Shown piece by piece: positions 1 through 64,000 of a DNA stretch of 64,000 nt. Position 1 is the first letter of the stretch. Every line of letters begins with the position of its first letter. The position numbers and the translations under genes are program-made. The DNA is from Abditibacterium sp. (lineage in GTDB: Bacteria > Armatimonadota > Abditibacteriia > Abditibacteriales > Abditibacteriaceae), in NCBI GenBank assembly GCA_965246885.1, contig OZ251992.1:2496001-2560000 (forward strand), given 5' to 3'. The notes beneath the pieces were generated by a model. The model worked only from the letters and a program-made list of their open reading frames with translations. It made no database searches and was not told the DNA's origin.

Positions 1-60
1 CATTGAATCTCTGAATGCCGGAAGCGGTTCTCATTGAGAGCGCATCATTGGGATGGGAAT

Positions 61-207
61 GTCAATCCCCATCAAGTGGACGCGGCCCTCTTCGCCTTTT
101 CGTCGCCCCTTTCCAAAGGCGCGCTGCTCGCCGACGAAGTGGAACGGGGCAAAACCATCGAGGCGGGGTTGGTCATCGCCCAAAACAGGGAGTTGTCCAG
201 AAGGTAG
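61..207 (+). pseudogene. SNF2-family helicase N-terminal remnant
   Basis: Frame from 61 reads VNPHQVDAALFAFSSPLSKGALLADEVERGKTIEAGLVIAQ, matching the SNF2 'PHQ...LLADEVGLGKTIEAGL' Q motif and Walker A. Walker A is degenerate (GLG to ERG) and a TAG follows at 205-207. Confidence 0.75.
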
Positions 208-317
208 ATTTGGCCGACCGAAGGGTAGTTCGCCGCGCACCAGTAAGCGTTCATCAGGCGCAGTTCTTCGGCGCCAAGCGGCAGGTTCTCTTCGGTTTGG
301 GAAGTGGGATTGGGCAT
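184..317 (-). pseudogene. xfp: Phosphoketolase (XFP) N-terminal remnant
   Basis: [44 protein letters not shown] matches the XFP N-terminal motif '[22 protein letters not shown]'. Similarity ends near 184. Confidence 0.8.
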
Positions 318-452
318 GATCGGCCTCGCGCTCGGCGCGCAAACTCTGCTTTTCTGGGCGTTTCCGATGGGCTGGACGGGTTCTTTGTACGGCCCGTCAA
401 GCATTACAGCGCACTGTACGCCGGAACACAGATTGCCCTCACACCCGCCGAA

Positions 453-1490
453 ATGCAACTCGCAACACGCGGGGCGGCGGCCACGCCCCAATTACAAGAC
501 ACGGTGCGCGCGCTACTGGCGCCGGGGAAGGGACTACTTGCCGCCGATGAAAGCCAGCCCACCATCGAGAAGCGGTTTGGGGCGCTGGGCATCGCCTCGA
601 CGCCCGCCACGCGCCGCGCTTACCGCGAACTGTTGTTCACGACGCCCGACGCCCCGTTGTTTCTAAGCGGCGTCATCCTTTTTGATGAAACGCTGCGCGA
701 CACCGCGTCCGACGGCACGCCCTTTCCGCTTCTGCTCAGTCGCCAAGGCGTCATCCCCGGCATCAAGGTGGACGCGGGCGCGCACCCGTTGCCGTTCTTT
801 CCCGGCGAGAAAGTGACCGAAGGGTTGGACGGCTTGCGCGAGCGCCTCGCGGAATATAGCGTTTTGGGCGCGCGTTTCGCCAAGTGGCGCGCGGTCATCA
901 CCATCGGCGACGGCATCCCCACGCCCACCTGTTTGGAAGTCAACGCCCATGCTCTCGCGCGCTACGCCGCCCTGTGCCAAGAAGCCGACATCGTGCCCAT
1001 CGTGGAGCCGGAAGTGTTGATGGACGGCGACCACACGGTCGAGCGCTGCGAAGAAGTCACCGAAGCGGTGCTCCGCGCTACGTTCGCCGCGCTCAGCGCG
1101 CAGGGCGTGTTGCTCGAAGGGATGTTGCTCAAGCCCAACATGGTGCTCCCCGGCCACGACGCGACGGGAACCACGAGCGTCGAAGAAGTCGCCCGCCACA
1201 CTATTCGCACCCTCAAGCGCGCCGTGCCTGCCGCCGTGCCGGGCATCGTGTTCCTCTCAGGCGGCCAAAACGACCGCGACGCAACCGCGCGCTTAAACGC
1301 TATGAACTCGTTGGGAGAAACGCTGCCTTGGCAAGTGTCCTTTTCCTTCGCCCGCGCCCTGCAAGACGGCGCAATGCAAACATGGGGCGGCAAAGCGGAG
1401 AACATTGGGGCGGCGCAAGCGGTCTTCGCCCATCGGTTGCGCCTCAACAGCGCCGCGCGTGCCGCTCAATACGCCGCTTCTATGGAATAA
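453..1490 (+). CDS. fba: Class I fructose-bisphosphate aldolase
   Basis: Motifs GKGLLAADES, GIKVD, FAKWRAV, VPIVEPEVLMDG, LLKPNMV (Schiff-base Lys), FLSGGQ and FSFARALQ. ATG 453 preferred over the ORF-track start at 15. Confidence 0.95.
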   Translation: MQLATRGAAATPQLQDTVRALLAPGKGLLAADESQPTIEKRFGALGIASTPATRRAYRELLFTTPDAPLFLSGVILFDETLRDTASDGTPFPLLLSRQGVIPGIKVDAGAHPLPFFPGEKVTEGLDGLRERLAEYSVLGARFAKWRAVITIGDGIPTPTCLEVNAHALARYAALCQEADIVPIVEPEVLMDGDHTVERCEEVTEAVLRATFAALSAQGVLLEGMLLKPNMVLPGHDATGTTSVEEVARHTIRTLKRAVPAAVPGIVFLSGGQNDRDATARLNAMNSLGETLPWQVSFSFARALQDGAMQTWGGKAENIGAAQAVFAHRLRLNSAARAAQYAASME

Positions 1491-1558
1491 GGGTGCTCTT
1501 CCCTTTTATGCAGACTCTCAGCGAATTGGCGGGTAAAACCAGACACATAACCGACTTC

Positions 1559-4500
1559 TCACAGCGGCAAATGTTCGGCATAAACCAGACGTTGCGCGGT
1601 TTTGTCGGTCATAGTGGGCCAGATTTCGTATTCGCGGATGGCGATGCGCAGTTGATTGGTCGGCACGCCGGGCGGCAGGGGCACGCTCGCGCTCCACGTA
1701 GTGTTGGTGCCTGCTGGTGCCCCCGTCGCGGCGACTGAAGCGCCTGTGGACGCCCACGCCAACTCGTCGCCTTGATTCCCCTGTTCCAAGCCGATAAAGA
1801 CGGCCACGTTCCCAACAGAAGGGCCGGAGACTGTCACGCCCACGCTTCCTCCCGCTTTGACGACGCTCGCCGCGCGCGTGGGCGTGATTTGCGCAAAGTC
1901 CGCCAGCACGACGCGCGACAACTCTACCCCCGGAATCGCGTGCGGCTGATAGCGCGCCAGCGCCAAGCGCACGAACGGGAAATAGGCATCTTGGGGCAGG
2001 GACACGTGGATGTCGCAGAACCACATGTTGCGGTCGGGGTCGAAGTGGACATCGTGCGGCGCGATGTTCACCTGTATAGCGGCTTCATCGAGCGACAAAC
2101 GAGTTGTGTTGCCGGAAACGTCCACGCGGCGCAACGGAAAGTGCCCCGGCAGAAAAAAGGGCTGCGTTTCCGGCGGGGGCATAATGGCGGTGATGGTCGG
2201 CGTGGTTCTGCCCGTCCATAACGGGTCGCGGCCCCACTGCGAGATGTACTGTTCGCGCAAGCCGTCTTTATCTGCATCGTCCGCACTTGGCAACACGACG
2301 GCGAGCATTTCGCCGTCTCCCGACGACCACCAAGGGCGTTGCAGATACACGCGCAAGCCGCCACTACGCTTGGACGCGCCCGCGCCGCGCTCCCAGCCAA
2401 AAGTGGGGAGAATGGAATGGACTTTGGGCGCTTCGGGCCGGGCCGAGGCGGAAATGTCGAGGGTGACGGCCTTGCGCTCCGCGCCGTCGCCGCGCGTGGA
2501 CGGGGCTTCCTCGACCGTGCCATCAGCGCGCGTAGTCAAGAAATACTCGCGGAAGCGCGAGGTGGCGACGGCGTGATACTCGACTCGGTGATAGCGGGTA
2601 TCGCCGAACTCGTGGCGCGGCGTCCGCAAGATGGCTCGGATGCGCGGCGTGATTTGAAAGGTGAGTTCGCGCTTGACCGGCGAGTATTCGCCCGCCGCGA
2701 TACGGTTGGGATCGCCGTTTTGGGGCGCGTGGTCGGAGGCGTAGGCGATGAGGGTGCGGTCGGCCTTGGCGAGCGGGGCGTCGTTGAAGCACTCGGTCGG
2801 GTCTTCGAGCGGCAGGAAGTGGAGCGGGAACTCCCACGCCCGCGCGTTTTTCTTCAGGCGGTCTTTGTCCGGTTGGGCCGTCGAATCGTCGTCTATCGGG
2901 TCGCTCCACGTGGCCACGACATCCACCTTGCCGGACGTTTTCGCGTCGCAGTGCAGCACGCCGTTGAAGTCGCAACCCGTGTCTCCGATGCCGCGAGACG
3001 GCCTCAAAGCGGCAAAAGTCGGCGCGACGAGCGGCTTTTGCACGGCGTGCACAAGCGTTATCTCGCGCCCCGGCGACAGCATCTCGTGCAAACCGTTGGC
3101 ACACAACGCTTCGAGGAACGCGGCGCCTGCTTTCTTGTCGGGCGAATCGGGAAGCGCGGCGAGGGCATCTTCGAGCCAGTGCCACACGCCCAGCAGGTCG
3201 AGGTCGTCGGGCGCGAACGCGCTGGACACGCGCAATCGTGCCGTTTGGCCGGGTGACAGCGCGACCACCAGCCGGTTCTGGGCGCCTTGGAGCGCGACGC
3301 GGGGCGCCTGACCATCCGGCACCCACGCCAAACTCAGCAGGAATGGGCGCGCGTTGGCCACATCTCCGTCGCTTTGAAAGGGCACGCTCAGCCAAGGCTT
3401 TTCTTTGGCGACGGCGCCCGCGAACAGCAGCACCGGGCCAATGAGCGTCGCGCTGCGCGCCAACGGGTCGCTCAGATAGGGCAGTCCCGGCTCGGACGCG
3501 GGCAAAATGGCGGGGAATTTGGCGCTGAGGCGGGCGATGAGCGGCGCTTTGGCGGGGTCGGGCTTGCCACCCGTGTCGAAAGTGCCGTGCGCTTTGGCGA
3601 CCGTGTAATCGGCGCGCGGCGGCGCGACATGGCGGTCGCTGGGCTGAGTGGGTAGCGCCTTGTCGTCGCTGCGTATGACCAGACGTTCAGGAGACTCGCC
3701 CGCAGTCGCGGCGTGGCGCGGCAGGAGAACCGGCGCGCTGACTGGCTCGTAGCGCGCGTAGAACCCTTGGCTCGCGGGGGTGAACTCGCCGCCCGCTTCG
3801 CTCGCGGGCTGGCTGTTGCCAGCTAAGTCTACGGCGCGCAAGCGGAATTGGTAGGTGTGTCCGTAGCGAAGTGGCAAGAGGGTGCCATCGAGGGCAAAGT
3901 CGGCTTCGAGCGCCCAACCGGGCGGGAAAGCGGGAAGCGGCGTTTTTAGTCCCGGTTGCCCCGTCGCATCGGGCGAATTGAGGCCGGGCGGTTGCGGCGG
4001 CGCGGCGACGACCAAACTCCAATCGTTCCAACGAAAAATCGCTTCGTGCAAGCCGAGCGCAGGCTTGCCGTCCAGCGTCTTGGAAGCAAAGGCGGGGGCC
4101 ACCCAGCCTTCGTCGGCGGTTTGAAACGAAACGCCGCCGATGGTATAACTTCCCCGCCGCTTGCATAGCGAACTCCAAGGGCCGCCCGCCACCAGTCGGC
4201 CTTGTAGCTGCCGCCGGAGTTGCAAACGCGGGGCGGTGGCTCCCGGCGCAAAGCGCGGTTGGAGTTCCACTGGCATGCGCGGCAAAGCGGCCACTCCGCC
4301 CGCTTCCGGCGGGGCAACGGCGCTGTGCCGCAAAAAACCGGGCATTTGACGCGGTAGTTGCGTCGCCGGAGGCGGCTTCAAACCGGGAACCAAGACGGGC
4401 AGGCGGGCTTGCAGTTGGGGCGGGGCTTCGCGCACGTCCACGCGATAGCCTTGCACGAGGTCATCGGCGAACAGCGTCGGCGGGGTCGGCGAAGCGACGT

Positions 4501-5635
4501 TTTTGCCGCTCTCGTCGAGGGCCTGTGCCATCACCGCGCCGCGATTGACGCGACACACCGCCATGCCCGCGCCCCGTAGCGAGGGCGTCGTCGCCACCGG
4601 GGGCGTATCAGGGGCGACGTGCGTCGTCGCTTGCACGCAATTGCGCAAGAACGCTTCGATTTTGAAAACACCGCTTTCGGCATCGAGCGACAGCACGTCG
4701 AACCACGCCTGCGACACGCGCAAGAACCCGCTTGGAGTCAGGTCGGGCGCGGCGGGCGAGCCTTCTTGCGTCAGCACGTCGCGCGGTTTGGCGCGAAAGC
4801 CCGCCGCCAGCATCGTGCGCGGCGACAGGGTTTGGGGCGGCAGGGCGAATTTGCCGGACAGTTCAACCCACGCCGAGGTGCCCTCAGGAGGCGTGGCGGA
4901 AAGGGGCGCCTCGAAGTCGAGCACCAGACCAAAGGCCCGCAAAAGCGCCGGATATTCGCCAAGCAGCGATATTTTGGCGTGAAAGTCGGGCGCGTCGCCG
5001 CTCAAGAGCAGTTCGGGGTGAGCGGGCCGCGAGGCTTTGGGGTGCGTCGCGGGCAACTGTTGAAAGTTGCCCAAAAACAAGCGCAAAAGCGCCATGTCAC
5101 TCGCCACATCGGGTTGCCGTATGCCCGCGAGCGGAGCGCGCAGCGGGTTGTCGAAGCGCGCTTTGGCCCGTCCCAACACCGCGCGGTCGGACGACAAACC
5201 AAGCGCCTGCGCCACTTGCGCACCTTGTATGCGCGACACCGTCCCCAACCCGTATATGCCCGCGACGCTGTATATCCCTTGCAGGCTTTTGGCGAGGTTT
5301 GAGACCGGATACGACAAAATCGGCAGATGGTCGAAACGCTCAGCCACCCCGCTTTCTACAACGGTGGACGGCGGGAACAGCGTCTTCCACGCTTGCAACG
5401 ACTGGGCGGGCGCGGGCAAGTCGGGCGAGGGCGCGACGCGCTTGGCCGCTACTGCTTGCCCACCGACGTGCAGCGTGCAACTCAAACCCGCCGCCACTTG
5501 CGGCCACGCCAGCCAATCGGGGAACTTGCCCAAAGTCCCCGCGCCGCCCAAACGCGGCGTCACGAATACCGAATAGCGCGCGACGCCCGCTTCAAACCCG
5601 GTCGGCAACAGCGTCCCTTGAAGTTGATGAGTCAT
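1559..5635 (-). CDS. Large uncharacterised protein (about 1358 aa), partner of the upstream giant gene
   Basis: Uninterrupted ORF with protein-like motifs (YQFRLRAVDLAGNS, an FN3/Ig-like strand; HEFGDTRYHRVEY; GGLRVYLQRPWWSSGDGE; FPFVRLALARYQP). ATG 5635 (MTHQL) is the likely start. No obvious signal peptide. Confidence 0.85.
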   Translation of the reverse strand: MTHQLQGTLLPTGFEAGVARYSVFVTPRLGGAGTLGKFPDWLAWPQVAAGLSCTLHVGGQAVAAKRVAPSPDLPAPAQSLQAWKTLFPPSTVVESGVAERFDHLPILSYPVSNLAKSLQGIYSVAGIYGLGTVSRIQGAQVAQALGLSSDRAVLGRAKARFDNPLRAPLAGIRQPDVASDMALLRLFLGNFQQLPATHPKASRPAHPELLLSGDAPDFHAKISLLGEYPALLRAFGLVLDFEAPLSATPPEGTSAWVELSGKFALPPQTLSPRTMLAAGFRAKPRDVLTQEGSPAAPDLTPSGFLRVSQAWFDVLSLDAESGVFKIEAFLRNCVQATTHVAPDTPPVATTPSLRGAGMAVCRVNRGAVMAQALDESGKNVASPTPPTLFADDLVQGYRVDVREAPPQLQARLPVLVPGLKPPPATQLPRQMPGFLRHSAVAPPEAGGVAALPRMPVELQPRFAPGATAPRLQLRRQLQGRLVAGGPWSSLCKRRGSYTIGGVSFQTADEGWVAPAFASKTLDGKPALGLHEAIFRWNDWSLVVAAPPQPPGLNSPDATGQPGLKTPLPAFPPGWALEADFALDGTLLPLRYGHTYQFRLRAVDLAGNSQPASEAGGEFTPASQGFYARYEPVSAPVLLPRHAATAGESPERLVIRSDDKALPTQPSDRHVAPPRADYTVAKAHGTFDTGGKPDPAKAPLIARLSAKFPAILPASEPGLPYLSDPLARSATLIGPVLLFAGAVAKEKPWLSVPFQSDGDVANARPFLLSLAWVPDGQAPRVALQGAQNRLVVALSPGQTARLRVSSAFAPDDLDLLGVWHWLEDALAALPDSPDKKAGAAFLEALCANGLHEMLSPGREITLVHAVQKPLVAPTFAALRPSRGIGDTGCDFNGVLHCDAKTSGKVDVVATWSDPIDDDSTAQPDKDRLKKNARAWEFPLHFLPLEDPTECFNDAPLAKADRTLIAYASDHAPQNGDPNRIAAGEYSPVKRELTFQITPRIRAILRTPRHEFGDTRYHRVEYHAVATSRFREYFLTTRADGTVEEAPSTRGDGAERKAVTLDISASARPEAPKVHSILPTFGWERGAGASKRSGGLRVYLQRPWWSSGDGEMLAVVLPSADDADKDGLREQYISQWGRDPLWTGRTTPTITAIMPPPETQPFFLPGHFPLRRVDVSGNTTRLSLDEAAIQVNIAPHDVHFDPDRNMWFCDIHVSLPQDAYFPFVRLALARYQPHAIPGVELSRVVLADFAQITPTRAASVVKAGGSVGVTVSGPSVGNVAVFIGLEQGNQGDELAWASTGASVAATGAPAGTNTTWSASVPLPPGVPTNQLRIAIREYEIWPTMTDKTAQRLVYAEHLPL

Positions 5636-5729
5636 AGTGTTAAATATTAAGTCCGATGCGGGCGGCGCCCTACCCCACCCAGTTGAAACCGTCATTCACT
5701 CCGGCGACGCGGGCAGCGGGTTAATTCCT

Positions 5730-5845
5730 CGAAGAATTAGCTCGCTGCTCCGGAGAATTAGCTCGCTGCTCCGAGGATTTAACCCGCTCTTCAGAAGATT
5801 TAACCCGCTGCTCCCAAGAATTAGCTCGTTGCTCCGAAGAATTAA
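5730..5845. repeat. 21-bp tandem repeat, about 5.5 units (CGAAGAATTAGCTCGCTGCTC-like)
   Basis: Units start at 5730, 5751, 5772, 5793, 5814 and 5835, directly after the stop of the 1560-aa gene. Confidence 0.9.
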
Positions 5846-8800
5846 TTAGGCGTAAGCGGCACATACCTGCGCCCAATGGTCGTGCGTGGCGGCCAGATGC
5901 AGCGCGTGGTGCGCGTGCAACTCGTCGGGTGCGGGCAGTTCGGCGACGATGGCATCGGCGCCTTTTTTGATGGTGGCGGGCGCCTCGAACTCCTTGTGCG
6001 CCGAGAAGCTGACGCTTTTGGAAAAGAACGCGATGGAAACCTTGACCGACATTTCCACGCTGCCCGTCACCATGTTGCTGCCGGAATCATACGAGAGTTG
6101 CATCAGCATCTCCAAGGAGATGGACACCAAACCCAAGACCGAAAACGAACCGCCCGCGCGCACATAGCCCGCCAAAACGATGGCGTGTTCGGCTTGGCGT
6201 AGCTCGAAATAGATGCCCGCCATGATGTAGACGGCGCCCTTGGCGACGCCGAAGTTGAGGCGGATGCTGCCGCCCACTTCAAAGGAAGCCTCGAACTCTT
6301 CGACGCCATCGGTACCCAGAGCGAGGGCGCAAAAACCGCCGCCGGTGAGGAGGGTGCACATGACCGCCATCGGGTCTTGGCGGGAGCAGAAGTTGAAGCG
6401 CAGACGGGCGGGTTGCGCCGAAAAGGGAATCGTGAGGCCCGCGCCAAATTTCAGGTTGGCAAAGCCCCACGCGCCCGCCGTGATGTCGGGAATGGCGAGG
6501 TCGTAGCCCACAGTGACGCCCATCGGCGAGATGTCGAGGCTGGGCGGGTCGGATAAACGGTCGGCGGGAATGATGTCGGCGAGGGTCTGAATGAACGAGA
6601 GCGGCCCGCCAAAAGCGACCGGGTTGTCCGTCAGTTTGCAGTTCACGTCGAGCTTTTTGCCGCTTTGCGCGATGAACTCCAACAGATTGAAGCTGACGAC
6701 CACGAACCCGAAGAAGTCGAAATCGAAGTTGGAAAGGGAGCCGGTTATCTTGGTGGTCGCCCCGGTTGGCTTGACCACCAGTTCACCGGCCACGATCAAT
6801 TGGGCGCCCGCGCGCGGCTTGAAAGCGAGCGCCTCGACCAGTTCGTTGGTTTGCCAATTGATGCGCGTGCGCACCTCGCGCGGGATGGCGTTTTCCAAGT
6901 TCGCCGCTTGAGCGGTGGCGTCCTGAACCGTTTCGGTGATCATCTTGGGCGCGTTGCCCAAATCCAAACCGGCGGCTTTGAGGACATCGCCCAACTTGAT
7001 GCCGCCCAGCAAGCGCGCTTCGTCCAACACGGCCCCGAAGTAGTCGGACGGATGGAACACGCCTCCGGCGATTTTTTGCAGGTCGCCCCCGACCGGCCCC
7101 AGTTTGCGCGACAAACCGCTCATGCCCAAGGCGGGTTGCACCAAGCCGCCCGCCGATTGCGCGCCCAACTTCACGACCTGAGTCGCGGCGCTCAGCGCGT
7201 TCGCGTTGCCCTCGACCAATTCCAGCACGACTTCGCCCGCGTTGCCCGCGCCAAATCCCTGCTGAACAAAGGTTTGGGCATGCCGCACGCGCGCCGGGCG
7301 CTTGTCGCCGGTGAGGTTTTGCAGGGCGGGCACGTTCACGTCGGACACGAGGACAACCGGCGAGAACGGCGCTTCGCGCGACGGGTCGGCAGTTTTGGGG
7401 AGGGCGCCAAAAGTGATGGTTTGCGCGGCGAAGGTCGTGTCGCCGGGAACGTTGGGCGCGGCCAAAGCGACCTTTTGCCCGCCCAAGTCGGCGCGCGCTT
7501 CGGGGTGGGCGGCCCAGCGCAGCATCAAGGTATGGATGCTTAAGGCGTTGTCGGCGGACAATTGGATGGGGCCGTCAAGATTGGCACTCGGCCCGCCGCT
7601 GCGCTCCATCCAGATGAGGGGCATCGCCCACTCCGCTTTTTGCCCCGCGTCATCGAAGCCGATGAGGTGAAACGCGAAGGGGGTTGTTTGGCCAATGGGC
7701 GTCAGAATCGCTTGGGCGGGGTCTAAATCCGGGGTAGTGGAGGTCGTGATGCGCACCGTGTTGAAGGGCATCTGGCGCCCCAAGTTGTCCGGCAGGCCGC
7801 CGCCGCGATAGGTTTTCTCCGGCTGGCGCACGATGACGTATTGGCGTTGCCGCAAGACCGCGACCTGCCGGTTGTTGATCGTCTCGAACTTGCGCTCGGT
7901 TATCTTCACGAGCGCGGCGGGATGCCCGAACGGAAACAGGAACCCCTCGCGCACGGTGCGGACATAGAAGTCGCGGCCCAAGTTCGCGCGGTGCTGCCAC
8001 TCGGACAGCGACTGGCGCGGCGGAAGTTCGTTCGGGTTCCAGCCCGCGCCTTGGGTGCGGCCTTTGAGCGTGCCGCCCAGAGCGGTCAGGAAAAGCGCCT
8101 CGGCCTCGAACCAGCGATTGGGCGCGGTCATTAGCTCGACTAACTGCGTCCTGTCTTGAAGCGTAAGCGAAGTTGGAAAGGGCACTTCAATGGGCGAAGC
8201 GGCGACCGCACGCAGGAGGCGCGTTTGCCCGAAAAGCCGGAACTCCAACGAGGGCGGCGTTTTCCCGATGCGGATCGGCGCCCCCCCGACCGGGTGAACC
8301 CCTTCCAAGATGCGGTCGCGCAGATCTTTGTGCGCGCCGTGTGGCCGTATTTGCGGAAAAGCGCGGGTTTGCGGGACGGCGGCGCCCGATGTCGCCGCCG
8401 GAGAAGCGAAGTCGTCGGCGAGCCGGGTGTGCCATAGCTCGGTGCGGCCCGCGAAGGTTTTGGGGACGGCGCTATGGTTCCACTGGCGGGCGCCAAAGGG
8501 CGCGAGGGTGAGTCCGCAGGGGATTTCGAGGGCAGTCGCGGGATCGGCGTCGCTCGAAGCGCCGGGTTTGGAGACAAGTTCCCAACGATCCCAGTCGAGC
8601 AGGCTTTCGAGCGTGTAGGACACCTTGGCTACGTCGGCAGGCAAACGAAAAACCAGTTGCGACGGGCCGGACAAGCACCGTTTCGCGGGGAAGAGGGGGG
8701 TCTTGTCGGCAAACCACGCTTCTTCGGCGACGCTTTGCGGCGGAAACTCGACGATGACGGTTGCCACTCCCGGCGCTTTGCGCGTAAGAGCGCCGTTTTG

Positions 8801-10528
8801 CAACTGCAAGTTGCGGAAGCGGAACTTGAGAACCAGTAGGTCATCGGGGCGGACGACCGTCACTTGCGGTTCTGAAACGTTGACGATGCCGCCGAAGATG
8901 CCCGGATCAATAACTATCACCGGCGGGTGGCCGTTAGAGGCGATGATGGGCGGGCGACCATTGGGCTTGATCGGCGTGATAACAATCGGGTTAGGCGGCA
9001 CCCTTTCGATGGGGGCGCGCCGCTTCAGGATGTCGCCAAGGTTGGGAAGCGGGCGGCGCGTTGGGCTAACGGGTGCGGTGGGCGTGGGGGTGGGCGCAGA
9101 TGTCGGCGTGGGCGTGGGTGCTGGCTCTTTCAAGGGCGGAATCCGAACGCGCGGCGGGATGCGCACAATTGGGCGGTTCTGCAAGGGCACCTCATCCAAG
9201 GGCGTCGCGTGCCCATCAAGGCGGGCGACGACGGTGGACGCAAGCAAAAGAGGAGGCGCGAAGTGGGCGCGGGCGCCGTCGGGAACGTGTAACTGCGTCG
9301 AGAGGGCGCCTTGCCCCTGCGTTTCGGGTAAGGCGCCGGACGCTTCCCCGATGAAAGGTTCGCACTGCCAATGATGGAGGCGGTGCCCGCGCGTGCTCAT
9401 CTTGAAGTCGTTCCCGCTCACGCTCACGCGCCAATGCTCGGCGCTCGTTGCCCTTTCGCTCGCCGCTCGCACGTCTTTGGGGCCGAGTTCGGCTTCTCCG
9501 ATGCGGGCAACGAGGGCTCGCTCTGTTTCTCCGTCATCGCTACCCGCCCAACGCGCGCCCAGAAGCGGCAACGTCCAAGCCCCGCCATTGGCCGCGTTCA
9601 ACGCACGCAAATGGAGCGCGGCTTGAGAACTGGATTGGGTGCCCGCGCCCATCCACGCGAGCGTAGTATGGGCGCAGTCTTCGCCCGCTTCCATAACCCA
9701 AGTATCGAACGGCTCGCCCCGCGCTTCAAGGACGGACAAATCGCGCAGCCATGCTGTTGCGGGCCAAGCGTGGCCTTTGCGCTCGAAACGGAAGCGCGTG
9801 CCTTTGGGAGGCGCGTCCCGTTGCAAAGCGGGCGCGCCCGCCGTCAAGAGTTGCCACTCCCCGCACGAGGAGAAAGCGTCGGCTCCGGCGCACGTCCAGC
9901 GCGCCACGTTTTGCCCCCGCACGTGGAAGAGCCAAGAAGGGAAGAACTCCACTTCCGAGCCGCCTTGCAGATTGAGAGGCACGGCCCCGCTCAAAGCGAG
10001 GGCGTCAAAGTGCGCCGCACTTACCGCGCGAGCGCGGCCTTGCAACCACGCTTCCAACGGCACGCGCGCCGCGAAGCCAAAAGATGGGAACTTGACAAGA
10101 AGCCAGCGCACGCCCGCTTCGCGCCACGACCGCGCCTGAAAATCGGCGGGAAGCCCCGTGCCGGGAAACAGCGCGCCTTGCAGTTCCAAGTGCCACAAAC
10201 CGTTGTTTACCGAGCTAAAGAAACGCGGGCGCCCGCCAAAACGGGACGCATCTATATTCCACTCTCCCATGTCGCAACTGAGGCGCGCGCCGCCTTCAAA
10301 GCGCGACATGTGGGCGTTATTGCCGCTCAGAAGCCCACCAGCAGCGCGAGCGGGCCAAGGCACCAACAGTTGCGCACCTAACGCGCTGCTTCCCATAAGC
10401 AGCTGACGCCTCGTGGGGCGCCAAGACGACGCGGCACACGAGGCATTAAGAGGGTCAAAATGCGCATTCTTTCTACGCGCGGGGTGCGTCTCGCCTTTAA
10501 ACTCGTGCAAAAACGACAAATTAAGCAT
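5846..10528 (-). CDS. Giant (1560 aa) putative Tat-exported protein with Pro-rich linker and beta-rich C-terminus (DUF6603-like, tentative)
   Basis: TRRQLL + hydrophobic stretch + ARA near the N-terminus; PAPTPTPTSAPTPTPT linker; C-terminal amphipathic beta-strand run (FEASFEVGGSIRLNFGVAKGAVYIMAGIYF...GYVRAGGSFSVLGLVSISLEM). Exact start uncertain. Confidence 0.8.
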   Translation of the reverse strand: MLNLSFLHEFKGETHPARRKNAHFDPLNASCAASSWRPTRRQLLMGSSALGAQLLVPWPARAAGGLLSGNNAHMSRFEGGARLSCDMGEWNIDASRFGGRPRFFSSVNNGLWHLELQGALFPGTGLPADFQARSWREAGVRWLLVKFPSFGFAARVPLEAWLQGRARAVSAAHFDALALSGAVPLNLQGGSEVEFFPSWLFHVRGQNVARWTCAGADAFSSCGEWQLLTAGAPALQRDAPPKGTRFRFERKGHAWPATAWLRDLSVLEARGEPFDTWVMEAGEDCAHTTLAWMGAGTQSSSQAALHLRALNAANGGAWTLPLLGARWAGSDDGETERALVARIGEAELGPKDVRAASERATSAEHWRVSVSGNDFKMSTRGHRLHHWQCEPFIGEASGALPETQGQGALSTQLHVPDGARAHFAPPLLLASTVVARLDGHATPLDEVPLQNRPIVRIPPRVRIPPLKEPAPTPTPTSAPTPTPTAPVSPTRRPLPNLGDILKRRAPIERVPPNPIVITPIKPNGRPPIIASNGHPPVIVIDPGIFGGIVNVSEPQVTVVRPDDLLVLKFRFRNLQLQNGALTRKAPGVATVIVEFPPQSVAEEAWFADKTPLFPAKRCLSGPSQLVFRLPADVAKVSYTLESLLDWDRWELVSKPGASSDADPATALEIPCGLTLAPFGARQWNHSAVPKTFAGRTELWHTRLADDFASPAATSGAAVPQTRAFPQIRPHGAHKDLRDRILEGVHPVGGAPIRIGKTPPSLEFRLFGQTRLLRAVAASPIEVPFPTSLTLQDRTQLVELMTAPNRWFEAEALFLTALGGTLKGRTQGAGWNPNELPPRQSLSEWQHRANLGRDFYVRTVREGFLFPFGHPAALVKITERKFETINNRQVAVLRQRQYVIVRQPEKTYRGGGLPDNLGRQMPFNTVRITTSTTPDLDPAQAILTPIGQTTPFAFHLIGFDDAGQKAEWAMPLIWMERSGGPSANLDGPIQLSADNALSIHTLMLRWAAHPEARADLGGQKVALAAPNVPGDTTFAAQTITFGALPKTADPSREAPFSPVVLVSDVNVPALQNLTGDKRPARVRHAQTFVQQGFGAGNAGEVVLELVEGNANALSAATQVVKLGAQSAGGLVQPALGMSGLSRKLGPVGGDLQKIAGGVFHPSDYFGAVLDEARLLGGIKLGDVLKAAGLDLGNAPKMITETVQDATAQAANLENAIPREVRTRINWQTNELVEALAFKPRAGAQLIVAGELVVKPTGATTKITGSLSNFDFDFFGFVVVSFNLLEFIAQSGKKLDVNCKLTDNPVAFGGPLSFIQTLADIIPADRLSDPPSLDISPMGVTVGYDLAIPDITAGAWGFANLKFGAGLTIPFSAQPARLRFNFCSRQDPMAVMCTLLTGGGFCALALGTDGVEEFEASFEVGGSIRLNFGVAKGAVYIMAGIYFELRQAEHAIVLAGYVRAGGSFSVLGLVSISLEMLMQLSYDSGSNMVTGSVEMSVKVSIAFFSKSVSFSAHKEFEAPATIKKGADAIVAELPAPDELHAHHALHLAATHDHWAQVCAAYA

Positions 10529-10890
10529 AAGGGTCTGTGTTCTTAGCGTGGCCGTAGTCTACACTGGGGTTGATACCAACGCAGAAAGATAAAGGGAACG
10601 ATTATCCGGGGGACCTGAGCTACGAACAGTAGCGGAATTCCCCCTTGCTACATCTAATCTACTCACTGACCCGCATACTCTTAAGCTCTCGTATTTGGCT
10701 GAACAGCTGGACGGACGAGTTTATCTTTCCCCGCTTATCCTTTTCTCTCATCTCATAAGCCGGGCGGATTTATGGAGAAATTCGCGCGACAATTGCGGCT
10801 TTTTGGATAGAGCGGTAGGGCTGCTTTGAGCAGGCTCGAAAAAAATTCCCCAAAAAATGTTTAAAGCGCCGCGAAATTGGGCATAATGTA

Positions 10891-10904
10891 TTTACACGAG
10901 TAAA
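10891..10904. promoter_or_regulatory. Putative LacI-family operator TTTACACGAGTAAA, just downstream of a candidate -10 box (CATAAT 10882-10887)
   Basis: Near-perfect palindrome with central CG, typical of LacI-family sites. The same motif recurs inverted at 12820-12832. Confidence 0.7.
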
Positions 10905-10925
10905 TCCGTGTAAGAGGAATCACTA

Positions 10926-11945
10926 ATGGGAGCAGTAACAATGGCGGATGTGGCGGAGCGGGCCGGGGTTTCCCGGCCCACTGTGTCCTATGTTTTGAGC
11001 GGCAAGGACGCGCAGCTGTTCATCAGCGAAGCGACCAAGCTCCGCGTGTTGGAAGCGGTGAAAGAGATGGGGTATCGCCCCAACGGTAACGCGCGGGCCG
11101 TTCGCAGTGGACGGTTCAACGCTGTCGCGCTGCTGTTGTCGTTGGACACGGAGCGGTCGCATTTGCCGCCCTTGCTGTGGGAAAGTATCCATGACCAATT
11201 GGCGCTTTCCGATTTGCATCTGACGATGGCGCGCTTGCCCGACGAGCAGTTGTCGGATTCGGGGGTGGTGCCCAAAATACTGCGAGAGTGGATGTGCGAC
11301 GGTTTGCTGATTGACCTGACGCACCGCATTCCGCAACGTTTGATCCAGATGATCGAGGAACATCAGGTGCCCGCGATTTGGATCAACTCCAAACAAGAGC
11401 GGGACTGTGTGCGCCCCGATGATTTTGAAGCCGGAAAGCGGGCGGGGGAATACTTCTTGGCCCAAGGGCATCGGAGCGTGGCTTACACCACCTACTTCGA
11501 CACCGCAAGCGGCGACCCGCGCTTGCATTACAGCGCCCTCGACCGCAAAGCCGGATTGCAAGCGGCGATGGAAGAAGCGGGGGGGAGGGCCGAAGAGTTC
11601 AGTCCGTCGTGCCAGATGTCATACGCCTCGCAAGTGGCGGCGTGGAGCGAGTGGCTGGAGCGCCGGGACAGGCCGCGTGCGGTGGCTGGCTACTCTTTTC
11701 CGATGCTGCTTCCTTTGTTGCGCGCACTGGAAAACAGTGGCCGGGGCGTGCCGGGCGGGTTGGAGTTGCTAACTTTCGGGGCGCATGCCGCCCATTACCA
11801 CGAGCTACAACTGCCCACTCTCATCGAGCCAACCCGCCAAGTGGGTCGGGAAAGCGTGAAGATGTTGCTCCGTAAAATCGAGCAGCCGGAAACCCCGCTT
11901 CCCTCGCAAACGATTCCCTTTGAGTTTTCTCCCGGCTCGCCGTAA
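10926..11945 (+). CDS. LacI-family transcriptional regulator
   Basis: VTMADVAERAGVSRPTVSYVLSG HTH, YRPNGNARAVR hinge, periplasmic-binding-protein-like C-terminal domain. Confidence 0.95.
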   Translation: MGAVTMADVAERAGVSRPTVSYVLSGKDAQLFISEATKLRVLEAVKEMGYRPNGNARAVRSGRFNAVALLLSLDTERSHLPPLLWESIHDQLALSDLHLTMARLPDEQLSDSGVVPKILREWMCDGLLIDLTHRIPQRLIQMIEEHQVPAIWINSKQERDCVRPDDFEAGKRAGEYFLAQGHRSVAYTTYFDTASGDPRLHYSALDRKAGLQAAMEEAGGRAEEFSPSCQMSYASQVAAWSEWLERRDRPRAVAGYSFPMLLPLLRALENSGRGVPGGLELLTFGAHAAHYHELQLPTLIEPTRQVGRESVKMLLRKIEQPETPLPSQTIPFEFSPGSP

Positions 11946-11992
11946 GAACACTCGCTGACCACCCTTGACCGGTATTTATCCGAGTCATTGAA

Positions 11993-12020
11993 GGGTTCAG
12001 CTAAATATTTAGCTGAACCC
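11993..12020. promoter_or_regulatory. Perfect 28-bp palindrome GGGTTCAGCTAAATATTTAGCTGAACCC
   Basis: Exact inverted repeat ending 14 bp before the DUF1559 start codon. Hairpin or protein-binding site; function unknown. Confidence 0.6.
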
Positions 12021-12034
12021 ACAAAGAAGAAACC

Positions 12035-12760
12035 ATGTCTATTTCACACGGCCACCGGGCGGCCCAAAGCCCTTCGTTGCAAAAAGCGTTCACGCTCATA
12101 GAATTATTGGTAGTTATCGCTATCATCGCCATCCTTGCGGCTATCTTGTTTCCGGCCTTCGCCCGCGCCCGCGAAAATGCCCGCCGCGCCTCGTGCCAAT
12201 CCAACCTCAAGCAGATCGGCTTGGGTATCATTCAATACGTGCAGGACTACGACGAGCAACTTCCCGGCTACAACACTGGCGGCCTCTCATGGAAAGTTCA
12301 GCTCCATCCGTATGTGAAAAGCACGCAGCTTTATAGCTGTCCCTCTAACTCGGCCAACAAAGACGATTCCGACGGAAACGGGCTGGGGTTGGTGTTCAAG
12401 CGATCTTATGCCGCCAACGCCAACATGAACGGTATGCCGGGAACGGCGCCATTCACTTTGGGCAACAACGACGATGCAGGTGGCGTCAAGATGTCGTCAA
12501 TGAACGATGTGGCGCGCACCCTTCTCGTCGCGGAGACAACCAACTCCAACGAGCGTGTGCCTTGGTTCTTCAACAACGTCAACGATCTGTTCACTGGGCA
12601 TTTGGGCACGGTCAACTTCCTGTTCGCCGACGGGCATGTCAAAGCCCTCAAGCCCACCGCGACGGGTTCGCCCGTCAACATGTGGAACGTCGAGGAAGAC
12701 AACGACGCCAACCCGACTTTGATGAGCCGCCTCGGCGCGTGGGAAGCCAATCTGAAATAA
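12035..12760 (+). CDS. DUF1559 / prepilin-type N-terminal cleavage-methylation protein with H-X9-DG motif
   Basis: [35 protein letters not shown] and C-terminal [15 protein letters not shown]. Confidence 0.93.
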
Positions 12761-12774
12761 AGGCTCCCACCAGC

Positions 12775-12804
12775 GAAACGCCGCGACACTGCTCGCGGCG
12801 TTTC
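12775..12804 (+). terminator. GC-rich stem-loop after the DUF1559 gene (terminator or mRNA-stabilising hairpin)
   Basis: 12-bp stem GAAACGCCGCGA / TCGCGGCGTTTC with a 6-nt loop; weak U tract. Confidence 0.55.
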
Positions 12805-12819
12805 CTTATCGCCTCATAC

Positions 12820-12832
12820 TTACTCGTGTAAA
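12820..12832. promoter_or_regulatory. Second copy of the putative LacI operator (TTACTCGTGTAAA)
   Basis: Exact reverse complement of 10891-10903, about 65 bp upstream of the beta-helix hydrolase gene. Confidence 0.7.
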
Positions 12833-12895
12833 CGAGGATTGGCTCGAAATCTCTGGGCCACAACAACAGTCGAAGAAACAACCACCGGTATCACC

Positions 12896-15067
12896 ATGAA
12901 CACAACACCCAATGGCGGCAACATCTTGTCGCGCGCTGCGCTGGTCGCGGTCACTCTGGCCCTGCCCTTGGCGGTCAAAGCCGAGAACATCACTTTCCCC
13001 GCCGATAGCGGCGTTCTCGACGTGACAAAAGCGCCGTATAACGCCATTCCCAACGATGGCAAGGACGATACGGTGGCCATTCAAGCGGCGCTCAACGCTT
13101 ATCCCAACGGCGGGCGCATCATTTACTTGCCCAACGGCACGTACAACGTGAGCGATACCTTGTCGTGGCCCGCAGGCGTGGTGGGCGGCAGCGAGTACAA
13201 GAACACCATCATGCAGGGCCAAAGCAAGGCGGGGGTCGTCATCAAGCTGGTTAACGGCGCGGCGGGCTTTTCCAACCCGGCTTCCCCTAAAGCGGTCATC
13301 TTCACCGGCCCCGCCCCGGCGCAGCGCTTTCGCAACGCCATCCGCAACCTCACGGTCAATACCGGCACGGGCAACCCCGGCGCTTCGGGCATCCAGTTCA
13401 ACGCCAGCAACCAAGGCGGGTTGCGCTCGGTTTCCATCGTGTCGGGCGACGGCACGGGCGTAGCCGGGTTGGACATGGCGTTCACGAGCGAGATCGGGCC
13501 GATGCTTATCCGCGATCTGAGCGTGACGGGCTTTAGTTCTGGCATCCGCACCGGAGACGTGATTAACAGCATGACGCTGGAAAACGTGACCCTGAAGAAC
13601 CAGAAGCGGTTTGGCATTTGGAACGTCGGGCAAATCATGACGATTCGCGGCCTCACTTCCACCAACAGCGTGCCCGCCATCGTCAACGGCAACCCCGACG
13701 ATCCGGGCAGCGTGTTGGGCTGGTTCGGCGTGGTCACTTTGCTCGATGCCACCCTGACGGGCACGGGCACCGCGTCCACCCTGCCCGCTATCAGCAACGA
13801 CGGGACGGTGTATGCGCGCAACGTGTCGGCTCCGGGCTATGCCCAAGCCATCGCCGTTCCCACTCATGGCAACGGCATCGGCGCGGCGGGGCCAACGGTC
13901 GCCGAATACGCTTCGGACAACATCGCCTCTTTGAACGGCGCGCCGCAACGCTCGATGATGTTGCCCGTCAAAAGCACCCCCGATGTGGCGTGGGACGCCC
14001 TGTCCGCGTGGGCGAATCCGATGAGCTACGGCGCCATCGGCGATGGCGTCGCGGACGATACCGCCGCCATTCAAGCGGCCATTGATTCGGGGAACACGAC
14101 GGTGTATTTCCCCGGCGACAAGAAGTTCTGCATCAACGGCACCCTTTTAGTGCGCGGCGCCGTCCGGCGCATCACGGGGCTGGAAGGCAAGCTGTGCGGA
14201 AGCGGGCGCATCAAGTTCATCAACGGCACTTCCTCCACCGTTGTCTTCGAGCGGTGCGCCATTGACTACGGTTCTCCGTTGGTTTTGGAGCACGCCGCCT
14301 CGCGCACCGTCGTGCTGTCCAGCCTGCTCGCAAGTTCCATCGTGGGCAGCGGAACCGGCGACTTCTTTCTCGATGACCTGTCGGCGTATCCGTTCGTGTT
14401 TTCCAACAAAGCGCAGAACATCTGGGCGCGCCAGATCAATCCCGAAGGCGAAGACCAAGCCAAAGTCCAGAACCAAGGCGCCAAGCTGTGGATTCTGGGC
14501 CTCAAGACCGAGCGCGGCAACATCATCGTGGACACCTCGGCGGGCGGCGCGACGGAACTTTTGGGCGCGCACATCTTCAACACCACCAACCTGAACGGCT
14601 TCCCGATGTTCCGCGTGACCGACTCGCATCTCACCGTTGCCGGTGTGGGCGAAACCGTTTTCAACGGCAACTACTACCAGACCATCGTGCAGGACACGAC
14701 CAGCGGCGCCACCCAAACCCTCGCACGTGGCGGAGTGCCGACTTTGCGTGTTAACTCCAGCACGTCCATCCCGCTCTTTTCCGACTTCGCGCCAGCCGCC
14801 GCGCCGACCAACTTGGCCGCGTCCTCGATTGGCCGCACCTCGCTCACGCTCACGTGGACGGACAACAGCACCAACGAGACCGGCTACGAAGTCGAGCGCA
14901 GCACGGCGGGAGGCGCTTTCACCCGCATCGCGTCATTGGGCGCCAACACGACCGCGCGCACCGTGACCGGGCTTTCGAGCGTGACCACCTATTCTTTCCG
15001 GGTGCGCGCTATCAACCAATCGGGCGCTTCGGCCTACTCCAACACCATCACGCTTTCGACGCTGTGA
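12896..15067 (+). CDS. Secreted pectate-lyase-3/GH55-like beta-helix protein with C-terminal FN3 domain
   Basis: Signal peptide ending AVKA; two cap motifs (DGKDDTVAIQAAL and GDGVADDTAAIQAAID); C-terminal APTNLAAS...LTWTDNSTNETGYEVERS...YSFRVRAIN FN3. Confidence 0.88.
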   Translation: MNTTPNGGNILSRAALVAVTLALPLAVKAENITFPADSGVLDVTKAPYNAIPNDGKDDTVAIQAALNAYPNGGRIIYLPNGTYNVSDTLSWPAGVVGGSEYKNTIMQGQSKAGVVIKLVNGAAGFSNPASPKAVIFTGPAPAQRFRNAIRNLTVNTGTGNPGASGIQFNASNQGGLRSVSIVSGDGTGVAGLDMAFTSEIGPMLIRDLSVTGFSSGIRTGDVINSMTLENVTLKNQKRFGIWNVGQIMTIRGLTSTNSVPAIVNGNPDDPGSVLGWFGVVTLLDATLTGTGTASTLPAISNDGTVYARNVSAPGYAQAIAVPTHGNGIGAAGPTVAEYASDNIASLNGAPQRSMMLPVKSTPDVAWDALSAWANPMSYGAIGDGVADDTAAIQAAIDSGNTTVYFPGDKKFCINGTLLVRGAVRRITGLEGKLCGSGRIKFINGTSSTVVFERCAIDYGSPLVLEHAASRTVVLSSLLASSIVGSGTGDFFLDDLSAYPFVFSNKAQNIWARQINPEGEDQAKVQNQGAKLWILGLKTERGNIIVDTSAGGATELLGAHIFNTTNLNGFPMFRVTDSHLTVAGVGETVFNGNYYQTIVQDTTSGATQTLARGGVPTLRVNSSTSIPLFSDFAPAAAPTNLAASSIGRTSLTLTWTDNSTNETGYEVERSTAGGAFTRIASLGANTTARTVTGLSSVTTYSFRVRAINQSGASAYSNTITLSTL

Positions 15068-15085
15068 ACCCTCCGCTCGAACACC

Positions 15086-18000
15086 ATGACACAACACACC
15101 CAAACGCGCGCTCCGCGCGGCAACAGAATACTCCAAGGCGCGCTTTGCTTGATCGGCCTTGGCGTGGCTTCCCTTTCGCTGCGCACTTGCAGCGTCAGCG
15201 CGGCACCCAGCCAACTCGTCGCGCCCGTTTCAGTGACCGCTTCAAGCACGCAAGACGTGAAGCCGGACAAAATCATTGACGGCTCCGGCTTCAAAGCGGG
15301 CGCCAACCCCGGCGAAGGCACGCACGGCTCCGATAAATACGCCGATGGCGGCGCCATTTGGAACTCGAACTACGTTGGCGGCGCCGCCGACACCAACGCT
15401 AGCCTCACCTTTGACTTTGGCAAAGCGGTGAACATCGGCTCGTTTCGCGTGTGGAACAACAACGAGGACGTGAACGGCAACGACAACACCGGGCGCGGCT
15501 TCAAGGAAGTCGAAATCTCTACCTCGCCCGACAACCAAACCTTCTCGCCCGTCACCACCCTCACTTTCGACAAAGCCACCGGCACCAACGACTACACCGG
15601 TCAACTGCTTTCCCTACCCAAAGTCGTCAACACGCGCTACCTGCGCTTCAAGGCGAACTCCAACTGGCGCGGCGGAGATGTGTCCGGCTTGTCCGAAGTG
15701 CGCTTCTTTAGTGGCTTGAGCGCGGCGACTGGAACCGGCACCGCGACCACTGCCAACATCAATACGCAGGGCACCGGCGGCGCTTTGGCGGCGGGCCAGC
15801 AAGTAACGTTGGGCGGGCGCTCCTTCACCGTCGAAAGCGTCCAAGGCAACCGCGTCGTTTTGCTCGCGGGCGCCGCAACGGGCAATGGCGGCGCAACGGG
15901 CGGAGGCGCCACCAATACGGCGCCCGTCGCCGCGACCGGAACGCGCTTGGGCAACACCCTCGCGCCCGTTTCTGTCGTCGCGTCCAGTTCGCAAGCGTGC
16001 GACCCGCGCCGCATCATTGACGGCTCCGGTTTGCAAGAGACCGCCGATGGGTCGGGCGTCTTTGAACACTCAACCGACAAATTCGCGGGCGGCGGCACGA
16101 TGTGGAACGCCAACTATGTTGATGGCAAAGTGGACGCGAACGCGACGCTGCTTTTCGACATGGGCAAAGAGATCAGCGCGACGGGCGTCCACATCTGGAA
16201 CTACAACGAGAAGCGCGACAACTACAACGGCTTAGGGCGCGGCGTGCGCGATGTCGAGGTTTTGGCGGGTAGCTCGCCCGACGCCCTCACTTCGATTGGC
16301 ACCTACTCCTTTCCCGAAGCCATCGGCCAAGGCGATACCGGAAGCGAAGTGCCCTTCAAAGCGCCCGCAACGGCGCGCTACTTCAAGTTCGTCGTGCAGA
16401 CCACGTGGCTGGGCAACGACGTGCCCGGTTTGTCCGAAGTCCGCTTCCTCATCCCCGGCGGTGCGGCTCCGGCTACCAAAGCCACTAAGCCGGTGGCGAA
16501 GTACGCGCGCCCGACGCACCCCAAACTGGCTTTAGGCCAAGCCCTTGCCGGCGCCGAAAACATCGTCTTCCCCGCCGATGCGGGTCTCGTGGATGTGACC
16601 AAAGCCCCTTATGGTGCCAAGGGCGACGGCGTGAGCGACGACACCGCCGCCATCCAAAAGGCGCTGCAAGACTACCCCAACAAAGGCGCCATCATCTACC
16701 TGCCCAACGGCGTCTACGTCATCTCCGACACGTTGCGCTGGGGCAAAACCGACGACGGCAACTCCGAAAAGAACGAGATTCTCCAAGGCCAGAGCCGCGA
16801 CGGGACGATCATCAAGCTCAAGGACGCCGCGCCCGGTTACGGCAACAAGCGCGCCCCTAAATCTATGGCTTATACCGGCGCCGCCCCCGCCCAGCGCTTT
16901 CGCAACTCCGTGCGCAACGTCACCTTCGATACCGGCGTCGGCAACCCCGGCGCCATTGGCCTCCAATTCAACGCCAGCAACCAAGGCACCGTTCACGACG
17001 TGTCCATCGTATCGGGCGACGGGAGCGGCCCCATCGGGTTGGACATGAGCTTTACTAACGAAATCGGGCCGCTCTTGGTCAAAAACCTGCGCGTGCGTGG
17101 CTTCGACACTGGCATCAAGTGCGGCGGTTCGGTCAACTCGATGACCTTTGAACACGTCGCCGTTCAAGATCAAAACGTAGTCGGAGTTCGCAACGAAGGC
17201 CAGACCGTCACGATGCGCGACTACCGCAGCACCAACGCCGTCCCCGCTTTCGACAACGATTCCGGCTTCGTCACGCTCGTGGGCGCCACCCTGACCGGAC
17301 GCGGTGCGGCGAGCGACAAGCCCGCCATCATCAACAGCGCCGACCTGTATGCGCGCGGCGTCAAAGCCACTGGCTACACGCAAGCCATAAACGGCGCCGC
17401 TGTTAAGGGCCTGAGCCTCGTCGAATACTCCAGCAAGCCCGTCGCCAAGCTCTTCGACTCCCCGGCGGGCGCCCTCAACCTGCCCGTCAAAGAAACCCCC
17501 GAAGTGCCTTGGGACAACCTGAACGACTGGGCCAGCCCCGCGCAGTTCGGCGGCAAACCCAACGACAACCAAGACGACAGCGAAGCCATTCAAAAGGCCA
17601 TTGATTCCGGCAAAACGACTGTTTATCTGCCCAACGGCAATTGGAACATCAACCACACCGTCTTGGTGCGCGGCAAGGTGCGGCGCATCATCGGTTGCGA
17701 AGCGGCGGTTGATATCGCGGGCATGGACACCCCCGGCTTCAAGGTCGTGGACGGCGCGGCGCCCGTCGTTGTCATCGAGCGGCTCATCGGCGGCTACGCG
17801 AAGACCACGAGTGTCGAAAACGCCTCGTCGCGCACCCTCGTGATGGCCAACTTGTGCAACTTCAACGGCCACATGAGCGGGAGCGGCGATGTCTTCATCG
17901 AAGACGTCACCTCCAACCCCTTTCACGGCTGGCAATTCAGTAAGCAGAACATCTGGGCGCGCCAGTTCAACCCTGAAAACGAAGGCACGCACGTCCAAAA

Positions 18001-18307
18001 CGACGGCGGCAAGTTGTGGATACTGGGCCTGAAAACCGAGCGCGGCGGCACCCTTGTCGAAACCAAGGGCGGCGGCCAAACCGAAGTGGTGGGCGGCTTC
18101 TCCTATACCACGACGGCGGGCAAACTGGCGCCGATGTTTGTGGTGGACAACGCCCGCGCCAGTTTCTCCTTCCGCGAAGTTTGCTTTAACGGCGACCCCT
18201 TCACTACCATCGTGCGCGAAACGCGCGGCGGCCAAACCAAAATCGTGGCCGGAACTGACCCGGCGTGGGGCAGCACCTTCACCCTGTACTCCGGTCACGA
18301 CGAATAA
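15086..18307 (+). CDS. Secreted protein with two discoidin/F5-8 type C-like domains and a pectate-lyase-3/GH55-like beta-helix
   Basis: Signal peptide; two repeats of 'PVSV.ASS...IIDGSG...WN.NY...L.FD.GK...GLSEVRF'; YGAKGDGVSDDTAAIQKAL; clear paralog of the preceding gene. Confidence 0.88.
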   Translation: MTQHTQTRAPRGNRILQGALCLIGLGVASLSLRTCSVSAAPSQLVAPVSVTASSTQDVKPDKIIDGSGFKAGANPGEGTHGSDKYADGGAIWNSNYVGGAADTNASLTFDFGKAVNIGSFRVWNNNEDVNGNDNTGRGFKEVEISTSPDNQTFSPVTTLTFDKATGTNDYTGQLLSLPKVVNTRYLRFKANSNWRGGDVSGLSEVRFFSGLSAATGTGTATTANINTQGTGGALAAGQQVTLGGRSFTVESVQGNRVVLLAGAATGNGGATGGGATNTAPVAATGTRLGNTLAPVSVVASSSQACDPRRIIDGSGLQETADGSGVFEHSTDKFAGGGTMWNANYVDGKVDANATLLFDMGKEISATGVHIWNYNEKRDNYNGLGRGVRDVEVLAGSSPDALTSIGTYSFPEAIGQGDTGSEVPFKAPATARYFKFVVQTTWLGNDVPGLSEVRFLIPGGAAPATKATKPVAKYARPTHPKLALGQALAGAENIVFPADAGLVDVTKAPYGAKGDGVSDDTAAIQKALQDYPNKGAIIYLPNGVYVISDTLRWGKTDDGNSEKNEILQGQSRDGTIIKLKDAAPGYGNKRAPKSMAYTGAAPAQRFRNSVRNVTFDTGVGNPGAIGLQFNASNQGTVHDVSIVSGDGSGPIGLDMSFTNEIGPLLVKNLRVRGFDTGIKCGGSVNSMTFEHVAVQDQNVVGVRNEGQTVTMRDYRSTNAVPAFDNDSGFVTLVGATLTGRGAASDKPAIINSADLYARGVKATGYTQAINGAAVKGLSLVEYSSKPVAKLFDSPAGALNLPVKETPEVPWDNLNDWASPAQFGGKPNDNQDDSEAIQKAIDSGKTTVYLPNGNWNINHTVLVRGKVRRIIGCEAAVDIAGMDTPGFKVVDGAAPVVVIERLIGGYAKTTSVENASSRTLVMANLCNFNGHMSGSGDVFIEDVTSNPFHGWQFSKQNIWARQFNPENEGTHVQNDGGKLWILGLKTERGGTLVETKGGGQTEVVGGFSYTTTAGKLAPMFVVDNARASFSFREVCFNGDPFTTIVRETRGGQTKIVAGTDPAWGSTFTLYSGHDE

Positions 18308-18354
18308 ACCGTCCCGCCCCAAAGCGGGGGCTTCCCCGGCGCAATCCCGGAGGT

Positions 18355-18501
18355 CTCTCGCCTCACGGCGGACGTCCCTGACGGGAAGAATTCCTCCCCG
18401 GACGCGGTGACGGATGTCCCGGACGCGGTGACGGATGTCCCGGACGCGGTGACGGATGTCCCGGACGCGGTGACGGACGTCTCTCTTCTGGTGGCAGACG
18501 T
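18355..18501. repeat. 21-bp tandem repeat (CCCGGACGCGGTGACGGATGT), 4 near-perfect units plus degenerate flanks
   Basis: Units at 18397, 18418, 18439 and 18460; degenerate in-phase units at 18355, 18376 and 18481. Confidence 0.9.
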
Positions 18502-18520
18502 CCGGCCTTGTGATCTTTTC

Positions 18521-20338
18521 ATGATTTTTTTTGTTAACGGTTGCCCTGCGCACGAGGGCGCATGCGATGAGTTGGGCACGGGAACGGACGAGCAACCATT
18601 TCATTCCATTGGCGCCGCCGCGCAGGTCGCCGGGGCGGGCGATTGCGTAATTATTGGCGCGGGCATCTACCGCGAATTGGTCGCGCCGTCGCGTGGCGGG
18701 AAGGAGGGGTGCCCGCTCACCTTTTGCGCGGCACCCGGCGCGCGGGTCATTGTTACTGGCGCCGATGTGTTCATACCCCGGTGGGAACACGTGGAGGGCC
18801 GCGTCTTTCGCGCCCTCTTGCCGTTGGCGGCGGGGCAGTACAACCCCTTCGCCACCTCTGCCCGCGATTTGCCGGGCGACAAAACGCTCGGCCAGTTCTT
18901 CCGGCACGGCGAGCTTTTGCCCGAAGCGGGAAGGGGCGACGACTTGCACCGTTTGCCCGGCGCATGGAAAGCCGTCGCGGGGGGCACCGCACTGGAGTGG
19001 CACTGCCCCCAATGGTGGGGACAGCCCGATGAACAAAGCCATGCGGACGCCTTGGAAATCACCGTGCGCGCGCAGATCTTCCGGCCCGCCGTGCGCGGTT
19101 TGGGCTGGATTACGCTGCGCAATTTGGAGTTCGCCGCCGCCGCCAACCAAAGCGTCGGCGGTTTCTGGGCGCAGGGCGCGCCCCAAGCGGGCGCCGTCTC
19201 GTTTCGGTCGGGCCACCATTTCACCCTCGAAGGATGCACCGTCCGCCACGCCAACGCCGTTGGTCTCGACTGCGGAAGTGAAAACGAGGGGCGCGCCCTT
19301 GATGGGCAGGAGTGCCCGCCCCTTGCCTCCATCGGCTTTCATCTGATTCAGGGCAACGTCTTGTGCGACAACGGCGAAGCGGGCATGGTTGGCATCAACC
19401 AGACCGGCACGCGCGTCATCGGCAACCGCATCGAGCGCAACAACGCGCGCGGCTTTGGGGCCGTCGAAGAAGCGGGCATCAAGTTCCACTACTTCGTGGA
19501 CGGCGAAATCTGCGGCAACTTGGTCAGGGGCAACGACGCGCACGGCATCTGGCTGGACAACGTTTGGCACGGCTCGCGCGTGTCGCGCAACGTCTGTTTG
19601 GGCAACGTGGGAAGCGGCATCTTCATCGAAATGGGGCGCGGGCCGCTTTTGGTAGACAATAACGTGTGCGCGTTCACCAGTTGTGGGGAGGGCATCTACA
19701 CCCACGACGCGAGCGGCGTGACGCTCGCGCACAACCTGCTGTTTGGCAACGCCCACTTCGGCATCCATTGCCGCACCGTCACCGACCGCGATGTCGAGAA
19801 CCCGGCGTATTCGGGACAATGGGAGCGCGTGGCTACGGGCGAACAGCACATCCAGAACAACGTTTTCGTGGACAACTATCGCGGCGCGCTTTGCCTCGCG
19901 CCGCCCTCCGAGCGCGACCATAGCAACACGAGCGACTGGAACCTGTTTTTGGGCGGCGCACAGTGGCAATGGGAAGCGCAGGCGTGGGCAACATTTGCGC
20001 TGTCGGGCGCCGGGGGCCGCTTGCTTTCGCTCGACGAATGGCGGGCACAAACTGGCTGGGACACCCGCAGCGCCGCGCCGCACTTGGAAGCCGGAGAAGT
20101 CGTCAACGGCGCGCTCCATCAGGGTGGGATGCGCCTCGCCCACGCCGCGTGGCTCGACCTGCGCGACGCGAGCGCTTTTTGCTTGCCCTGCCCGCCTGTC
20201 GCGGGTGCCGCACTCGACTTAAACGGCGATGTGCGCCAAGGCGCCAGCACCCCACCCGGCCCTTGGGCGCGTTTGGATGCCGGTTACAACCTTCTCCCGC
20301 TTTGGCCCCTCGCCCCGGTTGATCGAGAAGTTCTTTGA
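18521..20338 (+). CDS. Right-handed parallel beta-helix protein (DUF1565/GH120-like N-terminus), probable glycan-active enzyme
   Basis: GTDEQPFHSIGAAAQVAGAGDCVIIGAGIYRE N-terminal motif; AGIKFH, GIWLD and GIFIE beta-helix rungs. ATG 18521 preferred because the upstream in-frame part is the 21-bp repeat. Confidence 0.85.
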   Translation: MIFFVNGCPAHEGACDELGTGTDEQPFHSIGAAAQVAGAGDCVIIGAGIYRELVAPSRGGKEGCPLTFCAAPGARVIVTGADVFIPRWEHVEGRVFRALLPLAAGQYNPFATSARDLPGDKTLGQFFRHGELLPEAGRGDDLHRLPGAWKAVAGGTALEWHCPQWWGQPDEQSHADALEITVRAQIFRPAVRGLGWITLRNLEFAAAANQSVGGFWAQGAPQAGAVSFRSGHHFTLEGCTVRHANAVGLDCGSENEGRALDGQECPPLASIGFHLIQGNVLCDNGEAGMVGINQTGTRVIGNRIERNNARGFGAVEEAGIKFHYFVDGEICGNLVRGNDAHGIWLDNVWHGSRVSRNVCLGNVGSGIFIEMGRGPLLVDNNVCAFTSCGEGIYTHDASGVTLAHNLLFGNAHFGIHCRTVTDRDVENPAYSGQWERVATGEQHIQNNVFVDNYRGALCLAPPSERDHSNTSDWNLFLGGAQWQWEAQAWATFALSGAGGRLLSLDEWRAQTGWDTRSAAPHLEAGEVVNGALHQGGMRLAHAAWLDLRDASAFCLPCPPVAGAALDLNGDVRQGASTPPGPWARLDAGYNLLPLWPLAPVDREVL

Positions 20339-20444
20339 TTTGGAAATCGGTGGGGCGCTCCGTAAACGCATACTTGCGCAAATCTTTGCGCACACGATGA
20401 GGCAAACGCCCGCGCGGTGCCCCGGAACCAGAGTAAAATCCGAC

Positions 20445-21489
20445 ATGGACTTTTCGACCACACTGCGCGCCATTGACGCCCTTGCTTCTGCTTCCCGTGA
20501 CGCGCGTTCGCGCCGGGGCGCGAGAAAGTTGCACAGCGCCCTCTTGGTGGGCGCGGCGTCGGCGGCGCTGAGCACGGGCGCCCAGCCCACGTGGGCGGCG
20601 GGCGGCGGGCGTTATTTTCCCCGCCTACTTGCCGCTTTCGGATACCGCTAATTGGAACGTGCTCAAGGAAGACGCCGGGCTGTTTCAAAAGCAGTCCGTT
20701 GGCACTAAAGCAGTCCGTTGGCGCTTACGATTAATACTGGGCTGTGGTGAACAGCGCGAACAACGGGCCGTTCTCCACCTCGACCGATTGGGCCACCGCC
20801 GCGACGCGCTTCGATCCCCTCCGCGCCAATTTGGGCGAAATCTTGGGTTACGTCCACACTCTGCAAACGCCAACCGGCACCACCTTTCGCCCCTCGCCGA
20901 TGTCAGGCGCGACATCAACGCGTGGGGCAACGGCTATCCCGGCTTGGACGGCATTTGGCTCGACGAATTCTACTCGCGCTACGAGATCGCTGGCCCATCC
21001 GGGTCGAAAGCCACGTTCCCAATGGGCAGGCGCAGGCGCCCACCGACCGCAGCTTTCTCAACCCCGGTGGCAGTTTCAACGCGGGCAAGTCAACCCGGCG
21101 GGTGGCTACTATAGCCAACTGACCAACTGGATTCATGCGGCCCACCCCGGCGTGAAAATCATCGGTAACGCGGGCGGGCAGTTTTACTTCAACCAAGTGC
21201 GTTACGGCGCCTTGGTGGACGTGACGTGCAGCTTCGAGCAAGCCTACCCGTCGCCGCTAATGCCCCCACCAACAACTGGGCCGGTTTGAACCAACAAGCG
21301 GGCACAAGCGCCAACGCGCAGTTGGCCCTTATTCATACCAACTCCAGCGACCTCGCCAGAGCCATCAACCAGTCCATCGGGCACGGCTACAAATATTTCT
21401 ATACCACCGACCGCACCCTGAACAACATCTGAGGCGGCAAGCCGCCGTACTTCACCAGCGAAATCACGAGCATCGCCACCCACAACTAA
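20445..21489 (+). pseudogene. Spherulation-specific family 4 (Spherulin-4/GH135-like) pseudogene
   Basis: Fragments across frames: signal peptide; VVNSANNGP; ILGYVHT; LDGIWLDE; IIGNAG; VTCSFEQ; YFYTTD...NNI*GGKPPYF. Several frameshifts and a TGA at a probable Trp (21430-21432). Confidence 0.75.
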
Positions 21490-21705
21490 TGCCGCTCGCC
21501 GGTTTTTCTACTTTCCACGTAGCTCCACATCTGGTTTCTCGGCAGGGCGCCCGGTGTAGGGATTCTCCCGGCTACGCCGTCCGCACGCACGGCACCCGAA
21601 ACTCTGCTTGCCGCCCATGCTCTTCCCAGCCCCGCAGCGATAACAATAGGCGCAAATCATCACTCAGTCTTAATCCCTCGCCTGCATTTAGGCCACTACC
21701 GTCAC

Positions 21706-24324
21706 TTAGCGGAGCGTAAGCGCTTGCAAACGGGCTTGACCACCAAAGGTGTTTGGCTCGTTGTCGAGGCTCCACCGAACACGGAGCGTTTGGCCCGCCA
21801 TTTTCGCCCGGAAGTGAACGCTGTACACGCCCGCAAAGCTGTCAGGAATCGGCGCCCAGTTGCCGTTGCCCCGGTTGCCATCGAAGACAGTTGATACTAT
21901 GGCGGGCGCACTCTCATCCGACAGCGAGACTTCCAACTTGCCGCGCGCGCCGTTGATGCCCGAAACGTACAATTGCAGCATTTGCTCATCGGGTGAGGCC
22001 GGGACAGAGAACTCGATGCCATGCCCGACGCCGTTCCACCACAAGCCGGAGTTGGAGCTGCCTCCGGGCCAATTCAGCTTGACCGGCGACCCCAGAGTTG
22101 AGGACAAATAGCCTTGGCCAAACTCCTTGAGTTCGCCGATTTGATTCGCACCCGCTTTGCGTTCGACGACCGTTTTGGCGGACGCGCCTTCGGTGTTTTT
22201 GGAGCCGAAAGCGATCCAGTCGCGGGCGCCTTCTTTGTCGAGGTCTACCGAAACGGGCGCTTGCTCGGTCGCAAGCTGGAGTTCGCCGCCGCCCGTCTCG
22301 CCCACGCACAGCGTCCAGTCGGTCTTGTTATTCGATTCATTTGCCTCGCCCGAAACGCGGTTGATGTCGTCGGCATAAGAGGTGATGACGTAGCTGCCCG
22401 GTTGGGCGGGCGCCCATTCTGTATTGCCACCGTTTGGTTCTACCGTCACCTCGTCGCCGGGATTGAGAACGTCGTGCGTGCCACCAAAGCTCGTGTATTT
22501 GCCGTTGACGAAGAACGTCACGCTCGAATCGGTGTCAATGGGCGTCGGGCCAGCACCGATATTCTTGAGGGTCGCGCGCAACTTCGCGGGTTGGCCGGGG
22601 ACATCCGACTCGCTCCAGACTTTCGTCACGACCAAATCGGGGCGACCATCAGGGGTAAACACGACGGTTTGGGCGCGCGACGCGGTTTGACCAAAGCGAT
22701 CGAAAGCGGCCACCTCGTAGGTGTAGCCCAAACCGGGACGCAGCCACGCGCTGCGTTCGGAGAACTTTGGCTCGGTCGTCGTGGCGATGTGCCAGCCGTT
22801 ACGAAACACGAAATACCCCTGTGCGCCCGCGACGGGCCGCCACTGCAAGTCGGCCTGAAGTTGCGTGGCTTTGCCTTCCAAACCCCTAACGGACGCGGGC
22901 GCCGCGCTTTTCGGAAGCGGCCCCGCTTTGATTTTAATGATGGAGACAGAAGCGGGCACGCTCATTTTCAAAACGCCGTTTGTCACCGCGACGGTTTGCG
23001 AGTCGTACGCGCCGCGCTCGTTTTGTGTCAGGACAGTGGCCGAAGCGCCGGCCGAAGCGCCGGCCGAAGCGCCAAAGTGGATTTCGACGGGAGCAGGCGC
23101 AGGGAACAATTCGCGGTTAGTGTTTTGGTCGTGGTTGGGCACCTCGTTCCAAATCAGCACGTTGTAGTCGCCGCTCGACTTTTGCAGCGTGAGGGTGTGA
23201 ACTGTGTCGGGCGCGCCCGCCAACGTGAAATTCAGCGAGCGCGGCGTGAACGGGCGGGCGCCTTCCCAATGGAGAGTCGCGGGGTTCCATTTCGCCTCGC
23301 GCACTTGATCGAGCAAATTCTTGACCGCGAAATAAGCGGGCCGCTTGGTCATCAAGTCGTCTTCGAGCAGGCCGTAGCCATCGGCGTTGTGGATGGCGAA
23401 CAAATAGGTGCGCTTGATGCCGTGCCGGAAGTATTCGGCGAGTAGCATCGGGATGTTCAGAGCCTGCGCGCGCAAGGAGCCAGTTTTAAAGGTGCCGTTG
23501 GTCGCGTCCTTGTCCACGTTGTAGCCGGTCTCGGTTGGGACGAATGGCTTGATGAGCGAGTGCGGCGGCAAAATGTTGTTCCAGCGCGTCATGTTCGACA
23601 GCAAGCTGGAACTGGGCACGCCATAACCCGCGTAAGAGTGGATGTTGCCGTAGTCGAAGCCGGTAAAACCTTTGGCGAGGTTATAGTCGGTGAAAATCGC
23701 CGAAAAACCGACGACGGGAACACCTTTCCACTTCGGGTCGGCTTTAAGCGCGCCGTAAAAGTCCGTCATGTATGCGGCGGCGGCGCCTTCGTCGGTCTGG
23801 CCTTTGTATTTGAGGTTCAAGTCTTGGGGCGGGAATTTGTTGTTCGGCTCGTTGGGGCCTTCGACTTCGGCGACGGCGCGCGAATCGTAGCGACGTAGCT
23901 CGGTCATCTGCGCGAGCGGGTCTTTGACGTGATTGGGATCGAGAAACAGCATCGCTTTGGCGCCGTGCGCTTTCCACACATCGAGAACCTGCCCCGGCTG
24001 ATCGTCGCGCGTCAAGTCATAGCGCAACACTGCGCGGTAGTAGCGAATGCCCAGATCGTAAAACACAGAAGGCGCGAAGGTCGTTCCAGCACCCTTGAAC
24101 GGCCCATCGGTGTAAATGCGCGTTTGAAGCGGGGCGCCGTTGATGCCAATCGAATCAATGAAGTCGTCGGCGGCAAACGCGGGCGAAGGCCCCGACGAGG
24201 CGCGCGGCGCGCTTTGTTGGGCCAAAACGCGCGTTTCGAGGGCCAGAGGCGGCGCGGTTTGCGCGCACGCCGAAAGCGCGGGCACAAGGGCAAAGCCCAA
24301 TAACGAGGAAAACTTGCGGTTCAT
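21706..24324 (-). CDS. Lipoprotein glycoside hydrolase (clan GH-A-like TIM barrel) with FN3-like and CARDB domains
   Basis: Lipobox LSAC; EGPNEP and VPTETGY catalytic-type motifs; NIHSY; FN3-like YTYEVAAFD; CARDB-like RPDLVVT...LKNIG...ESNNK. Confidence 0.82.
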   Translation of the reverse strand: MNRKFSSLLGFALVPALSACAQTAPPLALETRVLAQQSAPRASSGPSPAFAADDFIDSIGINGAPLQTRIYTDGPFKGAGTTFAPSVFYDLGIRYYRAVLRYDLTRDDQPGQVLDVWKAHGAKAMLFLDPNHVKDPLAQMTELRRYDSRAVAEVEGPNEPNNKFPPQDLNLKYKGQTDEGAAAAYMTDFYGALKADPKWKGVPVVGFSAIFTDYNLAKGFTGFDYGNIHSYAGYGVPSSSLLSNMTRWNNILPPHSLIKPFVPTETGYNVDKDATNGTFKTGSLRAQALNIPMLLAEYFRHGIKRTYLFAIHNADGYGLLEDDLMTKRPAYFAVKNLLDQVREAKWNPATLHWEGARPFTPRSLNFTLAGAPDTVHTLTLQKSSGDYNVLIWNEVPNHDQNTNRELFPAPAPVEIHFGASAGASAGASATVLTQNERGAYDSQTVAVTNGVLKMSVPASVSIIKIKAGPLPKSAAPASVRGLEGKATQLQADLQWRPVAGAQGYFVFRNGWHIATTTEPKFSERSAWLRPGLGYTYEVAAFDRFGQTASRAQTVVFTPDGRPDLVVTKVWSESDVPGQPAKLRATLKNIGAGPTPIDTDSSVTFFVNGKYTSFGGTHDVLNPGDEVTVEPNGGNTEWAPAQPGSYVITSYADDINRVSGEANESNNKTDWTLCVGETGGGELQLATEQAPVSVDLDKEGARDWIAFGSKNTEGASAKTVVERKAGANQIGELKEFGQGYLSSTLGSPVKLNWPGGSSNSGLWWNGVGHGIEFSVPASPDEQMLQLYVSGINGARGKLEVSLSDESAPAIVSTVFDGNRGNGNWAPIPDSFAGVYSVHFRAKMAGQTLRVRWSLDNEPNTFGGQARLQALTLR

Positions 24325-24405
24325 ACAAAGAGTTAGGGGCGGCGTTGGAACTCGTCCATCCGGCTGAGTAAGCGACGCGGATAGCTGGGCCAACCATTAA
24401 TGTAC

Positions 24406-24590
24406 GTGCCCGAACGATTGAGATAGGTGCCCGAACGATTGAGATAGGTGCCCGAACGATTGAGATAGGTGCCCGAACGATTGAGATAGGTGCCCGAACG
24501 ATTGAGATAGGTGCCCGAACGATTGAGATAGGTGGGTGAATCAATCAGACGGTTGGGCGAACGATTCGGATAGGTGTCCGAACGGCCCGG
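24406..24590. repeat. 21-bp tandem repeat GTGCCCGAACGATTGAGATAG, 6 perfect units plus about 3 degenerate
   Basis: Perfect units at 24406, 24427, 24448, 24469, 24490 and 24511; degenerate units at 24532, 24553 and 24574. Confidence 0.95.
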
Positions 24591-24607
24591 TTGGGCGAGC
24601 CGTTCGT

Positions 24608-26590
24608 TCAGGATGCCGGGGCGCTGGAAGTTGAAGGCGCGGCGGTTTTAGTGGCGGCGGCAGAAAGGGCGGTGCTGCTGTTAGCGATCTTGATTTCGTC
24701 TATGTAGCCGCGATACTGGCCAATGGTGGCGCCGGGGCGGTCGAAGGCGACCCAGATTTTATCTATGGTTTTGCCCGCCAGCTTGGAGCCGATGTTGCCT
24801 TCGACTTTCGTCCACGCATTATACGGGATTTGGCCGCCATGCCCTTTGTTGGGGTGGAACGAAAAGCCGTTGGAGTCAACGGCGCCACTGTCGCGCAGCG
24901 TCGAGCCGTCGGTGCAGTGGAAATCTACCGCGACATAGCGCCCGTTGTCCTGTTGCGGGTAAATGGAGTAGCAGAGCCGCGTGTTGGCAGCAATCGGGAT
25001 GTTGACGCTGAAAACCTTGTAATAACAAAGAGCAGCACTGGCTGTAGCACTTCCCGAATAAAGCAACGCCGTGTTGCCCGCCTGCGCCTGCTCGCCCGTG
25101 CGGGTCGAACATTCGGGTTGGATGTTCGAGATAAATCCCGCCACGTTTTGCTTGAAGTCCACCGAATCGTTCCACGTCGGCTGGGGCTGTCCGTTCTCAA
25201 AGCTGGTGTAGAACAAAAATCCCGGCGGCGCGGCGACGATCATATAGCACTCGTTGCCCAAATTGTTGACCGTGACCGAAGAGGTGCCGGACGCAACGGG
25301 TATAGTCTGGCGCGGGCCGTTGAAGCCGTCCCACCCGTAAACGAGCAGTTGCGTGGTGCCTGTGGGTATGCCGGAACAGGTGAAGGAGGAGCGCGGATTG
25401 CCCCACGCCCAGCCGGTGTGGTTTTCGACGACCCACATCCGTTTGCTCGAATTGTTGCCGTCGAGAACGTAGTAGCCGTAATTCCAAGGCTGGATGTCGG
25501 AAAAGTGCATCCCCGCGCTTTGTTGCGCGACGAACTGCATCGTCTGTCCGGGAACAGTTGGCACCCAAGGGTTGAAACTTTGCGTCAAGCCCCACTTCGC
25601 CTGCGACGACAAGGTGCCGATGTCAAAGGCCAACTCGACTTGCGATTTGAGGTTGGACAGCCCGTTCTGGCCGTTGCCGCCCACGCCTAAGTGCGCCCAG
25701 ATAAAGGAAAGTTCCCATTCGGCCTGCTTTTGCGGGGTCTGCGAGTTGTCGTCGTAGTTGAACTCGGTGCAATAATGGTTGATATCGGCGGAAATGCCGG
25801 AGTTGTTTTTGACGGAGCGAAACAGGGCCATCGGCCCGTAGTCGCCCGATGGAGCGCCGCCCGAATAAAGGTGCAAATCTACGCCGTCGAGCGTGCCGTT
25901 GTTAAAAAGCGGCGCGAGTTTGGAGATGTAGCCGCCGCCAGTGCCGTCGCCGTAAGCGTTGGGCCGCGCGAAGCCGCCGGGTATCACTTTGAGGCCAGAA
26001 TTGACCGCGTGGATGCCATCGGCAAAGCCTTGAATGGCGCCGTAATAGTCGTTGAGCGGGATGCCCCGGCTCAAATCAATGGGCTGACCTTGCCCATCAA
26101 TGGGAATATCGGGTTCGTTAATAGCCGAATAGCAGGTGATGCCCCAGTTCGAGATGCCCTGACTCTTGAGCCACGCCGAGTTGGGCTGGTAGCGGGTGGC
26201 GATGTTTTGGCCCAGTGCCCTCCAATAGTTGTAAATGTTGCCCGTGCCGTTGGCGATGTCGCCGTAGTAGCCGTAGTATTCGACGAGCAGATACGGCGTG
26301 AGATTGTGGGCTTTGACGGCCAAGATGTAGGAATCCATCTCGCCGTTGGTGTTGTTGCGGTTGTAGCTGGTGCCGATGCGCGCGACATTAAGGCCCGCCG
26401 AGTTCATCGCGTTCATAACGGCGTTCGCCCGTCCCGACACGTTGTTCCACGTGTCGTAAGTAACGCCGGGAACGCTGGAGCCAAAGGAGTTCGCGGGGTC
26501 AGCCGCGCGCGCGGCAGGCGCCGATGAGAGGCAAAACAGGGCGAACGCCGCCATTGCCCGCTTGAAAGCGGGCCGGAAGTGGATTTTCAT
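24608..26590 (-). CDS. Secreted glycoside hydrolase (clan GH-A-like) with C-terminal beta-sandwich module
   Basis: Signal peptide ending AARA; AINEPD and CTEFN motifs; DLHLY. The C-terminal FYTSFENGQPQPTW...YVAVDFHCTDGSTL...GKTIDKI module resembles the N-terminal accessory domain of actinobacterial GH92 proteins. Confidence 0.75.
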   Translation of the reverse strand: MKIHFRPAFKRAMAAFALFCLSSAPAARAADPANSFGSSVPGVTYDTWNNVSGRANAVMNAMNSAGLNVARIGTSYNRNNTNGEMDSYILAVKAHNLTPYLLVEYYGYYGDIANGTGNIYNYWRALGQNIATRYQPNSAWLKSQGISNWGITCYSAINEPDIPIDGQGQPIDLSRGIPLNDYYGAIQGFADGIHAVNSGLKVIPGGFARPNAYGDGTGGGYISKLAPLFNNGTLDGVDLHLYSGGAPSGDYGPMALFRSVKNNSGISADINHYCTEFNYDDNSQTPQKQAEWELSFIWAHLGVGGNGQNGLSNLKSQVELAFDIGTLSSQAKWGLTQSFNPWVPTVPGQTMQFVAQQSAGMHFSDIQPWNYGYYVLDGNNSSKRMWVVENHTGWAWGNPRSSFTCSGIPTGTTQLLVYGWDGFNGPRQTIPVASGTSSVTVNNLGNECYMIVAAPPGFLFYTSFENGQPQPTWNDSVDFKQNVAGFISNIQPECSTRTGEQAQAGNTALLYSGSATASAALCYYKVFSVNIPIAANTRLCYSIYPQQDNGRYVAVDFHCTDGSTLRDSGAVDSNGFSFHPNKGHGGQIPYNAWTKVEGNIGSKLAGKTIDKIWVAFDRPGATIGQYRGYIDEIKIANSSTALSAAATKTAAPSTSSAPAS

Positions 26591-26604
26591 GGTGTTGGTG
26601 TGGT

Positions 26605-26640
26605 GTAAATAAACGGGCGCGTCGCTTATGGACGCGCCCG
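26605..26640 (-). terminator. Rho-independent terminator-like hairpin
   Basis: Minus strand: CGGGCGCGTC-CATAAGC-GACGCGCCCG followed by TTTATTTAC, 10 bp after the DUF1559 stop. Confidence 0.7.
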
Positions 26641-26650
26641 GAAGGAGACT

Positions 26651-27472
26651 CTACTTGTATTTGTCTTCGGCCTGTGCGAGCTTGGATAGGATGCCGGGTT
26701 CGGGCACTTCGCAGTTCACGTCGTTATAGTTGGCGCCGTCGCAACCGGGGCCAGTTGCGCCGGACTGGGGGTCGAAACGTCCCCACATATTGACCGGAGT
26801 CATGGTTCTTGTGGGACGGAGCGATTTGACGTGGCCATCGGCGAACAGATAGTTGGTTGTATCCATATGCCCGGCGAATACCATCACTTTACCCGCGATG
26901 ACGAACTGGCCAGAGTTGTAGGCGGTGCCATACATTCCGGCGCGTGGCTCGAAGTTGGCATCAAAGGGTTCGTAGATGTTGGCCTCGCCAACCATAATGC
27001 GTGTAGCGGCGCTGTCCAAAGACGCGAGCGCCCGCCCTCCTCCACTGGCGTCAATGATCATGTGCCAGTTCGCCAGATACGAGGCGGAAATATCGGGATA
27101 TCCAGAGGCGGCGCTAAATTGAACCTTGGCGCCATCAGTATTGGAAGGGCACGTAAAGATTTGCGTGCTCTTGAGATAAGGCTGCATCAGCTGAGGCCAT
27201 TCAATGCGACCTGTAGACAAAGCAGAGTAAGCGCTGGGATACCTCTCGTCGTAATCTTGGACATATTGCAAGATGCCCAAGCCGATTTGCTTGAGGTTGG
27301 ATTGACAAGACGCGCGGCGCGCATTCTCGCGGGCACGAGCAAAGGCCGGGAACAAGATGGCGGCAAGTATCGCTATAATAGCGATAACTACCAACAACTC
27401 TATCAAAGTAAATCCTTTACGGGTGCAGCTGGATTTAAAACAACTGTATGAGGTTTTGTTGATGTACTGCAT
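26651..27472 (-). CDS. DUF1559 / prepilin-type protein with H-X9-DG motif
   Basis: [15 protein letters not shown]..., [15 protein letters not shown]. Start uncertain (27472, 27496 or 27517). Confidence 0.92.
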
Positions 27473-27597
27473 TGGAGTATAAGAAAAAGTGGGCATGAAT
27501 GAAGGGGCGCGGAGCAACCTGAAATCGAAGTTGCTCCTTCCCCTAAATGCGTTCTATTTGTAAAGCGCGCCTGCATCGGCGATAGCGCTAAAGAAGG

Positions 27598-28317
27598 TCA
27601 CGGCTTGCGGTTGAACGTTGGGCTGTTACCAGAAGCAGAACCGGGCGTTGCCAAGCTATAAACGGAGGCGCTTTGAGTTGGGCTTAAGCCTTTGAACCAC
27701 TTTACGTGGCCGTCGCACAGCAAGAAGTTCTGGCCTTCGAGGTGGCGTTGCGCCGATTTGCTGCGGAACGTCGCCAAACCTGAAGCGCAGGAGACGGCAG
27801 TGCCGCAACCTGCTGTCCAGTTGTCAGCGAAGTTTCCGCTGTCAGCGACGACTGGGTCGCTTTCGTCGCACGCTAAGACGGTGAGCGCGGATTGAGTCAA
27901 GTCCGCAATAGATGTGCTACGCGCGCTGCCATCCCAACCAAGGTCGAGGTTGTACGCGTAGTCCACGTAACCTTGGGTGTTTGGGTCGGAGGTTGCCGTC
28001 CAGTCGCTGTTGCTGGGGCATTGATAGATCTGCGTGCTTTTCAGGTAGGGCTGAACAATAGCCCAGAAATCGTTCTGGTGGTGACCGGCCCCCCCTACCG
28101 TGTCGTTGTGGATGGGAAATTTCTCGTTGTAGTCCTGCGTATACTGCAAGATACCGAGGCCAATCTGCTTGAGATTGGACTGACACGAGGCGCGGCGCCC
28201 ATTCTCTCTCGCGCGCGCGAAAGCGGGGAACAAGATAGCTGCCAAAATCGCGATGATGGCAATGACTACGAGCAATTCTATAAGCGTAAACGCTTTGGCG
28301 ATAGGATGAGTTTTCAT
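27598..28317 (-). CDS. DUF1559 / prepilin-type protein with H-X9-DG motif
   Basis: [15 protein letters not shown]..., [15 protein letters not shown]. Confidence 0.93.
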
Positions 28318-28335
28318 GATGATTGTTTAAGAGCC

Positions 28336-29451
28336 TCAAACGGGTTGCAAAGCTCCGCGATGGACGCGCGGGGCGTCGTTAAGTAGGGCGCTGACGCGAC
28401 AAAAGTCGGCGTTTGCGCCAGAGCCGCGCGACACAAAGCGCGGCTTTAGCAAATAAAGAGGCGGTACGGCCTCGCCGCGCGCCAGAGCACCCAGTACGTT
28501 CATCGCCGTGCGCCCCATGCCTTCTTCGTCGAGCCATACGCTTGAAAGCGGCGGATCGAGAAGCGGCGCGACGGCATCACCAAAGCCCACGACGGCGCAA
28601 TCTTGTGGCACGCGCAGGCCGGCCTCGCGTAGCGCGGTGTAGGCGCCGCGCGCGACAGCATCGTTGATGGCCACAATCGAAATTGGAAGCGTAGGACGCG
28701 TTGCCAATAGCGCCCGCGTCATCGCGAAACCGACGCGGTCGTCGCCGTCATAGCAAGCAAACAGGCGTGCCTCGTCCCACTCCTGCCCCGCTTGCATTAG
28801 AGCCGCCTTCATCCCATCAAGGCGCTGGCGCACGGGCGGGAGCAGGGCGGGCGGCCCAGAAATTGCGAACACTTCGCGCCCGATGCCCGCCACATAAACG
28901 CCGACATCATGCCCGGCGCGCGCGTTGTCCACGCTTACAAGGGGCGCTTCGACTCCCGGCACGGGACGGTCAATGAACACAACCGGAACGCCCTTTTCTT
29001 GCAACGCTTGAAACGGCTTGGCGTCGCGTAGCACCGAAAATACGGCCACGCCCGCAACCTGAGAAGCCAAGACACCCAACTCTTCCCCTTCACGGTCAAA
29101 ATTACCTTCGGTGATCAGCGTCAGCAAGCGCCGCCCCTGACGCGCCGTTTCCAGTTGCGCCCCATGTGCAATGCGCGCGAAAAACGTATCGCGCAAAGCG
29201 GGCATGACCAAAGCGAATGGCTTGGCATTGTCTCCTCGGCGCGCAAGGGATGAAACAACCGTTCCCACGCGCGCCCGACTTTCGACCCAACCCTCACCCT
29301 TGAGTTCGCGTAGCGCGCCGCGCACGGTGATTTCTGAAACGCCGTGCCGTGCCGCCAACTCGCGCATCGGCGGCAACGTCGCACCAGACGAAAGTTCGCC
29401 CGATTCGATTTGCGCGCGTAGCGTGGCCGCCAAGCTCTTGGTCAGTGTCAT
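28336..29451 (-). CDS. GntR-HTH plus LacI-type sugar-binding domain regulator (AraR-like architecture)
   Basis: LPPMRELAARHGVSEITVRGALRELKGEGWV...GTVV winged HTH; VFIDR, VSVDN, VPQDCAVVGFGD and PPLSSV effector-domain motifs. Confidence 0.92.
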   Translation of the reverse strand: MTLTKSLAATLRAQIESGELSSGATLPPMRELAARHGVSEITVRGALRELKGEGWVESRARVGTVVSSLARRGDNAKPFALVMPALRDTFFARIAHGAQLETARQGRRLLTLITEGNFDREGEELGVLASQVAGVAVFSVLRDAKPFQALQEKGVPVVFIDRPVPGVEAPLVSVDNARAGHDVGVYVAGIGREVFAISGPPALLPPVRQRLDGMKAALMQAGQEWDEARLFACYDGDDRVGFAMTRALLATRPTLPISIVAINDAVARGAYTALREAGLRVPQDCAVVGFGDAVAPLLDPPLSSVWLDEEGMGRTAMNVLGALARGEAVPPLYLLKPRFVSRGSGANADFCRVSALLNDAPRVHRGALQPV

Positions 29452-29548
29452 CGTGTTTTTTCGCCCTGCGTATACATTATGCCCAAATCAGGGGCGGCTC
29501 TAACACTTTGCGAGAAAATTTTTTCTAAATCTTTGGAAGAGGGATCGC

Positions 29549-29680
29549 GCCAACGACCGAACTACCCCCGCCAACGACCAAACTGCCCCCGCTAACGACC
29601 GAACTGCCCCCGCCAACGACCGAACTACCCCCGCCAACGACCGGACCACCCCCGCTAACGACCGAACTACCCCGCTAACG
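29549..29680. repeat. 21-bp tandem repeat GCCAACGACCGAACTACCCCC, about 6 units
   Basis: Units at 29549, 29570, 29591, 29612, 29633 and 29654, upstream of the GntR/LacI gene. Confidence 0.92.
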
Positions 29681-30194
29681 GAAAAATCTCTGCGCTTTCG
29701 CCACTCCGTCCTACACTTTCCTGCCGCCACCACCCGCTTGTGATTTCCAGTTCTCCCGCTCCCGCTGAAAAACGCGGCGGGCGCCAAGGGCGCGCGCCCA
29801 TCTCGAAAGAGCTGTTGCCACCCTCGAAACCGACGGTTTCGTCGTGTTGCGTGATGATGGCCAACCTCGACACGTTGCTCGCGCGTCCCGCCGCGCCCTT
29901 CAACTTTGGCACTTCAAACGTGCAGCAAGACCCCCTGCCCTTTCCGCTTTTTTATTCCGCGACGTTTTGGTGAACGACCTCGCGGTTGACATTACCCGTG
30001 CCGTTTTGGGAGAGGGCGTCAAAAACACGCTGTATTGCGGCAACCTTGGCGCTTCAAAGCGACTTGCGCCAGCCAGTGCATCCTGATGTCGGGTAACTAT
30101 GGCCGCGCCCGTGCCATGCACACCGCCATTTCAATTAGTGGCCAATATCCCTTTTGTGAACACCGACACCCACAACGGCGCAACCTAATTTCGG

Positions 30195-30588
30195 ATGGGG
30201 ACACATCACGACACGCGCTATCTGCTGTCCAACCCGCCCCGCATCGCGCCGGAACATCTCGAAGAGCGCCGCCTGCTCGTGCCGCTCGTTCAAGCCGAAC
30301 TGCGGGAGCTACCCGTCTTCACGACATTCGGATGTGGCACGCGGGCATGTCCAACTCCGCCGCGACGCTACGCCCGATGATCACCATGATTCACGCCGTT
30401 TCGTGGTGGCCAAGCCCCACACCGCCCCAGCGCGTGACTTCTTCGCCCATCTCAGGCTTCATACCCCCGCGCGCTTTGTGGATGGCGACATCGCTTATCT
30501 CCAGCGCAACCAAGCATACACGTTCAAAGTGACCTTCAAGCGAATTGCAAAATTCACCGTTATCATTGCAATGCTCCCGTTGGAGTGA
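30195..30588 (+). pseudogene. Possible frameshifted hypothetical gene
   Basis: Two overlapping protein-like ORFs (30195-30380 and 30334-30588) that could join by one frameshift near 30330. No family recognised. Confidence 0.3.
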
Positions 30589-30894
30589 CAACGCGCCCTT
30601 TTCTGGCCTATTTGCGACGTTGCAATGCTTTCTGAGTCTTATCTGGAGGCGCATTGGTCAACCCCGATTGGCGAATGGCTTTGATGGAGAGATACGGAGG
30701 GCAAAGGTCGTCCAACACCTACATCCATGTACCAGTCTCGCGCCCGATCCGCGAGGGTAACATGACCAAATGGTAGAGGCCCAAAGCGCGCGTAGCCCGT
30801 TCGATATATTCGATGGTGCGCAGGAGCATGATCGTTCTTTCGCATATCGTTGGCTCTGTAGTTTTTGCCGAGTTTGTGGTCGCGGGTGTTGCCC

Positions 30895-31164
30895 TCATCC
30901 GAACAGCTTGCGGTCGAAGGCGCGATAGTTAATGGCCTCGGCGACGTGGTGCATCTCGATGTTCTGCGCCCCTTCCAGATCCGCAATCGTCCTCGACACT
31001 TTCAGCGTGCGGTCGTAGCCGCGCCCCGAAAGGTTGAACTGGGCAATCGCCGCCTTGAGCAGGTCTTTGGTCGCGCTGTCCATCTCGCAGTATTCGCGCA
31101 GTTCTTTGGCGCGCATCCCGCCGTTGCAGCCGCCCAGCAAATGCCCGCAGGGACATCCACTCAC
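30895..31164 (-). pseudogene. comM: ComM/YifB Mg-chelatase-like ATPase 3' remnant
   Basis: CPCG motif fused to the C-terminal 'LSGRGYDRTLKVSRTIADLEG...HVAEAINYR' region. N-terminal two-thirds absent and an internal deletion. Confidence 0.85.
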
Positions 31165-31234
31165 GCGACAACTTGGCGGAGTGAAAGAGGAGCATGAAAA
31201 GCGTCCCCCTCACCACAAACACCGGTTGCCACGT

Positions 31235-31804
31235 CTACAGTTGATCGGCAAATTTAGAAAGTCGGGCCACGGTCTGGGGAAGCCTTTGAGTTTGCAAGGT
31301 GTCCAACAACTCTTCCACACTTTGTGGTGGATTCACCAGACGCGCCCGTTGCTCACGCACGGCACGCACGACACTCCCCGCGTTCATCTCGAACAATTCA
31401 AGGACGAAGTCATCGGGATGCTGGGCCTCGATGTCATAAGGTTCCAAAACGGCGCGCGGAAAATCGCGCAGGTTGAAGGTTACGATTCTCTCGGCGCGGC
31501 TGTGGATGACTGCTGCCAAGACATGGCGATCATCGGGGTCGGGAAGCGAGAACGTTTTAAGCAGTGGCTCGTACCCTTCTACCAGGCAGTCGCGCACTGC
31601 CGCGTTCATCTTCGCCTTCGTGCGCTCCAGCCGTTCCCGCGATAGGTGGGGTTGTTTTTCCAGAAGGTTGCCCATCCATTCGTCGTGGATTTTATCCGTC
31701 CACCGCGCTTGGAACAAGCCGGTTTGCGTCAGGCTCATGAGCAAGTCGCGTAGTGGGGCGGGATACAAAACGCAAGCATCATAGACAACACAAAGATGGG
31801 GCAT
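31235..31804 (-). CDS. PIN-domain protein (putative toxin)
   Basis: VVYDACVLYP, W...IHDEW, LPDPDDRHVLAA, IVTFNLRDFP and HPDDF. Confidence 0.92.
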   Translation of the reverse strand: MPHLCVVYDACVLYPAPLRDLLMSLTQTGLFQARWTDKIHDEWMGNLLEKQPHLSRERLERTKAKMNAAVRDCLVEGYEPLLKTFSLPDPDDRHVLAAVIHSRAERIVTFNLRDFPRAVLEPYDIEAQHPDDFVLELFEMNAGSVVRAVREQRARLVNPPQSVEELLDTLQTQRLPQTVARLSKFADQL

Positions 31805-31854
31805 GACAGGAAACTGGTGGACTTAGCACTTCGAGAGCTTAATAGCTCATAAGC

Positions 31855-32331
31855 TTAGTAGCCCATGCCCAACTCTTGAGCTTCGGCAGCTAACTCCCCC
31901 AACACAGCCTGCCGCTTTTGGTCGTCGCGGCGTTTGTAGTCGAGTAGGTCGCGCAGCAGAACCCGGCGGTGCGTGCCCACACGCCGGGAAGGGATGGCCC
32001 CCTCGTCCAGCAACTTCACGAGGTAGGGCCGAGACACGTTCAGCACATCGGCGGCTTCAAACGTCGAGAGTTCGGCCTCTACTGGCAGCAGTTGCACGGC
32101 GCTCCCTTCGGCGACCAGTGCCAACAGGCGGGTGAGCATCTGTAACACCGAAGCGGGCAGCGCCACGACCTCATGGGGTTCGTTCTCGTCCCCCAAGCGC
32201 ACCACTATAGGTTGGTCGTCCCCCTTGGCCGCGGCGCGGGCACCCAGTAGCGACACTAGACGAAGGCTCGACTCGCGCGCGATTTCACTGTCCTGCGCGC
32301 TGGGGACGGTTTGGGGAAAAGCGTTGATCAT
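31855..32331 (-). CDS. Excisionase-like HTH DNA-binding protein (putative antitoxin of the PIN gene)
   Basis: ELSTFEAADVLNVSRPYLVKLLDEGAIP...VGTHRRV and C-terminal AQELGMGY, the usual partner of this PIN family. Confidence 0.9.
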   Translation of the reverse strand: MINAFPQTVPSAQDSEIARESSLRLVSLLGARAAAKGDDQPIVVRLGDENEPHEVVALPASVLQMLTRLLALVAEGSAVQLLPVEAELSTFEAADVLNVSRPYLVKLLDEGAIPSRRVGTHRRVLLRDLLDYKRRDDQKRQAVLGELAAEAQELGMGY

Positions 32332-32513
32332 TTGGACTCTTGCACCTCTTCGGCACTCTCAGCAGTTTAACGCAGCGTTGCACATATTGCATCTGGAGCG
32401 ATGGAAGCGTCCAACGTGTCGCTTGCGTGTCGCTTGAGAGCGCTTTTGATCGTATAGAATAGGCGACATCTTGGGCAACTGAAGCGGGGCGCAAGAAACT
32501 GCCCGGCGAACGT

Positions 32514-33046
32514 TCAACTTTGCGGGGCTTCACGGGCGGCTTGAAGTTGTTTGTAGGACAAGTAGAAGCGCAGCGAGTCGTCGAGCAGTGGCTTCATGCC
32601 CAGTTTCAAATAGAACGCCTTGGCCCGTTCATGTTTGGCATCCACCAGAAAAAAGCGCACCGGAGCCGCACCGCTCTCGATCACGGCATGAGTACGTAAG
32701 AGGGCGCCGGCGAACATGGGCTGGCCAAGACCGCACACTTGGAAGCGCGCATCCACCGCCAAACGCGCCATCAGCAACACCGGAATACTCGCTGGCATGC
32801 CGCGCGCCAACTTGCTCGGCATCTCGTTGCACATGAGCGAGGGTGTAGTAGCCCGCGACTATTACCCGCAAAGAGAAACGTAGGTGCGGGACAGCATCGC
32901 TTTTGGCGGCTGAGGGCTGATTGAACCAGAAAGCGGTCGAGTTCCGCTTCGCCACACGCAAAATCCGCGACCTCGTGTTCGAGGGACAATACAACGGGAG
33001 CCGACAACTCCTCCGGTTCAATTCCGGCCCGTCGCGGCTCACTCAC
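32514..33046 (-). pseudogene. GNAT acetyltransferase toxin (AtaT/TacT-like), frameshifted
   Basis: FACGEAELDRFL, VAGYYTL, PVLLMARLAVD..FQ..GLG and VDAKHERAKAFY fall in three different frames. Confidence 0.85.
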
Positions 33047-33378
33047 CCCACACCGGCTTGCGGGTGAGGAGAGCGCAAAGCGGCGTTAGGTTCCACTGGT
33101 TCGTCCATCACCCGGCACAGCGCCTCGTAACCCTTGGAGGAAAACACCACCACCGACTCCTCTACCACCGCTTGACGCGCCTGCTCCAGCGACGCTTGCA
33201 ACACAAAGGCGCTCAGGTCGGTGCCGCGAGAAAGGGCCGCCCGCTTGAGCAACTCCTTTTGCTCGGCGCTTGTGCGGATGGACAAGCGCTCCTCGCGTCG
33301 AGCATCCAAAATTGTTGTGTTGCTGCGGACGCGGGCGGCCCTCGCGCGTGGTATCGCTTTGTGGGTAGTTGCCGCCAT
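33043..33378 (-). CDS. DUF1778 RHH antitoxin (AtaR/TacA-like)
   Basis: REERLSIRTSAEQKELLKRAA...LSAFVLQASLEQA...PNAAL; GTGA overlap with the GNAT start. Confidence 0.88.
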   Translation of the reverse strand: MAATTHKAIPRARAARVRSNTTILDARREERLSIRTSAEQKELLKRAALSRGTDLSAFVLQASLEQARQAVVEESVVVFSSKGYEALCRVMDEPVEPNAALRSPHPQAGVG

Positions 33379-33533
33379 GATCTGTTCCCCCCATTTCAAC
33401 GCATGGGCAAACGTTGTATTCCCTTTTCCGTCGTCCTCACGGTCTGGGTGTCGAGGATAGCGGCAGTGGGATGAGAGTGGGCGCGGCCCTGAGAGTAGCG
33501 CATCTCGACACGCAATGCCTCCACCACCCTGTC

Positions 33534-33814
33534 CTACGTCCCGTTCAACCTCCAGCGCCGAAACGCCGAGTAGACGCATTTCCACGAAGGGTAGCTCTGG
33601 GGCAGGTAGCGCCACTGGCAGCCTGTTCGCAACACATAGAAAATGGCGTTGAGCAACTCCCGGCGCGGCAAGCGCCCACTTCTGCCGCACGCCGCTCGCA
33701 GAACAGGCGCCACCAAACGCCATTGCTCGTCGCTCAGGTCGCTGGGATAGACCGCTTTCGTTATCTTTGGCATACACGCCAGTCTAAATTACACCCCGCT
33801 ACGGAGACAAGCTC
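33534..33814 (-). mobile_element. IS5-family remnant: one end plus N-terminal transposase fragment (33534-33773)
   Basis: YPSDLSDEQW...RELLNAIFYVLRTGCQWRYLP..YP.WK.VY..FRRW (DUF4096-like). Candidate end GAGCTTGTCTCCGTA on the minus strand, preceded by TCA (TNA-type target). DDE domain absent. Confidence 0.85.
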
Positions 33815-33843
33815 TGAGGGCGACGGGCGCGACGGGGCGCCGA

Positions 33844-36800
33844 GTTTCAATCCCTCAAAGCACGATTAAAGGCTACAACGAAGCGAACAAGATCCGCATT
33901 GAATCGAAAAGTTTCAATCCCTCAAAGCACGATTAAAGGCCGCGCTGCTTTTGCACAGCAGCAGTTCGCGCCCGTTTGTTTCAATCCCTCAAAGCACGAT
34001 TAAAGGACGCAGGGAAAGTCACGGGCCTGTCCGCGTTCCTTGAGTTTCAATCCCTCAAAGCACGATTAAAGGTTGAACGCGAACCGGGTGCGTGGGGCTG
34101 TCTGATGTCGTTTCAATCCCTCAAAGCACGATTAAAGGTTCCCCCTTCGATCCTTGCGGCCATCGAAAAAGTCTAGTTTCAATCCCTCAAAGCACGATTA
34201 AAGGTTCAAAGGGCACGTCGAACACAAGCGCACTTGGCCAAGTTTCAATCCCTCAAAGCACGATTAAAGGCCGGTTGCGAGCATCGCGGCGCCGACATCG
34301 TGGCCGTCGTTTCAATCCCTCAAAGCACGATTAAAGGTTACACGAGTCGTTTTTCAATGGCACATGGAAAGCGGAGTTTCAATCCCTCAAAGCACGATTA
34401 AAGGTATAGGCGACTGCACGCCCGTATTTGTCCAAGCGTTGTTTCAATCCCTCAAAGCACGATTAAAGGTTCAAAGGGCACGTCGAACACAAGCGCACTT
34501 GGCCAAGTTTCAATCCCTCAAAGCACGATTAAAGGGCGGCGTCGAAGCCGTCAATAGTCTGCGCGTAGCCGAAGTTTCAATCCCTCAAAGCACGATTAAA
34601 GGCTGCGCCGAAGCTCTCGACGCCGGTGGTTGAGCCGCTTGGTTTCAATCCCTCAAAGCACGATTAAAGGGCCCGCGAGGTAGAGGGCGATGGTTGTCGC
34701 AATGATGGGTTTCAATCCCTCAAAGCACGATTAAAGGGGACAGGCATGTTCGTCGAACGCACCATGTCGCGAACGTTTCAATCCCTCAAAGCACGATTAA
34801 AGGTTGGCGTGGTGGCAACTCGTTCCCGGCTCGATGCGTTTCAATCCCTCAAAGCACGATTAAAGGCCGAATGATGTCGAACGGGCGAAGTATCGGAAAT
34901 TGTTTCAATCCCTCAAAGCACGATTAAAGGGTTCATCATGGAAGTGCTGACCGGGCGGGTCGTGGACGTTTCAATCCCTCAAAGCACGATTAAAGGCGGC
35001 GGTGGCCTTGGCGGGGCCGGTCGGGGTGTTGGGTTTCAATCCCTCAAAGCACGATTAAAGGCCGCACCTCGCCGCCGTTGGCGCGCGAAAGTTCCATTTG
35101 TTTCAATCCCTCAAAGCACGATTAAAGGATCGCCCACGAGCGCCGCCAACTCCTTGCTCATTTCGGTTTCAATCCCTCAAAGCACGATTAAAGGCCGCGC
35201 CTGCACCGCGTCGGGCAGCGCCGCGTGCTGTGTTTCAATCCCTCAAAGCACGATTAAAGGGCTGGAACTGGGCGCCTACGAGGGCGAGAAATCTCCGAGT
35301 TTCAATCCCTCAAAGCACGATTAAAGGAAAGCACTCGAAGACGCTTACACCGGCCAGAAAACAGTTTCAATCCCTCAAAGCACGATTAAAGGGCGGCTCA
35401 TCAAGCGCGTTCTTGGCCCGCTCGAAAAGGGTTTCAATCCCTCAAAGCACGATTAAAGGCGGTGGCCGCTTTCGTCGGTATCAAATTGCGTGAACCGTTT
35501 CAATCCCTCAAAGCACGATTAAAGGTGGTTGTCTTCTACTTCGAGGTCGTAAAGGCTTTGAGTTTCAATCCCTCAAAGCACGATTAAAGGCCATTGACGG
35601 CATCGCCGATTTGTGCGGCAAATTCGTGTTTCAATCCCTCAAAGCACGATTAAAGGGCGCAGATCAGCAGGTAGAGCGCGGCTTCCCGCCATTGTTTCAA
35701 TCCCTCAAAGCACGATTAAAGGGGCCGAACTGGGGCACGCTTCCACCAACTCCATGAGGTGTTTCAATCCCTCAAAGCACGATTAAAGGTCCCTGCTGCT
35801 TGACGAACCGTTCACAGCGGTTCAATGTTTCAATCCCTCAAAGCACGATTAAAGGGTCGGGGTCGCCGCTCCGGGAGTTGTGGCACCGTGCGTGTTTCAA
35901 TCCCTCAAAGCACGATTAAAGGTCCGGCGTCGGGGGTGGGCGTCGCCACGTCAAATGAGGTTTCAATCCCTCAAAGCACGATTAAAGGTTGGTCGCCGTG
36001 TTGTTCGTCGGATCAAACACCACGAGTTTCAATCCCTCAAAGCACGATTAAAGGGGCATCAGTTCAAGCGTCATGTATCCACCCTCTTCGAGTTTCAATC
36101 CCTCAAAGCACGATTAAAGGCTTGCGTGGCGGCGGGGTGCGGGGCGGCCTCGACGGGGTTTCAATCCCTCAAAGCACGATTAAAGGCCGCCCGTAGACGC
36201 GCCGCCCGCGCCCTTACCCCAAGTTTCAATCCCTCAAAGCACGATTAAAGGTTACTCGATCCTCAGCGCCTGCTCTCCGCGCACAGGGGTTTCAATCCCT
36301 CAAAGCACGATTAAAGGCCGTTCTCCTCGATGTCCTTGACTTCGTAGGTGAGTCCGTTTCAATCCCTCAAAGCACGATTAAAGGTCGATGCACAAGCCGA
36401 AGCGAAATGAAGGAATGGCAGTGTTTCAATCCCTCAAAGCACGATTAAAGGAGCGCGAGGATCGCAAAGACGCCGTTTCTATTTTGCGTTTCAATCCCTC
36501 AAAGCACGATTAAAGGCCCCGCGTCGTGGCCTGTCCGGCGTGGCGGTCGCGGGTTTCAATCCCTCAAAGCACGATTAAAGGTGCACCCGGCGACGGACAA
36601 AAACGAGTTTCTCTTCGTGTTTCAATCCCTCAAAGCACGATTAAAGGGTTACTCCGTCCTTGGCGAGATAGGCGCGAAACTCTGTTTCAATCCCTCAAAG
36701 CACGATTAAAGGTCGCCAAGGACGGAGTAACCGCGCACCTATATCGCTATCGTTTCAATCCCTCAAAGCACGATTAAAGGTCGGCAAACGTGGCTCCTGC

Positions 36801-39800
36801 CTCGGTTGCGGCTTGTGGTTTCAATCCCTCAAAGCACGATTAAAGGGCTCTCCTCGCTTGTCGCGTGTTCCTGATAGCGATATGTTTCAATCCCTCAAAG
36901 CACGATTAAAGGTTTGGCTTTATAAAGCCAAACTTAGCGTGTAGTTCGACGTTTCAATCCCTCAAAGCACGATTAAAGGCGGCGCGGCGAGGACGGCATC
37001 GTGTGCAAAGTGCGTTGGTTTCAATCCCTCAAAGCACGATTAAAGGCGTGTTCCGGGTTTTTACCCCAACCCGGAACAAAACCGTTTCAATCCCTCAAAG
37101 CACGATTAAAGGGACGAGATGCCCGCCCGCCCGCTCGTCCTCGATGTCGGTTTCAATCCCTCAAAGCACGATTAAAGGAAGGCGTCAATGTCCGGCTCGT
37201 TGTTCGAGCCGTGTTTCAATCCCTCAAAGCACGATTAAAGGGCCCAGCGCCTTGCGGCTGGCTTTCCCGTCCGGGACAGTTTCAATCCCTCAAAGCACGA
37301 TTAAAGGTTCGGGCAAAGGAATCCGGATTATATGTTGAACATGTGTTTCAATCCCTCAAAGCACGATTAAAGGGCGCGCGCAGGGCAACAGAGATTCGAT
37401 AAAACTCGACGTTTCAATCCCTCAAAGCACGATTAAAGGCACTCTCATCAATCCATATCTTTGAGGCATTGTCAACGTTTCAATCCCTCAAAGCACGATT
37501 AAAGGCAGCAATTCCATTAGAGAAACAATCGTTTGGCCCATTGTTTCAATCCCTCAAAGCACGATTAAAGGTCTCGGCTTGAAAGAGCGGCTTGCGCGCG
37601 AGAACATGTTTCAATCCCTCAAAGCACGATTAAAGGCAGCTGCTACAAAAGCAACTTCATACGCTATAGATGTTTCAATCCCTCAAAGCACGATTAAAGG
37701 TCGTTGTAAAGCTCCTGCTTCACGGGGTCAAACCGGAGTTTCAATCCCTCAAAGCACGATTAAAGGATGGAGCAGATACGCCTCGATCTCCGCGCGCCCG
37801 ACGAGTTTCAATCCCTCAAAGCACGATTAAAGGCGGGTTGCGCCGCACGATGCCCAGTGCCGGATTTGGTTTCAATCCCTCAAAGCACGATTAAAGGGGT
37901 TTGATGCCCGTCACGCGGAACGGGCCGACGTCGGTTTCAATCCCTCAAAGCACGATTAAAGGATCGGCGACACGAGCAAAAGCGTCTTCATCGGGCCAGA
38001 GTTTCAATCCCTCAAAGCACGATTAAAGGGACAAGTTGCCGACGAAGGCGATTCTGTTCGTCTTGTGTTTCAATCCCTCAAAGCACGATTAAAGGTTCGC
38101 CGTGCTGAGTTGGTCGCGTAGCTCTTGAATTGGTTTCAATCCCTCAAAGCACGATTAAAGGGTGCCCGTCCCAGTGCAAAACACTGTTTTCGGCGACTGT
38201 TTCAATCCCTCAAAGCACGATTAAAGGCAGTTTATCATAGATAAGCGTTTAGGTAGAACTCTTTGTTTCAATCCCTCAAAGCACGATTAAAGGTGACTTT
38301 TGAGGAAGCGTGCCGGGACATCGAAGAGTGGTTTCAATCCCTCAAAGCACGATTAAAGGACCTCTAGCGGTACACCATACTGTAAGCCCATGGAAAGTTT
38401 CAATCCCTCAAAGCACGATTAAAGGGCTCGCAGTAGGCGCAAGCATCGTTGTTTGTAGCAAGTTTCAATCCCTCAAAGCACGATTAAAGGAAGCGCGTCG
38501 CCAGAAGCGGGGGGCGCTCCTATGGCCGTTTCAATCCCTCAAAGCACGATTAAAGGAAGCCACGCCGCCGCCGCTTCGCGCGCTGAGGGTCTCGTTTCAA
38601 TCCCTCAAAGCACGATTAAAGGCCCGTGTTCGTCGCGCTGCATCGGAAGCGTCGTGAACGTTTCAATCCCTCAAAGCACGATTAAAGGCGATGTGGCAGT
38701 TCTTTCGGGCCTTCCCGCGCAGGAAGTTTCAATCCCTCAAAGCACGATTAAAGGGCTGTTCGCCCTTCGCCATCGCCGCGTCCACTTTTTTGTTTCAATC
38801 CCTCAAAGCACGATTAAAGGCGAGCAAACGCACATGGAACTGGCGCCGCCGGGAAGCGGTTTCAATCCCTCAAAGCACGATTAAAGGGTTCGTTCGCGCG
38901 CTGCGGCGCTACGTCGGGCGTTGTTTCAATCCCTCAAAGCACGATTAAAGGATGGCGCGCGCGGGGTGCGGCAAGACGTTCTCCATCGGTTTCAATCCCT
39001 CAAAGCACGATTAAAGGGTGCGAGCGGCACTTGGACGCGCACGAAATGGGCGCGGTTTCAATCCCTCAAAGCACGATTAAAGGGCGCCACATCGAGTTGC
39101 ACGGCAAAGCGCCGCTCGTGTGTTTCAATCCCTCAAAGCACGATTAAAGGTTCGTAGGTTCGCCCGTTGTAAGTGACGATGTCGTGTTTCAATCCCTCAA
39201 AGCACGATTAAAGGGGCTCCTCGCTTTGCAAAACGAGGAGCGCGCCACCATGTTTCAATCCCTCAAAGCACGATTAAAGGTTCTTCCGCGTTAACCCTTC
39301 CACTGTGAGCGACGCCTAGTTTCAATCCCTCAAAGCACGATTAAAGGTCGCGCGCGACTTGTTGCCATGACACATCCAACCGCTGTTTCAATCCCTCAAA
39401 GCACGATTAAAGGCGGATAGTTGTCCTCGTAGCGCACGAGAAGCGGGTTGTGTTTCAATCCCTCAAAGCACGATTAAAGGCCGGTTGTGGTCAAAACGGG
39501 GCCGATTGGCTTACTGGTTTCAATCCCTCAAAGCACGATTAAAGGAACGCGCGCGGCGGGATTTTGAGTTCGAGAATCATGGGTTTCAATCCCTCAAAGC
39601 ACGATTAAAGGGATCTGCCGCTCGCTCAGGTCAATTCCGACGTAGCGCGTTTCAATCCCTCAAAGCACGATTAAAGGGCCCGGAGAACCCTCGTTTTGGA
39701 GGATCGTTCGATGTTTCAATCCCTCAAAGCACGATTAAAGGAGCAGTTTTTTCAGCCGACGCCCTACAATCCTCAGTGTTTCAATCCCTCAAAGCACGAT

Positions 39801-42800
39801 TAAAGGACGCGGATGGCACACCGCTTTACCGCTCCGATGTGGGTTTCAATCCCTCAAAGCACGATTAAAGGTTGATGATCGGCACGCCCTTCTTGGCGAG
39901 TGCGACGCGGTTTCAATCCCTCAAAGCACGATTAAAGGAAACCGCCGTTTCCCCATTGGGCGAAGGGCGCAGCGGTTTCAATCCCTCAAAGCACGATTAA
40001 AGGCTTGAGACGCGCCAACGCTTACCCATCCTGACGGCGGTTTCAATCCCTCAAAGCACGATTAAAGGGTAGACCCCGCGAGCGTGCCACCCTACACGCC
40101 ACCCACGTTTCAATCCCTCAAAGCACGATTAAAGGGCGTCAACAGCAAGGTGCCTTTCCATTTCAAGCAGGTTTCAATCCCTCAAAGCACGATTAAAGGT
40201 TAGGATGAACGCCAAACGCTCGCGCTCCTGCGTGCGTTTCAATCCCTCAAAGCACGATTAAAGGGATGGATGCCCAGCATGGCCAAGGCCGCTTTTACGT
40301 TGTTTCAATCCCTCAAAGCACGATTAAAGGTGTGGTGGACGTGCGGCGAGATCGGGCACGTCACCTGTTTCAATCCCTCAAAGCACGATTAAAGGCTCAG
40401 CCATCATCAAAAACCGTGTCGTCAGGTTCTTGTTTCAATCCCTCAAAGCACGATTAAAGGTTGCCGTGTCCGCCGCCGCAAGAGGGGCAGGCTTCGAGTT
40501 TCAATCCCTCAAAGCACGATTAAAGGCTTGTGGCGGCAGGTCGGGCGGGTTGGTGGGTGCGGGGTTTCAATCCCTCAAAGCACGATTAAAGGTCGGTTTA
40601 CTCCAACGTGGACTGCATCACGTCCCCAGTGTTTCAATCCCTCAAAGCACGATTAAAGGTCTGGCGCGCGTTTGGCCTTGAGCAGCGCATCGTGGGTTTC
40701 AATCCCTCAAAGCACGATTAAAGGTTCGAGTGCAACCGCCGCATTTGGGAGGAGATGCTGGTTTCAATCCCTCAAAGCACGATTAAAGGCAGGCGAAGCT
40801 GCCGATGTTCCGGGCGAAACCAAATAGTTTCAATCCCTCAAAGCACGATTAAAGGCAACACCGCGCCGCCGGGCAAGCGCCCGATGAATCGCGTTTCAAT
40901 CCCTCAAAGCACGATTAAAGGAAGGCGCCGAATTGGAGCCGCTCCGCGTAGATAACGAGGTTTCAATCCCTCAAAGCACGATTAAAGGCGTAGCCAAGCG
41001 GGTGCCGTGCTTGCAGGTGATGGGGTTTCAATCCCTCAAAGCACGATTAAAGGGAAGGCGATGTTGACAAGGTTGCCGTTGGTCAGCGTGTTTCAATCCC
41101 TCAAAGCACGATTAAAGGGCGCATGATTAAAAACGCAGTTAAAACACGCACTCGAGTTTCAATCCCTCAAAGCACGATTAAAGGTTCCATGACGGTTCGT
41201 CTATGCGCCCCGTCGTTTTGAGTTTCAATCCCTCAAAGCACGATTAAAGGTTAGGTCGTAAACCTCGCTCGTGGTGACTTCGAGGTGTTTCAATCCCTCA
41301 AAGCACGATTAAAGGAGGTCGGCGAGCTTTTTGAGGCCGCGCGACAGGATGTGTTTCAATCCCTCAAAGCACGATTAAAGGGAAATTTGTTCTGTTGTCA
41401 TGATTGAATTAGCTCCAGTGTTTCAATCCCTCAAAGCACGATTAAAGGCACACGCCGCAGCGCCCGTGCCCCTCGTTGCAAAAAGTTTCAATCCCTCAAA
41501 GCACGATTAAAGGGGGCTTTCATGGGGCACGCCCGCACTTCCCGAACAGGGTTTCAATCCCTCAAAGCACGATTAAAGGATGCGCTTGCCGACGAAATCC
41601 GCGCGCGGCGATTGGTGTTTCAATCCCTCAAAGCACGATTAAAGGCCACGTTCCACAGCAAACGATCAACCATCGAGGAAGTGTTTCAATCCCTCAAAGC
41701 ACGATTAAAGGGCGGAACGCCGGTGCCGGATAGTTTTGCAACTCTTGGATGTTTCAATCCCTCAAAGCACGATTAAAGGCTGTAGGACAGACTCAAAGAT
41801 CTTACACAAACTACAAGTTTCAATCCCTCAAAGCACGATTAAAGGTGGCGTTGGCTTCCAAAGCAGCCGCATTAACCGAACGTTTCAATCCCTCAAAGCA
41901 CGATTAAAGGCACGCGGCGAGTAGTGCGGGCGCGGCGGCGATGAGATGTTTCAATCCCTCAAAGCACGATTAAAGGTACGGCGCCACCACGCACAGATGA
42001 CGCATGAGGAAATGTTTCAATCCCTCAAAGCACGATTAAAGGTGCCCCTCTCGCGCATGTATCCAAACGCACGCGCGAGGTTTCAATCCCTCAAAGCACG
42101 ATTAAAGGTTTACCGCGACCCGAAGGTACTGTGGAACAGCGACGAGTTTCAATCCCTCAAAGCACGATTAAAGGCCCGCTCGACCCGGCACGGCGAACCG
42201 CGCGTTTGACGTTTCAATCCCTCAAAGCACGATTAAAGGGCTGTCGGTGCGCTTCGCGGCGGGGGGCACCATTCAAGTTTCAATCCCTCAAAGCACGATT
42301 AAAGGCCGACGCTGCGCGACGAGGGGCTAACCACCGAAGCGGGTTTCAATCCCTCAAAGCACGATTAAAGGTGGCTACGCTGTCCACGACCGATGCGCGC
42401 TACACGCCTGTTTCAATCCCTCAAAGCACGATTAAAGGTCGCGTCTTCGTCGCTCGTTTGAGCGTCCGGCACCGGTGGTTTCAATCCCTCAAAGCACGAT
42501 TAAAGGCGGCTTTTTTGCCGCGCGCGGCAGCGACGCTCAGGAGTTTCAATCCCTCAAAGCACGATTAAAGGAGGCGATCACGAATTTGATCAACGGCATT
42601 TGCGGGCGTTTCAATCCCTCAAAGCACGATTAAAGGTCACAATGCCCGTCAGGAAGTCGATTGTTTTGGGATGTTTCAATCCCTCAAAGCACGATTAAAG
42701 GATTATGCCCCGGCAAAACGTCTTTACCTTTAACGCAGTTTCAATCCCTCAAAGCACGATTAAAGGAGCGGCCTTCACACTCGCTTCTTCTTGGTCAGAG

Positions 42801-45800
42801 AATGTTTCAATCCCTCAAAGCACGATTAAAGGTCCTCGGCGGCGGCTTTGGCGGCGTCGGCCTCTTGCGTTTCAATCCCTCAAAGCACGATTAAAGGTCG
42901 TCTTCATGGACGAGATCGAGAAGCAGTTCGGCGTTTCAATCCCTCAAAGCACGATTAAAGGGTCGGACGAGGGCGCCCCGTCTGGCAGCACGCAGAGTTG
43001 TTTCAATCCCTCAAAGCACGATTAAAGGGAGTTTGGCATTTCCTTTGTCTACCTTCTTTTCTATAGTTTCAATCCCTCAAAGCACGATTAAAGGGCGTCT
43101 TCTACCGGGACAAGGAAACGAAAGAGGAAAGTTTCAATCCCTCAAAGCACGATTAAAGGTTGCGATAAGTCCGACTATGAGCAATGCTCAGATAGGTTTC
43201 AATCCCTCAAAGCACGATTAAAGGGGCGGGGCGACGGCGAGAGCCGCGCACCCCCGAACGGGTTTCAATCCCTCAAAGCACGATTAAAGGTGCCGCCAAC
43301 ACCCCAACGGCCAACCCCCCGGAGCGGAGTTTCAATCCCTCAAAGCACGATTAAAGGTAGCTCCTCAGCGTGTGCGGTTGCGGCGTTGGCCGCTGTTTCA
43401 ATCCCTCAAAGCACGATTAAAGGGCCAGTTTTGCCGGAGGTTCCGGCGGTTGGGATCATTGTTTCAATCCCTCAAAGCACGATTAAAGGAACCTTAGTGC
43501 CATCCGCGCTGTATTGCACGAGCGCGGGTTTCAATCCCTCAAAGCACGATTAAAGGGGCATACACCTCGATTTCGCGCAGGCTGGCCGCTTCGTTTCAAT
43601 CCCTCAAAGCACGATTAAAGGTCGTGCAACCAACACCGGGGTTTTGGGAAGTGAATTGGTTTCAATCCCTCAAAGCACGATTAAAGGCGGGCGCGCCGGG
43701 CCTCAAATAGTCGGGCGCCGATGGGTTTCAATCCCTCAAAGCACGATTAAAGGGGCCACCATATATGGCCGCAGCGAAGGCATCGGCAAAGTTTCAATCC
43801 CTCAAAGCACGATTAAAGGACCAATAGTGATTGGCAGCACCGCGTTGAGACGTTCCAGTTTCAATCCCTCAAAGCACGATTAAAGGTTGAGCGCGCGGAG
43901 CATCGGCTCGACTTTGAGTTGGTTTCAATCCCTCAAAGCACGATTAAAGGTAACTCCCATTTATTCACGCCTTGCGCCGCGTCGTCGGTTTCAATCCCTC
44001 AAAGCACGATTAAAGGCGGCGTTTTAAACGTGAAATTGGGTGATTGATTCGATGTTTCAATCCCTCAAAGCACGATTAAAGGCTACACCTTACTTTGGAG
44101 GAGCGTTCACTCTCACTCCGTTTCAATCCCTCAAAGCACGATTAAAGGCACGATGACGCAATCCGTGTTGCTGTAGACCGCGCCACGTTTCAATCCCTCA
44201 AAGCACGATTAAAGGGTATAAAACCCAACGTCAACATGAAGCGCCGCCGTGTGTTTCAATCCCTCAAAGCACGATTAAAGGAAAGTAGCACGACTTGACA
44301 TCGTAGAGCGTGGCGTCGTTTCAATCCCTCAAAGCACGATTAAAGGTTGCCATTGCAGGCGCCGGCTGCTGCTGCCGCAATCTGTTTCAATCCCTCAAAG
44401 CACGATTAAAGGCTGCGCTGGCGATTTTTTGATGCTGCTCGACGCTGAAGGTTTCAATCCCTCAAAGCACGATTAAAGGTCGAGGCGCCAATACGATTGG
44501 CGGGCATCAACGCGCGTTTCAATCCCTCAAAGCACGATTAAAGGTGCTCATGGCGTCTCAGGTGTAACCAATCCGACTAGGTTTCAATCCCTCAAAGCAC
44601 GATTAAAGGCAGTAAGAAGTTAAGAGTCTTCTCCATGTAAAAATTTGTTTCAATCCCTCAAAGCACGATTAAAGGATGGAGATTTTCCAGCCCAGTTCTA
44701 CACGGCAGACGAGTTTCAATCCCTCAAAGCACGATTAAAGGGCTGTTGAGGGGGCCCAAGCCGTGCCTGGCGATTTCGGTTTCAATCCCTCAAAGCACGA
44801 TTAAAGGTAGATTCTGGAGCATCCGTTGTGCCGTCTCGCCTTGCGTTTCAATCCCTCAAAGCACGATTAAAGGCTGTATAAGTTGGCGAACCTGTTCCCC
44901 GACTCGAAAGGTTTCAATCCCTCAAAGCACGATTAAAGGGCCAACATTTCGCTTGTGGGCGCGGCGGTGTGCGGCGTCGTTTCAATCCCTCAAAGCACGA
45001 TTAAAGGTTCAAGGTCGCGGCGCGCGACGCGGGCGGCGTAAGCATGTTTCAATCCCTCAAAGCACGATTAAAGGTTTCCGATACGGACTCCACGCGAGAA
45101 CAGGAGAACAAGTTTCAATCCCTCAAAGCACGATTAAAGGTCGAACTCAAAATCCCGCCCCGCGCTTTCGAGCGGCTGTTTCAATCCCTCAAAGCACGAT
45201 TAAAGGCTTGCCCCGCGTGGCGTGAACCGTCACTATTTTAATGTTTCAATCCCTCAAAGCACGATTAAAGGTCCTCGGCGGCGCCCTTGTCGCGCCGCTC
45301 GGTGTCAGTTTCAATCCCTCAAAGCACGATTAAAGGGCGGCAAGCATTTTGTCCGCGTTCAGTCGCGCATGTTTCAATCCCTCAAAGCACGATTAAAGGG
45401 CGTGGTTTTGCCTCTTTTGCCAGCGCCAGCGCCCAGTGTTTCAATCCCTCAAAGCACGATTAAAGGGCCGCGTGCCGTAAGCGCGCCCGCGCTGCCGCCA
45501 AAGTTTCAATCCCTCAAAGCACGATTAAAGGTTTGGAGGGCGCGTTCGAGGCCCGCGACGACTTCGGGGTTTCAATCCCTCAAAGCACGATTAAAGGCCA
45601 ACAGATACTCCTTGTAGTGTTGGCACGCTTCTTCGTTTCAATCCCTCAAAGCACGATTAAAGGCGATTTCGCGCCCGCCAATGGTGTAGCCAGAACGCTG
45701 TTTCAATCCCTCAAAGCACGATTAAAGGTTGTCCGGCGACTCTGGCCTTCCATCGGGCACCGGGTTTCAATCCCTCAAAGCACGATTAAAGGCAATCTTG

Positions 45801-47911
45801 AGTGGAAAGATTTCAGGCTTGCTGTCGGGTTTCAATCCCTCAAAGCACGATTAAAGGCGATTTTCAGGGCTACACCGCGAGCGTTTCGGGAGTTGTTTCA
45901 ATCCCTCAAAGCACGATTAAAGGCGAAATCATGCGGATGGGGGTAGGTGTCCTCGTTTATGGTTTCAATCCCTCAAAGCACGATTAAAGGTCGGCACGCT
46001 TCATCAAAAGTCATCGGTGCTTCTCCCTGTTTCAATCCCTCAAAGCACGATTAAAGGCGCCAGAAGCCGGGGCGGGCGCGGGGCGCAGCGAGGAGTTTCA
46101 ATCCCTCAAAGCACGATTAAAGGTTGCTTAGCTCCTGCGCCACCTGTCCCCACCCGCGAGTGTTTCAATCCCTCAAAGCACGATTAAAGGGCTCGTCAAT
46201 GGTGCGACAGGCGCGAATTGTTTCCTGAGTTTCAATCCCTCAAAGCACGATTAAAGGGCGCCCTCGCTCATCACGTCTGCGTCGCCTCGGCGACGTTTCA
46301 ATCCCTCAAAGCACGATTAAAGGGGCGCCGAGCAGCAGAAACACGCGAAAGTGCGCGAACGTTTCAATCCCTCAAAGCACGATTAAAGGGCGCAATCGAA
46401 GAGTTGCAGAGCGAAATCTTCGACCTGGTTTCAATCCCTCAAAGCACGATTAAAGGCGGCTTCTCGGCGACGGGTTTCCACCATAGATGTGTTGGTTTCA
46501 ATCCCTCAAAGCACGATTAAAGGTTGCCTATTCCGCGAGCATCCCAAAACTTTCAAATCGCGGTTTCAATCCCTCAAAGCACGATTAAAGGCGCGTGGGA
46601 TTTTGAGGCGCGCACTATCACCGTTGGTTTCAATCCCTCAAAGCACGATTAAAGGACATTCAGAAGCCGCCGCTTCGACCGACGCCGGGAGATGTTTCAA
46701 TCCCTCAAAGCACGATTAAAGGACTATGCAAACACCATCACGAAACGAAAGGCACGCTCCGTTTCAATCCCTCAAAGCACGATTAAAGGCGCGATGGCGC
46801 CGGGGCAACTGAGCGCGGGCAACGCGGGTTTCAATCCCTCAAAGCACGATTAAAGGCAACGAGCCGAACAACACCATAAGCTTGGCCGATTACGGTTTCA
46901 ATCCCTCAAAGCACGATTAAAGGTGGCGACTTCGTCTTCGCCGGCGTGCCGTACGACAAGGTTTCAATCCCTCAAAGCACGATTAAAGGTTGTCGTGGAA
47001 ATCCACACTGAACCCCGGCAGTTCGAGTTTCAATCCCTCAAAGCACGATTAAAGGTTGATGAACCACAGGCCGTATTCATGTAAATCGAGGTTTCAATCC
47101 CTCAAAGCACGATTAAAGGCATCATGTGGCCCTGCGCGATCCACACCGGCGGCTCGGTTTCAATCCCTCAAAGCACGATTAAAGGAGGTATGGAAATCCG
47201 GTAAGATTCCTTTCACCGGCCAAGTTTCAATCCCTCAAAGCACGATTAAAGGAGCCACCATCTCCACCAACCTCGCAGGAGTAAGCGGGTTTCAATCCCT
47301 CAAAGCACGATTAAAGGGGGCGGCTTTTCGGTCGCGTCCAACGCGCGCAAGTGTGTTTCAATCCCTCAAAGCACGATTAAAGGGACCGAGGCGAGAACTT
47401 CTACACCTGCTTGCCTACGAGTTTCAATCCCTCAAAGCACGATTAAAGGGGCCCGTCATATTGGCGCTCTTCGGGCCGGGGAACATGTTTCAATCCCTCA
47501 AAGCACGATTAAAGGTCGCGCCGCGCTGTTTTGCTTCGCGCCGGGTGCCACTTGTTTCAATCCCTCAAAGCACGATTAAAGGGGATGGTGGCGGTCGTGA
47601 GGCGCGTAGCCGTGCCCGCGTTTCAATCCCTCAAAGCACGATTAAAGGAAGTGTGGAGCGACATCATGCTCGACGCGGCGTGGGTGTTTCAATCCCTCAA
47701 AGCACGATTAAAGGACGGGCAGGAAGTTGTTGAAGGTGCGCTTCACTGCGTGTTTCAATCCCTCAAAGCACGATTAAAGGCGACTAAGCGGCTCTTGCCG
47801 TTGCTGCCTTTGCCTGTTTCAATCCCTCAAAGCACGATTAAAGGTGGAAGCGCGCGGGTCTCACGGTTCGGGTCGAGGCGAAGTTTCAATCCCTCAAAGC
47901 ACGATTAAAGG
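33844..47911 (-). CRISPR. CRISPR array, about 214 repeats of 29 bp (plus strand GTTTCAATCCCTCAAAGCACGATTAAAGG) with spacers of about 34-39 bp
   Basis: Period about 66 bp over 14 kb; count estimated by hand. The reverse complement ends in ATTGAAAC (type I-B-type handle), so it is transcribed on the minus strand from the cas2 side. Confidence 0.99.
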
Positions 47912-48048
47912 CCACCCCGCGCGGCGCGATTTTGTCCATATTTAAGGCATAAAAGCCCTCAAATTTTCAAGGTTCAGGGGCTTGACACTCGTCGCGTCAC
48001 GATGGAGGAAAAACCTCGGCCACCCGACGACCCCGTCAGTGTAGCTTG
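47912..48048 (-). promoter_or_regulatory. CRISPR leader
   Basis: Non-coding, partly AT-rich segment between the cas2 stop and the first repeat in transcription orientation. Confidence 0.75.
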
Positions 48049-48312
48049 TTACAGGATGTTGCCGGTGCCCAGCTTTTCGATGCCCATCACGGCGCGCTCC
48101 CATTTGGTGCCGGAGGGGATTTCGTAGAACAGCACGCTGTCTTGCTCTTCTTGGATGAGGGCTGAGACCGCGACTTTGATCTGGCGCAGCGTGGCGGGCG
48201 TGACTTCGCCCTCGAAGACCGAGTTCTGCACCCAGTTCAACCACTGGCGCAGACATTTACAGACTTTACTTACACGCTTGACATCCACATCGTAGACGAC
48301 GACGACATACAT
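48049..48312 (-). CDS. cas2: CRISPR-associated endoribonuclease Cas2
   Basis: MYVVVVYDV...RVSKVCK.LRQWLNWVQNSVFEGEVT...DSVLFY; 87 aa, intact. Confidence 0.96.
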   Translation of the reverse strand: MYVVVVYDVDVKRVSKVCKCLRQWLNWVQNSVFEGEVTPATLRQIKVAVSALIQEEQDSVLFYEIPSGTKWERAVMGIEKLGTGNIL

Positions 48313-48405
48313 GAGGGCACCTCCCGTTGCATATCTGGCTTTCTCCGGGTATGGTTTAACTGCCAGAGCGGTTGGGACGTCGGAACACCCTCTCTTCCGA
48401 GGGCG

Positions 48406-48822
48406 TTACCACCAGATTTTGAACGGGTCGTAAGGCTCGATGTCGAGGAAGTGGCGCTGCAGCTTGTAGAATTCTAAACGCACCAGATGGCGGTAGATCA
48501 CGCGCTTTTTGAGGTTGCGGTGGTCAATGTCGGCCCAAGGCGCCGAGAAGATGCTCGACCACGCTTTGTAATAGGCCGCCCGCATCGCGCCTTCGAGACC
48601 CATCACGGTTTCGACATCGGGCGCGCCCGGCAACTGCGCGCGCAAGTGTTCGATGTCGCCAATCCACCCCGACACGTCCTTGCCCCGCGAGGGCGCGCCG
48701 TAGTAGCGCAGGTTCTTGAGAATATTGAAGCTGGCGCCCTCGACCAGACAGTGCGCAGCGTCACTCGCTTGGCGCCGTCGGCATACAAAAGCGCCTGAAA
48801 AGATGTAGTAAGGCCGTTTCAT
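48406..48822 (-). pseudogene. cas1: Cas1 (type I-B) with two large internal deletions, 138 aa
   Basis: Keeps the N-terminal MKRPYYIFSG, the middle NILKNLRYY...MGLEG...YY and the C-terminal YRHLVRLEFYKL...PFKIWW. Lacks most of the beta domain and the segment with the catalytic His and acidic residue; normal length is about 330 aa. Confidence 0.88.
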
Positions 48823-48867
48823 TGGGAGCTCCGGTTGAGATGACCGGCGGACAAAGGTGGGTGAACA

Positions 48868-49075
48868 ACTCACCCGATCGGACGGATGACTCACCCGACT
48901 GAACCAACGACTCACCCGGTCGGGCGAGTCGTCCGCCCGGTCAAACGAACGATTCGCCCGGTCGGGTGAACGACTCGTCCGACTGAACCAATGACTCACA
49001 CGGTCGGGTGAACCACCCACCCGGCCAAACCAATGATTCACCCGACTAAACGAATGATTTGCCCGACCCGGCGCG
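48868..49075. repeat. Degenerate 21-bp tandem repeat (ACTCACCCGRYYRRRYGAAYG-like), about 10 units, between cas4 and cas1
   Basis: In-phase units at 48868, 48889, 48910, 48931, 48952, 48973, 48994, 49015, 49036 and 49057. Confidence 0.85.
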
Positions 49076-49118
49076 CAAGAGATAAAAATCGAGTTGATCC
49101 AAAACTCACAACCCACAT

Positions 49119-49636
49119 TCAAACGTAACACAAATCGAAATAAGCGCACTTCGAGCAAAACGAGATTTTGTCCAGACGCGGCGGCACAGTCTCACTTTCG
49201 ATGATGGCACCAGCTTGTTGCAGCGCCTCGTCCAGTTCACATTGCGCGCCCGCGTCCAGTTCGATGGTTTCTCGTTGCTTCAGTTCGAGATAATCCAACA
49301 CCCCGCGCGCCTCCACTCCCTTACCCCGCAAGACGTGCAGATAAAAAAGCATCTGCAACCGATGGGCGCGCGACACCGCCTTCGATTTTTTGACTTCGTG
49401 AACCGTTAGCACCCCATCCTCCCCCACCCGCGACTCGGCCCAGTCGAGAACAATCTGTCGTCAATCTTAATCTCCTTCTTTTCCCGCCCGTAAGCGTTCT
49501 CCCCGATCTGCTTACCCATCTGCACGTCCTCATTTTCGCGCTCCATCTCGATGCCATGCGAAAACAACCACAGCTTGCGATGACAAACCAAAAAGTAGTT
49601 GAGCTAAGTCCCGGTGAAACGATTGGGGGTTTGCAT
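49119..49636 (-). pseudogene. cas4: Cas4 with a nonsense codon and a frameshift
   Basis: MQTPNRFTGT*LNYFLVCHRKLWLF (TAG at codon 11, probably from CAG); frameshift near 49455; then HEVKKS, QMLFYL and CSKCAYFDLC. Confidence 0.9.
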
Positions 49637-49641
49637 GGTGA

Positions 49642-51963
49642 TCAACAGAAATTGGAGTCGGACTCGTCGCAGGGGTCGTCTAAGTCCAGACCCAAGCAAG
49701 GCCCTTCGCCCACAGGCGCGTTGGTGTAGCGAAAGAGCGCGACGGTCATTTGCCAGTTGTCGCCCAAATCGGTGATTTTGCGCTGCCCTTGTAAACCGTC
49801 TCGTTGCGCCTTTTTGTCAGCGCCAAACCAAGAGCGCAGATTGACGTTTACCGTCAACTCTTTGGCGCGTAGGAACTGCTTGTTCGTGACCGCTTCGCGC
49901 CACTCCTTCTCGTAGCGCGACGGCACGACTTGCACGGTGTCGAACAGCGTGACTTCCAAGTCGGGGTCAATGCACGGGTCAATCATCGGCTTGAGGTTGG
50001 CAACAACTGAAGTGAACTTTCTGTGCGCCTGACTTTTCGCGTCGTTTTCGGCGGGCGTTAGGCCGTGCGGATAGATCGCTTCCATCCATGCGAGCGACTT
50101 GTCAAACGTCAACCTCTCGCCGGACTTCTCGAACTCGCGTGCCCACTTCGCAGTGGTTGCCAATATCTCGCCGTCATACACCATTTGGGAACCGGGGTCG
50201 TCGCCGCCGCAAATGACGACTTGGGCACTTGGGCTGGCATCGCCGTGCCGATTGACGCGCCCGAAGCGTTGCAAGAGCGCGTCGGCGGGCGCAAGCTCCG
50301 TCCACATCACGCCAAAGGAAACATCGAGCGAAACCTCGATTACCTGCGTCGCAATCACCAGATTCTGAGCCTCAATTCTTTGTTGATTCTCGCGCTGGGC
50401 GCGGTCGCCGAGCGTAAAACGCGAATGGACGAGATACGGCCCGTGCCTTTCCAAAAGCTGCGACATCCGAATCGCCTTGCGGACGGTGTTGCACACGATG
50501 GCCACTTTCAATCCGCTTGCAAGCGCCGCCTCGATTTGCGACACGATGGATTCGTCTTCGATGAGTCCGTCGTGAACGGCGATTTGGCGCCGCGCCTCTT
50601 GGAGCAACTTATCGCCGAGAGGTAAAGCAATCTCGGCGCTTGCGGGGATGTGCGCGGCTTCGCGCAGTTCGTTTTTCAGGCAGTCGGGCAGAGTCGCCGT
50701 CATGATGAACACGCGCGCGCCCAACTTTTGCAAGCAATCTAACAGCACCAATATCAGGCCGAGCGTGTGGCCGTCATAGGCGTGAATCTCATCGAAGACA
50801 ACAAGCGAGTCGGAGAGTTCGAGCAGTCCGACCTCGAAGAACTTGCGCCCAAAAAAGAGGTTGAGAAGCTGATAGACCGTCGTGACTTTGAGCGGCGCAT
50901 AAAGTTGGCGCGCCGCGTCTTTGTGAGTTCTGGCGAGTTTCGCGGCCTCGTCGTGCGAAAGTTCGTCGTTGAGCGATTCCTGCAAATACGCCAAATCAGA
51001 GTTGGCGTGAACGACAGCGACATTGGAGTTCTGGCCCAGCTTGATTTGGCCCTGCTCATCAGGAAACAGTTCGCCCAACCGCTTCGCCATCGCGTTGATG
51101 GACACCTGATAGGGCAAAACATAGAAAATCCGCTCGCCGCCCTTTCGATTATTCAAGGCCCACAGGAGCGCCGCCTCGGTTTTCCCCGCGCCCGTAGGCG
51201 CCATCAAGAGAGCCGACCCACTTGTATGAGCGCACTGACGTTGCATCCAACTCCACCCGCGCCAAGGTCGGACATACTGACCGGGTTCTTTCTTACGTCG
51301 TTCGAGTCGGGCGCTGATAACTTTCTTCATGCGTCGCGCGAAGATGGTGCGCCCCGAAAAGGCCACGCCCAATCCTGCAGATGCAAGATGATCGGACGCG
51401 ACAAGGGCACCGCGAATACGGGCGGTGTGCAAATCTCGAAAGACGGAACAGAGTTCGTAAGCCAAAACATCAACATCGTTGGCAGGAGATTCTACGTTCT
51501 CATCGTAAAACCATCTTGAAAGGTGGGCAGCGAAAGTCTTCTCCAATAATGCCACATCGAGTTCCCTCCACTTCTGTCCCCATACTGGACTAAGTTCGGA
51601 TTTGCACCTCTGGAACGCCGGATTAGTTTTGTTGGCACTACCGAAGTTTTTATGATGCGTGAGCAATGCAAGGTAAGGCGCCCGCCACTTGAGGTCTTCG
51701 ACATCAAAACAAACCCGAAAAATGGCGGCGCTCAGAACTTCGTGCCGAAAATTCCAAGGGGTGTCGTCGCGTAGCATCTTCTGGAAACCTGCTGCCCCCT
51801 TGCCCATATCGTGGAATTGTGCTGCCATTTCCAGTTCAATAGGCAACCAATGCCATATCCTTCGCAAACGGCGCACAGCCGCAACGACATCTTCCGTATG
51901 TTCGGTAAGAAGTTGACGGCCCGCCTTACTTTTAGCCCAGAGAGGATCGAAAGTTCCAAACAT
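49642..51963 (-). CDS. cas3: Cas3 HD nuclease-helicase
   Basis: LWAKS, HTEDV, HDMGK, HHK and SDHLAS HD motifs; APTGAGKT, DEIH, TAT and QRFGRVNR helicase motifs. Start uncertain (51963 or 51990). Confidence 0.95.
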   Translation of the reverse strand: MFGTFDPLWAKSKAGRQLLTEHTEDVVAAVRRLRRIWHWLPIELEMAAQFHDMGKGAAGFQKMLRDDTPWNFRHEVLSAAIFRVCFDVEDLKWRAPYLALLTHHKNFGSANKTNPAFQRCKSELSPVWGQKWRELDVALLEKTFAAHLSRWFYDENVESPANDVDVLAYELCSVFRDLHTARIRGALVASDHLASAGLGVAFSGRTIFARRMKKVISARLERRKKEPGQYVRPWRGWSWMQRQCAHTSGSALLMAPTGAGKTEAALLWALNNRKGGERIFYVLPYQVSINAMAKRLGELFPDEQGQIKLGQNSNVAVVHANSDLAYLQESLNDELSHDEAAKLARTHKDAARQLYAPLKVTTVYQLLNLFFGRKFFEVGLLELSDSLVVFDEIHAYDGHTLGLILVLLDCLQKLGARVFIMTATLPDCLKNELREAAHIPASAEIALPLGDKLLQEARRQIAVHDGLIEDESIVSQIEAALASGLKVAIVCNTVRKAIRMSQLLERHGPYLVHSRFTLGDRAQRENQQRIEAQNLVIATQVIEVSLDVSFGVMWTELAPADALLQRFGRVNRHGDASPSAQVVICGGDDPGSQMVYDGEILATTAKWAREFEKSGERLTFDKSLAWMEAIYPHGLTPAENDAKSQAHRKFTSVVANLKPMIDPCIDPDLEVTLFDTVQVVPSRYEKEWREAVTNKQFLRAKELTVNVNLRSWFGADKKAQRDGLQGQRKITDLGDNWQMTVALFRYTNAPVGEGPCLGLDLDDPCDESDSNFC

Positions 51964-52621
51964 AGAAGTCCTCACCTGTAGAGGAGACACGCACTAACTG
52001 ATCAGAGGTTTTCAATACACGCACGGTTTGAGGTTGCGTCGCATCAATACGTGGGGCCATGCTCAAAGGGCGTCTCTTGTCCTCGAAAGCAATGGGAGAT
52101 GTGAAAATCGTTCCGCTACCGACTCCCATCGGTAAGCACTGACGGGCTATCTGTGCGCTTGTGACTTCTTCGACTTCAACCTCTCGCCACGTCTTTTCGG
52201 TTATCAAATCCTCGCCTCGCCCCAATGAAAGAGGATTTGCGGGCGCACGAAGCCACTCGCTTTCTACCCCGGACAAAACGCATAGCGTTAGAACGGGAAG
52301 CGCGAGAAACTCACGCTCTATCGCTGGGTCGCTGTATTTCTGAATTTTGTCGCCCTTGAATGCAGAGAACCGCTCCGGCAGCTGACATCGTTGCAAATCA
52401 GCGTGAACACTAGAGAAGTCCATGCGCCAACCCAAGCTCAGAGTTTCCGGCTCTATCCACGCGCCTTTAGCTGCCATGAGTAGCCCATGAACGGTGCAAG
52501 GTGGCGGACAGCGCAAAGTGCGGAATGGAAGCGAGCTATCTTTGGCGATACGGGCGTAGTTGAAACGCGGGTCTCGAAAATGAGCCGTGACGCCCGCTAA
52601 TCGAACCAGTAGAGCCTTCAT
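51932..52621 (-). CDS. cas5: Cas5
   Basis: AHFRDP, TLRCPPPCTVHGLL, REFL and LSLGRGEDL. Confidence 0.9.
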   Translation of the reverse strand: MKALLVRLAGVTAHFRDPRFNYARIAKDSSLPFRTLRCPPPCTVHGLLMAAKGAWIEPETLSLGWRMDFSSVHADLQRCQLPERFSAFKGDKIQKYSDPAIEREFLALPVLTLCVLSGVESEWLRAPANPLSLGRGEDLITEKTWREVEVEEVTSAQIARQCLPMGVGSGTIFTSPIAFEDKRRPLSMAPRIDATQPQTVRVLKTSDQLVRVSSTGEDFYVWNFRSSLG

Positions 52622-54201
52622 TGAGAAGCACCATCGGCGTCTTCGACCAGCACATCAGCCGCCATTTTTTTCAACATCGCGCGCGTCAGCCCAACTTCCA
52701 CCGTAAAATCGGCATCGTCTATGAAACGCACCACGCGGCTTTTGAACTCTTCGAGCGAGTCGGCTATTGTTTTGTCCTCATCTCCCGGAACCAAATCGGG
52801 GGACAAGCCAATGTAAATCGTTCGGGACTCGAACAAATCCTTCCAGTCCTGCACAACGGCTTCCAATCGGCGCAAGTCAAGTCGAGGCAAGTCATTGCTT
52901 CCCACCCAGACCACATCAAAAGGGGAGTCTGCACATTTCATGAATGCGCCAACAAAAGCGCGTGGCTTCAAGCTGCCATCATGAAGAGCGCCAGATGCGG
53001 GGCCACCCGCATTGCCAATTTCTCCGAGAGAGGTGAGAGCTTTTTTGATGCGGTTGCTCCGTTCGGACGTGGGCAACTGGATGTAAGAGACCGTCTCACC
53101 ACTTTTAGAGTAAGGATCGACTTCGGCCTTTTGCTCGTAGTCTTTTGGCAAATCCTCCGCGAGCAGATCCATATTCTTTCCAATGCAGAATTTGCCAACG
53201 CGGAAAGACTCGATTAGAATACGAGTTTTGAGCCAGCCTGAATAAATGCCAACGCGGTTTGGATTAAGAACTGCGTCAAGTCCAGTGGCCTTGATGTGAC
53301 GTGCCATAACCTGAAATTCAGACGCTCTTTTGATACCGCTAAACGCGAGAAGTGCGTGCATCCTGACTGGTGCCGCGCGTCGTGTAGTGTCTTGTTTCTT
53401 CTCGACCGCAAGTTGCGATTTCACTTGGCCCTGCAGGTTTTTGAAGCGCGCCTCACGCAATTGCATCTCACCGCCTTTAGTGAGATTGGCCCACGCTTTA
53501 GCTCCCTTAAGACTAGGGAAATTTTTCTGCTCGTAGAAACTCTCATCTTCCAACGCAAAATTCAAGGCATCCACGATGGCTTCGGCGAGGTCGGGAGTCA
53601 AATTGTGGTTATCGGTCAAACCCTGCATTTCTTCGGGCACCAACTCTTCTAACCGCTTTTTCAGGTATTGAGTCAAAGGGTCTGAACTGGTTATCAACCG
53701 TTTCGGCCACTCCTTCTTGCGCTTGAGTTGCTCAACAGCAAAAGACAGATTTGCCTTCAACTCCTCCTGTTTGCGCGCTTTGTCCTCTTCGCTTTGATTT
53801 TCTTCCACCGCTTCGCTCTCTTCCTCAGCTTTTTCTGCTGATGCTCCAGCTATCATGTAGCCGAACAAGTCGTCGTCTTCAAACTCGTAGGGCTTGCCAG
53901 ACGTGTAAGCCTGATTTTTCACTTTGGTGATCGGGCTAAACGGGCCACCCATCGCCTCTCGCCAGTGCTTTTTGAAGCACTGACTGGAAACGTAGGGTAA
54001 AACATCTCCGTTTTGGTCGCGCATGAACTTGAAGTCGTAGCCGCTCACAACACCTTGTCCACGATTGAAGCGCACGGCTTCACCGTAAAAAACCAAGGCG
54101 AGCGCAACAGTGGAGCAAATGGGACGCGGTGCGCTAACTTCTGGCGAGCCGACAGCGGAGTCAGACTGGGCGTCCTGATCTTGAGAAAGTGTGGTGTTCA
54201 T
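52618..54201 (-). CDS. cas7: Cas7 (Cst2/DevR-like), 527 aa with a large internal insertion
   Basis: PYVSSQCFKKHWRE, DDDLFGYM and TRRAAPVR; located between cas8 and cas5; ATGA overlaps on both sides. Confidence 0.88.
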   Translation of the reverse strand: MNTTLSQDQDAQSDSAVGSPEVSAPRPICSTVALALVFYGEAVRFNRGQGVVSGYDFKFMRDQNGDVLPYVSSQCFKKHWREAMGGPFSPITKVKNQAYTSGKPYEFEDDDLFGYMIAGASAEKAEEESEAVEENQSEEDKARKQEELKANLSFAVEQLKRKKEWPKRLITSSDPLTQYLKKRLEELVPEEMQGLTDNHNLTPDLAEAIVDALNFALEDESFYEQKNFPSLKGAKAWANLTKGGEMQLREARFKNLQGQVKSQLAVEKKQDTTRRAAPVRMHALLAFSGIKRASEFQVMARHIKATGLDAVLNPNRVGIYSGWLKTRILIESFRVGKFCIGKNMDLLAEDLPKDYEQKAEVDPYSKSGETVSYIQLPTSERSNRIKKALTSLGEIGNAGGPASGALHDGSLKPRAFVGAFMKCADSPFDVVWVGSNDLPRLDLRRLEAVVQDWKDLFESRTIYIGLSPDLVPGDEDKTIADSLEEFKSRVVRFIDDADFTVEVGLTRAMLKKMAADVLVEDADGASQ

Positions 54202-55514
54202 TGGGATTGTGGGATGGGGTCAACTTTGGCAACGCAAAGCAGGTAAAGCAAGCAGATGGTTTCCAGTGCATTTTTCTCGTGGGAGAGCATTCGCACCTCG
54301 TCCTCGGTCAACCGGAGTTTGGGTTCGTTGATTGGCCCTAAATCCTTCAATAGCGAGAGTAGCTCTCCTGACGTTTGCGAGCGTCCCAACCTCTTGATGA
54401 AAGATTCTCGCGGGCGGTCTTCCATCTTCTCAACTTTTCGAGCGATGCTTTCAAGCGTGTCAAAACGGTCTTTTTTGTCGAGTGCGAAATTTTCGTAGAT
54501 TTCGAGCATTTGTTTTTCTTTAGGCAGCAAAGCGCCATTGTTGTCTTTGCGTGCGTTGATGTGACGCAACAGAACGTAGGCAATAGAGCGGCGCTTTTCG
54601 ATGTCCTCGCAGAGCCGCTCAAAGAGGTCGTTGATGTATGGCTGCTTGGCTTTTGCGTCTTTGAACTTAGGCTTCTCACCCTCTCTGGCCAGAGCGAGAA
54701 ATTCTTTCTTCAGATCGTTTTGTGCCAACGCAGCAAAGAACGTAAGGGCTTGAGCGGGCAAGTGTAATTGATGCCAAACAGCTTTGTCCCCTGAGTTACT
54801 GAAAGTGATCAAGGTAGCTCCATTGACCGCTTTACGCAAGATGAAACCGACGGAGTGCCTGTCCCACAAACGACTTCCAGAAACAATTTCCAAAAGCTCT
54901 GCGCGTCCCGTCAACGAGTTGCGGTTTGTGTAGAGGTCGCTTTTCTTCGCCCTAATCGACATCGCTTGATTGATGGTTTGCCACCCAAGCCTGACTGCTT
55001 CCACCAATAAATCAGGTTCTACAAGGTGGAATAGGTAGGGACCACTGTTGCCAAATTCACAGCCTAACGGCAGCAGAAGAACAGCGCGAAAACAGTTGGC
55101 ACAAAGCAGCTTCCCAGAAAGATTGGGGAATGTGCAAGCATCTCCATCAGTGCTGGCACTGAGCGGAAACCAAGAGCGATTCGCCTCCCCAAAGACTTCG
55201 GACGCTCCACAGATTTGGCAGAAACCTGAGCGCGTCTTTGGCGAGTCAGAAAGGAGACTTTTCACCGTTGCATGATACCATTTGGAGGAATCTAAATTCT
55301 TCCCCATGAAAGGGTTGTTCATCCAGAAAGAAGAGACAACTCCTAAGACATTCAGTGCTTTGCCTTTGCCCTTGTATGGACTTAAATTGTCCTCTAACTT
55401 TCTCAAAGTCAGAATCAAATCCTCTGACTGCACCTCCGAGATAGAAGCCTTATTTTGCTCAACGGCAGCGATAGCGTATCCCACGTCAATGAAAGGGTGT
55501 CCTGTTTGATTCAT
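54198..55514 (-). CDS. cas8: Cas8 large subunit (Cst1/Cas8a1-like, CXXC-CXXC)
   Basis: N-terminal TGHPFIDVG; CQIC...WFPL...FP...LCANC zinc motif; position after cas6. Confidence 0.85.
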   Translation of the reverse strand: MNQTGHPFIDVGYAIAAVEQNKASISEVQSEDLILTLRKLEDNLSPYKGKGKALNVLGVVSSFWMNNPFMGKNLDSSKWYHATVKSLLSDSPKTRSGFCQICGASEVFGEANRSWFPLSASTDGDACTFPNLSGKLLCANCFRAVLLLPLGCEFGNSGPYLFHLVEPDLLVEAVRLGWQTINQAMSIRAKKSDLYTNRNSLTGRAELLEIVSGSRLWDRHSVGFILRKAVNGATLITFSNSGDKAVWHQLHLPAQALTFFAALAQNDLKKEFLALAREGEKPKFKDAKAKQPYINDLFERLCEDIEKRRSIAYVLLRHINARKDNNGALLPKEKQMLEIYENFALDKKDRFDTLESIARKVEKMEDRPRESFIKRLGRSQTSGELLSLLKDLGPINEPKLRLTEDEVRMLSHEKNALETICLLYLLCVAKVDPIPQSQ

Positions 55515-55524
55515 GATGATCTTC

Positions 55525-56232
55525 TTAAATCAAGCTCCCAAATCCCATCCCAGTATGCCCGCCAACCCCAACATTCCATGCGAAGCGCACGGCTTCGGGG
55601 GTGGGGGCTTCGATGATGACGGGGCAGAAGCTGGCGCGCTTTTGGAAGTCGGGGCCGGTGGGGTTGTCTTTGATGTGGATGAGTTTTGATTTGGGCGTGG
55701 GATACGCGCGGTCGAAGCGGGCGGTGGCGCCTTGACACAGGTCGGGGTGTCCGGCGGCGGCGAGTTTTTGGTGGAGGGCGCGCGTGAGCAGTTCGTCGGC
55801 GCGCGGGTGGTTCCACAGGATGTGGGCGTCGGGGCGCTCGAGTGCGTCGCCGCGCACGAAGACGGGGCTGGCCACGCGAAAGGTGTGGCGCGCGCCGAAG
55901 TCGGGCGTGGCCTGCGCATAGGTTTCGACGATTTCCATGCCAAACAGGAACTCGGCGCGAAGCGTTGTTGCCTCGATCACGCGCTCGATGAGGGCTTGGC
56001 CGTCGGGGGTGTCGGGCGCGCTCAGAAACCAACTCGCGCCAAACGGAAAGTCGAGTCCGCCCTCGCGGGGACGGTTGCGCGCGCTTTGAATCCCGCCGAG
56101 CGAATACAAACTGAGCGCGTTGTGCTGCGGATTGTTGTTGCCCAGCCACGAATGGAACAGCGTCGTGAGCGGCCCAGCGTAGTTGAAAGGCACGGTCTGG
56201 CGGTTGGGCAATAATTGGAAGTAAAGTCTCAT
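55525..56232 (-). CDS. cas6: Cas6 endoribonuclease
   Basis: MRL...VPFNY, SLYSLG and C-terminal Gly-rich GVGGHTGMGFG loop. Confidence 0.95.
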   Translation of the reverse strand: MRLYFQLLPNRQTVPFNYAGPLTTLFHSWLGNNNPQHNALSLYSLGGIQSARNRPREGGLDFPFGASWFLSAPDTPDGQALIERVIEATTLRAEFLFGMEIVETYAQATPDFGARHTFRVASPVFVRGDALERPDAHILWNHPRADELLTRALHQKLAAAGHPDLCQGATARFDRAYPTPKSKLIHIKDNPTGPDFQKRASFCPVIIEAPTPEAVRFAWNVGVGGHTGMGFGSLI

Positions 56233-56236
56233 GGGA

Positions 56237-57232
56237 TTAAGGTTGGAACTCTTGGGCCGAAGCCCCCTGTTCGTAACCCGGTGTCATGGCGCACAGATGC
56301 TCGCGCACCAAGGCCACCAGTTCGGGCGGTGCTAAGGCCCGCGCGTGGCGACCATAGCCCAACACCCAGCGCGCCACTTCTTGGAGTCCCGAAGCGGGGA
56401 ACTCCAGCAACAAACCGCCATCGGGCAAGGGCTGTTTGTGCTGCTGCGGGTGCCAGTCGCGCTCGGCGATATAGCGCGCTTGGTAGGCGTCGAACCACAC
56501 GCGCACTTGGTGCGTCGTTTCGCCCGCTTCGGCGCAAAACATCGTGCGAATGTAGGTTTCGGCATTGAACGCCGGACTGATCACAAAGTTCGAGGCGAGC
56601 GGCTCGAACTGCGTGACGCGCGCGATGTTGAAGCAACGGATGGCGCCCCGGTTCTCGTCCCACGCGATGAGGAACCACTCGCCGCGCAGCCAGCGCACAA
56701 GGTAAGGATGGACAACGCGCTCGCTCGACTGTCCGCGCGAGGCGGTGAAGTAGTGCATCTTCACCTTTTGGCGCCGCGACTGCGCGCTGCATAGCGCCTG
56801 ACAGGTCGCGGCATCCACCCGCGCGGCGGGCGACAACCCAAACGAGGTCGCCGCGCGCAGTTCGTTCAAGTCCACCGAGACCGGGCCACTCGCGGTCGCC
56901 GCGATTTTAGCGACGACGCCCGACAGCGCCTCGCCAAAGCCGGTGTTGCCAATCGAGCGGGCGATCTCGACCGACAGGAAGAACGCCAACAGTTCGCCCT
57001 CACTCAGATGAACCGCCGGAAGCACCCACGTCGCGTCGCGGTAGCACCATCCGCCCCGTTTGTGGTGGAAGACAATCGGCGCACCCATCGCCAACAACTT
57101 GAGGCGGTCGCGGTAGATCATGCGCTCGTCCACACCCAACGCAAGGGCGAGCGAACGCGCGCCGGGATACTCCCCGGCCCGTACGCGCCGGTCGATCTCC
57201 ACGAGCCTGACCCACTGGTTCGTCGTTGCCAT
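56237..57232 (-). CDS. HTH-WYL-WCX transcriptional regulator heading the cas operon
   Basis: LALALGVDERMIYRD HTH; RVVHPY...WFLIAWD...IRCFNIARV WYL; RWVLGYG...LAPPEL WCX. Confidence 0.93.
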   Translation of the reverse strand: MATTNQWVRLVEIDRRVRAGEYPGARSLALALGVDERMIYRDRLKLLAMGAPIVFHHKRGGWCYRDATWVLPAVHLSEGELLAFFLSVEIARSIGNTGFGEALSGVVAKIAATASGPVSVDLNELRAATSFGLSPAARVDAATCQALCSAQSRRQKVKMHYFTASRGQSSERVVHPYLVRWLRGEWFLIAWDENRGAIRCFNIARVTQFEPLASNFVISPAFNAETYIRTMFCAEAGETTHQVRVWFDAYQARYIAERDWHPQQHKQPLPDGGLLLEFPASGLQEVARWVLGYGRHARALAPPELVALVREHLCAMTPGYEQGASAQEFQP

Positions 57233-57319
57233 TGCTTCTCGCCACATAGCTTAGCCAATGACAATGGGTGCAGAACGACACATGATGTCACTGGACAAAA
57301 TAACTCTGATTTTCGCCCA

Positions 57320-58335
57320 TTATTTCTCACAGTCGCCTGGCCGCTTCCATCGCCTCGTGCGCGCTGGGCCGCTCAACCCGCACCCCGAAATGCCCTGCCC
57401 ACTCCCGCGCAACGGCGTGCCCGCGCCCCCATCGCCCGCGCGTAGCCCGCACCCCAGCGCCGCGCAAATACCCTCCCGCCACCCCGGCAACCGTGCGGGC
57501 AATTCCACCTCGTCCGGGCACCCGGCGACCCCCAGCGCCTCGCTGCCCCCCACGAAGGGATGCCACGTCGCCCGCTCGCAGCAGCCCAGCGCCCAGCTCG
57601 CAGTCGCCCCGCGCGGCCCCATCTCGACCACGAGAGCGAGGCGCAATGCCTCTACCCTGTGCAGCGTCGCATGGTCGCACCCGAACACCTTGCGGATGCG
57701 CCCGTCCGCGCTCTGGCGCCAGAAGCGCAGCGTTTGATGAAGCCTGCTCCCCGCGTCCCGAAGCTGTTCCCCCACCCGGTTGTGGAACGCCACGCCCTCT
57801 ATCTCGACCAGAGCGCGCATCCCGCGCGGGCAGATGAAGTCGCCAAGGAGCACGGCAAAGACATGGCGCCGGGCGCTCGCCTCCTCGCGCAGGTCGAACA
57901 GGACGCACTCGCCCCCGCACCCCATCAGAAAGCCGAAGCTCAACCGGGCGTCGAAGTGCAGGCGCGCCAGACCACCGCACGCGCTAAGTTCGGGCAGCAG
58001 GGCGAGTGAGTCTGTGTCCCGGCGTTTGGATTAGCCAAGCGCAAGGAGCGCCTGCCACAACCGCCCGGCTTCGTCCCGATCCCACACCACCTTGGGGATC
58101 AGGGGCGCACCCCGCACGAAAGTCGCTTCCCCGCCCGCTTCTTGAAGCACCATGAGCGCCCCCCGTCGCAGAATCTGGCCATGCGCCCCCGGAACGCGCG
58201 CCCCTCCAAGCCCCGCACATTGAGGTAAAAAGTAGCTTCGACCGGCGCTTCCCAGTGGGCGGGGTCGAAGAACTGCCGGGAGTGGGAGTCAAGCGTGAGC
58301 GTTTGGGGCTGTGCAGGGAGAGCGGGGTTTGACAT
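57320..58335 (-). other. Possible hypothetical gene or disrupted gene (fragments 58099-58335 and 57320-57943)
   Basis: Two protein-like ORF pieces on the same strand as the neighbours; no family recognised. Confidence 0.3.
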
Positions 58336-58732
58336 AATGAGGAGCGCCGCCTGCTCTTCCCCAACGGAGCCAAACGGAGCGGCACCCCCAAAGTGAAACC
58401 CGCGAAAAACCGCGACACAATCCCCCGCTTTGGCTTTGTCTTAAGCGCGCAGAGGGCAAATTATATGAGAAAATGCCGCAGTTAATCCGCCGTGCTATAG
58501 TCGTTCACGCCCTCGTTGCGTCGAGCAAGGAGTTTAGTCAAATTGCCTAAACTCACCTCCCCTCGCCCAGTCTCTGAACGTTCGATCACGGTGCCTTCGG
58601 CGAACCGTGAAAACCACCCCCGCTGGCCATCTCGCCCAAAGCAGCGAGGACGCTTTTCCGTTTTTCGACTTGGCTTTGCCGGAAAGAATTCCAAGAAACA
58701 CAGTGCCCTATTTTACAATTGTCCCGGTGTGG

Positions 58733-59446
58733 CTATCTAACCGCACGTTGGCGGGCGATGTCAAGAGAGCGGGTCACCCAACGGGCGGGCCAGCCGCGAT
58801 TCCACAGCAAAAGGCAGAGGGTGGTGCGGGCGGGAATTTCCTCTGGCGGGGTTTGGGCGGTGATGGCGGCGCCGCGTTCGAGGAGGGCGGGGAGCGAGAA
58901 GGCGTCGCCGGTTCCCCAGCGCGACGGGGGCAGGGCGTCGGGGCCGACGAAGACTTGAGCGTAGAAGCGAATGGCGCGGCCATCGGAGCGGGCGGCGCGG
59001 CGGAACAGGTCGGCGAGGCGATGCTTGACGCCGATGAAGCCAAAACCTAACTCGCCGCTTCGTTCAATTACCCCGGCTTCCCACCCACCGGTGGCGCGCG
59101 GCGAGGTGGCGAGGGCGGCGCTCCATAAGCGCGCTTCCCCCTCGTCCAAGCGCGGGTCGCCCGCCGGGTCAAGTTCCATCGCCGCGCGCGCCACTTCGCA
59201 AAACAGCCGCGCAAGCGGGCCGCGTTGTTGAGGATGCACGCCAAAGCGCCACAACTCTTCGCCCTGCGCGAAAAACGCCGCGCCGCACCACTCCCCGAAG
59301 CGTTCGCACATCGCTGCCGCGTCGGGGCGCGCATCTTTGTGAGCATCGAACCACGCTTGCCACGCTGCGGCGCCCGCGTTGAAGGCGCGCCGCGACTCGA
59401 ACAGCGACTCGTCTTCAGGGCGGGCGAAACGGGACAGCGTCGTCAT
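58733..59446 (-). CDS. Hypothetical protein, last gene of the ZorAB-like operon
   Basis: 237 aa ORF with ATGA overlap to the MotB/OmpA-like gene; no recognisable motif. Confidence 0.7.
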   Translation of the reverse strand: MTTLSRFARPEDESLFESRRAFNAGAAAWQAWFDAHKDARPDAAAMCERFGEWCGAAFFAQGEELWRFGVHPQQRGPLARLFCEVARAAMELDPAGDPRLDEGEARLWSAALATSPRATGGWEAGVIERSGELGFGFIGVKHRLADLFRRAARSDGRAIRFYAQVFVGPDALPPSRWGTGDAFSLPALLERGAAITAQTPPEEIPARTTLCLLLWNRGWPARWVTRSLDIARQRAVR

Positions 59447-60339
59447 CGGGCGGCATCCTTCATCAAATGCTGGACGCGCGCTTCGGCTTGGAGGGCGGAA
59501 GAAAGCGACGCGAGCAGTTGGTCAAGGGGCGGCGCGTCGCGCTCGGTGTACTCGATCTTGAACTCGACAACCGGCAAGCGCCGCACTTGGTCGCCGCGCC
59601 CCGAAGCAATCACCCACGCCGACGGCAACACACCCAAGCCCGCGTTATACGGCTCGCGCGCGGCCTGATACTCTTGCAAGTGCCACTCGTGGAAGCGCTT
59701 TGGATCCCAAATCTTGGCGACTTTGGCCCGATAGTCCACCTTGTCGCCGTCGGGAGTGCGCGTCGTGAGGAAGCGAAAAATCGGGGACTTGTAGTCTTCG
59801 GTCACGTCGCCCAGAACATGCGTCTGGCTCCAGAACGCGCGGATTTTTTCGGCGCGCGCTTGCGAGAGGGGCCAGACATCCTTCTCATCCGGCGCGGCGT
59901 GGCCTTCGATGACGATGGATTTGATGCGCGAACGTTGGAGGAGGAGAACGCGCCCGAACGCGCCCAAGACTTTTTGCGCGGCGCTGGGCGCGGCGAAGAC
60001 GGTGGAGTTGTGCCCGAAGTCGAGGCGTCCTTGCAAGAAGCGGAAGCGTTGGATGGTGCCGTCGTCCTCGACTTCCAGCACGTCGCCGATTTGGTATTTG
60101 CTTTGGTTATCGGGCGCGCGCTGGTTCTTGATGAGACCCGCCCCCGACAATTGTGAGATGAGCGCGTTAGCGATGGCCAAGCGACGCGCGTCGCGCTGGG
60201 CGATGAGTTCCATCTGCTCCGAATACACCGTCGTCGAAAGCAGAAACAGCGCGATGATGCACACGAGCGACACCATCACGTCGGCCAGCACCACGAACGG
60301 ATTGGCGAAGAACTCGAACGCTCCGCGTTTACGTCTCAC
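59443..60339 (-). CDS. MotB/ZorB-like protein: single TM with conserved Asp plus OmpA-like domain
   Basis: PFVVLADVMVSLVCIIALFLL TM; IVIEGHA...WPLSQARAEKI; IASGRG; RRLPVVEFKI. GTG 60339 overlaps the upstream TGA (GTGA). Confidence 0.82.
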   Translation of the reverse strand: MRRKRGAFEFFANPFVVLADVMVSLVCIIALFLLSTTVYSEQMELIAQRDARRLAIANALISQLSGAGLIKNQRAPDNQSKYQIGDVLEVEDDGTIQRFRFLQGRLDFGHNSTVFAAPSAAQKVLGAFGRVLLLQRSRIKSIVIEGHAAPDEKDVWPLSQARAEKIRAFWSQTHVLGDVTEDYKSPIFRFLTTRTPDGDKVDYRAKVAKIWDPKRFHEWHLQEYQAAREPYNAGLGVLPSAWVIASGRGDQVRRLPVVEFKIEYTERDAPPLDQLLASLSSALQAEARVQHLMKDAAR

Positions 60340-62072
60340 GAACGGCTCCCCGGCCACGAAATAACGAGACCCTTATCCAACCGGGCGGTTGAAGCGCGCA
60401 TTTGGGCGACTTGCACATTCAGGGTGTGCACTTGCGCGGCGATGGACACGACGTTGGCTTGCAGGTTTTGCGACACCTGCGCTGCGCCGCGCAGTTCGTC
60501 GCGCAACGTTTCGACTTGCGCACCGACGCCGTTCAGCCCGCTTAGCGATTGGCCCAGCGACTGCGGCAGTTCGCGCACGATGGCCTCGCGCAGTTCGCCG
60601 CGCAATCCAACGAGCTCTTGCCGTACCTCGCTCACGTTGTCGCCCACGCGCTTGAATCCGGCGCCCTGCCCGTTTTCGATGAGCAGGAGCGGCTCGTTGC
60701 CCAGCGACGCCGGAAGCGCCAAAATCGTTTCTTCGACGCGCAACGCATATTCGCCCATGCCGTCCAGCACGGCGCGGAATTGGTCGAGCAGCAGCTTTTC
60801 GCTTTGGACGCCGCCCTCAATGGCGTCGGATACGCGCAGCAGACCGCGCGCGATCTCCTCGCGTAGCGTCGAAAGCGCGGTTTGTGTCGCGGCCTTCATG
60901 TCGGCGCCCAGCGACAGGGCGGAACTTTGCGCGTCGCGCGCGAGTTGTTGGCTCGACAGCGCGGATTCGAGCATCACGCCGTGTGTTTTAGCGTTTTCGG
61001 CCAGCAGTTCGCGGCGCAGTTCGCCCAATTCCACGAACGTGCGGCCCGCGCCCAACACGGCTTCGCGGAGGGCGCCCAGACTTTCTTGCCCGGCGCTGTT
61101 CCATTCGCGCGTCGCGCTGCCAAGCGTTTCGCCGTGCGTTTGGATGGTGCTTTGCAAGTCGCTTAAACCGCCCGCGAGTTGGCTGGACGCACCCGCGAAA
61201 CCCAGCGCGGCGCCGTCCAAGGTATCGGCGGACGCCGCCAAACTTTTGGCGATGGCCTCGTTCGCCTCGCGCAGTTCTTTGGCGCTCGCCCCCACGCTTT
61301 GCAGCGATTCTAGGGCGCTGCCAATGCCCTGCGTGAAGCCGTTGGCGATGATTTCCATCCGCTTAACCGCCGCTTCGAGGCGCGGCAACTCTTCGGTGCG
61401 CTCCATCATTTGTGCGGCGAGTGGCTCGATTTCGAGCAACGAGAACTCCTCGACTTCCTCGCGCAAACGCTCCCAGCCGCGCTCTTGGGCGTTGATTTTA
61501 CCGGCCAAAACGAGCGTGAAGCCCACGCCCGCCGCCGTTGACCCAAAGGCCGCGCCCATGCCGCCGAACACCGCCGTCATGTGCGCGACGACTTCCTTTA
61601 GGCCCGTCGCCGCCGAAGTTTCCGCCGCGTTGCGTCCGACCAGAAACGCCAGTTGCGCCACCGCCTGTCCCAAGCAAACGAGGGTTCCCGCCAATCCGAT
61701 GAACACAAAAGCGCCTTGCCAGTAGCGCGCTTCTTCGGTGACGGCGTAGAAAATCTGCGGAAGCGTCGCTTCGGGGCGGCGCGAGCGGTTGCGCGAGGTG
61801 AGCCGCGCGCGCTTCCACACGAGCGTATTGGTGACTAGCACAGATCTGAGCTTGTCCACGAGCGCCGCCGCGTTGTCTCCGGCGGCGCGCGACTCTTCGA
61901 CCAGCTTCGCGGCGCCATCCAGCGCCGCGCGCTCGATGGACAGCGCTTCCGCGAGCGCGTTCAGTTGCGCGTTTTGCCGTTGAAAACGCACGAACAGGTA
62001 CAAGAACACCCCCGCGACGATGGCCAGTTCAACCAAACCCGCCGGGGTGAGAAAGGGGGAAAGCCAGTTCAT
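60336..62072 (-). CDS. MotA/TolQ/ExbB-like (ZorA-like) three-TM protein with long helical cytoplasmic tail
   Basis: TM1 near residues 10-29; FIGLAGTLVCL and GMGAAFGSTAAGVGFTLVL channel motifs; about 370 aa Ala/Leu/Ser/Gln-rich heptad-like tail. Confidence 0.82.
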   Translation of the reverse strand: MNWLSPFLTPAGLVELAIVAGVFLYLFVRFQRQNAQLNALAEALSIERAALDGAAKLVEESRAAGDNAAALVDKLRSVLVTNTLVWKRARLTSRNRSRRPEATLPQIFYAVTEEARYWQGAFVFIGLAGTLVCLGQAVAQLAFLVGRNAAETSAATGLKEVVAHMTAVFGGMGAAFGSTAAGVGFTLVLAGKINAQERGWERLREEVEEFSLLEIEPLAAQMMERTEELPRLEAAVKRMEIIANGFTQGIGSALESLQSVGASAKELREANEAIAKSLAASADTLDGAALGFAGASSQLAGGLSDLQSTIQTHGETLGSATREWNSAGQESLGALREAVLGAGRTFVELGELRRELLAENAKTHGVMLESALSSQQLARDAQSSALSLGADMKAATQTALSTLREEIARGLLRVSDAIEGGVQSEKLLLDQFRAVLDGMGEYALRVEETILALPASLGNEPLLLIENGQGAGFKRVGDNVSEVRQELVGLRGELREAIVRELPQSLGQSLSGLNGVGAQVETLRDELRGAAQVSQNLQANVVSIAAQVHTLNVQVAQMRASTARLDKGLVISWPGSRS

Positions 62073-64000
62073 CAGGTGAAATCAAACGGCACGGGAGCTT
62101 CAGGCGCGGCAGAGGGTGTTGGCGCGGCGGGCGGCATCGGCGCGTACGTGGGTGGATAAGTGGGTGGCATCGGCGCCGCGTTGGACGGGGCCGTCGGGTA
62201 AGTGGAGTGAGGCGCCGCATGAGTGGGCGCGCGGGGCGTAGGCACACCATTAGCGCCGGGAAAAGGCGCGACGACGGGTTGCTCTGGGGCCAGCAAGTTA
62301 CGGTCGAACGGTGCGTTGAGGCGGGCGCTCAGTTCGCGGTCGTTTTTCCAATACCCGCACAATAGCTCGAACGCTTCGGCGGGTGTGAGACGGGCGGCGC
62401 CAGCCCCTTGCGCGCTTGCGGTCGTGTTTGGCCCATCTTTTTCGTAGCGCGTCGAGAAGCGGCTGGGCGTGCGCCAGAAGCCGAGGCTTTCGCTGTTGCG
62501 ATACACCCATTCCAAACCTTGAGCGGTGCTTTCGACGCCCAAACGGAGGCGCACGCGCTTGATGTCGTCTTCAAGGCACTCTTGGAAGTCCGGATAATCG
62601 CGCAAAGTCGTCGCCGCTTCGCGCAAGTCGGGCGGCAGATGGAGCGTGTGACGCCCCGGAGCCAACTCTTTGGCGGGCGAATAGACCCACCCGCTCGCGC
62701 TTTGCTTGACCAGAATCCCCGCTTCCGTTCCGTCGCGCGACAGGCCGCGCCCCTACAAAAGCAGCCCTTGGCGCCACGACAATTTGCCGTCGCGGTCGCC
62801 GTCGAAGGGCATCCATTTGACATCGGTGCGCGCGTGGACGAACAGCTTCTCGCTTTCAAGCTCGAACGATTGGCGGCAGTTATTGCCTTCCAGTTCGGGT
62901 GGCTGAAAGCCAGTCACCATTGGAAGCGAGAAGCCGCCGAGGGCGCGCACCAGTAGCAAGTCTTGGGGCGTTGTGCTTTCCTCGAACTGCATTCGGACGC
63001 CACCATCGCGCATCCCTTGAAGCGTATTATAAGCGGCGCCCGCTTTGGTTCCCGCTTGGCTGGGCGCGTTTTTGGCGCCTTGAAAAAACACCAAGTCCAC
63101 CTCGTTGGCGCCGGTCAGTTGCACTAAGCCACTGGTGCGATTGAGGCCCAGCTTGACGGCGCTTTTATCGCGCACATCGCGCAAAAGCGTGGCATTGCCG
63201 ATTTCGGGACGCGCCAACACCGATTCTTGCAAAAGCGGCGAGAACGTCGAGCGGAAGGCGCGCGCCATCGTTTCGGCCTGAAGGCGCAGTTCGCGCGTCA
63301 GATCCTCGCCCGCCGCGCGCATGGCGACGCCGTCCACAAAGTAGGTGCCCAGTTGGGTTGGCTCGCCCGATGCCGCGTCTACATGGGGCAACGCGTTCCA
63401 CCCGTGCGCAAAAGCGTTCTGCGCGCGCAGTTTGGCCTCAGGCCCCGCTTGATTCCAAAAGGCGAGGAAGCGCGCCTCAATAGTGCGGTTCGGCTCGAAG
63501 AGGGATTCGCCGTTGAGAATGGGCTTGGCCTCATCTATTTTGGCGAGCTTGCCCGCCAGAATTTCGCGCATCTGGCGCGCCCGCGCAACGAGGGCGGTGT
63601 CGTCGTTGCCACCCGCGCCCGCGATGTGGGCTTTCATGGTACGGACGAGGGGGAGCAAACGCTCGCACAGCATCCGTTCGGGCGCAAGGAGCATGGAGTC
63701 TAAGCGCTTGCGATAGGCGGATTGCGCGGCTTCGGAGTAGCCGACCAGTTCTCGCTCGATGGCGCGTTTGCGGCCAATGAACAGCGCCACGAACGGGTCG
63801 GTCGCGCACGCTTCGACGCGTGAGCGGGCGGCAGCGAGGGCGTTCTTGGCGCTCTTTTGGCTTTTGTCGAGCGCGTCGGCGCCTGCCCCAGAACCCAACT
63901 CCTTGGCGCGGTTTTCCAGCCATTTGGCCGCTTCGCCCAAGATGACGTCACACCAAACGGGGCCGCGATTGGGGTCGCGCAGTGCCAGTTGGATTTCGCG
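62072..64000 (-). pseudogene. C-terminal part of a large, probably tubulin-like (Tubulin_2/FtsZ-like) protein, interrupted by one in-frame TAG at 62753-62755
   Basis: The frame is open from the window edge (REIQLALRDPNRGPVW...) to TAG 62753 and continues in the same frame (GRGLSRDG...LAPGRHTLHL) to 62072, ending in a Pro-rich tail with TGATG overlap. 'DP..GP' and 'LLLVRALGGFSL...FVHAR' resemble Tubulin_2-protein C-termini. The GTPase domain is not in the window. Confidence 0.5.

Follow-up and report, generated by a model that had tools for sequence, protein, structure and literature searches.

The two genes that follow a tubulin-like (Tubulin_2/FtsZl1) gene at the end of the window, by which we mean the whole 64,000-nucleotide stretch of Abditibacterium sp. 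DNA that was analysed, very probably encode a stator pair of the MotAB/ExbBD/TolQR/ZorAB kind. The pair is an optional module of Tubulin_2 clusters, and it is likely to work with the tubulin cluster that it adjoins. A listing of tubulin, MotA and OmpA genes as a trio has been known since 2010; what is added here is the reading of that trio as a motor.

The unit forms the end of a nine-gene cluster in which all listed genes lie on the minus strand, as read from the open reading frames of the window and of extended sequence, into which the cluster continues for about 8.8 kb past base 64000. The gene order is Hsp70-like ATPase (extended coordinates 70210-72804), GrpE-like (68967-70202), double zinc ribbon (67373-68962), vWA-like anchored protein (65921-67348), small membrane protein (65467-65913), tubulin, MotA, MotB and a helical protein. 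The tubulin-like gene begins outside the window, at extended coordinate 65437 (L001:5753-8437), and occupies 62753..64000 within it, ending after 894 residues (62753-65437) at an in-frame TAG (62753..62755). Behind this stop lie a C-terminal piece of the same gene (62072..62752, 226 codons, with a possible restart at TTG 62665), the MotA/TolQ/ZorA-fold subunit (60336..62072, 578 residues), the MotB/ZorB-type subunit (59443..60357, 304 residues, or 298 from the likelier start) and a 237-residue all-helical protein, a candidate adaptor (58733..59446). The initial annotation had described four frames that overlap one another at ATGA, GTGA and TGATG. The overlaps and three of the frames (58733-59446, 59443-60357 and 60336-62072) stand, and the likelier MotB start, GTG at 60339, overlaps the MotA stop as GTGA; the fourth, called a large helical protein, is not a single frame, being split by the TAG. 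A promoter and terminator scan gave a signal near the level of shuffled sequence.

The MotA-like protein has three hydrophobic transmembrane helices within residues ~10-195, followed by a helical cytoplasmic tail of about 375 residues, in agreement with the three-helix MotA/ExbB type and long tail proposed earlier. The profile of its family matches TolQ (E 3e-9) and ZorA (8qyh, E 7.5e-8). A predicted model of residues 4-229 finds its best fold matches in TolQ and ExbB (Z 11.3 for the latter), and matches ZorA 8qyd at Z 10.9 (rmsd 2.9, 179 residues aligned). Thr130 and Thr179 align with TolQ Thr145 and Thr178; the first is invariant in 11/11 rows and the second, judged by eye, is present in 10/14. 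The MotA/ExbB transmembrane fold and polar threonine ring of stator A subunits are both present, and A subunits span 392 to 690 residues across 15 loci. When metagenomes were scanned with the close MotA alignment, 596 pattern matches came up, none of which was confirmed.

The partner had been described as a MotB-type transmembrane protein with an aspartate and an OmpA-like domain, and the evidence agrees. Its single transmembrane helix contains the motif NPFVVLAD with Asp26, the conserved aspartate that marks stator B subunits, and its OmpA-like peptidoglycan-binding domain reaches a Pfam E of 1.7e-5, just short of the cut-off. The aspartate and proline of the helix are invariant in all 12 aligned rows. 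The family profile matches MotB 6ysf at E 1.6e-16, with Asp26 aligned to the MotB aspartate, and ZorB at 6e-10 (8vvn) and 1.4e-6 (8qyd).

A tubulin-like product had been suspected for the upstream gene, and the sequence beyond base 64000 contains the Tubulin_2 GTPase domain (PF13809, E 1.4e-46). The protein has the layout of FtsZl1/Tubulin_2 proteins: an N-terminal FtsZ-like GTPase domain (residues 6-351) with a GGGTG(S/T)G-type loop (GGTCSG at 175), a coiled coil and a helical C-terminal domain, the end of which is cut off by the TAG in this genome. The gene is single-copy in the genome. The piece behind the stop aligns with residues ~890-1130 of full-length relatives, all 14 of which, where aligned, read through the position of the TAG; it is the sole stop among 31,070 aligned columns, with none other in 78 aligned loci. 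The premature TAG is real. Judged from sequence, the system is probably impaired in this genome: ~230 residues are missing from the end of the tubulin, and the motor genes coupled to it may suffer a polar effect of the stop. Because the tubulin gene is interrupted, this copy is a poor test object. Assembly error was considered and rejected, as contigs of two runs (from one study; one run may be the source) carry the TAG. Recoding was likewise rejected, as 302 of 1,288 long open reading frames end in TAG, no CUA tRNA was called and the 78 aligned loci hold no other stop. Our literature search found no experimental study of FtsZl1/Tubulin_2 proteins.

Among the genes at the other end of the cluster, the Hsp70-like assignment is the firmest, with a nine-row profile that matches DnaK at E 1e-19 and invariant DFGT and GGTTD motifs. 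The zinc ribbon match (DZR, E 0.002) lies under the cut-off. The GrpE-like and vWA-like proteins have no match of their own, and both assignments are weak: aligned relatives of the former match GrpE (E 0.003 and 0.001), and a 17% identical counterpart of the latter matches VWA (E 3e-5), while the protein itself has no DxSxS motif at the aligned position. Profile searches of the PDB with the vWA-like, GrpE-like and zinc-ribbon proteins returned nothing significant.

The motor family was found in 18 of 301 genomes of the phylum, 11 of these matches being circular because the seeds were drawn from tubulin loci. Of the seven non-seed matches, two lie directly behind a tubulin gene, one directly before an Hsp70-like gene, two in another system, one at a contig edge and one with TerY-P. 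At E <= 1e-10 the family comprises 1,302 clusters, and for 6 of the 10 top proteins looked up the source is apparently shared with a tubulin match. Tubulin, MotA and MotB remain linked in distant relatives of two phyla, in several gene orders: the motor stands behind tubulin in this genome (G000) and in L009, L013, L105, L106, L109, L111 and L130, after the Hsp70-like gene in L012, before the whole cluster in L010 and facing it in L124. In a tubulin tree of 80 rows, a single branch of 32 rows (SH-aLRT 94) contains every one of the 18 loci with a motor, and motor presence requires 9 changes, compared with a shuffled mean of 16.4. Tubulin and MotA distances are correlated across 15 loci (rho 0.49, reached in 0/2000 permutations), a value that includes any contribution of host ancestry. 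Within the motor-bearing branch, 14 of the 32 rows lack a motor in the stretch fetched. The motor is thus dispensable, which counts against the mechanism we favour below. Two tubulin clusters of the same genus lack it. Tubulin_2 genes are present in genomes G009 (95% complete) and G011 (87%), where neither motor gene of this family has a match, and no MotA or OmpA match came from the genes after tubulin in L108, L110, L118, L122, L132 or the proteobacterial L018 and L048. In L154 (genome G041), the same MotA/MotB family is found co-oriented directly behind a complete TerY-P triad of TerY, two kinases and PP2C (PADLOC TerY, PP2C, STK_OB), which is absent from the window's cluster. The TerY-P triad has anti-phage activity.

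The association had been put forward as new, and in this respect it has a precedent: supplement 5 of Makarova and Koonin (2010; PMC2875224) lists FtsZl1, MotA/TolQ/ExbB and OmpA genes for two Deinococcus species. Both D. deserti proteins are members of the families described here: the MotA-like one matches our alignment with a probability of 98.9% and the OmpA-like one with 99.9%, NP(F/Y)xxxxD motif included. The Deinococcus operon (DR_0540-DR_0534; Deide_2p00760-00810) shares the order anchored protein, small membrane protein, FtsZl1, MotA/TolQ/ExbB and OmpA family. The cluster described here differs in its additional Hsp70-like, GrpE-like and zinc-ribbon genes, in an A subunit of 578 rather than 411 residues, and in a 237-residue helical protein where Deinococcus has a leucine-rich-repeat protein and a kinase. 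Cyanobacterial FtsZl1-B7-COG1360 rows of the same source look parallel, by their listing alone. In its available portions, that paper assigned the OmpA proteins a beta-barrel or porin-like nature and described no motor; it doubts that FtsZl1 retains filament-forming elements, and one of its reviewers raised the objection that FtsZl1, being cytoplasmic, would have no access to these OmpA proteins. If the OmpA neighbor is a MotB that acts with a long-tailed MotA, the pair spans from wall to cytoplasm, which answers this topological objection. In the literature searched, including PMC12505986 and 10.64898/2026.10.19.760177, no paper presents FtsZl1 together with ZorAB or MotA as a motor; such a statement may exist in bioRxiv supplements, subscription journals or the source data of PMC7159879, all outside that scope. 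The motor reading should make the coupling testable in D. radiodurans (DR_0536-DR_0538).

The motor cluster shares one segment of about 42 kb with CRISPR-Cas and toxin-antitoxin genes. The segment is bounded on the left by a 3' remnant of comM/yifB (30895..31160, minus strand), of which 241 bp are 99.6% identical to comM, and on the right by the full comM gene (extended 72928-74535, named by TIGR00368); the 26 bp ahead of the comM match correspond to comM CPCG codons with one mismatch. A search for its integrase gave three tyrosine recombinases elsewhere but none within it, and no serine recombinase. The neighbors reported initially are indeed present, namely a type I-B CRISPR-Cas system with 214 repeats and two adjoining loci of toxin-antitoxin type. 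Among the 213 spacers, one partially matches the genome, outside the cluster. The argument from position to an anti-phage role was overstated, since across loci the context is weak (defence neighbors at 4/17 versus 1/18 loci, p = 0.18, not a significant enrichment).

Gene content, folds, motor residues and linkage are established, and the explanation that best accommodates them, in which our confidence falls just short of even, is a swappable envelope-sensing stator that signals to a tubulin/Hsp70 assembly. By analogy with Zorya and MotAB, the MotA-like and MotB-like proteins would form an ion-driven stator, probably of 5:2 stoichiometry. The OmpA-like domain would anchor it to the cell wall, and the tails of its MotA subunits would come together in the cytoplasm as a rod some 50 nm long. 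The stator would serve as an optional sensor module of the Tubulin_2 cluster: disturbance of the envelope, by phage puncture or other attack, would cause it to bind the wall and conduct ions, and its tail may then recruit or nucleate the tubulin-like GTPase, either by itself or by way of the 237-residue protein. Recruitment of soluble effectors by motor and tail has been described for Zorya (PMC11946911, PMC11890865). The Hsp70/GrpE-like pair may assemble or reset the tubulin complex. Contact between tail and tubulin, polymerisation and defence are steps that we infer. The likeliest purpose would be a local defence or damage-containment response, although anti-phage defence as the output has somewhat less than an even chance. 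The pairing with TerY-P and the segment shared with CRISPR-Cas and toxin-antitoxin genes were counted in favor of this explanation. The cluster encodes neither a nuclease nor any other effector that could be recognised, a point against it.

A somewhat unlikely reading has no part for defence: a tubulin/Hsp70 scaffold, placed or driven by the stator and its tail, would remodel the membrane or wall to give vesicles, septa or appendages, in line with the remodelling hypothesis for FtsZl1 of Makarova and Koonin (PMC2875224). Tubulin_2 is widespread, being present in 109 of the 301 genomes, and fills entire families (f15, 14/14), a spread that counts against defence and is more like that of an inherited cell function. 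Remodelling also accords with the mostly non-defence neighbors, with TolQ and ExbB matching as well as ZorA, and with the lack of an effector domain. It is opposed by the patchiness of Tubulin_2 within the genus (3/12 genomes), by the differing chromosomal sites of its clusters and their occurrence on plasmids (9 records), by the joining of the same motor family to TerY-P, and by the breakage of the system here without loss of the lineage.

It is improbable that the motor and its small helical neighbor form an independent module, carried along with the tubulin cluster but not acting on tubulin, with the 237-residue protein as its effector. The repeated gain or loss of the motor, its pairing with TerY-P and the presence of a small gene 3' of MotB in G000, L009, L010, L012 and L013 would fit such a module. 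Against it, the third genes are barely alignable (16-24% alike outside the close pair), L109 and L111 have no evident counterpart, Deinococcus has its leucine-rich-repeat protein instead, and overlapping, coupled genes bind MotA to the tubulin gene. The four-gene unit proposed initially stands for tubulin, MotA and MotB; the 237-residue gene is kept only among close relatives, with three homologues besides itself and one in G021. The protein gave no match in Pfam, PADLOC or NCBIfam; its model is all helix (pLDDT 67.5), fold searches returned generic helical matches only (best Z 7.0, uninformative), and most of its matches in the Atlas, where recognition stayed below threshold, were clusters without a name. 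Predicted as a complex with this protein, the MotA tail (225-578) gave a score of 0.00, which weighs neither way.

The ZorAB-like architecture noted initially is upheld by fold and profile matches (ZorA 8qyd, 8qyh; ZorB 8vvn). With ZorAB of Zorya types I-III (8QYD, 8VVN, 8VVI), the pair shares a three-helix A subunit with a long helical tail and polar threonine ring, and a B subunit with a transmembrane aspartate and an OmpA-like wall-binding domain. It differs in forming a separate sequence family outside ZorA and ZorB and in lacking a beta-hairpin in the modelled cytoplasmic domain, for which the model is of low confidence. As reported at the outset, no Zorya effector is visible: none of ZorC/D/E/F/G was matched by the 10 proteins scanned or by a 148-residue protein, and a ZorD1 and a ZorE2 model, each searched genome-wide with working controls, had no match; a ZorC search gave no matches, its controls being likewise silent, in a genome that is 92.7% complete. 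The idea that tubulin stands in place of ZorC/D/E does not hold as an obligatory arrangement, as most Tubulin_2 clusters have no motor and one relative pairs the motor with TerY-P. By these searches the locus matches neither a defined Zorya subtype nor an ordinary ExbBD/TolQR system, the two outcomes against which the initial annotation had set its reading. An orphan ZorAB, or an ordinary ExbBD/TolQR/MotAB stator, that landed beside a tubulin gene is very improbable: weak PADLOC matches of the window proteins (E 1.7e-4 to 0.02; best 0.019 for ZorA and 1.7e-4 for ZorB) and the top fold matches to TolQ and ExbB speak for it, but none of the 50 relatives scanned, of 150 listed, beat E 3e-12 on any ZorA model, the OmpA-like domain of the partner and the long-tailed 578-residue A subunit are unlike ExbD/TolR and ExbB/TolQ, the cluster has no TonB/TolA match, the genome carries a separate ordinary MotA_ExbB gene, and the linkage recurs in two phyla.

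The cluster also resembles the GAP1-N2/DO-GTPase systems (PMC7159879), predicted conflict systems near the membrane with tubulin-like, vWA, HSP70 and GrpE genes. There, in the available part of the paper, tubulin and HSP70-GrpE are separate themes, whereas here they are joined in one cluster; DO-GTPase, GAP1 and FNIII genes gave no Pfam match in the cluster, and the main text of that paper contains neither "MotA" nor "Zorya". More speculatively, and on balance unlikely, Zorya may be just one application of long-tailed stators, which would be interchangeable envelope sensors of general use. This family would plug into tubulin/Hsp70 clusters and TerY-P; in the tubulin clusters, an ion-driven rotor would trigger local polymerisation of a tubulin-like GTPase where a phage enters or the envelope is damaged, giving an immune response that is cytoskeletal, controlled by a motor and free of any nuclease. 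If true, Zorya-type sensing would extend to cytoskeletal output. A phage collection yielded one weak, unannotated match to the tubulin domain.

The gene preceding the motor pair extends beyond the window and encodes a tubulin-like protein. On the reverse strand, ORF calling placed a 237-aa protein at 58733-59446, a MotB-like protein of 304 aa at 59443-60357 and a MotA-like protein of 578 aa at 60336-62072, joined to one another by ATGA and GTGA overlaps, and the TGATG at 62072 is the end of the gene preceding the MotA-like ORF. In the genome sequence, the tubulin-like frame starts at extended coordinate 65437 (numbering continued past the window edge), and five further co-oriented genes reach 72804, with comM next. 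The cluster thus comprises nine genes: Hsp70-like, GrpE-like, zinc-ribbon, vWA-like anchored, small membrane, tubulin-like, MotA-like, MotB-like and 237-aa; the closest named relatives are Abditibacteriaceae. The initial annotation had described four overlap-joined frames; the ATGA, GTGA and TGATG overlaps are present, but the upstream frame is interrupted by a TAG. Its proposal to look past 64000 for a Tubulin_2 domain was borne out by a PF13809 match over residues 6-351 (E 1.4e-46), with a GGTCSG motif at residue 175, in what is the sole copy of this gene in the genome.

The in-frame TAG lies at 62753-62755. This position is read through in all 14 aligned relatives, of 1079-1135 aa (14 of the 15 closest non-self matches; P0014, of 695 aa, was left out). 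Contigs from both listed sequencing runs carry the TAG with no differences at a depth of 34-35, the runs being two samples of a single study, one of which may be the source. Furthermore, the 31,070 columns aligned to relatives over 78 loci contain no other stop, and in the host genome TAG serves as an ordinary stop codon. Because of these results, we conclude that it is a genuine nonsense change. The system is damaged in the window genome; the nearby cas1 (partial) and cas4 (two pieces) are damaged too.

The MotA-like protein itself gave no Pfam MotA match. MotA_ExbB matched 7 of its 11 scanned relatives, 5 of them above the cut-off, with only the best five families covered for two of the non-matching ones. 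A profile of 11 N-terminal regions matched TolQ at E 3e-9 and ZorA at E 7.5e-8; it aligned Thr130 and Thr179 with Thr145 and Thr178, the ion-coupling residues of TolQ. The structure model had a mean pLDDT of 53, better in the N-terminal part; of the 29 Foldseek rows shown, 28 were TolQ, ExbB or ZorA and none reached E <= 0.001, and VIA-align gave Z of about 11 against ExbB, ZorA and TolQ. Since four unrelated helical bundles scored higher, the modelled fold supports the relationship but does not prove it. The MotB-like profile matched MotB (E 1.6e-16) with the Asp aligned, and this Asp is invariant across 12 aligned rows, so that the MotA/MotB-type pair with a transmembrane Asp described initially was upheld. 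The 237-aa protein is all-helical, has few homologues and showed no specific resemblance in fold comparisons.

With its wall anchor, Asp, Thr ring and long tail, the pair is of the stator type. According to PMC11946911 and PMC11890865, the Zorya motor and its tail recruit effectors upon envelope disturbance. By analogy, the MotA tail would recruit or nucleate the tubulin-like GTPase, and the Hsp70/GrpE-like pair may act as assembly or reset factors; a tail-tubulin contact, a tubulin polymer and a role in defence are what we infer. The original observation is real and the guess built on it correct in outline.

A segment of about 42 kb that holds the cluster also contains a WYL gene, a type I-B CRISPR-Cas operon with a 214-repeat array beside it (window 33844-47900), a PIN/HTH pair and a TacA-like antitoxin, which agrees with the position beside CRISPR-Cas and toxin-antitoxin modules reported earlier. 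One boundary is a near-identical 241-bp copy of the 3' end of comM, together with 26 bp of comM CPCG codons that a deletion has joined to the last 79 codons (window 30895-31160); the other is comM itself (extended 72928-74535). The segment looks like an island in comM, an integration hotspot; no integrase was found within these bounds. The Cas7 of the operon (527 aa) has a large insertion, and 21-bp tandem repeats occur at window 29527-29694 and 48863-49072, the second set lying where the damaged cas1 begins.

To look for defence genes, we examined at most 8 flanking genes at each locus: 104 proteins at 18 motor loci (taken as 17, L011 and L160 being near-identical) and 128 at 18 motorless loci. 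Generic matches (kinase, ABC ATPase, methyltransferase, cysteine desulfurase, QueC, ankyrin, TPR, radical SAM, trypsin) were excluded by judgement. Clear defence neighbours occurred at 4 of 17 motor loci (Cas genes; a type IIG restriction enzyme; TerY-P; an AAA ATPase carrying DUF2357, read as McrBC-like) versus 1 of 18 motorless loci (TIR), p = 0.18. PMC2875224 proposes membrane remodelling, taking the OmpA proteins as barrels, and in its supplement 5 DR_0538-0536 and Deide_2p00780-00800 appear as FtsZl1, MotA/TolQ/ExbB protein and OmpA protein; the D. deserti MotA-like and OmpA-like proteins belong to the families of the window motor. In PMC7159879, tubulin and HSP70-GrpE genes are assigned to predicted conflict systems, and MotA is unmentioned in the main text. 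Envelope remodelling instead of defence, which the former proposal favours, is a rather unlikely alternative. Our literature search found no paper reading the tubulin-linked MotA/OmpA pair as a Zorya-like motor. The proposed new system is a new variant of an apparently untested operon type, the type itself being already listed in PMC2875224.

Tubulin_2 occurs in 109 of 301 phylum genomes and the MotA family in 18 (E <= 1e-12), 11 of them being either seeds or nearly identical to one. Among the other 7, non-seed genomes, the motor lies directly behind a tubulin gene in G062 and G181, directly ahead of an Hsp70-like gene in G262, where the contig is short, and at a contig edge in G086. In G041 (L154:8864-16051), it follows a complete operon of TerY, kinase, PP2C and kinase in the same orientation, and the fetched stretch contains no tubulin gene; this TerY-P operon is a second output for the motor family. 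G021, the sole match among 60 relatives, repeats the tubulin-MotA-MotB-unknown order, and its tubulin is intact at 1109 aa. We retrieved flanking sequence for 60 of the tubulin matches and for 49 other loci and built a quick tubulin tree of 80 rows, omitting 2 duplicate loci, short domains and 33 of the 38 loci L018-L055. All 18 motor-labelled rows (L010 and L011 near-identical; L136 with only a MotA start at a contig end) fell within a single 32-row branch (SH-aLRT 94, below the starred level), intermixed with 14 motorless rows, a label that applies to the fetched stretch. Nearest in this tree, L007 and L008 carry the six upstream genes, but no motor follows; in the same-genus genomes G009 and G011, neither motor gene of this family had a match. 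Distances among tubulin, MotA and MotB correlated over 15 loci with rho of 0.49, 0.47 and 0.32, host kinship being ignored. The motor pair is thus repeatedly linked to a single branch of Tubulin_2 clusters, and its position varies while it remains with the cluster. An independent passenger module is an improbable reading. Because many clusters lack it and it also serves TerY-P, the motor is best viewed as a swappable input and not as the core of the cluster.

No Zorya effector was found in the cluster proteins scanned, as the reported lack of ZorC/D/E had indicated, and genome-wide nothing matched one ZorD1 and one ZorE2 model, with working controls. ZorC also gave 0 matches genome-wide, but its controls were equally silent. 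The MotA family comprises 1,302 clusters at E <= 1e-10, the best ZorA-model score among 50 of the 150 listed members was E 3e-12, and in the Atlas, proteins of Deinococcota, Bacillota and Cyanobacteriota make up the nearest clusters, ahead of ZorA-like ones. On these sequence comparisons, the family is large and apart from Zorya, and the window system is not a Zorya subtype by membership; an orphan Zorya or an ordinary Tol/Exb system is hardly credible.

Other arrangements were also seen. Zinc-ribbon MotA-like genes without a MotB of the motor family occur in the non-seed genomes G142 and G070; at L158:8255-15454 and L159:9070-19021 such genes, likewise without this MotB, adjoin very large membrane-anchored proteins and are another uncharacterised system. 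In a different Tubulin_2 branch (L108, L110, L118, L122, L132), genes of about 700-800 aa with no telling Pfam match follow tubulin, with membrane helices predicted in 4 of 5, and a transglutaminase-like gene comes next in L122 and L132. The mostly proteobacterial L018-L055 have the order about 500 aa, about 510 aa (2 TM), about 135 aa (3 TM), tubulin, about 300-420 aa and about 240 aa; the gene pair scanned in L018 and L048 matched DUF533 and TonB_C, not MotAB. Membrane-anchored trypsin-like proteases follow the tubulin genes of L014/L134 and L119, in L014 with an Hsp70-like gene thereafter. Elsewhere in the window genome (G000), two ARAGORN 'tRNA-Stop(tta)' calls (G000:C1:1435707-1435791 and 3354297-3354378) share palindromic flanks and have the look of a repeat element, and a 76-nt tRNA with a TCA anticodon at position 351206 is short for a selenocysteine tRNA.
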